64,000 nucleotides of DNA from Sphaerodactylus townsendi. Its lineage: Eukaryota. A model generated the notes under the pieces. That model did no database searches and had not been told where the DNA came from. It was given only the letters and a program-made list of their open reading frames with translations. The stretch lies in the NCBI RefSeq assembly GCF_021028975.2, contig NC_059428.1:64046001-64110000 (forward strand), given 5' to 3'. Positions within the stretch are counted from its first letter, which is position 1; every line of letters begins with the position of its first letter. The position numbers and the translations under genes were made by a program. This document shows positions 1 through 64,000 of the stretch, in pieces.

Positions 1-2180
1 GTATCATTTTCATAATATACTGGTATAGCTTGTTGAAATAATAATAATAATACAGCATTTCATAAGTCTTCCTATAGAATACACACACTAAAGTCACAGG
101 CCACAAAGCACTTCGCTGCCTTGCTAATTACAACCAAAAATAAACACAAGAACTTTGCACGTTTACAGGACATTAAAGAGAACAGGCACTATGAACCTCA
201 GGAGTAATACATTATTCTAATGACCCAATCCAGAACGGGGTGGAGGGAGGGGGGAATCAATGTTGGGAAGCAGTGCAGGCCTATGTGAGCGGATTTGCCT
301 TCCTCTGGGTGTTTACCCCAGCAGAGGGGCAAATCTGTCAGTGGGCAGCCACTGCAGCCCACCAAGGTGCTTGAATGTGGTGCAGAGCACCATGTCAGAA
401 CCCCTGCACCATCACCAACGCAGAAAGGATGTTCCAAAGGCATGGCTGGTGGTGAAGCCAATCTTAGTTGGTTTCCAACCGGGCTTTGCCTCTGGATATA
501 CCTGGGGTTTGACATACACTCCCATTCTGGGTGGTATAAGTCCACTGAGCCCCACATGGGGGACTTTTCAGCAACTGAGGCAGTAGTCTAGCACCACAAC
601 GGCACTGACCCTGGACAGGACTGCCCACCTTACTAACTAAAATGGAAGTCTTCCAAAGTAAAGTGATTTGAAAAGTTGAACATACAAAGTGAGTGCTTTG
701 GGGAATCCTGCCTCAGGGAGGAAGAGGATAAACGATTTCCCCAAATGCCACTTCACAGCTGTTTCAGCAGCTGAAAAGGTACAGGGGAAGAGAAACAAGA
801 ACACCTTAGTCTTCTGGGACTGGGCCCTCGCAGCATTTTAACATCTCTTTGAAATGGTGCTGTCATTCATGGGTTGGACCGACAGATGCTGTTGCATCAA
901 GTTTAACCTTAATTACAAAACTCAGAGACTTCTTAGTTCTATCTGCCTGAAACCCATTCCCTCCAGTCTATAAATTATCCTGGAATGTCAGATACACAAA
1001 TGCATGTGGTTAGTGTGTAATGGAGAAAAAGAACTGTACAAATGCAAAGGGCATATTCAGTCTCTGCATTCTCATAACTGCTTATAATTGGCACAGATTT
1101 ATTCAGATTGTCCAAAGATCTTATTTTTCTGGAGAGATGAGACTGACAACGGCCAGGGTATTATGCCCCTGCAACCCTTTGTCTTTCTTCAGTGAAATAC
1201 TTCTTTCTTTCCTGTAGTGAAAGATTCAGGGGTTTACTGAGCCTTTTCAGTCCTTCAGCCCAAATCCTTGAGCGTGGGGAGTAAGGCAGGGGTTTGACAG
1301 TGGGTATTCACTGGCAAGCAAAAAACACTCCATACATGTTCTGAGAAAAATATAGCTTTATACAAACAAATTATAATAAAGTATTTTGAAATTATTGATT
1401 AAAACAAGATACTAGACTAAGTGAAGCTGGGCATTCATTTTTCTGCTTCCCTACTCCCTGACCTCCCTATCCTCAGACAAATAGACACAGCGATCCAGTT
1501 TTCTGATCAATGCTTTAACTTATAATCGTAATTATTAAAGAGGACAGAAACCACAAAGGCAGAAGCAAAGGACATAAAGAGGAAAGGTTATGGAGATAGA
1601 AGAGAATAAATTTGATGAGGAAGGGTTAACTAATTCAGCTCCAGCACTCTTGCAATATTTCTAAAAGCAATGCTGAGTGTCTATACAGCAGAATTCTATA
1701 ATCCACTTGCTTGTGGAATAAATTCACATTGAGGCTTGTTGCTTAGAAAAGAAATAGAAGTTCTTTATTGTGAGAGAACTCCATACTAGATAGAAAAGGT
1801 CTTTCTAGCTGTCTTTCTATGCTAGGGTAGAAAAAGATTAGAGAAAGCATGTCTAGCCCTCTTGGTGGACAGAGGAAGAGAGGGAGAAAAGGGAAGTGAC
1901 TAGAACTAAGGAACCCCTGAGAGTAGCATTCTGGGTAACAAAGAGATGGGAGTCAGAATCTATCTGTATACAATCTACTGCTCTCTTTGAGACTACAAAG
2001 GCCATGCTAGTATTAAATGACACAGAACAGTTTATTTCTTCCAACAGTTTCTTCCCACATTCTTTTCAAGGCTACTCACACAAAAACCTGTACATTCCCT
2101 CTGTAAATAATACTTGATGCTCTATCTTAACAATCTGTTTTCAAAAGAAATCTTGATTAATGCAAAAGAACAAAAAATAC

Positions 2181-2361
2181 CTGGGGATTACTGTGCTTCC
2201 CATATTTCCAAAACTTGTTTTGAGAAAGCAGAGGTTTAAGTTTCTCTTCCAATAAACAATTCTCACTACTAGGCAATAGACAGAGTAGTTTCTTTAAAGC
2301 TAGCAAAGAACAGGTTAAAATTCGAAAGAATTTGGCTTCTCTTTCTTCCTCTGGCACAGTT
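2181..2361 (-). CDS. LTN1: LTN1 exon 6 (181 nt)
   Basis: AG|[24 protein letters not shown]...[12 protein letters not shown]|GTATT. Confidence 0.95.
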
Positions 2362-5300
2362 CTGAAAATAAATAAATAAATACATACATACATAACTGCG
2401 GTATTGCCACAGTATTGATGCAACACATAATGAAAAATGCAAATTTATATGTAGACAATTGAAATTACTAAACTGAAATGTGCTAATGGAGATAAGGCAG
2501 ACAGAAATCACTCTTGTAAAAATAGCTGTTTTGATTTAGAAGTTCTTGGTGATCAAGAAAATTATGTTCTCAGAGAACTTTCAATGCACTTCAATGGAAG
2601 TAGAGAGCAATTCCACACGCACAGAGGCCTGTCCATTCTACTAAGTTTAATGGGAACGCCTCTTTGTGGGGAAGTCCAGTGTGTGCGCACAGAGCTGTAG
2701 AATGGGGAAAATGCTTCTTCTGATCTAGTATGAAAGAACTGGAACATACTGTTTTTATTATTTTCAAGAAACACCACCAGTTTTATAAACTTACTGAAAC
2801 TAACAGAACACAATAAACTTTATTAAGCCTCTTCCCACAATTAAAAATACATACTGTGGATCACTTAGTGTATTTGGAGTTTCTTTCAAAAGATGATCTT
2901 GTAGCACCTGGAAAAAACCCAAAACATTTAATGCTGTGAAAAAGGAAAAGACATATTCATAAAAGAAAAAAATCAATAAGTTCTACCATTCTGTTCAATA
3001 TTATTCTTTCCAAATTGTAAATAATTGTCATATTAATCTTCAGTAATTCTATACTTTGCTTATTTAAGGAAGTTCTTCTACATGTAATGACAGCTGTACT
3101 AGTATTCTCTAACAGAAGTAGATTTGTTAGGAGCCCAGAGCTCCTTCATTTTATCTTCCTGTCTACCCAGTGGATCGTTAGGCTGAACAAGTAGCTCAAA
3201 GTCATCCACTGTTCTTCATTGCTCCTTTGTTAATAGCAGTGCTCCCCAACCAATTTGAGCCTGCAGGCCTATTTGGAATTCTGACATGGCATGGTGGGTG
3301 CAACAACAAAATGACTGCCACAAAATGACAGCTGAAGGAGGTGTTGCCAGCCGCAAAATGATTACTTCAGCAACATAGTGTAGATCCTGATGTTGTGGTG
3401 GCAGCTGCTGTCAAGGCAACATTTAACAAATCTGCAACCAATTAAAAATCAAATAGCCAATCAGAAGCTTTGCAGGGCAAAAAGTTCTACCTGGCCTCAC
3501 CTACTTCCTCAAAACACTTGGTGGGCACCAAAAAAGATGCTGGTGGGTGCTGGCACCCACATGCACCACATTGGGAACCTTAGCTAATAGCATTAGCTAA
3601 TAGCATTAGCTAGTAATAAAAGTCAAAGAATAAAAGTGAACTTGTGGAACCATTGTTAGTGGTGTCTGCATCATGGCCTTCCCTGATCTTCCCTCCTATC
3701 TTCTCAGGATTATCCATTTGGATTGTCTTTTTGGTTTTCACAACATATGCAAATTATCCAATCATTTAAGCATGAAATAATCTAAGAGTAACATAAACAT
3801 ATTAAACAGAAACACTGTCTAAAGAGAGAAAGAAAAGTTTTCTAAATTGAAAAATACCATAGTGGGAAACTCACATTCAGAATTTCATCTTTACAAAATA
3901 CTAAGGCTTCAGGCTGTTTGCTTGGTGGAAAAGCTTTTTCAAATGCTGCAGTAGCTGCTGATGCAGCTGGAGAATAAGTATCACACTGAGCTATCAGCCA
4001 GTGTCCCATAAGATTTTTTAAATGTGGAGCCAAATTCTTCTTAACTTTCAGAATAAGGTGCTCAAAAGCTTGTTGTGTTGCTTCTCGGACACGGCGATCA
4101 TGATCCTGTAAAACATGTTGAAAATATATGCATAGGTACTCATTCAACACACTACACAGATAAATACACATACACAGCTTAAAGCATTGTGTTGGAGCCA
4201 GACTAATATGAACGAAACAGAGTTTGAGGAAAAATTTCTGCTACATTCCCCTTCCTTCTGAGGACACCTGAGAAGTCTGCTTTTGAGGATCAGGAAACCT
4301 TAGCTGCAGTAAGAAATTCCTCTCTCTCTCATTCTTATGCAGACTCTCAATCTTCTTGTATAAAAATTCATGCAAAAGCTGAGACAAAGTTATTTCTTCC
4401 AGTTCCCTTTCTCCACTGAAGCCTCAATGTTACATCCCATGCTACTTCCAAGGGTCTCTAACCTTCTGGAATAATTCTTGGGAGGCACAGAGGCTTCAGA
4501 AAAAATAAGAGGGTGGTGAAAATCTCTTCTACCAGCTCCATTTCATTTGGGACTGTCTGGATCCAAGCTTCTGAGTTGGATCTAGATAAAATATTCCTGT
4601 AGTGGAACAGAATTTTCATGCCTCTTCTTTCTCATTGCTGCTCACAGACCTCCACAAAATGCTGCTCTTCAGGGACTCAGAACTCTGAGGAACTGCACTG
4701 GGGATGGGTTTCCAGCAAGAAGAGGAAATTGGTGGAAATTACCAACGGGCAGCCCCATCCCAAGCCCCCAGTGGCAGGACACAGTGTCACTGTGGCTCTA
4801 GCCCGCTTCCTCCACCAGGGGTTTACAGCGGTATGGGAAGCAAAAACCAAAAAAACCCAAAACCTGACACCAGAAAGCCCTCTAAAGGGTTTACAAGTCC
4901 GAGAGCTGGAGAGCCTTGTTCTAAACCAGGGGTAGGGAACCTGCGGCTCTCCAGATGTTCAGGAACTACAATTCCCATCAGCCTCTGTCAGCATGGCCAA
5001 TTGGCCATGCTGGTAGGGGCTGATGGGAATTGTAGTTCCTGAACATCTGGAGAGCTGCAGGTTCCCTACCCCTGTTCTAAACCCTAAGCCCTGGGTGGAA
5101 CTGATTAATGTTGGCTCTGCCACCCAGGAATGCCCCACCTCCCCCATGCTGGCATTCAACTGGGATGCCAGCACAGCTATGATGGACTTTCATGTTTTGC
5201 AGCAGTGGAGCTGAGGGGCATGCAACTGCTAGACAAGTGCCCCAGGGAGGGCAAACATTCCAGCACAAGGTTGTGCTGCCCCCTCCAAGCCCTTTTGCCC

Positions 5301-8300
5301 CTGCGATGGGACTGTAAGTGTACATGCAGCCTTCTTTAATATATATCAGTTTTTACTGACAAATATAGAAACTATCTGCAACCATCTATATCATTTAAAG
5401 ATTAACACATTAAAAGCAATGCAAGTTTTCCTACACTGTTCTGTAAATATAACCATAAAACAAAGTAGTTCTTTATCAGGTTTTAAACACTCATTAAGGC
5501 AATCAACCTGCCCCAAAGTACAATTAAATGAACCACTGATTACTTTGACAATTATTGTGATGAATTCTGAGAGGTACAACGTAGTCCATTTTTGCCACAA
5601 CAGTTCAATACTTACAAGGGATATTTTACAATAAATTCTAGACCAGTATGGCAGAACTCCTTTAACAGTCTCTGTTTCTCTTTCTTTACACATTGTCCCA
5701 AACTCTTGCATAGCCTAAAATTAAAAATGAAATTTTAAGAATTTACTAGGTGTTTTTTTAAGTTGATCGTTTATGAAGCTTATCTCCAGATTTATCCATT
5801 ATTTTGTTAAGTGAGCTCATTTCAACAGATTGGCTTGCATCCAGAGCAGTGTTTCCCTGGGAACAAAGATTTCCAGAAGCAGAATACAATTTTCCAGCCT
5901 CACACAATCACATGGCTGACTAAAATGCTTCCAGATCCTGTTCCTAGGGGACAGAAGACACTTTGGACCAGACTGGGGGAGTGGAGATTTGAGGTACTCC
6001 AACAGGGAAAACGCGTAACTTGAACTCCACAGAGTGAAATCGTTGCTTCTGTGGAGATGGATCAGAATGTCTATAAATTTGTATTTGATTAAGGAATATG
6101 GAAATTCATATGAACCAAAGATCTTAAGAATCAAAATGGAGTTTCTCTATAGTGACCAGCTGAAGCCTGCATTTTTGCAGCAGGTCAAAAAGGAATGTTA
6201 GAAGCTTGTCAGTGACTATGCAGGCAAGCAAAGATAACATCTTTAAGATCTTGTCGCTAAAGGCCAACGTGACAGCAGACATATTTTATAACTTTGTTTT
6301 GTTAGAACTAGCTATAGAATGTGATTAGTTAAATTAAAAAGTGTTTTTCTATATATAGTTAAATGAACACAGAAATGATAATGAGAGATTCACATGTATT
6401 AGTATTTCAGTATAATCTTTTAAAAGTTAAATCATTTCAAACTGGGAACAGGGAAATTTTATGATCCTAAAGAATGCTGCATACCCTAAGGACATATCTC
6501 TCTGAAGGAGCAAACTTAGCAAACTTAGAGAAACAAGTTATTCTTGAAGGCAGAAGCTAGTTTGATTGCTGCCCTTTGCATATGGGTAGAGGGCCACGAG
6601 CTAACAGCATGCAGCGTTTGAATAACAGAAGGAATGTAACACATAGAATAGAAGCTGTCTAGATGTGACAAAGAGACAGATCTATCCAATGGGATTTTAA
6701 GGTTCATGCTCATAGCACGTGAAAGAGGTATGGATTATGTACGTGGGTATGATGATGATTGTGTGACGTCTGTATTTTTGTGTCTATAAAATTGGTTCTT
6801 TTGTATGAAGTGGGTGTGCCTCTTACTTAAGGGGACACCCTGGTCAGATACTTATGCTGTCCAGTAAACTTATCTTCTGTTTCAAAACTGCTTCTTGGGT
6901 GTTTTCTAACTTAGTCTTAAACTAATTCAGCTGTGTAGGACCAGAGACGCGGTCCTGGCCCCACACTTCCAAAAAAGCTGCTCTGGATCCAACTATTAAT
7001 TCTGGGTGTACAGCATTAAAGACTGTACACTTGATGTCACATCTCTTTTCATCAATGCTGGATAATAATTTTATAAGACATGGTAAGGAAATCTATTTTA
7101 AAGCCCCTACTTCAGTACTATGGCTTACTTAAATAAAAATAATATATAATCTAGAGACAAAGTATGAAATCTTATAAAAGGCAGCTCATGGAGATTTCAA
7201 AAAATTACCTCACTTTTCCTTGTATGTTTCGTTCTTTGTATACGTATATTTTGTAATTAAAAACAGTGAAAAGAAAAAAAGAGAAAAATATATTCCACCA
7301 CTTCTTAAAATCCAAGGCAATTATTTCATTTCATTTCATAAACCTTTAATAGGCATCAATAAATACAATATATGAAATCCAAAAGCAGTATAAAACATCT
7401 GAAATCCAAAAAGGATCAACAATCCAAAACCATTCCCAGGAATTCAGCAACCAGCTCCAACAGTTAACTGTTCTTTAACAGTAACAGTAAAGAACTGTAA
7501 AGACCAGTTAACTGTTCTTTAACAAACACAAAAAACAAGCCCACATGTTAGGCGTAGAATTCCTTAAAGAAGGGGGAATGATACATTGGAAATCAGGTCC
7601 AAAATCAAGATATTTAGAATAATCAAATAAAATATGCAACATCGTTTCGGGGGTATTGATACAACAAGAACACACCCTGTCTGGTATCAGAATCCTCGAA
7701 AAGCACCCTTGAAGAAGGGCTGATGGGAAGGAACTGAACCTGGCTCTGGTAAAAGCCCATGTTAGTTTTGGGTCGACCAAGGCAATTAATAAATATAAAA
7801 CAGAAGTCCAGTGACATCTTAATGACCAACAAAATTCCAGCATCAATGTTTGATACAAATAGTAATAAGGTAACAACCCAGGTTCAGCCACTATGGCACC
7901 AAGATAGCTGTAAGCAAACTGAACAAACTGCATAACCCTACGGTCCAAACGTGTGGTTACAAAACTGAAAACGACTAGTATTATTACTACAATTATTTCT
8001 CACCTCTTTTGTCCCTAGGTACTTTAAATGTAAAACATTTAAAAACTGTGCAACAAGCCTACCTTTAATTTGGTTATGACATCTCTTTTGGAAAGTTTTC
8101 GCAGCACCATTCGAAAGTCAGCATCCACAAGACTATCTATTTCTTCAGCACCTTGAACTGCAGGAACATATCCTAGATCACTAGAACTGCCAAAGCCAAT
8201 AAACCCAGGAACAGTTCCTCGTTCTTTGGCCAGAAGTTCCGCAGCTCTACCACTGCTAGAGGGCTGTTTTTAAGAAGAAAAAAGATTAAATTTACAAATT

Positions 8301-10882
8301 TACTAACATTTACATTTATTAAAAACGTTGCTTAGTTTCATTTTTGTACCCAAGACCTACAACTTTGTATCTTATGACTGGCTTGTTTGCCTGCCTTTGG
8401 CCATCCCTTTTTTGCTCTAAGTAACAGAACCAGCTACATGTCCTGAATAACTAATCCTAAGAGCCAGTTACCGGTATGTGTCAGATTTGTCCGCTAGTTA
8501 CACTTTTACTTATTCAAAGTTTTCCCTGGCGTAATTTCTATCAGAATTTTCATTTGAATTGTACATTTAAGATAATTTCAGAAGAGCTAAGTAGGTATGC
8601 AATCATAGCACAATAGAGGCTGCATTCTAATGTCAAGAACAAGCCAGTTTGTTCCTGATGTAAATGAATCTCAAATCTGGTTCATTCTCAGATTTGCACA
8701 CTACCTCACTACCCCCTGCCCTTCCACGGAGTTGCAATTGAAAACTTACTGGTTCAATATAATCAATTGGTTGTGGCATCCAAATTTGAGCAACATATCC
8801 AATTTGGATTACTTTCTTTTCTAGTAATCAGGATGCTATGCTGGGATAAAACTAAGAATAAAACTAGAATTTGAGATTTATCCATAAAGAAATCATAGTT
8901 GGTTTGTTATAAATTAATACAGAAAAAGAACTGTGTTGCCTTAAAAGGCCACTACAAAGGTGCCAAGGGACTCCATCAACTTTTTATGTTTAGGATTGGT
9001 TCTGACTTATAAAACCATTAAACTTTTGTCCTCCACCCATTTCTGCCGTGTTGTGTGTAATAACTGCTGCCAACCAAATTCAACTAAGGTGTGACAGACG
9101 TGATCATATAATGAATAAATAGACTTTTGGATGAGACAAGTGGATAACCCCATAATATGTCCATTTGCACCAGCAATAAATGTATGAAATCTACACAAGA
9201 TACTCTCTTGTACACTCCCTCAGCTGATTCCCCAGCTGCTTGTGTTTGTCTGCTTATGATACTCTTTGAAGCACCACATACACAGGTGAAGCTATAGAGA
9301 TGAATAACTCAAGTTAGCATACCAGGTGCAAGGAAATGAGGCTAGAATCTGGTAAAACAGATGGACTTTTCTCTTTATGGCTCATTCCGCACATGCAGAA
9401 TAATGCACTTTCAAACTGCTTTCAGTGCTCTTTGAAGCTGTGCGGAATAGCAAAATCCACTTGCAAACAGTTGTGAAAGTGGTTTGAAAACGCATTATTT
9501 TGTGTGTGCGGAAGGGGCCTATGTGATTGTTAATGCAAGGATAAAGAATACCAGCTATCAATTACGTTAGGATCAAAAAGCCGCCCATTTTAGAGAATGG
9601 TTTCTACTGCTACAAATTCAATTACATACATGGAAATAGTAAATCAGGTAACTTCTTTTAACTTCCACTACATGAAGAAAGCTCAGTGTTTTGCCCCCAT
9701 AGAGCTCTAAGAATCAGTGTCTCTCCTGTCAAAAAAGTGTGGAAGCATTCTCTCGGTATGACTGAAGTCTCTTAAAACTTCAAAAAGGTAGATCAGATTT
9801 TCACCAGACCAATGAAATTATTGGAATAATCTTGCATTTTCAGTGGATATATACCAGGAACAGGATAAATCAAAAGTATGTTTTGCTACACAAATATGGG
9901 TCAAAACTTTCTGACCCCTCTATTCCAAAGCAAACACTTTAAACTATTATATTTTAGCTGATCTTTATCAGATTTGTCTGAAACTTAGCCAGGTTATACT
10001 GTTTACAAGACAGAATCTCTATAACAAATATTAGATTAAAAGGACAATCTTGCGGTTTTTAAATAAGCATACTTTTCTGACTGTATAGTGGTAAATCCAG
10101 GCAACCAATGGACCAATCGACTATAAGGTCGATTGCTTGATTATATAACTGCATTATAAATTGGGCCTAGAAAAACTCTGCAATCATCCAGTGTCCATTC
10201 TGCACAGATGCCATACACCCATACCATAGCAAAACATTCCTCCATTTAACTCACTATCTTAACAATGGTGTGTGTATGCATATAAAGTGTTGTCAGGTTG
10301 CAGCAGATTTATGGCAACGCTGTAGGATATTCACTACAAGTGATTAAGCAAAGGTGATTTGCCATTGCCCTCCTCTGCAGAGTCTTCCTTGGAGACCTCT
10401 CTTCTAAGTGCTTAGCTTCTGAGAGCTGACGAGATGAAGCTCTATTATACCATTTAACACACCCCTGTTAACAAATGCAACGCTTTTATTAACTCAGGGT
10501 TATAAATATTTTTGGTTATGCTGCAATCAAGAGAAAAGTCAGAAACAGCAGAAAAAGCAGCCTCTGTTCCCTTCCTGACTATCTCGATGTGGGTTCACCT
10601 GTCACTCCTCCCCTCCCCGCACACCGTATTTAATTCGAGAGTCGTGGGAGTGGATGCTGACACGTGTCGGCAAAAGGTAACTGGCAGGGCACCATCGCGT
10701 TTCCCAACAGCTGAAAAGCCTGCTGCTGTTAGTCAAACTTCCTCCAATCCTGGCCAAATGTCCCTTTCTCCTGCCAGCGAAGGAGGCCTTCCATCTCAGA
10801 GGAAAAGAAAACAAGCAGGTAGCCGCGCTGACTGCCTCACCCGTACGTTGCCCTTGGTTCGCTGCTTGTTTTTGCCTCCCAT
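2181..10882 (-). CDS. LTN1: Listerin E3 ubiquitin ligase (ribosome quality control), 5' part; gene continues beyond the left edge
   Basis: Six GT-AG exons join in frame: 10841-10882, 8063-8263, 5616-5714, 3875-4105, 2855-2907, 2181-2361. Translation [30 protein letters not shown]...[14 protein letters not shown]... is the LTN1 N-terminus. Confidence 0.97.
2855..2907 (-). CDS. LTN1: LTN1 exon 5 (53 nt)
   Basis: AG|[17 protein letters not shown](Q)|GTATG. Confidence 0.93.
3237..3582. mobile_element. Degenerate hAT-like non-autonomous element (related copy at ~19680-19968)
   Basis: CAGTGCTCCCCAAC...CACATTGGGAACC ends, imperfect 8-bp TSD GTTAATAG/GCTAATAG; internal similarity to 19680-19968. 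Confidence 0.6.
3875..4105 (-). CDS. LTN1: LTN1 exon 4 (231 nt)
   Basis: AG|[14 protein letters not shown]...[12 protein letters not shown]|GTGAG. Confidence 0.95.
4927..5074. mobile_element. 148-bp palindromic hAT-type MITE
   Basis: CAGGGGTAGGGAACCTG...CAGGTTCCCTACCCCTG, near-perfect self-complement, 8-bp TSD TTCTAAAC on both sides. Confidence 0.93.
5616..5714 (-). CDS. LTN1: LTN1 exon 3 (99 nt)
   Basis: AG|[33 protein letters not shown]|GTAAG. Confidence 0.95.
7323..7948 (-). mobile_element. 3' fragment of a non-LTR retrotransposon (RTE-X-like)
   Basis: ORF remnant [17 protein letters not shown]...CSC...ETMLHILF (C-terminal Cys/His motif), ending in ATTAAAGGTTTA(TGAAA)3. Confidence 0.6.
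8063..8263 (-). CDS. LTN1: LTN1 exon 2 (201 nt)
   Basis: AG|[25 protein letters not shown]...[14 protein letters not shown]|GTAGG. Confidence 0.95.
9379..9519. mobile_element. Palindromic MITE with 3-bp TSD (PIF/Harbinger-like)
   Basis: GGCTCATTCCGCACA...TGTGCGGAAGGGGCC, TSD TAT. Confidence 0.75.
10284..10453 (-). mobile_element. 5S-derived (5S-Sauria-like) SINE remnant; related copies at ~40555-40742 and ~51455-51578
   Basis: Minus strand reads ATCTCGTCAGCTCTCAGAAGCTAAGC (5S-like) followed by the GGCAATGGCAAATCACC Sauria-type body. Confidence 0.6.
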
Positions 10883-11155
10883 GGCGATGGCAACGGCGAT
10901 GTCGAGATCGAACAGGAAGCGCGCCCGGCCTCTGCCACGGGAAAGAATGACGACGTTTCCGGGGCGGCTGCGAAAGGAATGGTGGCCAAGCCGCCGGAGA
11001 GAAGAGAGCCTCCTCTCCTGTCCAGGCCCTGCTGCTCGGCGCTGCGTGACACGCCGGGAAGAGTCCTCTGCGGGCCGGGAACTGAGAGGCGGTAAACGCC
11101 CTTTTGGGCGTTTTTTCCGGTTCATAAAACTTATCAGAGAATTGCAGTAGCGTTA
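10820..11155 (-). promoter_or_regulatory. LTN1 CpG-island promoter / first exon
   Basis: Sharp rise in CpG and GC content around the LTN1 ATG against a CpG-depleted background. Confidence 0.8.
10841..10882 (-). CDS. LTN1: LTN1 coding exon 1 (42 nt)
   Basis: ATG at 10882, [14 protein letters not shown], donor GTGAG; lies in a CpG island. Confidence 0.95.
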
Positions 11156-12205
11156 GCCAAATATGCCCTTTATCCTCTTTCCCAGGAGGTCAAGGTTGCG
11201 TTCAGTCTTTCAATTCAGCCATTTCTCACCAAATATCATGAATTCGACAAGACAACTCCTGGTCGTGCCTGGAGACCTCCTCTTTTACTTTCTTAGATGG
11301 AAAAACTCTCAGGACCTTAACCCATCCTTTTGGTTAATCAGGTGGCACATCTACTGACTATTTTGTCTTCCCTCTTTTCATGCCAAGAAATAAAATAATA
11401 CAAATCCATACAAACGTGAACTTTTGCCTGCCCAGGACTACACCATCCTGTGAAGGGTGGAGCATCTGTTCCAAACACCTGAAAAATGTTTCTTACATTT
11501 GAATTGGCTACCCAGATAACATTATTGGCTACCTGCCATGCTATTTGGATCTCAGTTTGGACAGGTACTTGAAGACTCTGCTTGCTCCCTCACTTTCTAA
11601 AGTACCATCTTCTCCCTAGTTCTTCAACCCTTTTGATTTGAACACACTGTAGTGTTAAGGCAGGGCTTGATAAATTGGATCCAGGCTTTGGATAGCCATG
11701 ACACCTAGAAGTTTCATTGTGTCACCTAGCAATGATTTCATAATACTGTTTCAGCCATCCTCAGTAGAAATACAAAATGTATTTACCATTTCACATCAGA
11801 ATATGTTTTGCTTAATGACAAAATATGTGTGGTAGCAAGAACTAGAAAACAAATTTATTAAAATATAAAATATTGAAGGTTTAAAAACAAATCTGGCTCC
11901 TGAATTTTGTGCTAGCTCAAAGAATATCTAGGGCCTGTGCTACCTTGTGGAATATTTGGTGTCTTTCATAATGGGCCTTGTAGTGTTGACTACTCTACTG
12001 AACACTTGATATGAATTTAGCTGCTGTTTCACTTTGCTAATTCTCCAGTTCAGCAGGAACAGGAGTATCTTGGCCACCTGAAATTGAGCTTGCCCCTCGC
12101 AAAATAAAAAAGATGCTTGCTATCTGTGGAACTTTTTGCCTGATGAGAACTCTTTAGGCATTTACAGTACAAGCATCATCACAGGCTGCTCTTAGGTAAG
12201 GCAAA

Positions 12206-12689
12206 AGCCCTTTCCGCACAGCAAATGTAAAGCAGGTTGCAGCCGGAATAAATTCATTCGGCGTGTCCCTGAACCACCGTGGCCAGTGAGTGAATTGGCT
12301 GGGGTGCACACCTTTGCATGGAGGTGTGTATTATTTTTATTTACCTTCCACCAATGCGTAGCTACGCAGGCATGTGAATCCCCGCAGCTATGCTGTCTGA
12401 CGTTACAACCCTTTGCACCTGTGTGGCTACACAGATGGGCATTGGGAAAAATTTTTAAAAGGAACGCATGGTCGAAACAAGCACCTCCCTGCCCGGATGT
12501 TTGCTTGGAAGTGGCTGCAACCTGGGATTTTAAAAAATAATTGCAGATAGTGCAATTCTTGAATACCCCATTTTGGGGGAAATAACATGGGGTAGACTCT
12601 CTTTAGGGGTGGGATCTGTGCAAAGTTCCCCCCAAAATAGGTTTTTTAACCATTGCTATCCAGGTTTATTGGTCCGTGCTGAAAGGGCC
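12206..12689. mobile_element. Longer non-autonomous element with GGCCCTTTCCGCAC-type TIRs (related remnant at ~60792-60952)
   Basis: GCCCTTTCCGCACA at the left end, CGTGCTGAAAGGGCC at the right end. Confidence 0.6.
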
Positions 12690-12954
12690 AGACTTGATGA
12701 AATCATCCAAATACAGGTAGCTGTGCATCCTCAATTATCCTTGCTAGCAGAGCATCCAAAAACTGTGGGGAGGAGCCACATCCTGGTTCAGCACTTCTCA
12801 AGGTCCAAACTACACATGACATCTGCTACATTTGCCATAGGACCTACACCATGATGCCAGCTGAGTGCTCCTCTGCGAACTCAATCCAGAAGCACCACAG
12901 GAAGCTGGCCTGGGACCACGACATGGAGAGAACACCTGCCTGCTTCCCCTAGCC

Positions 12955-13469
12955 CAGTGGTAGTGAACCTATGGCACGGGTGCCAGAGGTGGCACTCAGA
13001 GCCCTCTCTGTGGGCACGCACAAATAGAGTCAAACCCCCCCACACACACACACACAAGCCCTGGGCTGTTGGGCTTGATTATCAGCATTAAACCTAAGAC
13101 CTAATTTTGGAGAAGCAGTGTAGGTAACCCTGTTAAGCGCTGTTAAACCCCACTGATTTTCATTCAAAGAAGAAAAGTGTGATCCTTTACCTGGGAGTAA
13201 GCTCGGTTGCTGGCAATGGGGCTTGCTTCTGAGTAAACCCTCCTAGGGTCATGATTCACCCATTGGAAGAGTTGCACGGTTGCTTCAAAGCAAAGCCACT
13301 GACTACTACCAAGCTTACTCCCGAGTAACGCATGTCTCTGAGCCAACCCTTTTTTCTAAACTAAAAGCTCAGTATTCAGGTTAAATTGCCGTGTGGGCAC
13401 TTTGCGATAAATAAATGGGTTTTGGGTTGCAATTTGGGCACTCGGTCTCGAAAAGGTTCGCCATCACTG
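12955..13469. mobile_element. Non-autonomous hAT transposon (hAT1/nhAT1-like termini)
   Basis: TIRs CAGTGGTAGTGAACCT and AGGTTCGCCATCACTG, 8-bp TSD CCCTAGCC. Confidence 0.88.
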
Positions 13470-14494
13470 CCCTAGCCACAGTCCCAATCAGAATCAAAAC
13501 CCTGCAGCACCCCTGAAATGAGCTCTCAAAGGGAACTTGCAGCTGACATCCTTACCACAAGTCCCCATGGCGATCATATAGTAAATGTAATGTGTACTTG
13601 TTAGTATTTTGCATAAAGAAGTTCCAGAATGTGCACAGGGTTTCCTCCATAAACAGATTACTTTAGAAAAAAATCCATGAAGACAGAAAGTTCGAAAAAA
13701 AATCTAGGTTAAAATTAATGTTTGGATTAAATTGATTTTTTGATTGCTGAAATAATTTTACAAGATTAGATTCATCACTTTTTTGTATGGGTTCTGCATG
13801 GCAGAATCTGAAAAGTATACTTTTCAGGGTAATAGATGTGAGATACGGCTTATAGCTATTTCTGACTGTCCCCAAATCACATTGTAAAACAGTTGTTCAA
13901 AGCCTGGAATGGAGAAGCACATAACATTTTAGGAGGTACAGGAAGGAGGGAAATACAAAAAACCTCCTACTGCCCAAATAGCTTCATAGACCATACAGGC
14001 TTACACCTTACTTCCCAGGAGGGGGAGGGGCATCCCCAGGCTTGGAAGCCCAGTGGAAGCCGACAAAGTTAGCTCCATTCCCATTGCACCGGCATGCTCT
14101 CGAACGCTGGAATAACTTTGGAGCGGTGGGCTCTTCCAGGTTTGGATGCCGCGCAGCTGTGCGGCACCTGCCCACCAGTGTCTTTGATTTTTCTGCTGGT
14201 GTAGATGCCCCTTTCACCTGCGGGATGGGAAGACAAGCCAGTACGGGTCCCCTTCACTCCCTGAACATCTTTCACACACCCTGCCTGGACTGTAGGGATC
14301 ATAAACCAAACATAACAATGTTACTCCTCATTAGAAATTATGTACAGACTGGTTGCTTAAATTCTTCTGAAATCTTGCTTCCAGTTTAAAATTCTTAGTA
14401 ATATTTTGTTGGTAAAAATTCAGATCAAAAGAAAAAACAAGGAAGTTTGATCAACTCTAATTTAATGTTCCACTGATTTTTCTCAGCAGCTTGC

Positions 14495-17079
<2,585 letters not shown>

Positions 17080-17149
17080 TTTGTTTATGATTCCTAAACA
17101 AGGTAGAGAAAAAAAATTTAGTATTTGCAACTGCTAACACTATCAACGG

Positions 17150-17740
17150 CTGTATTTGAAGGAGCAGGTTAAATCCCTCAATGATTCCAAAATATTCACA
17201 GTGATACGTTATTATAATGTACTGTATGTAGGGCTGCCTCTGAAGACTTTTCAGAAGTTTAGTCCAGAACACAGCACCAAAGTTATTAATGAGGACATGT
17301 TGTGATGAACACATCATATTTGTTTTATGAGCCGTACATTGGTAACTGATTTGTTTACAAGTGGATTTCAAAGTGCTGGTTTTGGCTTTTAAAATTCTGA
17401 ACAGTCCAAGTTGTGTTAAGAACCACCTTCTTATCTGCACTAGAAGTGCTTCTGTTGGCCATCATCCATCAAACATGAAGCAGGTGGAGATTTAGAAGGC
17501 GTTTTCAGTTGCAGTGAACACCTGTGTGTTGTCCTCCCCTTGCTTGGAATGTTCACCAATGTTTACTAGTGATTTAAGATGTCAAACAAATATCCTTTTA
17601 ATTTTTAAAAAATATATATCTGTTCTTCTAGCTATTTGTTATTTAGTTTATATTCACTGCTATTTTTTTTTTACCATTCTGATAGTTAACTGTTTTGGAC
17701 AATGTTTTAATGTGGAAAATCACAGAATTTCTTTAAAGGG
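17150..17740 (+). mobile_element. Degenerate L2 LINE 3' fragment
   Basis: Remnant peptides LYVGLPLKT and FKVLVLAFKILN, followed by an AT-rich L2-type 3' UTR. Confidence 0.6.
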
Positions 17741-18639
17741 TATCTGCATTCCAATCCTATGCATGTTTATTCAGTAATAAGACCCTCTGTGTTCAGTAAG
17801 ACATACTCCAAGGTAACTTTGCACCCTAAGTTATACATCAAGCCTTCCCTCTGAGAAGAAGGATGGCACAATAACATCAAATATATCTTTGGCATGAAAA
17901 TGAAATACTCCAAAACAAAAAGGCCAAACAAAAATATGCTGTAGAATTGGGAATAAGCCTAACGCAAGCAGAACCTAAATACCCCCCAACCCTCTACCAT
18001 CACTTACCATCACTATTCTCTATAGAGATGTCACTGTCTCAGTAGCTATCGGCCAGTCTCAGATGTGGGATTGCATGTGATTCTCCACAGATATAATATC
18101 AACTATTTAAATAATGTTGCAAGCTTCAGTGTGTTTAGGTAGTCTTGTTCCATTAATAGGCAGATTTAAGTGGTTTTTTTAAAAAAATGGAGATTAGTTA
18201 TGCCCAACTACTGAACTCTTTCAGGGAAAGAATAGGGCAATCGTACATAGTATTTACCCCAATCTAAGGCAGTTATAAGGCTACTGAATTTATTTCTGAG
18301 TACGCAAACTCAGTCCAAATTTCCTTATGCTTACTCAGAAGTAAACCATAAAGTAAACAGTGCTAACTTCCGAAGAGATTTTTAATGAAATGGGAATATT
18401 TTGAATGACTATTGCACCTTTTGGTAGGTTGTATCACTCCAATCACGTTGCACTCATCATCAAAGCTCAGTAGTGTCCTTTCCAGCGGAAGAAAAAACAT
18501 TATTCCTACATTGTTTACAAGTAATTACGCTCATTAAATTCACTGAAACCTATGAGTACGTCACAGGATTTTGCTCGAGTAAAAGTCGGCTCCCAAGGAA
18601 GCAAGTTAAAGCTACCTTCAACAGACAGCTAAACTTCGC

Positions 18640-19145
18640 AAAGTCGCTCTGCAACAAGGCAAGTGTCAATGACGACTTAAAAGCCCGACGGTAAGTCCAC
18701 ATCCCCAATTCCCATTATGCCTTTCGGTCCCGTGTTCTCCTTCCTTTCCCAATAGCCGCCCATACCGGAAGTTGCCGAAGAGTGGAGGCAGCCGCTCTAC
18801 AATACCAGGTATCTATGCTTTGACGCCGCTAATCTTTCCGTCTGCATGCTGGAGCGCTTTGGTAAAAATCTGTCTCCGCTCCCTACTCGGAGATGCGGGA
18901 TGCGATATTTCAGGTCAGGGCTTCATTGTCCAGGTAGGGAGAGTCAGTGCTGTGCGTGTCTTTTGCCGTTTTCCCAGCCGCTTCGGATTTCCTAGTTCTC
19001 CACTTAAACCTAACGTGGCTTTCCCACTGGTTTCGCTTGTTGTCAGTAAGGGCAGAGGAGGCGTGCAAAGAAGCTCAAGTGGCCAATCAAAGGGCGGAGA
19101 AGGAGACCCATTGCTAATTCTCTCCCCTCCCACGCCCGGCCGAGT
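18640..19145. promoter_or_regulatory. CpG-rich promoter between head-to-head RWDD2B and USP16 (probably bidirectional)
   Basis: The only CpG-rich segment between the two genes. ZNF143/SBS-like TTCCCATTATGCC at 18709-18721, ETS/GABP CCGGAAGT at 18765-18772, CCAAT plus GC box near 19081-19098. Candidate USP16 non-coding exon 1 donor CAG|GTAGG at 18933. Confidence 0.7.
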
Positions 19146-20372
19146 TTCTGGGAGTGATTTTTGAAACAAAATTTTGTATTTTCCCCCCACGTTGTATCGC
19201 AGATTGTGATGCACATGCAAAGTCCGTGGTACAGCATCCGTTTTGCATGCAGTAAAAGTTCTTCATTTAATCCTAGACTCTTCCACAAGTGAGGAACCTG
19301 CTATTGGGAAAGATCTGTCAGAGATTCTGAAAATCCGCTACTGGTCAGAACTAGTGATCTGGCATGGCATAAATCTGACTATGGTTGCTGTTATTTCTTT
19401 ATTATGTGCAAGCTCTTGACTTAAAAGCTTTGTAGTTGACATTGCTTCTGTAGATGTAATATGAGAGAAGGTGTTGGTAATACTATCAGTATGGGGCTTT
19501 TCTGAAAGATGGAAATTCCAATGTACTTTTTTACTGACTCTGCCCTGTTACAGTGCATAGAGTTTCTAAGAGGGTTTGTGGGACCTATGGATATGTACTC
19601 TGTTCCTAAGTCAGTGGGGCATAGTATTTGCATTTGATTCAACGGAATTGGCAGCTTCCGGATTGCTGCTCTGGCAAGATTGGGTCCCCAATCTTTTTGA
19701 TCTTGCCAGTGCTTTTGGAATTCTGACAGAGTGTAGTGGGCACAGCTGTAGAATAGCTGTTGCAGAGGCAGCCACAAAAGAAGCTGCTATAACTTACCTT
19801 TAGTTGCACAATAAAGATCGATATACTGTGGTGGCTGTTGCCAAACCTGATCAGTTCTCAAATGGCTAACTAGAATCCTTGTCAGGCAAGAGCTCTGTAA
19901 TTTCTAAAAACACTTGATGGGCACCCAGAAAGGTCTGTGCCTTCATGGGCACCACATTGGGAATCCTATTCTAGATCACATTCACCTAGGATGCAGTGTA
20001 TGTGAAACATTTTCCAGGAACGGAGTTAGTCATGGGGAAAGTTTCTGTTCCCTCCGCCTCGATCTGCTAAATTTGTACTTGTTGTTTGTACTTAAATCGT
20101 CAGTTAAAATCCTTCACAAGTTCACAATTGTTAATTCTTTCGTTAAGACACATGCAATGAAGGGAAATTTGGTTTGCAAGCTACAGCCTTACTCCTCCTC
20201 TTCTATCTGCTTATGTTCAGGATCGCTCTTCACTTTAGGTAGTTAAGTCCTTAATGTTCAATATTTCATCAGTTTCTTAGGATTGTCAGACCTCTTGAAA
20301 ATGAAGAATGCTAATTTTTCTTTCTTCTAGGTCACAGTTGTGTCCTATGAAATAGACTCCTGAAATGCTAAC

Positions 20373-20433
20373 ATGGGAAAGAAGCGAATAAAGGGAAGAC
20401 AAGTGCAGCCAGATGAGTCACCGGAAGTGCTAA
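20373..20433 (+). CDS. USP16: USP16 first coding exon (exon 2; acceptor at 20331)
   Basis: [20 protein letters not shown]|GTATG; strong Kozak aacATGG. Confidence 0.92.
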
Positions 20434-23400
20434 GTATGCTATGTAACTGCCTGTTTGTTGGGAGAATTCTACGGAAGAAACTCACTATGTAATAAACTGG
20501 TAGCTCTAGGGAAGGAACTCACTATGTAAAAGAGCTCACTATTTTCCTAGCAGAAAGTTCAGCTTTCACAGATGGGTTGAAAATGTGGCAAAGGCAGGAC
20601 ATCAGGGTGAGGCTGGGGGAAGGAAGAAAGAATTCCATATGACCCAGGTGGTAATTTTACTGGCTTTCAGACATTTAAATGCATGTTAAGAAGTCTGCAT
20701 CAAATGCCTTTCTTTTAAAAAATTAAATGTTAATAAAGGATATGTTTGAAAAAATGATGTTTAACCATTCAAAATAAGTAAACACTTAAAATGTAAAGAT
20801 TTTTCAGAAGGAAAATCTCATTGTGTTGGATTCTATTAAAATGATCAACAGGTGTTTGCAGAAACAGCTGTTCGCCTCCAGTGTGGTGTAGTGGTTAAGT
20901 GCAGGTGCACTCTAATCTGGAGAACTGGGTTTGATTCCCTGCTCTGCCACTTGACCTGCGGAGGCTTATCTGGTGAACTAGATTAGCTTGTACACTCCCA
21001 CACATGCCAGCTGGGTGACCTTGGGCTAGTCATAGTTCTTTAGAGCTCTCTCGGCACCACATACCTCACAGTGTGTTTGTTGTGAGGGGGGAAGGGAAAT
21101 GAGTTTGTAAGCCCTTTTGAGTCTCCTTACAGGAGAGGGGCAGGGATATAAATCCAACTCTTCTTCTCCAGCTCCCTAGTTACTTCGATATATTGTCATT
21201 AATATTATCATTTCAATTTTGATTCCTACCCTTTGCAGTAGTCTCATATAAGATGTCTGCTATTGGTGGAGGGGCTGCTTTTTTATATCTTGGCTAGAGA
21301 TACTGTGTGGGAAATAAATTCACTTGCAGTAGACACAAGCAAAGAGCTTGCTGTTGTAGCACTGGACAAGTTGCTGTGAAAGAACACTGTTTCTATGCTC
21401 CTTCAACATGTTCATTCCTTATGTATGCTCATTCCTTATATATCACACCTTTATTCTGAACATTCTTCAAGGAGACAAGGGTGGCAAACATAGGGCTGTG
21501 TTATATTGTCTCAACAGGCTTATGAGACTTTAGGCTGTAAGTCTGCAACATGACAAAAGCTGACCAGAATCCTACACCCAACTCTTTGCAGCTCAGCACT
21601 GTATTTACTAAGCCAGCCATAACAATGACCTGTAATCCCATCTAAGTGTGATCTTCACTTTGTGTATATTTTTGATAGACCCTGTATGCAAACACCTGCG
21701 CAAAGGATTGGAGCAAGGTCACCTGAAAAAGGTTTTGCAGAATGTGGACTGGAATGCCTGCCAGGATTGCCGGTCATTGGATAGTGACACACATGAGAAA
21801 TGTGAAGAGGAGGAAGAAGACAGGCCTTCACTATGGTTGTGTCTCAAATGTGGCCACAGGGTATATTCTCCGCCCCTCACCCAAAACCAATTACATCCGG
21901 ACCAAAGTTGAAATATGTATAGCTAAATTAGCACTGTTTTATCTCTTACTGATATTTGTAATCCAGGTTTGATCAAAACGTTACTTGATTTAACCACGAT
22001 TTGTATTTCTTGTTGCCATTGTTGCAGGGCTGTGGCAGAGATTCTAAAGAGCAGCATGCTTTAAAGCATTATGAAACCCCAAGGTCAGAGTCTCACTGTT
22101 TGGCTCTCAGTTTAGACAACTGGAGTGTGTGGTAAGTTTGTCTGGTTTCCATCACCATTTAGAAAGACACACGTGTTTTTCTTGTGTGAAAACTATTAGA
22201 ATGATCCCTTAACCCTGTGTACATATGGTTTAGCTTACCATTCTCATTACAGTTTCAGGTTTTTTCAAAGCAGCGTCTTCCCGCCGGCACTGTGCAAACA
22301 GCGGGAAGATGTTGCTTTCCCCCTCCCCTCCACTCACCTCTTCGTTCAGCGTCACCGTGGAGGGCGGCAGAGACCCGCACATGCTGCCCTCTGACCTCCA
22401 CGGATTGGAGGGCAGCGTGGATGGGCCCCTCCAGTCCTCCACGGCAATGCTGAACAAAGAGGTGAGTGGAGGGAACCGAAGGAGAGCCACCTCTCCTGCT
22501 GGGGAGGGAGCTGGTGGAGGTTCGCTGCCCCCACAGTGCGGAAAGGGCCTAGATGTGATGGTGTCCTTGTGGCTACCATAGAAATGCCACCACCATTTTA
22601 ACATTTTTAAAGCACACTTGTTCACCCCTGTGCACCTTTTCAGTGGCTGAAAATGCCCTGCCCACCCGCCCGTCCTCCATAGTAGCTGTTTCAAGCACTT
22701 GAAAAGGAAAACTAGCATTGTGCTGCATTTTTAAATACCTTTAAAATGGTGGTAGTATCTTTGTGGCTGCCATGAGAGCATCATTATGTCTAGCTTGACT
22801 CTGAAGTGGGTATAATCAGCACATATGGGGCCAAATACACAGGTGACAGAGAGTGGAAAATGGCATCACCCGCCCAATATTGTTTGTGGAGGATCTGACC
22901 TCCCTCCAAAAAAGAGAAATTAAGATGGCACTGTGTGCTGTAACGAGAAAGGGAGGCTGTTTTGCTCACTGATTTCCACTCATGCAAAATAAAAACAGGA
23001 TAAAATAAATATGTTCAAAACTTACTGAAGTTTATCCTATACCATGTCATAAATTTGTTCATTTATTGGACTGGAATTTAAATGTAGCTTATAAATGTAT
23101 AATGTACTCTGTGAAACTTAAAGCTGAACATTAGCAGGACTGACAGAGAATGGCATTATTCCTTAACTGCTTATTAGTAAATACACAAATTGAATTCCCT
23201 GAGACTTGAATTGCTTGGTCTTTCTTTCTGGAATTAGTAAGGTTCCCTACTGCACATATCAGCCTCTGCTACTAAAAACTTTGGTTATAGCCAACAAATT
23301 CTAATAACATAGATTTCAGATTCTTGTGAGAGAGCAAAAGAACTACAGTAGTACCTCTGGTCCCTTTGTACTGTAACTACTGGTTCTGTTTCATATCCAG

Positions 23401-26400
23401 TGCAAATATCCCTTTATTTAAACTTATTTAGGCCATTCTATACTGCTGAATTTTGAGCCTAGCCACACTCTTAAGTCTATATTTGTATCTTTCTTTCTTG
23501 CCTTTCTTTGGTCTTTTGGGGGTGACAGGTGCTACCTGTGTGATAATGATGTCCTGTACAACAGTTCTACTCAGTTGGGCCAACTTGTGGATTATGTTAG
23601 AAAGCAAGCTCGTGTTAACATCAAAACCCCGGGTAAGTTCCTACAATTGTAATTTCAAAAAGGGACTGTTTTTAATGTTTAATTCCACTAAGCTCCTGGT
23701 TGGGAGTATTGTGGTCTTGGATCACGTTAAACTAGTTAAGGAATATTCACAGTGACTAATCTTGTATCAAGATTTTAATTCATAGCTCTGTGTCTCAGAA
23801 AGATCAGGATGGGAAGCATTTGCAAGCCTGACTCTTTTGTATTCAGAAAAGTCTGCTTCTTACCAACCTGCCCTATGACCATTTGATGTAGCCAAGATCT
23901 CTAAAGCTTCTGTCTTGCCTCCAACCCTATCCATTGTACCACATTATAACAATGACAGGCGCCATCATTGTCTCTTAGGCATGATTTCGAACATTAATTA
24001 GCCTGATTCCTTATGCTTTCTTGTCAGTAATATCAGCTTTTTTTCCCCAACTAACGTTACTTGAGTGACTCTTGAGAACCACCCATGCATAGTATCTAGT
24101 CCTCTATAAGTTATTGCTGTTCTTAAACTTGTAGGATTTAAAATCCTTCAAACTAATGGATTATATTCAGAGTTCTTTTCCATGAGTGGAAGTGTAATTC
24201 CACATGTGCAAGAGAAGGATGAGTTTTAATTCCATTTCAGATCTCCTCATCTCACTCTGTGCTAAGGATAACTTTTCAGGGAGTTCAACTACGGTAGGTG
24301 TGGCAAGAAGTGGGAGGTGGAAATACCCATTTCTTAAGTGAGACTGACTGTTCTTCAGATCTAACCCAGTGTATTTATAACTCTACCTGTGGTATTAGTA
24401 AGCTTGCTTGTATTCCTCTGTTTTTAAGTACCAATCTAATTACTTCATTTCAGCATCCACAGATGAAGAGAACAAGCAGTTGGAAAATAAGAAAATAAAA
24501 GATCACAGAAATGAGGAAGAGAGAGAGAAAAAAGAGATCTTGGTGAAAGACGACAACCTTCACTTAAATGGCTATGCAGAAGTTACTGTGAAGGGTCTCA
24601 GTAACCTTGGAAATACATGCTTCTTTAATGCTGTTCTTCAGGTATGATAGAAATTGTTGAGGTTCCAAAGTGACTAATGTCCTCAGTCCTCTGATTACAT
24701 CAATTCAGCATCAGGAGCACCAATGATTACTAAATCTGTTTCCACCTAATTTTTCACCTACTTGTATCTTCACCCCTGTGAGACTGCAGGTAGTTTAGCA
24801 TCTCACTGTTTGCTTGTGCAAGTTTTTCTTTCTGTGGATCTCCTCATGTGGCTCATTCTGTTGTTTCCCATTGCTGTTTTTTTTATTCCCTTCAACAGTA
24901 CTTGGCTAGGTATGCCAATTATAATTATAATGATGTATTAGATCAGTTGGCATCAGTACAATCACAGGCACTTTTAGAAAGGGAATAGTTTTTAAATAGG
25001 TATAGCCTATTAAATAGGTCAGAGGCCTAAAGTGGAAAAACTAAACATTTCTAGCTGAAATTTGGTATGTGTGTGGGATCTGCCATCACTGCCCTTAGAT
25101 GAGTAGAAAGGCAGTAATGAATGCAACTAAATTTTAGTTCCCTGTCTCTTCCCTTCCTGCTACAACCACCTGATTTTCATAAAATACTGATTCTGTGGAG
25201 CAGGAAACCATTGAGGGTGCAGTGGGAAGGGAAAGTAGTTGAAATTTCTAACTTAGTCTAAATCCAGCTCATAAACGAAGTTATGAAATGTTTTCTTGCC
25301 ATCTGAAGTGACATGAAGAGGTAATTTGTGGAAGTGTTCCATATCTGTGGTACTACTTAAAAAAGATCAAAGTTGCCTGTACAATTCTGCATGTGTGGAA
25401 AGTTTATCTTGGAGACATCATTATTTCTGCTGTGCTGGATCTGGACTGTTTAGGTCTCACAGGTAATCACCAACAATTGGAACCAAGTCAGAAATCTGCT
25501 ACTTACAAACAAGACCTTGCACAACACCTTATCTGAGCCCAGCCTTCACCATGACAGCAGCCTTCTTCACTGACTATATGACAACACCACAGATGTTACC
25601 CACTGTGCGAATGATACATGCATGCACATACATACACTTGTTGCTGAGAAACTGAGCTTATGGTGTATAATAGCTTTGCTTGCTGGAGCATCTTCTGTTT
25701 ATGTAATGACCCCAGTTTTAAGCATTGCATTTAAAATACAAGCAGCTGATGTATACACGCATTTATACAACTCTGACCACAGAACCTATTTGTTTTTTCT
25801 CCAAGTGCTGTTGCACTAGGCTTGGATTTCCCCTAGAATTTTGACAGGTATGCAAGGGAGCAATTTTTCACTTTTCTGCAGCAGCCCAAAATGCTTGGGG
25901 AAGACCTCCAAGAATATCTGGGCTAAATATCAGAGGTCTCTTATGGGCAGGGGATTGGCAAAAATCACTCCCCTGTGTTTGTGGAAATTCTGGGCAGGGT
26001 CTAAGCTCTTAGGTCCACCTTAAATCAACAGAACAAACTGAGCGGGAAAATTGTAGTTTGTGAAACATGTGTTCTTCTTGAATGGTCAAGTTGTTAATGA
26101 TAAAATTTCTATTCCTTCCTAAAGAATCTATCACAGACACCAATTCTGAGAGAACTGCTGAAAGAGTTTAAAATGGCAGATTTGACACTTACCATTGAGC
26201 CTCCAGAATTCTCGGTAATGGTAGGTGGGCTTCTGTTTTGTAGTGCGGTTAGGGCCTATTTTTTCAAATATGACTGTCTTCCTTGGAGTAGAGCTTCCTC
26301 ACTTTTTGCATTTCAGTTCCCTTTGGTTTGATCATTGATTAGTCTCTAAGGGTAGTTCTTACAAGGCTGAGAATGACTGTTTTGTTTTTTTGCAAAGCAA

Positions 26401-29400
26401 GACACTGCAAAGCTTTCAGCACTTCAAGAATCCTTGAATTTAAAGCAAGGGTAGGTGCAAGTTTGAGTTCACACGGTGACTGCATACCATCAGAAAGCAC
26501 ATCGCAGTAGATGAAAGCTGCTTTACCTCATGTGTTGCATTCCTTTGTTTCTCAATCAGATGTTACTTTTTGTCACTTTGGCTGGGATCCTACAGGCAAA
26601 AATTTGCATTGTTACTCACTAGTAAGTTCCAGGTTAAATTACCATCCTGATGCAAGGGCAATCCTGACCATGTTTTCTGATTTGTGCAAGACTATTCCAC
26701 CAATGGAGGAGGGTCTTTCGTGGACCCTCCCACACACACACACAATTGCAGAACCAAAATTTACCCCCACACTGCTCCTGATGGTTCCCCAAGCCATGCA
26801 GGTATGATTTGGGGTGGAAAGGGGGAGGCGGGAAAGCTTGCTTCCACAAGCACCAGAGAAATGGTGTACCATAATGATTAGAGTGTGAGGCTGGGACCTT
26901 GTACAATGAAGTTCACACTGGAAGAGAGGGAATGATGTAATAAACTGTTTTGAATTCCAATTAAGTGAAAAGTGGAAGATATGTTTTAAGAAGTGTGTTC
27001 AGTTTACACTAGGAACATTTCACCCTATAGTGTTTAAAATATTTGCATAGAAATATGTTGGGTACCCTTTTTTGGTACATTCTTTATGCCGTAACAGAAC
27101 CTTAGCAGCTTTAGTGTATAACAGTTCCATAAAAATGTATTTTAAGCATTGCTTTTATGTGTCACCACTTTCTCCAGGCCCTTTTTGCTTGATTTTATTA
27201 AAAGGTTTCCTTAAGGTATAAAGTTATAATCCTAATGCAACTTCATGTAATGGATTCACTCCAGAAATAACTAGCATAAGAGCGTTCACTGAGCCGATCT
27301 TTTCTTTTTTTTGGTTTAGTTTACATTTGCAAAAAGAGATGCTTATTTTGCTTAGGAGAGTTGATTGTGTAGGTGTATCAGATAAGGAAATTAATAAATG
27401 AATGGGTTAAATACATTGTTCTGTTGCTTTTTGTGTGTGTTGTGCAGGAACCTCTGGTGGTTAAACTTGATCAAGCAAGACCTGTGACACTGGCAATGTG
27501 CCAGTTTCTAACAGAAATGCAAGAGACTAAAAAAGGAATTGTAAGCCCTCACGAACTCTTTTCTCAGGTCTGTAAAAAGTGAGTATCTGGCTCTGTTCTG
27601 TGGTAATAAGTCTTTTGAAAAGCCTGTTTACAGAAGCATATTAACATCTTACACTAACTTACACAAAACACACTAGGATAACTGGCCTGTAACATTCTGC
27701 ATACACTCTGAAAATATTATAAACGATAGGTGAAATATTTGGTACTTTCCAGAACTCTGGTACAAAGGCTGATTTTAGTGAAAAGTTAACATTTTAATTA
27801 ATACTGTGTACTGTTTTCTTTATAGACATCAGAATTCAAGTTCCTTTAGGAACATCAGTCATCTGTAATATGTTTGTATTTTTCTATTAGAATTATAGAG
27901 TTATGTAGGACTGTAGTTTACCCTCCCCTAACATGAACAGAAGCAGAAACAAATGTGTGAAAAGGATATCTCTGAATTCCAGCTGTGTTCTACAAAGTTC
28001 TCAGAGGTTCCCTAATTCTCAAAGATTCTTTGACCAAAGAATGTTGGCAAGAAAGAACCATTTCATGAACACAGGGATCCTGCCAGTGGTGGGATTCAGC
28101 AGGTTCGTCCCTCTTTGGCAGAACCAGTTGTTAAAATGGTGCTTGTAAACAATCAGTTGTTAAAGTATTTGAATCCCACCACTGGATCCTGCCCATTGAA
28201 AACAAAACACTGGAACAAATTCCCAATGTTTCTAATTGACTTTCCATTAATGTTGACACTTTGTTAGGATAGTCAAGTTTTTAAATATCAAATGCATGTT
28301 TTTCCTAACCAAGTTACTGTTGAATTGTGTAAGAGCTAACCAATGCATGTTGTGTGAATAAATGGCTGTGTCAATTGTTACAGATTGTAACTTGTATGTG
28401 TGTAACTATTGTTTATTTCAAATAGAGCGATACGTTTTAAAGGATATCAGCAGCAGGACAGTCAGGAACTGCTTCACTATTTACTAGATGGGATGCGAAC
28501 AGAAGAAGCACAAGTATGTCTCTAGTACAGTAAGGACCCCAGACTCCCCATCTCCTTTGCACATCGTTAAGGAAAATCAGGTAGCCCTATTTAGAGGTGG
28601 TTCTAGTGATTCCCTTCTAGAAGAAGAAGAGCTGGATTTATATCCCCCCTTTCTCTCTCCCGTAGGAGACTCAAAGGGGCTTACAAACTCCTTTCCCTTC
28701 TCCCCTCACAACAAATACCCTGTGAGGTAGGTGGGGCTGAGAGAGCTCAGAAGACTGTGACTAGCCCAAGGTCACCCAGCTGGCGTGTGTTGGAGTGCAC
28801 AGGCTAATCTGAATTCCCCAGATAAGCCTCCGCAGCTCAAGTGGCAGAGCCAGGAATCAAACCCAGTTCTTCCAGATTATAGAGTGCACCTGCTCTTAAC
28901 CACTACGCCACTGCTACTCCCTGCTCTTAACCGCTATGCCACTGCTGCTTCTATCAAGTTTTCCTCCAACAGATAAATAATTTGTTGAAATAAGAGAGAG
29001 AACTTTCTCCATTAGAAAAGTCCATTGGAAGTAGAAGGAAGTCTTGGCAGAAGATAGTCATAGGGTCCAACCCACCAAGTTTGTGGGTGCAATCCATCAA
29101 AACCTAATCATTGTGATTCTCCTTGAAAGCAATGAAGAAGACCTCTTTAGTCCTTTGTACTAGGGATAATGTTTCATTGGCCTCAGTAGGACTGGCTTCT
29201 AAGAAAACACCATATGATTAAGTTCCCAGAGCCGAATCTGTCTGTTCATAGCATCTAGATTTTGTCCTGTGTGCATATGAGAATCCCAGCGTACACCCCA
29301 GAAATGTTAAATCAGATTATGTGTGTATGATATGTGCTGTGAACGTGAATATTTTATATTTTTGTGGCATATTGATCTGCAGATTAATTTTGCTATTTGT

Positions 29401-32400
29401 CATTTATGGTAGTAAAATTAAACTTGGAAAAAAGTTATTTTATAAAATAGTTAACAATTATGCTTGCTTTTAGAGGATTTGTGCTGGTATTTTTAAAGCA
29501 CTGAATAATTCTGGTGACAAAGACAATGAGGAGCTAAAGAAGAAAATCAAAGGTAGCATAACTGTTACATTTGTCCATCCTTTTTGGTATTGTTTGGAAA
29601 AGGCTGGGTAGCTGTTCTGGCTGTGTGAATTCTGTCCCCAAAGGCCAGGGTGTGGTGGATGAGACAGCAGTGCAGTACAGTGGGATACAGCCCCCTCTGC
29701 CACCTTTTGCAAACTCAAATCTGATTTCGTGCTTATAGCTGATATCAGCATTTCCTCCCCTTTAGTCCTTCTTATAAAACTATTTTAGTCCAATCCGCTT
29801 TCTTTTGCCCTGCTTAGGATTTTTAGCTTTTTTACTTGCTCCAAGGATGGAGTTTGTATCTTTCTTATTCAAGTCATTGTTGCATGTTTTCTGAAAGCCC
29901 ACTTATTTCTCAGATAGAAATGTATTTGTTAGCATGTTGTTTCTCTTTTCAGAGTATTATAAGGGAAAGGCACCACATAGCTTTGTGGATCGTATTTTTG
30001 GGGGAGAATTAACAAGTACCATCATGTGTGAAGAGTGCCGAACTGTAAGTAGGTTTATATTGTTTACTTTAGTTACGTTTATTTAAATGGCAGTACTTCA
30101 TCATTGCTCATCCCATTGTTCATTCAGTTTTAGAGCAAGAGAATAATTTCTTGTTAACTTAAGGTAAATAACCATTTGGTTGGATTTTGACATTATTCTC
30201 TGTTAGACAAAGACTGGGCTTGAAAGATTTTCACTTAACAACAGAAAGCTTTAGACCACAACGTTGGTACTTACTTTATTCCAAGTTGGAGGTTCTGCCT
30301 TGTAGCTATAATTGTTCTGTGTCTATAGACTGGGTGGATTCTTTGGATAGTGTGATTCATGGAGCAGCCATAGCTTGTTTTAGGAGAAGAGGCATAGTAC
30401 TTAGCGGAAAATATAATAGTTTGCATGGAGCTGTGAGCATTCTTGCCTTATGATTCTTATTAATCTGGATGTTGGGTGCTCTCTGTTAATTTTGATTAAC
30501 ATATTTTTGACAAAAAAATTGATTAACATATTTTTGACAAACATATTTAAGAGTGCTGTAGAGCTACTTGGATGAGTCTTTTGGTTTAGAAAAATGAAAA
30601 TGTTTCAGAAGTGGCAACAGATTTATGAAGAAGTTACCTGGCTGGGGTATAATGATTTTAACTGCCAGGGCAATCTTTAGCAGAAGAAAAAATGGTGGAT
30701 AATATGCTAATAGTCCTATTCAAGTGCCAGTTGGCTGCCCATCGTAGCACAGTTGCGTCTTCACTCCCATAGAGGCTTCCCAGCAGAATGTTCAATGCCC
30801 CCAGCCCCCTACAGTGGTGGCAGGGGTTTGGGACGCTGGCATAGCGTCTGGCACTGCATCCCAGCACTGGGAAGGGCCTCAGTGACTGCACACCAGTGGA
30901 TTCACCACTCTGCTGGGGCAGGTGCCCCAAGGGGGGAATATCCTCCAGCATGGCCGCACATCACTCCCATGGGCAGATTCACACCCCTACCTTTGGATGA
31001 GGTCGTTCGTTATCTTAGTGCATAGAAGCATATAGGATGCTGAATTGAAAGTCAAGTGGTGTTACCTTTACACCTGTGGATTTTTGATAACATTCTATAT
31101 TGTGATATGCATGTTCAGCCCCAAATACCAGTCCAGTGTGTGTTGGTATTTTTTGCTTAAACCTTTGCATTCTAGCTCTCTTTTTTTTACCACTTCTGCT
31201 TTGAAATTCTCCAAAAAGAAAAAGCACCTTGGGGGTATATGGTGTTTTTCTTTTTTTCCCAGAAATTAATTCTGTTGATTCTGAAGTAAACTGCATCTTG
31301 CATATTTTCTTTCTGGGATCTAATGTTTGTTTTAATATTGCTTAAATTAGTTAGGTTTTTGTAACAATAGTTCAAATTATTTGTTTCAGGTTTCTTTAGT
31401 TCATGAGTCATTCCTTGATTTGTCACTCCCAGTCTTAAATGACCATGTAAGTATAGAAGGATGGGAGGGTTGGTTGTGGATTAAATTCATGGTTTGCTAC
31501 ATAGATCCTGAAGAGTTGGGAATGGAACATTATACAAATGAAACAAAATAGAAGTAAGTAACAGCAAAACTGTCATCATTTTCGTAAGACGTTTTGATGA
31601 TATTTTTGATAGGAAGCTCCTTAGTAAGTACTGAAGATAATTTTTTAAACTATCGTCATGTGGCAGCTTTTTAAATTGAAGATGCTTCTGTCTAGGATAA
31701 TACATGAAATCTCTCATGCCCTCAAATGTTCTTGGTGCAATGTTTTATGTGCAATGATGAGTTTAAAATAAAGCCAGCCTTACAATAGTAGCATATGCTA
31801 CTTTCTTCTGCTTCAGTTGTATGTTAGTGTGATGGTTTGTTTAAGAGGAAGAGACATCTGTGAGTCTAATTGTGAAAGGAAGCTCTATCCTTCATATTAT
31901 AAGCTGAATGAGACCAAGCTGATCCATGGAAAAATAAAGAAAAAGCTATAGTTTTCCAGCAAAAGATTACAAATACTAATTTTCAGTGGACTATTAGCAC
32001 TTTCCATCTTGGGCTGATTCCGCATGGGCCAAAAACAGTGGTGTGAAAACGGTGTGAAAACAGTATAAACCCTTTTACACCATTTTAAACCCTTTTACAC
32101 CATTTTCACACCGTTTTTAAACTGCTGTTTTTGGCCCATGCGGAATCAGCCTTGGAGATTTTCTTCTGTCCTTGATAGTGCAATGAGACAGATATGAGAT
32201 TAATCCATCATAGTGGAATTCAGTTCTTCTCCCTATTCTGAACTGTGCATCTTTTTTTTAAGAGTGATAAGAAGAGAACAAATGATAAAAATATTAAAAA
32301 AGTACAGGCAAAGGAGTTGGAAGATGAAGACAATAACACAGAAACTAACAGTTATTTGAAGGAGACTGATGAGGCTCCTGGGCCCAGTAAACACCTCCAG

Positions 32401-35400
32401 AAGAAGGCAAAGAAAATGGCCAAAAAGCAAGCAAAGGTTAGTAATGAGGTGGGGGTGTAGTGAGGCATAGAAGAACCTTTTGTTTTGTCTCCCTGCCCCT
32501 ATTTTTGGTGGGCACGGAAGTGTAAAGCAATTAAACAGTTGCATTTCAAATGTGTTTGGCACTTTAAAAGGATTATTTGAAAAAAGGCCCAAAAGAATCA
32601 ATATGATTCCTTTTGGGATGAGTAGCTTTATTTTACCAATGTTTGGTTTTCTCCTCCAGCTTTTTCTTATGTAAATTATTTGTACTATCTATTTATTTAT
32701 TTATACATTACATTTATACCCCACCTTTTTCTGGAAGACTCAAGGCGGCTATATGAACTGTTTCCAAATCATGCTCAATATTCCTTTCAAACACCATGTT
32801 TGAGAAGACACTTTATTACCTGAAATTGCAAGCTGTATACATCTCAGTATTGTGGATCTGAAAAAAGCTTAACAGCCCTATCCAAAGTCAAGGGCTGAAT
32901 CTCTGTGCCACTGCCAGCTAGTGAGGGTGAGCTGGGGGCATGGCTAGGGAAGGAGCCATCATTAGTCAGCTTCCTCCCAGCCATTACCCAATTATGCTGG
33001 CAGCCGGATCTTTGGTCTTATGCCACCAAAATCCATCAAGCTCAATGGGGATTTCGTGGTGGTGGGGTGGCTGTTTTGCGTTTTAAGTTTCCCCACGCCA
33101 CCAGGAAGCCTTCCTGGGAGTGGCAGGCCAGTGCAACTGTGGCTGAGCACCCAGCCCATTGGATAGGGCTGTAAAACAGATTTTCCTAAAAAGGTGTTTG
33201 CTTTCTTCATCTCCTCTCCAAGCCCATCTCCCAACCATAACCCTTTGGAAAGTGAATATATAAATATATTTGTAACTGTTGTCTTGGATGCACTTTTAAT
33301 TCACTGTGACTACACACACTGCATAGAATTCACTACAACATGTACTTTGCACAATATAATCTGGGTTGCATCCAGATGACATCCTGTTTAAGAGGGGCAT
33401 CTTACTTACATAAGAGAGGGGTGGGGACTATCTTGCCTGATGTGCCTCTTCACATGGTTCCCATGACCCTTGGTTGCAAGTTTCTATTGGAGGGGGATGC
33501 TGTTGGGAAGGGGTATCTGCTTGGAATACTCTGTATTTAATATTTTGTACAACATACATTGAGTGTATTGTTCATTTGAATTCCCTCTTAAATTAAGTAT
33601 AATTTCACTTGACAGAATCAGCGTCGACAGCAAAAACTTCAAGAAAAGGTGATCCATCTAACAGATCCTTGTGTCACAGAAGAAATTGAAGTTGGTCAAA
33701 ATTGCAGGAAAGAAGCAGAAAGGAGCAGTGAGGTTACTGACCTAAAACAAGAGGAAGAATCGTTAAACCAGTGTGACAAACACTATGCAGATGAAAAAGA
33801 AAACAATGGTGAACATGAGATAACAAAAGAGGTGCAAAAACTAGAGGAAGAATCCTTAAACCAATGTGAAGAACACTGTGTGGATGAAAAAGAAAACAAT
33901 GGTCGACATGAGATAACAAAAGAGGTGCAAAAACAAGAGGAAGAATCCTTAAACCAATGTGAAGAACAGTATGCGGATGAAAAAGAAAACAATGGTCGAC
34001 ATGAGATAACAAAAGAGGTGCAAAATACAGAAAAATGTAGTGAAAATACAGAATGTTGTGACAAAGAGGCAAACGGTGAAGCTGCTACAGATTTTCCTGT
34101 AGGAGATGTGGTTTCTGCTGTGGAGTGTGTGAATAAATTTGATCACCTGACTCTCAGGGAAGACGAGATGTCTAAGGAAGAAAAGGAGCTTTCTAAGAAA
34201 GACAAGATTGCTGAGGAAGATGAGGACATTTCTCACATCTTTAATGAATTATCCTTGGATGTAGAGTCTGATAATATGGATATTGCATATGAACTTGATT
34301 CTGATTCAAAAATCTATGAAGTAGTGAATGTGGATTCAGAAACTGCATTTTGTACTTTAGCAAACAGAGAGATGATAAGCTTGGAAGAAGGTTCAGTCCT
34401 TCATTGTTTGTATCAGTTTACTCGTAACGAAAAGCTCTGTGAAAATAATAAACTCCTCTGTGATGTATGCACACGAAGGCAACTCTCTGGACCAAAGAAT
34501 GCTGCAACAAGTATGCTAAGGCATTTCTTTTCTTACTGATTCTACTTTGCATATGTGATTATGATTAGTAGTAATTTTGTTGAAACAGGGAAGATCTCAC
34601 TTCCATAAAAGCATATGAGAGTTTAATTAAAGCATTTTAGCCTACATTTCTCTGAAGCTGGATTCAAAGGATGTAGTTTCACATAACAAGTGGGGCTTAA
34701 AAATCTTAATTACCAATGTAAGGCGCATACAGTTTGTAGAAGTAATTTTTTGAAAGCTGGCAGAAGGGAATGGGACTAATGGCTGATGTTAGCAGTTTTG
34801 CAACCTTTAGTGTAGAATTTGTGAGGCTTGTCTGGTGAGCCAGTCTTACTTTGTCCCCATAGTTGATCATATCCATGAAAAAGGGCAGGGCAAGATTAAT
34901 CTCTATATCTGGACCTGGTCCACCCACCCTTGCGGAGGGAGGGAGGGGTGGCATGCAAGGGAGATCAAATTTCTCAAGAAGCATCCATGTTTCCCGAGGT
35001 GGTCCCGTACCCAATCTTAGCTTTGATGGCACTTCTGTCCATTTATTCTAGGCCATCTCCTTTCCCCCCGCTATTAATTCAGCTAGTTGCATCGTCTGCT
35101 GTGATGTATACATCTGTTAGGTTCCTTTTCCTCCCCCCCCCCCCCATTTCCACTTGGCTGAAGAGTGCAACTGGAGGGATGTAATCTCAAAAAGTAGTTA
35201 TTTTCTTTTTTAGATAAGCAATGCTAACTTTCCTTCAGTGGATATGTAAAATGGCTATGGGCCTATGTAAATTTGTAAAAAAATTGTAAAGGTTGAGACT
35301 AAAGAGATAACATATGGGGAAAAGAGTGGCAGAAACTGGTGTTTTTACCCTTATTGATAGTCTAGCCAAATTTCAGCTGATTTGTTTGAATTTCATTGTA

Positions 35401-38400
35401 AAAGAGAAAAACATATGATTAGCCTTTGTCGTTGAAATTAGTGGGCCTTGAAATTCTTAATTTATTGGGGGAGAGAGTGCCTGGAGTTCAGACTAGATCT
35501 GTGCAACTTAACAGCAGGTGGTATTGTTGAATATCTAATCAATTGTGTTCTTTTTTCTTCCCCCAGACACCAAGAAACACATATACACTAATGCCAAAAA
35601 ACAAATGCTTATATCCCTTGCTCCTCCAATATTAATTCTTCATTTAAAGAGATTTCAGCAGGTATAATTAACTTTAAAAAAATCTTACATTGTTTCTTTA
35701 GTACTCCTTGGATTATTATTTATGTATTAATTGAATTATATGCCGCCTTTTCCCTTATGCCACCCTTCCCCTTTCTGGTACATGACATTTGCTGTCAGCT
35801 AGAAAAGAGTAGCAATTGGCCTGAGTGGGTTGTCTCTTTACATTGATTTGTAATACTCAGATTTATAATTCAATATGTTGCCTTTTCTTGTTAAAGAACA
35901 ATAGGTTCTACCAATTCTTTTTTGTTTACTTCTTTGCTTGATTTACCTTCCCCCCCACCCCCCACCCCCACCCCACAGGCTCGGTACAATCTCCAAAAAG
36001 TGAACAAGCACATAAAATTTCCTGAAATAATGGATTTGGCACCTTTCTGCTCGGTTAAGTGTAAGGTAAGCATTCAGATTTCATATTTATGCACAATCCA
36101 GCACAGGGGCTTGCTATGTATATGACATGGGTGTACAAGCCAAAAAGCTAGAATTGGTTAGAGTCGCAAAAATATGTAATTCAGTGGAATGGCATGTATA
36201 TTCTCTTGCCACCCCAAAATTGATTGTAGAACATATTTAGAAATGTAGTTGCCAGGCCAGAAAACTGTCTTCTAATTTTGCTGCTGTCCAGATGTATAGA
36301 ATTCCTGTCAGGTTATAGAACTGAATGTCTCCCACCTAGGCAGGCCTGCATGGGAGGGAAGAGTTGGGGAGGGGTAGGTGACATGCAGATCTGAAAGAAG
36401 CCTTTGCTCCAGGACGAACAGACTTTGTAGTTACTTCTTGGCCAACTATCAAAGGTAAGAACTACTTTATTGTTTCCAACTAAGGTCCATCTAATGCCTC
36501 TGCCTTGTGCAGTGCCTAGCCAGATGACCTTGGGAACTTGTCATTCCTTGTTGCTGGTCTGTGGCATGTTGCTTGTATTGCTACCCTAAGTTGGTAGTCT
36601 CCACTTTAATTAGGGAAATTAGCTGCGACAGAGAGCAGGGAGGGGAGGTAACTAGAATTGATAATCTATATGCACCAGGATAATTCTGTGAAAACTCACA
36701 TCAGCAGGCAGCTGTACAATTAATAAATTGACCTACAAAATGGGTCCCAAACCCCTCTGAAAGGCATCCATTTTGTGGGGAGCAGTGTTGCTCTTATTCC
36801 AGTCTTTGGATCCTTTGTCTTTGTGCACTTTTAACAGGAGGAGCAGCTCAATTGGTTACACTATGTTCATATTCATGTACTACCTGCATGTCCATCCTTG
36901 CAGTACTGGGCAGCATGTTCAGTTGGGAACACAGATGGCACTCATAGGGAGGGAAGGAGTGTTTTTAATATTGCACCGTTTATGTTTTTTAATGTTTTTA
37001 AGGATTGTACATTGATTTTCTGTTGTAACCCACCCTGAGCCCTGTGGGGATAGGCCAGGATATAAATTTTAAAAATGAATAAATAAATGTGAATGTGTTG
37101 TGCGCATTAGTGGCTGTGGGCCCTGCCATAAGTCTTGAGCCATGACAGCTGCCCCCATCCCCCCCCCCCCCTGTCATGGTATGCATATGTGGGTGTGTAC
37201 CTCAGATAGAATTAGATATGAATGTTCTGTGCTTTGTAATTTATACCCAAAGTGTGTTTACAACATTAACAAGGTCAAGGCATGCAGTTAAGACAAGTCC
37301 CATTTCTCTGGTGAGATATAATATGGGGGGGAGGAGGGCACTATGGTCAAGTTAGTTTCTAGCATCTGGCTTGGCTCAATTGTTGACTGTTCTTAACTGC
37401 AGCTGGCCCTTTAAATTGGCTGGATGGGAAATCTCTTGGAAATGAAAGCCAATATGATATCATGGTTTAGTATATTGCAGTAGAATTTGTATGGTGCATT
37501 AATACAGCATTTCTGCTGCGGATTTAAATAGGCTTTCAGCTAGACATGAGCATTAAAAACTGTTGGCAAATTTTGGGCTCTTTTTTTTAATGCAGAAGTT
37601 TTCAGTAGAGCTGTTCCTGAAAATATCCCGGTTAAAACCCAAACCCATTTTTTTTTCATTCCCCCCCAGGGGGAAGGGAGGTGAGAACTGCCCCTGCCAA
37701 GGTGCATAGTGACATAGAGATGTGTCTGTCTCCCTTCCTCACTGATGCTTTGCAAGCCCCAGAGGGACAAATCTTTCCATGTTCAGCATGGCGAACCTCT
37801 CTCCACTTTCAGCCCTTTCTAGGCCCCAGAGAACTTGGAAAGCATCAGCAGGTGACAGATCTCCATGCTGCAATGAACCTTCTCAACTCTCTACCTCACC
37901 TGCTCCACTGGCTCACAAGTCCATGGATGGGAAAGATCTAAAAAGCCAGATGTTATTTGGCTATTTCAACCCTAGGTGTATTTAACTTTTTTAACACACC
38001 TGAGGTTTTTTATTGGTAAAAGGATCTCCCCCAAAAAGCCATGTTTATTGACAACAGTAGACCAAACTACTTAAAAGTACTCTGGATATATAATTCTATT
38101 TTCACAGAATGTTGTGGAGGGGAGTCAAAGAGTATTATACTCTTTGTATGGTGTTGTTGAACACAGTGGTACTATGAGGTCTGGTCACTACACTGCATAT
38201 GTGAAGACAAGAACTGCCAACAACCAACTTTCTGATCTTGTGCTCCATGGCAAGATTGAACAAAGTAAGTAGGATACAGTAACCTAGAATGTCAGATGAA
38301 AAATAATTAATTCCTACAAGATAATGTAATAGTATTAATATTTACACTTCTGTTTTGCAGTTTCGGAAAAAGAAGCTTCCAAAGGACAGTGGTTTCACAT

Positions 38401-38485
38401 TAGCGATACCCATGTGCAAGTAGTATCTGTATCAAAAGTGCTGAGTGCACAAGCATATCTCCTATTCTATGAGCAACTACTGTAA
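20373..38485 (+). CDS. USP16: Ubiquitin carboxyl-terminal hydrolase 16 (ZnF-UBP + USP domain), 904 aa
   Basis: 17 GT-AG coding exons total 2715 nt in frame. ZnF-UBP (CQDC...[12 protein letters not shown]...HALKHY), Cys box [19 protein letters not shown], His box [10 protein letters not shown] and WFHISDT are all intact. Confidence 0.97.
20879..21167 (+). mobile_element. tRNA-derived SINE (Squam3/MIR-like)
   Basis: A-box TGGTGTAGTGG, B-box GGTTTGATTCC, CORE-like GTGACCTTGGGC, (TTC)n tail; similar to 28619-28951 and 38750-39058. Confidence 0.85.
21679..21860 (+). CDS. USP16: USP16 exon 3
   Basis: [13 protein letters not shown]...WLCLKCGHR|GTATA. Confidence 0.94.
22028..22131 (+). CDS. USP16: USP16 exon 4
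   Basis: [34 protein letters not shown](W)|GTAAG. Confidence 0.94.
23529..23632 (+). CDS. USP16: USP16 exon 5
   Basis: [26 protein letters not shown]...|GTAAG. Confidence 0.93.
24454..24641 (+). CDS. USP16: USP16 exon 6 (Cys box)
   Basis: ...[18 protein letters not shown]|GTATG. Confidence 0.94.
26125..26220 (+). CDS. USP16: USP16 exon 7
   Basis: [32 protein letters not shown]|GTAGG. Confidence 0.9.
27448..27578 (+). CDS. USP16: USP16 exon 8
   Basis: [21 protein letters not shown]...ELFSQVCK(K)|GTGAG. Confidence 0.94.
28426..28513 (+). CDS. USP16: USP16 exon 9
   Basis: [29 protein letters not shown]|GTATG. Confidence 0.94.
28619..28951 (-). mobile_element. tRNA-derived SINE (Squam3-like) with duplicated 5' head
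   Basis: Reverse complement of the same family; (GAA)n tail at 28619. Confidence 0.85.
29474..29552 (+). CDS. USP16: USP16 exon 10
   Basis: [26 protein letters not shown]|GTAGC; phase is consistent with flanking exons. Confidence 0.9.
29953..30044 (+). CDS. USP16: USP16 exon 11
   Basis: [22 protein letters not shown]|GTAAG. Confidence 0.94.
31390..31446 (+). CDS. USP16: USP16 exon 12
   Basis: [19 protein letters not shown]|GTAAG. Confidence 0.93.
32012..32151. mobile_element. Palindromic MITE with 3-bp TSD (PIF/Harbinger-like)
   Basis: 27-bp perfect TIR GGCTGATTCCGCATGGGCCAAAAACAG, TSD TTG, internal short tandem repeats. Confidence 0.8.
32263..32436 (+). CDS. USP16: USP16 exon 13
   Basis: SDKKRTND...[17 protein letters not shown]|GTTAG. 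Confidence 0.93.
33616..34510 (+). CDS. USP16: USP16 exon 14 (895 nt, contains the tandem repeat)
   Basis: [15 protein letters not shown]...[11 protein letters not shown]...[15 protein letters not shown]...[10 protein letters not shown]...|GTATG. Confidence 0.94.
33745..34023 (+). repeat. Coding tandem repeat, 3 x 93 nt (31 aa), in USP16 exon 14
   Basis: Units start at 33745, 33838 and 33931; consensus [31 protein letters not shown]. Confidence 0.97.
35567..35661 (+). CDS. USP16: USP16 exon 15
   Basis: [29 protein letters not shown]|GTATA. Confidence 0.94.
35979..36065 (+). CDS. USP16: USP16 exon 16
   Basis: [29 protein letters not shown]|GTAAG. Confidence 0.94.
38108..38264 (+). CDS. USP16: USP16 exon 17 (His box)
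   Basis: [24 protein letters not shown]...|GTAAG. Confidence 0.95.
38361..38485 (+). CDS. USP16: USP16 last coding exon
   Basis: [34 protein letters not shown] (TAA at 38483-38485). Confidence 0.95.
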
Positions 38486-38640
38486 ATGAACTACTTGATC
38501 CTTTCTCTGCAAACTAAATTAAATGAAACCCAGGGAAGTTGTTTCAAAACTATAATCATGTTTAGTCTGGTGAATATACTGTGTACAGCTGTTATCAATC
38601 ACCTGCATTTCAACAGAGCAAATTTACTTTCAGGATTTTA

Positions 38641-38660
38641 AATAAAAATACTTTAATAAA
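38641..38660 (+). terminator. Candidate USP16 polyadenylation signals (two AATAAA)
   Basis: AATAAA at 38641-38646 and 38655-38660, about 160 nt after the stop codon. Confidence 0.6.
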
Positions 38661-38749
38661 AGAAATCTTTTTCTTCAATAGAGTAACTAACAGGACAGTT
38701 TAAGCTACAGCTGACTAAAGGGCATGTGCATCTAGACATTCTTCCTATA

Positions 38750-39058
38750 GGAGCAGCAGTGGCGTGGGGGGGGGGCGGGGGGGGGGGAAGAGCTTGTGTA
38801 TCTAATCTGGAGAAACCGGATTTGATTCCCAGCTCTGCTGCCTGAGTTGTGGAGGTTTATCTGGGGAATTCAGATTAGCCTGTACACTCCCATGCACGCC
38901 AGCTGAGTGACCTTGGGCTAGTCACAGCTTCTTGGAGCTGTCTCAGCCCCACCTACCTCATAGGGTGTTGGAAGGGGGGAAGGGCAAGGAGATTGTAAGC
39001 CCCTTTGAGTCTCCTGCAGGAGAGAAAGGGGGGATATAAATCCAAACTCTTCTTCTTC
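38750..39058 (+). mobile_element. tRNA-derived SINE (Squam3-like) downstream of the USP16 poly(A) signals
   Basis: Same family; (TTC)n tail; CTATAG at both junctions. Confidence 0.85.
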
Positions 39059-39908
39059 TATAGCATAAATTCTGGTCCTCACAGATGTGCAAGTTGAAAA
39101 CTTACAATTCAGACTGTGTAAAATTATCCTAAGTTCAATATTTGTTTGCAGAGTTTACAGTAGTTTTGACACAGCCAGCTTTGCACATTTTTTAAAGTGG
39201 TCAGCTCCAAGAAGCTGTGAGTCATGGGGAGGGGTTAGCATTTTTAAAATATACAGGCCTAGAAGGGACTAGGATGTAACCTTGTAATTTTATTACGTAC
39301 CTACTGTTGTCCTTAGGTTTAGCTGTTTCATAAGTAAAATGGACAAGCGTATGGAGCTTTTTTTGGAACGTAAATGGACAAGGAAAGCAGATATCACTCC
39401 CACAATAGTTAATCTTTTTAAACTATGAAGGGAAAGAAGATATCTATGCTTTTCAAAAACACTTTGGGGGATAAAAATGCAAACTTTTCAGCTTAAAATT
39501 AAGCTATGGCTGGTGGAAGGAACAGATTTCTTTCAGAGTTGTTGGAGCAAAGACTAAATTTACTTACTAGGATAGATTGAACCATACTCCAATATCTTCA
39601 GACTAGAACCAAAAGGTTTACAATGTAAAACATTTCAATTAATAAACTTTGTTACAGTTTAACAGTAGAAGTGACATACCTCTCCCTCTATATATAGTCC
39701 ATTTGAAATAACTGGCTTATTACAAAGAAACAATCCATATGTATACAACTGTTTTATAATATTTTATTACAATTCGAAAGTTAACATTAGAACAGGTGGA
39801 AACATTTAATTGAAGTTGCGGTATAGGACAAGCATCTAATAGAGATTAATCTCATAATTTAGGTGATCAACACTAATACACAATCTGCTCAGAAACTGCA
39901 GTAGCACT

Positions 39909-39986
39909 TCAGTCATTTTGGTCATCATCCAAATCTTTCTTCCCTGATGGAGGCTTCGGACCACCAGCTGGCTTTGCCATGATGAT
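39909..39986 (-). CDS. CCT8: CCT8 canonical (distal) terminal exon 15b
   Basis: TTTTTTCTTCTAG|IIMAKPAGGPKPPSGKKDLDDDQND*; AATAAA on the minus strand at 39763-39768. Confidence 0.95.
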   Translation of the reverse strand: MIMAKPAGGPKPPSGKKDLDDDQND

Positions 39987-42900
39987 CTAGAAGAAAAAAG
40001 GAATTATTAGACTTCTTCCTTTCCTTATGCAACAAAAGATCTGAATGAAAAGACCTGAGAGAATTGTTTTTATCCATTATTATTCAATAATAATATCCAT
40101 CCACATGCTAAATTCCTTTAATCCATAATTTATTCAACTGGGAAGAATCTTATAGGTTTTGGTTTTGACAAAAGATTTAGATATTTGCAGTATCATAAAA
40201 ATTGCCACTTAATATTGTTTCTTTAAAACCAAACAACACAAATACTATGTGCCCATCCTATGTTACTGATACCTCCTCATAGTTCTTTGAGTTTGCAATT
40301 TGAATTACACAAACGCTAAGCCAACAGTATTTAGGCCACAATTTCATATACAATAGTATCAAGTTGCTTAATCTGGTCTGATTTCGTACCTCACATACAG
40401 TATATGTTTATGATCCCTGAACACTGAAAGGTAAATTTTGCCACTCACAATGGCATATTTGTCAGCAGAATTTTTAAAGAAGTTTCCCCAAAGTATGGTC
40501 AGATATTCCAGAACAGTTCTTAAGATATATTATCAACAGGTGGTGGTGGTGGTAGAAAGTGTGTTCAAGCCACAGCAGACTTGTGGCAATCTTGTAGGGT
40601 TTTCAAAGCGCATGATGTCCAGAGGTGATTTGCTATTGCCTGTCTGTACTTCAGGAACCTGGACTTTGTTGGTGGTTCATCAAAATACCAACCAGAGCCA
40701 ATCTGTTTAGCTTCTGAGATTGAACAAGATCAGGTTTGTCCAAAACATTTAAAACTATACTGCACAAAATACTAAACTGGCAAATAATTGTAGAAAATAG
40801 CAGGTTAAACCCAAACACAGTATCCTCTGGTGCCAACGCCAGGCTGGTCAATCGGGTTAGCAGAGCAGTGGTTCTCAACCTTCCTAATGCTGTGACCCTT
40901 TAATACAGTTCCTCATGTTGTGTTGACCCCCAACCCTAACATTTATCCATTTTACAGATGGAGCACACTGATGTAGAGTCTTAGGCGACCCCTGTGAAAG
41001 GATCGTTCGACGCCCAAAGGGGTCGCAACCCACAGGTTGAGAACCACTGAGTTAGAGGATGGTCATAGCATAGATCAGTAACTGGTTGCTGCGGTTCACA
41101 ATATTGTATTGGCATTTGAATTAGGAAAAATTTAATCTGTTCGTAAATGTTCTGGAATCACGAGTCAGCAGTGAAGTGGCCAAGTTTGTGAATAACAAAT
41201 TATTCATAATGCTAAGAAATTAAGTGAATCATGGACGTTGGTTTCCAGGTTCTCAGAAAATCCTGTTTTAGAAGCATCTAACAGCACAACAAGATGCTGC
41301 ATCTTTAGTATTTTAAGCAGGCTGTTAGAAGGTGACATTGCCTTGCACACACATGCTTCTATAAGACCTGGGCAGAAAATTCAGGCATAAAGTACTCATG
41401 CAGACATGGGTCATTAACATGGAACTTCAAACCAACTCTTACTCCATACTACTGTTCATGATCATCTTTCCAGTCATCCTTGTCCCAATGTCCTGTTGAT
41501 TTAGGGGCTTTTGGACCACCCGCTGCTTTTGCCATAATAATCTACAGAAATTTCACAAATATTTCCAGTTTCATTAAGTCACTGTACACCAACACAATGA
41601 ACACCTATTCTAATGTGTATGCAAGGGGACAGATCCTAACCTCCTTTTCTTCTAGTGGAATGACACTTCCGTTAGGGATGGGGAAGATCATTTTCACCAA
41701 TTTCTAACTCCCACTGCAGATTCCCACACTGTTCCCTGTGCTCTTTCCAAATGTCCCCCAATGAGGGGGGTGCAGTTGGGAGAGTTCCATTCTGCAGACA
41801 GTCCACTATATTCACTTTTTCTGCAGTAAAGAACTTACAATGTAAAATTGTCTAAGTTCAAGATTTGTTTACAGAGTTCACAGCTTTGCACATTTTTTAA
41901 AGTGCTGTCAAGCCACAACTGAGTCATGAGGAATTAGCATTTTAGAAATATACTGGGTTAAAAGAAGTAATTATGTATCTTCCTTATCATTTTATTACAT
42001 AGCTACCATTGCCTTTAGGTTTCGCTGTTTCATAAGTAAAATGGAAAAGCATGTGGAGGTATTTTGGGAACTTAAATGGACAAAGACAGCAGGCATTCCC
42101 TTGCCACAAAATCAGTCTGTTTACAGTACTTTGGATCTATCTCATTATCCTTGAACATATTGACCTGTAGCCCCTAACAGAAAACTCTAAATGCTCAAAT
42201 GACAATAAAGTAGCGCTAAGCAGCACAACATCCCAGAGTAGCTGAATTCTGGGAAATATACATTCCTGCAATAAAAGACTATCAACAATATATTAACGAC
42301 TACAAAACCTGAAACACTGAAAACATATTGTGCCAACTCACCTGATCAACTCTCAAGACGGTGACTGCAGCATTTGTAGCCAGCTTGATACCCCAATGTT
42401 TGCCAAGGTATGTGTCTAACACACCAGCTCCTACCATGTCTTTCACAGCTGCAGCTTCAGCCTGTCAAAAGTACACAGAAAATATTATTAATATCTGAAG
42501 ACTATCATAGCTCCACCTTCCCATCTTGTTGCCATGACTGTTCTTTCTCAGCTTTGTGGCTCCATTTCCTACCCCTCTTTGGTCTGGGACTAAGCCCATC
42601 TGTTCTTCCAGGACAGAATTTATATCACGGAGTATAAAGGTTAGAACTTTGACCATGAAGAGATCGAAACTATGGCACAAAATAGCAAGTCCAGAGGGAT
42701 GGCTTTTTATAAGTCATTTCTTTCCATGGATATTCTGAAATGCCTCAAACCCACCCAACAGAAGTACAATACCCTGTTGTCAGCTCTGTCCTAACTGAAA
42801 AGACGTCCAAATGTTACCACAGCAGACAATTCCTGACACATAATGTAACTCTTAACTTCTCCTTTCAAAAGCATTGTATCTGAAAACTTCCCAAACACAC

Positions 42901-45900
42901 CTCCCCTACAACCTCAAGCCCCTTCCCTCCTCTTCAGCTAATTCAGAAGCTTGCTTTAGGCATCTCTACCTCCCTCCAACCCCAGGAAAACCAGAATTTT
43001 CACTATTCTCAACCCTGATACCAAGAGCTGCCTCTTCACATCTTGGAACTCCTGCTCTGCTCAACTTCAGCTATGTATCATGGATCCTGACTCATTTGTC
43101 ATTCCCTACTCCATTTCAGATTTTCTTGGATGACTACATGAACTGCTCATGAACTGTGTAGATTTCCACTCAGCAAGTGACCCCTCCTGGAACTCTGGCA
43201 TTCAAGGTGGTGTAGATATGAGGTCAGCTTGGATAAGGTACCTGCACATTTATAGACTGCTCAAGAAGACAGCTCATTTCTGAAAAAAAGTATAGTTTCT
43301 TCCCTCCATCCCCCTTGCTAGTTTTCTCTCTCCCTCCCCAACACACTAGTCTTTGACATTCACAATGCATGGTATGAATAAATATTATGAAAGAGTTAGG
43401 ACTGGCTAAGATACTTGTGGGCTTCTAACAGGCCATCCCTGAAGGAGGGCAGAGTAAATGGGCATCAACCAGGCACAGTACAACCCCACTGCCTCCAAGA
43501 GAGCTGCATAGGTGTGGGGAACAAGAAAACAGTTAAGTCCCCCAATCGGCTGCACCATCCTTTCTGCTAGTGTAAATCTAGACCAGCAAAAGGGGGTGGT
43601 CCTGGGCTGAAAGGGCACAGGAAGCTAACGAAAGCCTCCAGAAATGTCCCCATCAGTGCTGGCTGCTACACTGCAGTGTTGGCACCCAAGTGTTGCATGG
43701 CCTCCCAGCTCCCCAGAGCCAGCCTAAGTTTCCCTGGGCTGGCAAGAATGTCACTTATGCCAGTGCAGGGGTCATGCTGCATCCAGAGCTCTCCCCGCCC
43801 CGCCCCCCCCCCCCCACTCTTATGATTGTACTATTAGTATATTTGTACCGCAATATACTGGAAAATTACTTCAACTAACATGTATTTAGTTTGCAAATAG
43901 TAATAATCTGTACATCAAGCCATTCTAATTCTGATGAAGGCAACAAAGGATATACATGGAACCTTCCCTCAGTTTCCTAAACTCATTGCTCATCTAAATA
44001 TGACATTTCCATGTAAGTTTATTAAATACACATGTTTGGAATATGGCAGTTCTTATAATTTTTTGTATGAATATGCTATATCCTAAATTACATAGCACAT
44101 TCAAGGTGCCAGAACTAAACGCATTACTAGTAATAAGGACATTCAGACATTCTAGCAACTGAATATTAAGCCAGATATGCATGAACCCAGTTCAGTTCAT
44201 ACACACATCCTTCCATGCACGGAAAATCCCAACTGAAGACTAATATAAAAAGCATAAATTCCAATGAACCTGCACTCATATGGCATTGGTAACCAGAAGT
44301 TTCTTACCAGAATGTTCATTTTATCTACACAACTCTTCTACCATACAAGGTATTCAGTGGTCAGCTTTGTTTAAACAATGTTCAAGGCAGTTTACAGATT
44401 AACGACTGCATTACAAAATTAAGACACACCTCATCTGCATGAAATAAATACTATTTTAAAGTCATAAAACATACATACGGGCTCCAGTGGGTCTAGAAAG
44501 GAAAGTCGCCATCCTGGTTTTAAGTTTCGCTGAACTGTTGTATTATTTTACTGGTTTTAAATAATTTACATATTGAACATTTTTATTGTAACTTTGTATG
44601 TTTTGATTGTACGCCGGTCTGAGCCCTTTCGGGAATGGGCGGTCTAAAAGTCCAATAATAAATAGATAAATAAATAAAACAACGTCAAGATGAGCTTGAT
44701 TCTTGGAAAGGGGAGTCTACCATGTAAAGTTATGATGAACTTCCCCATTGCTCCTCTCTGGGGAGGGTATTTCACAAGCTTATCTAGCAAAGCATGTTCT
44801 GTTGGCTACTGTAGATGATTAACTTCTTACCTCGATATCAAACCCAACATTTTTGTTGCCTTCTTGATGTACTGCATAGAGTTTGGAAATAAGTTCATTA
44901 GCCTTGACTCCAGAGTTTTCTGCGAGAGCACGGGGTATGGCTTCAAATGCCTCAGCAAATTTCTTGATAGCATACTGATCAAGACCTGGACAAGTCTAAA
45001 AGCAAAAGCAGTTGTTCAAAAAACCCAAGCAGCATAATAGAAATATATGTTCAATAAGTCCGTTTGCAGCTTACCTCTCCATATGAAGTGATCTGCTTAG
45101 CCAACTCAATCTCAGTTGCACCACCACCTGGAACAAGGCGCTTATCCTGCAAAAAAGTGAAAGTAATTGCAAAACTACTCGAAAGACAGAGATTTTTGTC
45201 ACTGAGTATTAAAAACTTCAGAGTTTAGGTTTCTCAGCATTTTGGCAACTGCATATACTTGCATTCACTTCTTACTCACCCGAGTGAGTACTTTGAATGT
45301 ATTGACACCATCATCAACTGCTCGTTCCACATCATCCATGAGATTGTCTGTAGAACCACGAACAAGTATAGTAGAAATGGCACCATCTTCGTTTTCTGTT
45401 AAGAAATTGACTTTTAGGAAACCTAAATGTAAAACCTGAATATATATTATATTCAAAACATAAAATGTAGCACAGAGCTAGGTAAACTCTAGTACATCTG
45501 CTGAGCAGCATGCCACACTATTTGCTCACAACAAAGGGCTAGTTTTCTGCCCAAACAACCAATGTGACTGACTCACTGAGATGTGGCAGTGCCAGTTAGA
45601 ATGGTGGCGTAGGAAAGGGTGATGGACATGGTTTGTGCATGGAACTGTCTCCCAAACCTGTGCAGCCACCAGATGAATCTACAGCAAGTCCAAGCCACTT
45701 GCAAAAGCATGAAGCTCAGCCTGCTTTTGGTGTATCTAGCCAAGTACAACCCTCATCTTTTCTCAACTCCCTACACATTCTCATCTTTGTCAGCACAAGC
45801 AGCCTACTCACTGAGGGACACTGCAGTGCAGGGCATATTGAGCGCAAAAGGCTAGTTACACCTAAGCAATTAAAAACACAAAGAAACATACCATGTTTAA

Positions 45901-48900
45901 ACACAACTACGTGCGTTTCTCCAACTTCTGATAAATAAACACTATCACAGTGACCCATTTCTTCTTGATTAGGTGGTGTCTGTAAACGAAAACAATAAAA
46001 CTTAAGTTTACGCCAAGGTAGCCACCTACAATGCATGCCTTCTTGTTGTTTACATACCAATCTGGGGAGGGCTGTAGCACCAACTGTTTTACATAGTCTT
46101 CTGAGATCCCATTTAGAATTCAGCCTTTAAAAAAAAAAGGATAATTTTCAGGAAAAACACCACAGTTATTGGAAAAAAGTTATTTCTACACTGAAATAAA
46201 ATTTCTGTGATTGTCTACTACCAGCGCAGTGGCAAATAATTTATAAATATCACAAGACCCTGGGTGCAACTCTGTCAGCAAAAGAGAGCTGTGGCTCAGT
46301 AGAGGAGCATCTAATGGTCAAATAGGGTTCAAATCCCAGCACTTCCCATTTAAAAGAATCTGGCAGTAGGTGATTGGAGAGACTTCTGCATAAGCCCCTG
46401 GAGAGGTCCCACCAGCTGAGTAGGGTCTGATTAAGTATAAAGCAGCTTCAGATGTTCATGTGTTAAAGTCGTCAGCTGTAATCTGATCTATATTTTTTAG
46501 TTCTTAATGTATTTTATTAGCATTTATTTTGTTATAATGTATACTGTTTTGCCATGTTGTTAGCCGCCCTGAGCCCTATAGGGTATAAATTGAAATACAA
46601 AAAAAAGTGACTATTTTTTCCCTTGTTTGATGAAGCCCAGTGCAGACAACTTATCTGCACATGCTTTACCAGTTGAGGAAGACTAATGATTCAAGTACAT
46701 TGGCCCTATATCTGTATACTGAATCATCTGCATGGTACAAACACTTGAAAGAAGTGCCCTCATGCATACTCCTTCTCTGTTACCAGCATTTTTTTCCAAT
46801 TTTCACACTGTGAAGTTGACTTGATGATTGTGCAGAGGCACAGCCAGTCTACTTATGGCCACTCCCCTTCCCTTGGCAATGAGGAAACAAGCAGATGGGT
46901 CATCTACAAAGTACTATAGCAATAAGGTATTCTAGAAAGTAATGCTGCAATACAGCATCTTCAGCAATCCTCTCCACCACAGGAGTAGGCTGACCTTTGT
47001 CTTACATAGTTAGCAAGTTCCAAGATCCACTAGATTTCTTGCAGCAAAGCCATGAACGAAACTATTCACTAACTCGACAATTTAAAAAAAATGCTTTGCT
47101 GGATCTGATCAAAATCTAGCCAGCCCAGCATTCCTTGAAAAAAATTCAACAGACAGCAAATATTAGATGAATCCCAGATGAACTGGAGTTTACTTTCTAT
47201 CTATCCATTTTTTAAAAATGGAACTTTGGTAATGGATCATAAGCAATTTATAATGTTTTTGTATCTGACTTTCAAAGGTATTCTTTCCAAGGTAGTTGAA
47301 ATTTGTAAGTCTTACCTGACTACCATGAGATTGTATTTGTTAGCATAATGAAGGGCCATATCTGCAATTTTTCCACCAGATACCACAACATTTGCACCAG
47401 CATCAGCAATAGCTTTGACCTGCAGCTCCATCAAGTTCTCTTCTCCTTTGCTGAAATTCATTAATTCTTCAGCATTCTTGATCAGTACTGTTCCCTGCAT
47501 AAAATAAAATTTGAGGTTGAAGATTTTCTAAAATGGAAACATTTCCAGTGGTTTATGTTTCTGAATTTTACAAATTCATTGTTTGTTAGGAAAATGAATA
47601 GATGCAAAATTGTCAGTCTTAAAATTGTAATTAATATTTTTCAGGTAAATTAATATCTTTCAGGTAAACTGTCTCTAGGAATTGTGTGAGAGTACATAAA
47701 TGTTTTATAAATCTGTAAACCAGACATGGGAGGGAATATGGCACCAAAAATACATATACTGAAAAAAATCTAGTTATGGATTCTCCTGATGGACTATACA
47801 AGTACAATGGTAACTAAAAGCTAAAATGTATATTCACAGTTGTCTCCACAGGGGGGATATTGTTACTGCCAATCTGATGTGAGACAAGTAATGGAAGCGA
47901 TGCTATGCAACTGAGGTACTTAGTGATTTCACGGAAGAGTTATTCTGTTGAAACAGATGAGCAGAAAACAGCATCCCTGGCATAATATGCATAGTAGTTT
48001 AGATGTGCTACAATCAGTGTCAACTGTTCTGGATGTTTCTGCTGTTGGAATAGCATTTAAATGAGTTAGCATAAAAGCTCAATGATATTTGGAAACCGTG
48101 AAATCTACATGCTCTGGACATCGGTAAGGGTATGGCACCCCCAAATATGAAGGTGAGCAAACTCTATGAACCCTTGTTCTAATACTGAACTCCTCTAGGG
48201 CAGATAAAACACTTTATAATCTTTTTTCTAATAAAAGACATATTTGGGCTTAAGTTTAGACCATGTAAAGAACAATACATTTTACAAGTATTGTTCCAGC
48301 AAAAAGTTTCCACATAAACCTCTTAACATTTCAATGTAAGCACTTGATTTCCCTCACTCCATATTTCAGTTCAAGTAACTGTTGCTACTGAAACAAAACA
48401 GAGTGCCTTTAAACATATAAGTCAAAATAAACATGTTAAATCTGATCACAGTTTATATTTAGGGCAGGGGTCTCCAACCTATGGCTGTCTGGATGTTCAT
48501 GGACTAAAATTCCCATCAGCTCTTGCCAGCATGGCCAATTGGCAGAGCTTATAGGAATCATAGTCCATGAACATCTGGAGGGCCATAGATTGGACACCCC
48601 TGATTTAGGGTATCACATTTTCCAATTATATTTTTTCCTCAAAACTCTCATCATTAAGTAAAGCATTGTTTTTCTTCACATTCACAGAAACAGCATGTTG
48701 GAGATCTATTCCAGATTTTTTAAAAAAATTATGCTTCAACATGGCATAATTTCTATCTTTCTTCAGCACAAATCTTTTTACAAATAATGCAGGTACTTGA
48801 CCAAGCAAAGCAAAAGTCACTAAAAAGTCAGTGTGACCAGGTCTACAATTTAGTGAATGAGGTACTATGCGTCTGTGCGAATGGCCTGGGGCAATGAGGG

Positions 48901-51900
48901 GTTCATTTATCCTGCCTGCAACCCACTTTACAGTTGCTGTGTGGAAAGGACCATAGTTATAGTTATCCTATCTTTTTTAAAAAAAACATACTGCTGACTA
49001 CATAGACCCCCATTCTGATCCAGTAGGGCTTTTCTTACAGAAATTATACAGAATTAAATAGTTCTACCAAATCAAATAGCCATACAGAAACAAAGATCAA
49101 TATTCCTACCAAATGCAGCATAACTTATATAATAAGCCTAAAAACAGTAGATGGGATACTTTTTTCCTGATTTACTAATTCTTCATTTAGACTCACACGG
49201 CATGTACAAATACTTGGGGTAATGGAATCTCTCTCGTTTTATACATGGACTCATGGCAGCACTTCTTGCATATATAACTGTAGAAATGGCTGTGGTACGT
49301 GACTAGGTATTACCCAATTTACAATATGGTAGCCCGCTAGGACCAAGCAAAATGCATAAAGAAAGCTCACAGTCTGACTTATGCTGAAGTTTGCCAATGC
49401 AACTCCATACATAAGAGGAATCATTTTGGGAGATAAGATAATGAGCAGAACATAAATTAACAAGTCCTTAATTAGAATTAGTAATAAGCATTTATGGAAA
49501 ACTCCAAAAACATACCTTGGTCTCTGTTATCATACCATCAAAAGGACAAGAATATACAGCTATTTTAGCATCTTTGACGGAGGTAATATCACCTTCAGTT
49601 TCTTTTTTAAAAACCATGCCATGCAATACTGTCGAGGCACAAATGCCAGAACCCTGAAGAAAATACAAATGACAATCACTGTTCAGATTTTTTCCCAAAA
49701 ATAGTTTTAAAATTTTATAACTTGAAGTGTTTACGTTGTATTCTCACAACTCCAATATCTAAAAGGATTGTATCCCAGACACCTGAAAGATCCACAAAAC
49801 ATGCTCCTACAGAACGCACAGTATTGAGATGAAAATATACTTACTAAGATCTTGCATACTCGGATGTTATCGACATTGAAATGGCCCGATTCAGGAAAAA
49901 TAGACACTGTGAAAATTAAACAAAACATTTTTAAATGAAACTGCTAGGTAAACTAAAATACTTTAGGGTTAGTTAGATTGGACTTAAAGAATATGGGATT
50001 GGTGACAATAGATCAGTTCATGTAAATCAAAACCAGTTTGGTTTTGGTTCATGTAAATCAAAACCATGAGCTATGATTTAGTTACTTCCATTTCAGCACA
50101 AACCATAGTTTGCACCCAGATTCAGAAAGACAACCTACGCTTTGATTTGCCCTGGAAATTATTGGATGGGACGCAATGATCAGCAGAAGACACTGACGGT
50201 CATGAATCCTCCCAGCAAATCCTTCCCTGTTCCACAGAAGTTTGTTCCCAGGGTCACAGAACCCGAATGGACAGAGAAGGGAAATATCTGATCCTTTTCT
50301 CTTTCTCAAGACAGCTTCATGACCTGCAGTCTCACAATCCAAAATAAACTTCCTGAGATCAGAATGGACTACTTGAAGGGGCTGGAGAGAGGTGCAAACA
50401 GGAAAAGTCCAAGAACCTTGAGAAATTCGGTTTGACAGTAACACACAAATGCCAAATTAGCAATCTGGATGTGGAACGGAAGTAACTGGCTGCAAGCATA
50501 GAAGCTGGGCACAGAAACACAGAGCTTTTTACACTCAATGCCAACTTATGGTTTGGTGCCAAGGGAAACCACACTAAACAATCATTGCTGCAAAAGGACT
50601 CCAAATGCTCAGTGAAACTACAATCCCTTATTTTTAAATAGGAGCTCTCAGGTCTGCTGATGTCAACCTCTGCCAGAAGTGCAGCTGGTCAAAGGGGATA
50701 GGGCTGCAGAAAGCTGCTTTAGAGCCATCTGGTTAAGAGCCTATGCTGGGCCCAGTTGGCCAGGGTTTTCCTGTTCCTTCATCCAGGCACAAATGATGTT
50801 CCAGGTCAACACTGAGAATTAGCCTTTAGCTGAAGGATATTATGAGGGATCTATCCCACAACACCAGGAGTGATATCATCTAAATGCTCAAATCAGCATT
50901 TAGATAAAACATAACATAAAAAGCATTTAGATAAAACATAAAAACTCAAAAGTTTCCAAAAAATCCAGAAAGTTACTTTAACTGTGTTTCTCAATATAAA
51001 AGTCAACACTTGATCCCATTAACATGAATATAAAAGATCAAAGATGTCACAGGTACAAACTTTATATTACATTTAGGTAAAATCACGATTACTTACCACA
51101 TGCCTGTGCAATAAGCTTAGACAGAAACATTTCACTGCCACACTGCTTACTCATGACTGAAGTATGCAGCAAAGCTGCCACTTCTTCAGTGTCCCGAAGA
51201 TTTTTTGCAGAACAGCATACTAGATCGGGAAGAATCTCTAGAGCTTTTTTACTGGCTTTTTCATAGCCTTCAATGACCTAAACAAAATGTAACCACATGT
51301 GTTAGCAGTCCAGCTAAAACATAAGTTTGGATTATTTTAGGAACCACTCTGGCTGTGCAAAGAATCTTTTACATGTAATTACAGTGGAACACAGTAAAAG
51401 TCCATTACTGTTCTTCAAAGATGGCAAATATCGTTTGACATACGTTTCATATCAATGTCAGTGATGTCAGGTCACAACTGACTTTGGTGACCCCAGCAAA
51501 AGGGGCAATTCCCATTGCCTTATTCTACGGTTTGGGTGGAGCTTTCAAGATCTGATGAGATAAAGCTATATCACGCCACCTTTTCATAACTAGGGGACAT
51601 TAGAATACTTTTTAAATCAATTTTTCTCCAAGCAGCTTACAACAGAAACATAAGAAACATGTCTTCAAATGAACAAGGTTCCTAGAGAACCTAAAATAGA
51701 CACTAATGCTGTAAGACTCTTTCCAAGTTCTATGTTGTTCCTATTGCTGTTCATTTGGAAGCTGAAGTTCAAGAAATTGTGCTGCCAAGCATCAAATGTA
51801 TTTTTAAGAATTTGATGACAGAGATAATCTGAGTTCTATAAAAGTCATCAAAGTTACAAGGTTTTAGAAAATTATTCTGATTTACAATAATCTGTTGGAA

Positions 51901-54900
51901 GGAATTACCTCTGAGACAGAAAGTCCCATTCTTAGGAGTTCTTCTGCAAGTTCCAAGAGAGCTCCAGCAAAAACAAGCACAAAATTTGTTCCATCACCAA
52001 CTTCTTGCTCTTGCATGTGTAAAGCCATGACAATCATTTTTGCAGCAGGGTGCTGAACCTATTTAAAATTCGATGTGAGAATTATTGAGCATATCCTTAA
52101 ATACCTGGTGAACACTAGCATGCTTCACCATGCTATAAAAGCAACAGTACAATCCTATGTGGACTCTCTCCAAGCTAAACCCACTGATATCCATGCGTTT
52201 AGACTGAGTAATGCTAAACAGGATTGCACAGTAAGAGAGATCTCTTATCCCCATTATATACTAGATTAGCCATAAGCTGCAACCCGGGCGGTATAAGCCT
52301 CTAAGGCACTGAATTTTACTGACCGTCAAAACCTGGGAAAACTTCTATTGACTACAAGTGTGAAGCGGGAAGGGGAAGCTGGGGTTTGAGGAAGCCCAGC
52401 CAGCCAGCAGGCAGAGGGAGCTCCTTATTTGGGAAGTGACATCAGGGGGAGACACTGCCCAAATAAGGAGCTCCCTCTGCCTCCCAGTTGGCTACACTAG
52501 GATCTTTTTATATTTCTATATGCAGAATTTCTCTAGCAAATATTGATGTAGTATCAGCAGCAATAATCTATTTCAGCATGAAATAAACTTCTTGTAGCCT
52601 GAATGAACAAGCAATGGTTGAAACTACTCCCCACTTCCACCTTTTTTTGAAAATTAATTCAACACAGTAGGTGTGGTTGTTAGAGTGACAGGCTAGGACA
52701 GGGGTAGGGAACCTGCGGCTCTCCAGATGTTCAGGAACTACAATTCCCATCAGCCCCTACCAGCATGGCCAATTGGCCATGCTGACAGAAGCTGATGGGA
52801 ATTGTAGTTCCTGAACATCTGGAGAGCCGCAGGTTCCCTACCCCTGGGCTAGGACCTGGCAGATCACAGTTCAAATTGACACTGCTGAAGAAGCTTGCTC
52901 GGTGACCTTGGAACAGTCATACACTCAGATGAACCTATCTCACAGGGTTGTTAGGAAGATAAAACAAAGGAGAGAATAATATAAGCTGCTATTAAACCAA
53001 CTCGAGAGAATTGCAGGGCATACATGAAATAAATAAGGTACACATAACTGCCTTTTGTTCAAATCTCTTCCCACACCATACTATCTCATCTTTCTCTCTT
53101 CTTCCCTCCTCCAATCTATCTCTGACTCAGACAGCCTCATAGAGAAAACTTTAGTGAAGAAATCCTGCCTTGAAAAATAATATATTAACAAAATAGCATG
53201 AAGAATTCTGATGTTTAATGTGGCTTTTAAAAAGTAGATTCTAGGTAAAAGTTGCAAAAAAATAACTTACCTCTAACTCTCTTAAAATAGTTGCAGCATC
53301 ATTGGTAACAAACAGCTTTTCCAAATGATTGATAACCATTTTGTTCATTCCTAAAGAAAATCAAAACACTTCAAGTACAGTTTCAGTCCTCACTGTAAGC
53401 TATATTCACCACAGTATTAATCATAAATAGAAAATACATGATATTTGCCTTTGTAACATATGAAAAAGTTTCAAAAAAAATAATTGTTAGGATTTTAGAA
53501 GTGCCTGCTTCATTCAGTCAAGCAAGAGTTAACTGCTGAAGTCACATGACTGGAATCAAATGAGCTTCCGAAAGATCTCTCTGTTTCTTCCTCCAGCAAA
53601 AGAGGAGAGACAGACACACAAGCACAGGTAGGCTGCACAGACACCTATACTGAGCACTTGAATAGACAGAGTTTGCTGTTCCTATATTTACTGTAAGTTC
53701 ATTTATTATCTAGTAAAGTTCTACAACTCACTTGCATCTCTGCCTTCTTATTTACTCTAATAATTCATTGTACTACAGCAAGAATTAATCTGTTACAAAA
53801 TATTATGCCTTTATAATTGTCCTTTTAGGTCTGAATAAAGCCTTATATCTATCTCTATTAAAATTAAAGACATCTTACCATTTGGTCCATAAGCTGTACG
53901 AGTAGTTTGAGCAAGTTCTTTGCATGCCTGAATGTTTCGAAACACTGCCTCCTCCAATCCCGCATAATGCTACAAATACAAAACATGTGAACATGTGAAT
54001 TCTTGAAAAGTTAAAATACATGACTTTAGACAAATCATGAACGCAAACTAAATATTTTAAAACTATCAAAACAGTTGAGCAACCCAGATTGTTGTTACAT
54101 TAATTTACATTTGTTTTCATTTGAGCATCTGTGTGTAAATCAGAGATGTCTTAACTTGAAACTGCTTTCCTCAAAGTATCACTTCAAAATTTTATTTCCA
54201 CTAAATTTTCTGTTACAGGAAGGGGATCTTCAACATTAGTACGGTGATTAAACCCAGCTCCTTCTGTTGATGGACAACCAGATGGACACCATCCCAGATA
54301 CACTGGCTGTGTGCACAAGGGCTGTGGTGGGGCAGCTCCAGTCGAGTCAGCTGAAATTGAATCCATCTAAGATAGAGATACTGTGGCTGGGCCGAACTGG
54401 ACTGGATCTTGAGATAGTTCGATTGGCACTATGTGCCTCTGCCAAAAGCCTGGGAGTGATCTTGGATGCCTCCCTTTCTTTGGAGGCACAGGTCATTAGT
54501 ATTGCCAGACTGGCTCCTTCCATCTTTGCGAAGTCCAGCAATGTATGTCCTACTTTTACAATGTATGTCCTACTTTTCCAATCTAGCTACCGTGATCCAT
54601 GCAATGGACAGCTTCAGAAAAAGACTACTGTAACTTATTCTATGCAAGGCCATTTTTGAAACTGTTCCAGAAGCTACAATTGGTCCAGGATGCAATAGCA
54701 CAGGTCCTCAAAGGATCCTCCTGGAGGGCATATATTCAGCCTGTGCTCCAGCAGCTGACAGGCTTCAGATTGATTTCTGGATTAAGTTCTTACCTTCGAT
54801 GTCCTAAACAATCTAGGACCTTTGTACTTGTGGGACTACTCCCCCCGCAAAAAAGAGATTTGCACTCTTTGTCTGACAATCTCCTGGTTATCCCTGACCC

Positions 54901-56710
54901 AAAGACCATTCAGCTGTTCTCAACTAGGGCTGCAGCATTCTCAGCCATGACACCTGCCTGGTAGAACTCCCTACCTGAGACCTCAGCCCTTAAGGATCTT
55001 TCCAGTTCCAGAAGGCTTGTAAGACAAAGATGCTCCACCACCCCCTTTTTTTCTGTCAGTATAGTTGAGTGCAACTATAGTTTACATCTATTTACTGGCC
55101 TAGATTCTTGTATTTTCAATTGCTGCACTCCCTCCTGCTTACCCCTTCACTCCAGCTCTCCTCCCTCTCCCTTTCCTTCCTGAAATGAATCTCATGTTGT
55201 TGATTCACATTTGCTAACTTCTATCCAATTTTACTCAAAATATAAACCCTAGTTAATTGCATGGTAAATTGCATTTCAGTCTTCCTGAATCTTGTCTTAT
55301 AAATGAACAATTAGACTGATTTCCAACACTTTAACAAACCCATTTGTATGTAAGAATGAATTCAATATGTTGCTACATGCTAACATACTCCCTCCCTACA
55401 TGCAGAGTACCACTGAAAATGTCCTAATTTCAGTAAACTCCAATTGGCTGCAAACTCCAAATGCTGGAAAACTCAAGAGTTTGTTTCCTCCTAGGAACCA
55501 GAACTGGGTGATGTTCTAAGTTATACAACTTTCCTCTTTTGTTCTCACATTACCATACATCTAGTTTTAATATCATTCAAAGAGCGCTTTAAAAAAATTA
55601 CATTGATATTACAATAAATGGTTTTAGAAACACCACTATAAAGTTACGGACTCCACCTAAAACCTTCAGAGCATGAAACTGACAGAATGGGACTATCCTC
55701 TTTCTCACTGCAGTCCACAGAGATTCTGCTCCTAGGAATCAGTATATTTTCAAGAATATTTAAGGTCCGGAGTCAACAGGAAAGAATCAACAGAAATTGC
55801 CATCCTCTCCTCCCATAAACACCATTTCACTACCAAAAGAACACTTTTAGATTCAACTGATCATTAAAGATAACATTTAAAGAGAAATACTTCAATGGAA
55901 TCCAAATTTTCTATGACATGTGACAATATGGATTCATTGGAAATCTGTTTAAAATATATGTATGCTTCTTTTACTCAATCTGAGTATCTGTTTTCGTGTA
56001 CCACTTCAATGGATGACAAGAGAGAAAAAGCGGGAACCATGGTACCACACAGTAAAAAAAACAACCCAGATATGTTCAAGACGGAGAAGAGGGCTTCTTA
56101 GATGATAATGAGGATTTCAAAAAGCTGAGCAAGTATTACAGAAGGCATGGAGCTCTGCAAAATACAGAACCTTCAACACCACGGGTACTGTCTGCTTCCA
56201 ATCACCAATACCATGTTGTGTTAAACCCCAAACATGCACAAAGGTCCCCATGCTTAAGAAAACAAACTGTATCAAACTGATTTTTGAAAAAAAATAGAGC
56301 AAAAATATTCAGAGTCGGTTCTTGCTATTAACGCCCTTCTCGTACGCATCAGCCAATGGCGGGGAAGGGGATTGTCCATCCAGCCGGTTCCACCCTACAG
56401 TGAACACGTTACCGAGCGAAATGAAGCTTAAGGCACCTCCTGACACCCCGCGGAGGTCGGAGGGAGAACTCACCCCGCCGCCGCCATGCTCGAAGAAAGA
56501 AAAACGCCAGTTCGGCCGTGCGCGTGCCAAACAAGCGCGTTTCCATGGGAGACACGGGCCTTTGAAGCCCTACATGGCGCATGGCACCGGCTGCACGGAA
56601 CTGCCTTCGCGGCTGGAACCTTCCGCGCCCCGCGCCCGTCCCTTGCTCACCTTCGCTCCTTCCTTCAGCATTTGAGCAAAGCCCGGAGCCTTCGGAACGT
56701 GCAACGCCAT
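39909..56710 (-). CDS. CCT8: T-complex protein 1 subunit theta (TRiC/CCT chaperonin), 548 aa with the canonical last exon
   Basis: 15 GT-AG exons total 1647 nt in frame. Starts MALHVPKAPGFAQMLKEG and contains GPNG, TNDAATIL, GDGTN and VPGGGA chaperonin motifs. Confidence 0.97.
40866..41049. mobile_element. SPIN (Space Invader)/URR1-type hAT MITE
   Basis: CAGTGGTTCTCAACCTTCCTAATGCTGTGACCCTTTAATACAGTTCCTCATGTTG...GGGTCGCAACCCACAGGTTGAGAACCACTG matches my recollection of SPIN non-autonomous ends; TSD degraded. Confidence 0.85.
41449..41541 (-). CDS. CCT8: CCT8 alternative (proximal) terminal exon 15a, giving a 553-aa isoform
   Basis: TTTCTGTAG acceptor, phase 0 (matching exon 14), IIMAKAAGGPKAPKSTGHWDKDDWKDDHEQ*; paralogous to the canonical last exon. 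Confidence 0.75.
   Translation of the reverse strand: MIMAKAAGGPKAPKSTGHWDKDDWKDDHEQ
42342..42461 (-). CDS. CCT8: CCT8 exon 14
   Basis: AEAAAVKDMVGAGVLDTYLGKHWGIKLATNAAVTVLRVDQ|GTGAG. Confidence 0.95.
44831..44995 (-). CDS. CCT8: CCT8 exon 13
   Basis: TCPGLDQYAIKKFAEAFEAIPRALAENSG...NVGFDIE|GTAAG. Confidence 0.95.
45075..45146 (-). CDS. CCT8: CCT8 exon 12
   Basis: DKRLVPGGGATEIELAKQITSYGE|GTAAG. Confidence 0.95.
45280..45395 (-). CDS. CCT8: CCT8 exon 11
   Basis: NEDGAISTILVRGSTDNLMDDVERAVDDGVNTFKVLTR|GTGAG. Confidence 0.95.
45892..45979 (-). CDS. CCT8: CCT8 exon 10
   Basis: TPPNQEEMGHCDSVYLSEVGETHVVVFKH|GTATG. Confidence 0.95.
46058..46124 (-). CDS. CCT8: CCT8 exon 9
   Basis: LNSKWDLRRLCKTVGATALPRL|GTATG. 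Confidence 0.95.
47316..47494 (-). CDS. CCT8: CCT8 exon 8
   Basis: GTVLIKNAEELMNFSKGEE...ALHYANKYNLMVV(R)|GTAAG. Confidence 0.95.
48465..48602. mobile_element. Older related palindromic hAT MITE
   Basis: CAGGGG...CCCCTG ends, shared TTCCCATCAGC...GGCCAATTGG core, 8-bp TSD ATTTAGGG. Confidence 0.85.
49516..49653 (-). CDS. CCT8: CCT8 exon 7
   Basis: GSGICASTVLHGMVFKKETEG...PFDGMITETK|GTATG. Confidence 0.95.
49845..49906 (-). CDS. CCT8: CCT8 exon 6
   Basis: SIFPESGHFNVDNIRVCKIL|GTAAG. Confidence 0.95.
51097..51277 (-). CDS. CCT8: CCT8 exon 5
   Basis: VIEGYEKASKKALEIL...MSKQCGSEMFLSKLIAQAC|GTAAG. Confidence 0.95.
51909..52058 (-). CDS. CCT8: CCT8 exon 4
   Basis: VQHPAAKMIVMALHMQEQEVGDGTNFV...GLSVSE|GTAAT. 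Confidence 0.95.
52668..53036 (+). mobile_element. Older MIR/Squam3-like SINE split by the 52699-52846 MITE
   Basis: Head GTGTGGTTGTTAGAGTG before the MITE; GGTGACCTTGG core and AAATAAATAA tail after it. Confidence 0.65.
52699..52846. mobile_element. 148-bp palindromic hAT-type MITE (same family as 4927-5074), nested in a SINE
   Basis: Same TIRs, 8-bp TSD GGCTAGGA; differs from the reverse complement of 4927-5074 at about 2 positions. Confidence 0.93.
53271..53350 (-). CDS. CCT8: CCT8 exon 3
   Basis: MNKMVINHLEKLFVTNDAATILRELE|GTAAG. Confidence 0.95.
53879..53969 (-). CDS. CCT8: CCT8 exon 2
   Basis: HYAGLEEAVFRNIQACKELAQTTRTAYGPN(G)|GTAAG. Confidence 0.95.
54257..55035 (+). mobile_element. 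Degenerate L2 LINE (3' part of RT) in CCT8 intron 1
   Basis: Broken ORFs LKLNPSKIEILWLG, SLGVILDASLSLEAQV and KLQLVQDAIAQVL, typical of L2/CR1-group ORF2. Confidence 0.8.
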
Positions 56711-56930
56711 CGCCCCGCTTTCTTTGCCGCGCTCTTTCACCGCCGCACTCAGACCCACACGCGCACAACCACTGAACGGAAGCGAACGATGGCAGCGGCG
56801 CGTGCACTCGTCGTTGCATGCGCAAGCGCATGGACAGGAAGGCGGAGAAATTCATCCGGAAATGAGGAAGAAGAAAATCTAGAAGAAAGTCCCAGAGCCT
56901 CGTTAATCAGAGCGCATGCGCGGCTACAGA
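56310..56930 (-). promoter_or_regulatory. CCT8 CpG-island promoter
   Basis: CpG-rich; NRF1-like TGCGCAAGCGCA (56819-56830) and GCGCATGCGC (56912-56921); ETS-like CGGAA motifs. Confidence 0.8.
56651..56710 (-). CDS. CCT8: CCT8 exon 1, coding part
   Basis: MALHVPKAPGFAQMLKEGAK|GTGAG, in a CpG island. Confidence 0.95.
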
Positions 56931-59900
56931 GTTTTGCAGAGTTCTTTGTTCTCCCAGTCATATATAATGCTGGTTATCGTCGGGCTGTCACCCTGATCTT
57001 AAGTGTATGTTCTAGTCGGTGGATCAGTGATTTCGGAGTTTCTGTTCGTTGATTTATTAATTTGATCGGGATTTAGGGAAGATGGTGGCCCGTGATTTAG
57101 AGGCATAGCCAGCCCCCCCCCCCCCTTTCCAGAATGATTTCACTGTAATGTACAGAAAAGGTTGCATTCTTCTGGCAAATGTGAGCCTTTTAAAGGAAAC
57201 TGTAGTGTTTGTAATCATAATATGGTCTAAGTATAGTTACGAAATTCTTGGAGAATCCACACGTACCTTGATGCAAGGACATGCTTGGATGGATGAGATG
57301 GTGGGATCTGAGTCAAATTTGGGGAACCCCATCTATCACTGATTTTTGACACACACACCCTCCAAAAACAATTCTTGGTAATTAATACCCACACAAAGAA
57401 ACTGTCATGGAGAAAATTAAAAAGGAAATTTTCAGTACATTCTTAGGTACAGCAAATTAATGGTCCAGGTGAGATGATATACTTGAAACGCTGCTTTCAC
57501 AGTTTGATACTCAAGCCAATCTATGCATGTTTACTTGGAAGTAAATAACAAGGCTTATTCCCAAATAAGTGAGTATAATATGATGTCTAGAAGAGTGCTC
57601 TTGAATCTGACTCATGCTGAATATTGCTAATACAGAAGGGTCATTTATCCTCTTACATTTGTAGCAAATTAATTCTTCTAAAATATGGCTACTGCTGCTT
57701 TTCCTTGTTTTTTACATGGATTAGATATTTCACTGTTCTCTTTTAATTAGACTCTGAACTGGATGGCTCCAAACAGGCAATTGCCATCAACTGTAGCAGC
57801 AATTATTGTGTGCAAGACAACTTTTTGTTGTTGTTCCTTCCATGTTATGCTCCTGATTTTTTCCAGGAGCTGTGTTTTTTGGGATTTTCTCTTTGGGAGG
57901 CGGGAGGGAACAATTATGTATATTGAATAATAGAAGCTCAACTCATACGATATGGATTGACATTCCTTTTATCCACATTTATGTGTATTTCTTGATTTCA
58001 GCTGTAGTCATCCATTTAATGTCTGTTCTGTTCTATTGCAAGAGGTATAATAGAATTAGAGGGATTCTTATTAGCCATATACTAGCCCATTTTCTAGGAA
58101 GGGACTGGAAAACTCTTAACAATGATTATGCTTTCTAGTGAAAATTTTGAAATCATGCTTGGATTGCATTCAAAATCAGGAATATAAGGGACAATTGATG
58201 ATGTATTGTTATTACCCAAATTGATAGAGAAATATAATGTTATTTATTTGGGTCTGAGATAATTTTATTTAAATTGATTGTATTATGTCAGTAAAAAAGT
58301 GTTTGGTTTTATAACTATTTCAATAATGTATTTTACCACAAAATGTTATTCGTATTTGAGAATAGTTGGTTTTACACAAATTGCTTATAAAGTTTTAATA
58401 GACTGTTACATTTATTTCCCAGTTAAGTCACTTATTATATGTGAATAAGATCTCATTGGAAATCTAATTATTGGTTATACTCTGGAATTTGTATTGACTT
58501 ATTTTAATGGTCTATGACTAATAAACAAGCTCCCTGTATTGTTATCAGTTTGCATCTTCTCTCGTAATTGCAACTCTACGCTGCAAAAAGTTGTGCATCT
58601 TGAATATTTCTGGTGATGCCAGTCCCTTTCAGATTCAGTTAATGGACATTCTGGATGTTTGGCTATTTACAGAAGGCAACTCTCTAAGAAATATGAAGCT
58701 CTAATCACTGGAGCTGTAAAGCATCAAAAGATAAACTGGCCAGTTTTTCTGTCTCAAATGTGCTACAATGAGGCAAGGAAGACCCAATTGTCACCCCTCT
58801 CTTCCCTCTCCAAACTTCAGCAAAGGCACAATTAATTTAAATAAGATACTAGCAAGAAACAGATCTTCTTGTAACTTCACATGAGCTTTGACACTTATTT
58901 AAACTGTGTCCCAATTCATGCAGAGCAGCTCTGTACCTTTAAGGTTGTATGCCAGCATAATATCAACATGGACTGTAGATCTCTAGCATGCAACTTGGCA
59001 TACACAAGTTGCAGCACAGTTTAAAGAGACTGTTCAAAGTCACATGAGGAGCTGCTTTACATCTCCATTACATTTAAGTGTGGATGCAGTTTGCAAGGCT
59101 GTGGGAGAAACACCTCTGTCTGTTCATACTGTACTCATACATTTCTTAAAGTGATCAGTGAAGCTTAAATAACATCTTCAATCACAAAATGTGCTCTTAA
59201 TGCTCAACTAGCCAAGTGTTCAAGCAAAAGGATTGTGATCTTGATGGGGTCCTGGTAGTTCATCTGTATCACTAGCAATAGTACCTGAAGATTTACATTT
59301 CTGTAAATGTACATTTAATATTTATGGAGTTACTGTGAAAATAGAATTGTCTTCATGTGAAGTAATTTCCTCCATAGACACAAAAGCTATGCATCTTCTA
59401 AAAACTGTTACAAGATTCACAGTATTTCCTTTGAACACTCTCATCTGTATTATTTTTAAAAGTTTATTTTTGTAGGCTGACTAATAGTCCCAGCAAACAC
59501 CTTTTCAGTGAAGTCATACACCTCCCAAATGCTGACCATACTCAGCGACTCTAATGAAGTGAAAGGAGTGTAGTTAAAAAATAGAAGTGGACAGGTGTTT
59601 TGTTAGGCAGAAGGGCCTGGCTTGTATTAACAGATGCAAAGCAGTGAACACTTCAAGCTAAATAAATATGTGTCTCTTAAAGTCAATAGTTGTAATGTTT
59701 CTAATTCAGGAGATAACTTCAGAATGCCTGATGACTAAAACATGATATGATGCGTGGTCATCCCTACAGATCAGCTTGTGTTTCATAATATGATACATGA
59801 TCAAAATAATTTTGCTTAGGTACCAAATGTTGGATGACTAGAGCACTTTGGCATACAAGGGAGTACAGCACCACTGCTTGTTCCTACAGCAAACATAAGA

Positions 59901-61969
59901 AAAATTACCAGCATTCTGTTTTTTTCCCTAGGTACTTTTGTAGAGAGAGTTGCTAACTCCAGCTTGGGAAATCAGTGGCAAACTGCCACAAACCAGCCAG
60001 CCCTGCCGGACTCCCCCTCGTTATCCCCACTGCCCCCCCCCCACTGCAGAACTCCTCCTGCCACCCCTGCCATGCCACTGTTCCAACAACTACACAAACA
60101 ATGCAAAAATGCAATTAGTATCCAAAAGGCTATCACCACAACCACGTGGTATATTTTAACAAATAAATGAAAGTTTACAATAAATCATGTGTTTTTATAC
60201 ACTTCATATATAATTTCATCATCCAACATTTTATCATATCAGAAATAAGTACATAATTTTACATAAACAATTTTCAGTTACAAGCAATTTCAAAGCTGTG
60301 AAAATATGAGGTGGGGCTGGTTAACCTTCCGGATTTTTAGTTAACCTCGAATAGCCTTCCGAGGTTCCAACAAAACAAAAACCCAACAAACCTTTTCCTC
60401 TGCTCCATCTGAGTGGTGCCAGCTGGCAACACACTGGGGATGGGGCCAAAATGACCCCCGGTCCACTATAGATACACCAGTGTGGGAAATTCCTGGAGAT
60501 TTAATGATGGAGCCTGGAGTTTGGGGAGGGAGCTCAGCAGGAATGTAATGCAATACAGTCCACTCCCCCAAACTGCCACTTCCTTCTGGAGTACTGATCT
60601 TTGTACTTGGGAGATCAGTTGTAATTCTGGAAGATCTCCAGGCCCCATTTGGAAGTTGGCAACCCTAGTTGTAGGGTTTGCTATAAAGAAATGCAGACTC
60701 ACAGGAACTGTTTCAGCATTGTCCTATTGAAATGGTTGTACTTCACTAGACTAAACCAATGTGATGCTGAGTGGTGTCTAATTTTGATTTACCCCTTCCA
60801 AGGTTCGCGATTCTTGAAAAATCCGGGTTGGGGGGGAAACACGGAGCGGGCTCGTGTTAGGAGTGGGATGCATGCGAAGCTCCCTCCCCGCCCCCCCCCC
60901 CGGGTTTTATCCCCTCCTTAACCCATGTTTATTGGCCCATGCGGAAGGGGCCAGAATGTGGACTGAAAGCAAAAGTGAGAGGGTCGAGTTGCCAAGTCCA
61001 GGTTGGAAATTCCTAAAGATTTGGGGGCAGAGCCTGCGGAAAGCAGAGTTTGGGGAGGAGAAGACACTCCTCAACATACAACACTATAGAATTCACCCTC
61101 TGAAATTACTATTTTCTCCCTACACTTTACATTTTACATCTTAAAAAAACATCAATGGCAATCGCAGTGCCATGGGCCTGACATGGCAATCTCTCTTTTT
61201 TCCATCCTCACCCCTTACCAACTGATAAAGAATGCTGCAAAAGAGGTCAGTTACTTAGATTAAGGAGGGACTGGACCAAAAGACTTGAAATACAGAGCTT
61301 AGTTTTGGAATGTTATTTAACCAGAAGAGAATACCCTAAACATAAATGATAGCCAGTGTATTCTCTGAACAGAAGCAAATCCAAAGTAAGAAAAAAAGCT
61401 AATCTTGAGAGACTGGTCTATAGCTTTTCTTTTAACATGTATGAACTTGGTAAGAAAATATCCAAACATTAGAATATATTGGATGGAATTCCTGTGTGTG
61501 ATAAAAACATACTGTTTGTTTTAAAATAATATCTAATGTGAAATAACATATAATCTGAAATACCTACTAATACAGCGTGACACGTATTTACCCCTTACCA
61601 ACCAGTTTTATCAGAAGTTAGTTTGCCAAAGGGGTATTTTTCCTGTAGAAATTGAACATGTTGCAAGTTTACAGATAGTTTGTGATATTCAAAAATCCAG
61701 CAGATGGAAAACAGTGTGCTCAAACACTTCACCACATGCAGCTTTGTACAAGTTGATTAAATAATTGGAGTGACCTTTGTCAAGAAACTTTGTCAAAAAA
61801 CATTGGTTCAGGCTTAAGATCTACAATAAAATTTAAGAGTATAAATTAACCATGTGGCAAAAGCCTGAGCTATTGAAACTGAAATAAAGACAGAAGTCAT
61901 GTTTTACTCCTAGCATCTGGTTCTGATTTCAGTTTCAAAAGCACAGGACAAATTCAGGGATTCCTGAAT

Positions 61970-63080
61970 GAATTGGATTGTTTGAGTTCATTCCAATATG
62001 GTTTCAGGATCAGTTATGGGACTGAAATGGCATACCGTATATACTCGTGTATAAGTCGAGGCACCTAATTTTACCACAAAAAACTGGGAAAACTTATTGA
62101 CTCACATATAAGTCGAGGGTGAGAAATGCAGCAGCTACTGGTAAATTTCAAAAATAAAAATAGATACCAATAAAATTACATTAATTGAGGCATCAGTTGG
62201 TTAAATGTTTTTGAATATTTATTTCAAAGAAAAACAGTAGACTAGCTCTGTAAGTGGAAAAAAGGGTCAACAAGAACAATATGGTCTCAACAATAACTTT
62301 AAAAGTACAAAAACCTTAGCTCAACCAGCAACCAAGCTAAAACACAAGAGTTAAAATCCTTCAAAACTGGATTTTTGGTCAGCAGAGGAATGTTTATGTT
62401 AGCAGTGCCAACATTTCAGAGTATCTTTAGGAGACCCTCCTGATGATACCACTCAGGTTTGGTGAAGTTTGGTTCAGGGGGTCAACATGTAGCCTCATCT
62501 ACTATTAGCTCCCATTGGAAACAATGAGGGACGGGGGCACCCACTTTGGGGATCCATAACTTTGGACCCCCCTAAACCAAACATCACCCAAACTGGCTGA
62601 TATCAGCAAGGGATTATCCTGATGATACCACCCAGGTTTGGTGAAGTTTGGTTCAAGGAGTCCAAAGTTATGGACCCTCAAAAAGTAGCCCCATCTACTA
62701 TTAGCTCCCATTGGAAACAATGGGGGATGGACCCCCTGAACCAAACTTTGCCAAACCTGGGTGGTATCATCAGGAGAGTCTCTTGAAAAATCTCTGAAAT
62801 TTTGGTTCCACTAGCCTAAAAACTGCGCCCCCTGGCGGCCGACAAAATAAAAACCTTAAAATATTTTTTAAAAATACACCTGACTTGCATATAAGTCAAG
62901 GGGGGCTTTTTCAGCACAAAAAATGTGCTGAAAAATTTGACTTATATGCAAGTATATACGGTAAATCAACTTGGTGGATAAAATGTGCCCCGAGATGGAG
63001 GGGTATAACCTTGATAATTCTCCTGGACCTCTCAGTGGCTCTTTATACCATTGAACAAGGTATCCCTTCTTGACTGCATT
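61970..63080 (+). mobile_element. L2 RT fragment interrupted by the 62035-62961 transposon
   Basis: FQYGFRISYGTEMA immediately left of the TA site; LIILLDLSVALYTIEQGI to the right (cf. L2 QSGFR..GTETAL...LLDLSAAFDTIDH). Confidence 0.7.
62035..62961. mobile_element. Non-autonomous Tc1/mariner-superfamily (pogo/Tc2-like) DNA transposon
   Basis: TIR CCGTATATACTCGTGTATAAGTC versus GACTTATATGCAAGTATATACGG, TA target duplication, internal direct and inverted repeats. Confidence 0.85.
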
Positions 63081-64000
63081 TTGGGTTGGGACTGCACTGA
63101 AACACTAAAATACAAATATGGCTTTTTCTCATATTTTCACTGGATTATTTTTAGTAATCAGACCCTGGAAACCAGAGAGTTTGCACACATACCTTTGGGT
63201 TTCTGGGCCATTATTCACTAGACTCCTCTGGAATGCACTTCTAAGCAAGGCGTTACAGGAAAATAGTCTGAGTGGGACAGAAAAAAAAGAGTTGCTTTTG
63301 GGAGCCAAGTGGCACATCCTCATATCCTGGGCTTTCCTGAATGACACACAGTGATAAATGCTGAGTGACCAATAGAGAATGCATACTCAGCATTGCCATG
63401 TGCTTTGCACCCTTCTACTGTCCATAGTCAGTTCATCGGTCTAACCTAGCCACACTGTCCCTTTGTTGACTGTTATCTGTGTCATAAATGGAGTGGTATT
63501 TCCAGATGACTGCTCATTGTGTAAAGTCCTGGAACTTATATGTAAATCTGTTTCAAGTCCTTTCGGTATGTGTTGTCTCTGCGCCCAGGTAGGTGACTTG
63601 CAGCCCTTAGCCATTAATAATTTCTGAAAATAGATTAAAGTTGTCAGTGGGGTAAGGTGGTGGAGTCACTAACTATTAAAATTAGTTTTTGAAAATTGTG
63701 AAAAACATTATTTAATTCTTTGGCTAATGAACATAATAGCCAATATTCAACCACACAGTTTTGAAGACTCAAGGACAGTTTTCTAAAGAGGGAAGCAGCA
63801 ATCTTTGTTACTTCCTCCCAGTCCACTGATCCCTACCTGCAATATTTTTGGAGGAGGGTCACCAGTCCCTCTGGACCAGCATAAGGGGCAAAATGAGGGT
63901 CTGCACTGAGTGTAGGGGAATTGACAGAAGCTGCCACCCTACCTAACTTGTCTTTGCAGTATAATGAAATAAAATGAACATAGCTTTATTCACACATTAA

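Follow-up and report, generated by a model that had tools for sequence, protein, structure and literature searches.

Two paralogous end exons at the CCT8 locus

The window, by which we mean the whole 64-kb stretch of Sphaerodactylus townsendi DNA that was analyzed, carries on its minus strand the gene for CCT8, the theta subunit of TRiC (Table 1). An annotated CCT8 locus (GCA_021028975.2, CM037617.2:64084909-64103710) is 100% identical to window positions 57710-38909 (18,802 nt), and the gene called within it, at locus positions 1001-17802 (window 56710-39909), yields a product of 553 aa with a Cpn60_TCP1 domain (PF00118). Exon 14 matches residues 484-523 of solved CCT8 (TRiC theta) chains with an E value of about 1e-15, and the locus encodes both the Cpn60_TCP1 fold and the theta-specific C-terminal equatorial segment, as expected of CCT8. 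At the canonical 3' end, an ATTAAA hexamer lies at 39810-39805, and molecules or reads end at about 39796-39804.

Table 1. Features and splice junctions of the CCT8 3' region in the window
Feature	Position	Strand	Remarks
CCT8 gene range	39909-56710	minus	Public annotation; high end (presumably the start codon) to canonical stop
Exon 13, constitutive coding, third-last	44831-44997	minus	Junction 44830/42460, GT..AG, in all runs; reads leave at 44997
Exon 14, AEAAAVKDMVGAGVLDTYLGKHWGIKLATNAAVTVLRVDQ	42342-42461	minus	Ends RVDQ, then gtgagt; donor common to both splice choices
Cassette exon, 99 nt	41443-41541	minus	Coding part 41541-41452 (30 aa); in-frame TAG 41451-41449, 6 nt before donor
Cassette donor GT	41441-41442	minus	Context GGA then GTAAGAG; skipped segment 39987-41442, with ends CT..AC on the plus strand
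UGCAUG, RBFOX-type hexamer	41397-41402	minus	41 nt downstream of cassette donor; sole TGCATG in 41143-41841
ATTAAA, earlier poly(A) candidate	41131-41136	minus	Present in sequence; not supported as poly(A) signal
Canonical last exon	39796-39986	minus	CDS 39986-39909, stop 39911-39909, then short 3'UTR
Canonical junction	42342 to 39986	minus	X5, 58 reads; X6, 34; X7, 0; X4, one contig of depth 2607
Alternative junction	42342 to 41541	minus	X5, 0 reads; X6, 6; X7, 23 (15 distinct starts); X4, none
Cassette-exit junction	41443 to 39986	minus	X5, 0 reads; X6, 3; X7, 2; X4, none

The canonical last coding exon translates to IIMAKPAGGPKPPSGKKDLDDDQND followed by a stop codon, and a second copy (41541-41449) translates to IIMAKAAGGPKAPKSTGHWDKDDWKDDHEQ, likewise followed by a stop. 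A preliminary description of this DNA had reported an intact second exon with an AG acceptor, the correct phase 0 and an open frame, and all its sequence statements are confirmed: the copy is intact, has stops bounding it at both ends, is preceded by tttctgtAG, and follows exon 14 in phase 0. Its reading of the two exons as paralogous at their start, with mainly silent codon differences, is borne out as well. The first 11 codons of the two copies differ at seven nucleotides, six of them synonymous third positions and one a Pro/Ala change, and at least six of seven differences would fall at third positions by chance with a probability of 0.007. Overlooked at that stage was the consensus donor, GTAAGAG, directly after the second copy. 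A six-frame motif scan of the 64-kb window found no third copy; just these two matched. The segment at 41541-41443 is a tandem paralogue of the CCT8 terminal coding exon, sitting in the last intron.

The second copy is spliced as an internal cassette

Onto positions 39500-45050 we mapped raw RNA-seq reads from three samples (X5, X6 and X7), together with contigs from an RNA-like run (X4). The samples carry coded labels, and usage is compared between samples, with tissues not named. X5-X7 bear the same species label as the window, yet show fixed differences of 1-3% from it, and the reads were passed through a 95% likeness filter. Within the cassette the RNA samples differ from the window at 41521, 41515 and 41488, all synonymous third positions; at 41521 and 41488 the samples hold the ancestral state and the window the derived one.

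All three junctions have GT..AG ends. The preliminary description had proposed comparing reads that join exon 14 to the alternative exon with those that join it to the canonical one, and this comparison establishes that the alternative exon is spliced into mRNA: cassette inclusion, judged by junction reads, is 0/58 in X5 (0%; 95% CI 0-6%), 6/40 in X6 (15%; 95% CI 6-30%) and 23/23 in X7 (100%; 95% CI 85-100%), with a Fisher test p value of 1e-20 for X5 versus X7. Inclusion of the cassette is regulated: depending on the RNA sample, anywhere between 0% and about 100% of the junction reads include it. Reads that leave the exon at 41443 join it to 39986; the exon is therefore an internal 99-nt cassette with a stop codon, and both isoforms end at the canonical 3' end. 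The TAG lies just upstream of the cassette donor, whereby the canonical coding exon becomes 3'UTR on inclusion.

This result replaces the earlier interpretation of the exon as an alternative last exon that runs into a 3'UTR of its own and is polyadenylated after the ATTAAA at 41136-41131. The hexamer is indeed present, and few X7 reads use the 41443 donor, as that interpretation would have it. However, depth over 41174-41359 is zero in X7, the sample with complete inclusion, and is at intron level only in X5 and X6, and therefore the ATTAAA is unused as a poly(A) signal. No molecule ends near 41110 were reported in the RNA reads, and a poly(A) site belonging to the exon itself is not seen. Two samples have spliced reads that connect 41443 to 39986, five of six sauropsid sequences keep the GTAAG donor, and a canonical-type exon follows the alternative-type exon in a fish-like cDNA (see below). 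Taken together, polyadenylation directly behind the second copy is very unlikely, and we continue with the stop-containing cassette.

The shortage of exit reads in X7 deserves comment, as 23 reads enter the cassette and two leave it, so that the onward splice is directly shown for a small part of the inclusion transcripts in that sample. Depth over the last exon relative to exon 14 is about three times lower in X7 than in X5 and X6, and about 10 further X7 reads must cross the acceptor at 39986 and are assigned to none of the listed junctions. Among the exit-junction reads the shorter side measures at most 44 nt, which stops just before the SNP at 41488, and the part of the cassette that varies most between species is its last 25 nt. 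The likely cause of the shortage is the 95% likeness filter, since the combination of 1-3% sample divergence and a variable cassette 3' end may bring exit-junction reads below the cut-off.

We also considered whether the exon might act as a poison exon, in which the stop lies more than 50-55 nt before the last junction and induces nonsense-mediated decay. The distance is 6 nt here and 38 nt in the fish-like cDNA, so that the exon combines an acceptor and a used donor with a stop whose distance to the last junction is below 50-55 nt, the arrangement of a stop-containing cassette. Because the stop is this close to the last junction, cassette-bearing mRNA should, by the 50-55-nt rule, escape nonsense-mediated decay.

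Conservation from fish-like sequences to geckos

The 30-residue tail was used as a phmmer query against 1.84 billion representative proteins, which returned 17 short ORFs with 70-86% identity, and the contigs that carry them were then compared. Several ORFs show Q at the position of the TAG, and the possibility that the stop is missing in other species was rejected: the DNA reads TAG, and the apparent Q is an artefact, because the code used by the gene caller reads TAG as Q. Six sauropsid sequences were compared in full: the window, L001, L004, L010 (a lizard contig from a Japalura splendida swab run, PMC12336156), and the bird-like L008 and L011. All six have the acceptor, 30 codons, TAG at codon 31 and 6 nt thereafter; the GTAAG donor follows in the window, L001, L004, L008 and L011, and L010 has ATAAG. 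Identity to the window is 83-92% in the cassette and 18-59% in the flanks, and pN/pS of the cassette is 0.06-0.41 in all 15 sauropsid pairs; the exon is under the protein-level purifying selection that had been suggested from the two copies in the window.

Both exons are present, in the same order, in contigs of eight species (lizards, birds and fish-like). In three fish-like contigs (L005, L013 and L015) the alternative-type exon encodes 35 residues and ends in F[ED]TH[HY] and a stop. A fish-like cDNA from a JGI metatranscriptome (L016) contains exon 14, an alternative-type exon ending in FETHH and a stop, 38 nt, a canonical-type exon, and a 3'UTR with AATAAA. The stop-containing cassette layout is thus observed in the fish-like cDNA and in the reads from a relative of the gecko. 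Judged from these sequences, the exon duplication is older than the split between ray-finned fish and tetrapods.

Two further ideas about the history of the exons were examined and dropped. The alternative-type exon was considered as the ancestral copy, and this was withdrawn because yeast and crinoid tails resemble both types and fish-like genomes already have both exons. A direct repeat (41841-42092 and 39117-39390, 2.7-kb spacing) was considered as a mark of the exon duplication, and was rejected because the two repeats are not arranged as a tandem unit would have them, and because 73% identity in non-coding DNA points to an event much too recent for a duplication of more than 400 million years.

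A decaying duplicate, or splicing noise that includes a relic by accident and gives no selected protein product, would fit with the exon being absent from the reviewed literature that was searched, and with 0% inclusion in two samples (X5 reads and X4 contigs). Such a relic would not be expected to preserve its frame, its splice sites and the place of its stop over the distance between fish-like species and geckos, or its tail in mammalian gene models; nor would it show pN/pS below 0.5 in all pairs with saturated introns, or be included in every X7 junction read. We regard this explanation as extremely improbable.

A related possibility is that inclusion mainly alters the fate of the mRNA, through a longer 3'UTR, translation or stability, and that the tail itself is irrelevant. 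Inclusion does convert the canonical coding exon to 3'UTR, and a 27-nt stretch of the cassette, TGGGAYAAGGATGACTGGAAAGATG, is nearly invariant even at synonymous sites, which points to constraint at the RNA level, for example from a purine-rich splicing enhancer. On the other hand, amino acids are conserved beyond this stretch, and the W-containing motif is retained in groups ranging from teleosts to mammals, which encode it with different codons. In every case the stop precedes the junction by fewer than 50 nt (6 nt in sauropsids, 38 nt in L016), which fits a stable coding mRNA and not decay. A purely regulatory, non-protein role therefore appears improbable. Taking all observations together, we consider it highly probable that the exon is a pan-vertebrate, stop-containing cassette of CCT8 whose regulated inclusion provides an alternative theta tail.

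Relation to public gene models

The preliminary description had allowed that the exon might already exist as a predicted isoform, and this is the case. The tail of a peafowl TrEMBL isoform was searched against 5.8 billion proteins, and the matches are NCBI entries named "T-complex protein 1 subunit theta isoform X1", of 553 aa (558 in teleosts), with the alternative tail. They come from birds, a turtle, lizards, snakes, geckos, frogs, a caecilian, lungfish, coelacanth, many teleosts and many mammals, including Sphaerodactylus townsendi, Euleptes europaea, Pogona vitticeps, Manacus candei, Xenopus tropicalis, Carassius auratus and Lutra lutra; the mammalian tail reads IIMAKLAGGPKAPKPQGNWDKDDWQDE.HI. 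The Sphaerodactylus townsendi isoform X1, annotated for GCA_021028975.2, ends exactly in the 30 residues of the window, and the 553 aa proposed earlier for the alternative-tail product, with a tail of 30 rather than 25 residues, is the length of this public annotated product.

The exon is a member of the annotated CCT8 isoform X1 family, with every defining feature that could be tested here present: (i) its place is behind the penultimate coding exon and ahead of the last one, and it continues RVDQ in phase 0; (ii) it encodes the motif IIMAK-x-AGGP[KR]-x-PK-xx-[GED][HN]WDKDDW, common to birds, amphibians, fishes and mammals; and (iii) in RNA it is joined to exon 14 by a GT..AG junction. The exon is thus already known as a gene model, annotated in the gecko and over a hundred other vertebrates, and the isoform X1 entries describe the same exon with no sequence difference from the window. 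These entries differ from the present account in being automatic predictions that give neither tissue data nor an architecture or function, which is partly added here: the present analysis contributes the organization as a cassette, the switch from 0 to 100% inclusion from one sample to another, and a UGCAUG that is conserved. No paper describing or studying the CCT8 alternative-tail isoform or its function was found in the literature searched.

Candidate control by an RBFOX-type factor

The acceptor of the cassette is weak, with a poor polypyrimidine tract (tttgtgaaatttctgtag, versus ccttttttcttctag for the canonical exon). In each of the six sauropsid sequences a TGCATG stands 36-44 nt beyond the donor, or 42-50 nt past the stop; its occurrence by chance in such a 9-position slot would have a probability of about 0.004 per sequence. 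The exon accordingly shows the sequence hallmark of RBFOX-regulated exons, a conserved (U)GCAUG no more than about 100 nt past the exon. A second GCAUG begins at 41356, beyond the hexamer.

Because the UGCAUG motif is conserved, we propose RBFOX-type control, in which an activator of this type would bind the hexamer about 40 nt downstream of the donor and drive inclusion. Such an activator is the likeliest driver, with a roughly even prospect of being the actual one, and would predict inclusion in muscle, heart or brain. The purine-rich, nearly invariant stretch of the exon probably acts as an exonic enhancer.

In common with RBFOX-activated cassette exons, the CCT8 cassette has a UGCAUG in the downstream intron, fixed in position across lizards and birds, a weak polypyrimidine acceptor, and switch-like inclusion between samples; the likeness rests here on the motif and on sample-to-sample inclusion, the tissue labels being coded. 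It also resembles tandem exon duplication systems, in that adjacent paralogous exons encode the same segment (the IIMAK strand and the tail) and one of them is translated per mRNA. Unlike mutually exclusive exons, the two CCT8 copies can share one mRNA, in which the stop codon of the upstream copy decides between them. The exon behaves like a tandem-duplicated alternative exon combined with an RBFOX-type regulated cassette, and is neither an alternative last exon nor a poison exon.

The alternative theta tail and TRiC

On skipping, exon 14 is joined to 39986 and the protein ends RVDQ-IIMAKPAGGPKPPSGKKDLDDDQND. On inclusion, translation ends at the cassette TAG, for a predicted 553-aa protein that ends RVDQ-IIMAKAAGGPKAPKSTGHWDKDDWKDDHEQ, and the mRNA is spliced onward to the canonical last exon, there serving solely as 3'UTR. 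If, as the 50-55-nt rule predicts, decay is not triggered, a stable mRNA for the alternative-tail protein would arise. TRiC rings would then gain a theta tail with the conserved G[HN]WDKDDW which, going by published structures, would lie among the disordered C-termini that contact substrates at the chamber floor.

The C-termini of TRiC form a hydrophilic net on the floor of the chamber and contact tubulin (PMC10188570). Since they line the chamber floor and contact this substrate, published structures suggest that the tail swap could alter substrate handling.

TRiC is usually viewed as one fixed hetero-oligomer across tissues, and a conserved theta-tail switch from 0% to about 100% would mean that tissue-specific variants exist. 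The paralogous subunit genes CCT6A and CCT6B give TRiC a tissue-specific composition. The CCT8 cassette resembles this pair as a route to tissue-specific TRiC variants, and differs from it in that CCT6A/CCT6B swaps a whole paralogous gene, whereas the cassette changes only the disordered C-terminal tail of theta, by splicing. Tentatively, and as a possibility that we would not yet call probable, we suggest that vertebrates build tissue-specific TRiC, such that some tissues, perhaps muscle, heart or neurons with RBFOX in control, would have the G[HN]WDKDDW tail on essentially all of their CCT8 in place of the KKDWDDDQND-type tail, with altered handling at the chamber floor. If true, particular substrates, such as actin or tubulin isoforms, would be handled differently there, and a CCT8 tail switch more than 400 million years old would have been present in automatic gene models with no study of it found in the literature searched. 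Given the cassette architecture, the extent of the switch and the conserved candidate hexamer, the question of tissue-specific TRiC becomes directly testable.

In composition, the swap from PPSGKKDLDDDQND to APKSTGHWDKDDWKDDHEQ leaves the net charge of the tail unchanged and adds two Trp and two His. Both Trp of the alternative tail occur in every sequence compared except the horse model. At one position of the canonical tail, Leu or Met is found in the window, L004 and L010, and Trp in the bird-like, mammalian and most of the fish sequences compared.

Divergence of the tails and of cassette splice signals

In the canonical last exon of CCT8, codon TTG at window 39939–39941 (minus strand) places Leu where the KKDWD motif has Trp. 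The canonical tail of a lizard contig, L004, likewise has Leu (KKDLDDD), and that of L010, a contig from a Japalura splendida swab run, has Met (KKEMDGD). Among the canonical tails compared, the bird-like and mammalian ones carry the Trp, as do most of those from fish. The motif Trp has been lost from the squamate-type canonical tails compared; the alternative tail, unlike these, retains two Trp.

In L010 (433–445) the donor of the cassette, the 99-nt alternative exon, reads GGA/ATAAGG, with GTAAG replaced, and a GT lies 6 nt beyond it (AAG/GTTTGG), which could serve as a substitute donor with the coding sequence untouched; either the donor of this agamid has moved or its use of the cassette is different. 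An additional UGCAUG, an RBFOX-type hexamer, precedes the cassette acceptor by 19 nt in two bird-like contigs (L008, 603–627; L011, 2018–2042), and in both UGCAUGCAUG is doubled downstream. The candidate regulatory hexamers vary between lineages.

Repeats and RNA coverage around the last exons

RNA read depth reaches ~100–170 over a MITE-like element in the last CCT8 intron, where loose ends and joints that go back are abundant. The element is a dispersed high-copy repeat that many loci transcribe, and the reads stacked on it are separate from CCT8 expression.

Features around the last exons of CCT8
Feature	Window positions	Basis
MITE-like element	40866–41049	perfect 16-nt terminal inverted repeats CAGTGGTTCTCAACCT / AGGTTGAGAACCACTG
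Direct repeat, two copies	41841–42092; 39117–39390	73% over 280 nt; blocks 84–100%
Fixed differences, RNA runs vs assembly	39872, 39882, 39960; intron positions	

The first direct-repeat copy precedes the cassette within the last intron. The second lies beyond the canonical poly(A) site, within a longer transcribed tail (RNA-like contig over 39500–39988, depth 344, continuing past the compared region); no third copy was found within the 64 kb window. Although filed as this species, the RNA runs differ from the assembly at ~1–3% of positions in a fixed manner, and their source is probably a sister species of the gecko that was sequenced, or a population other than its own.
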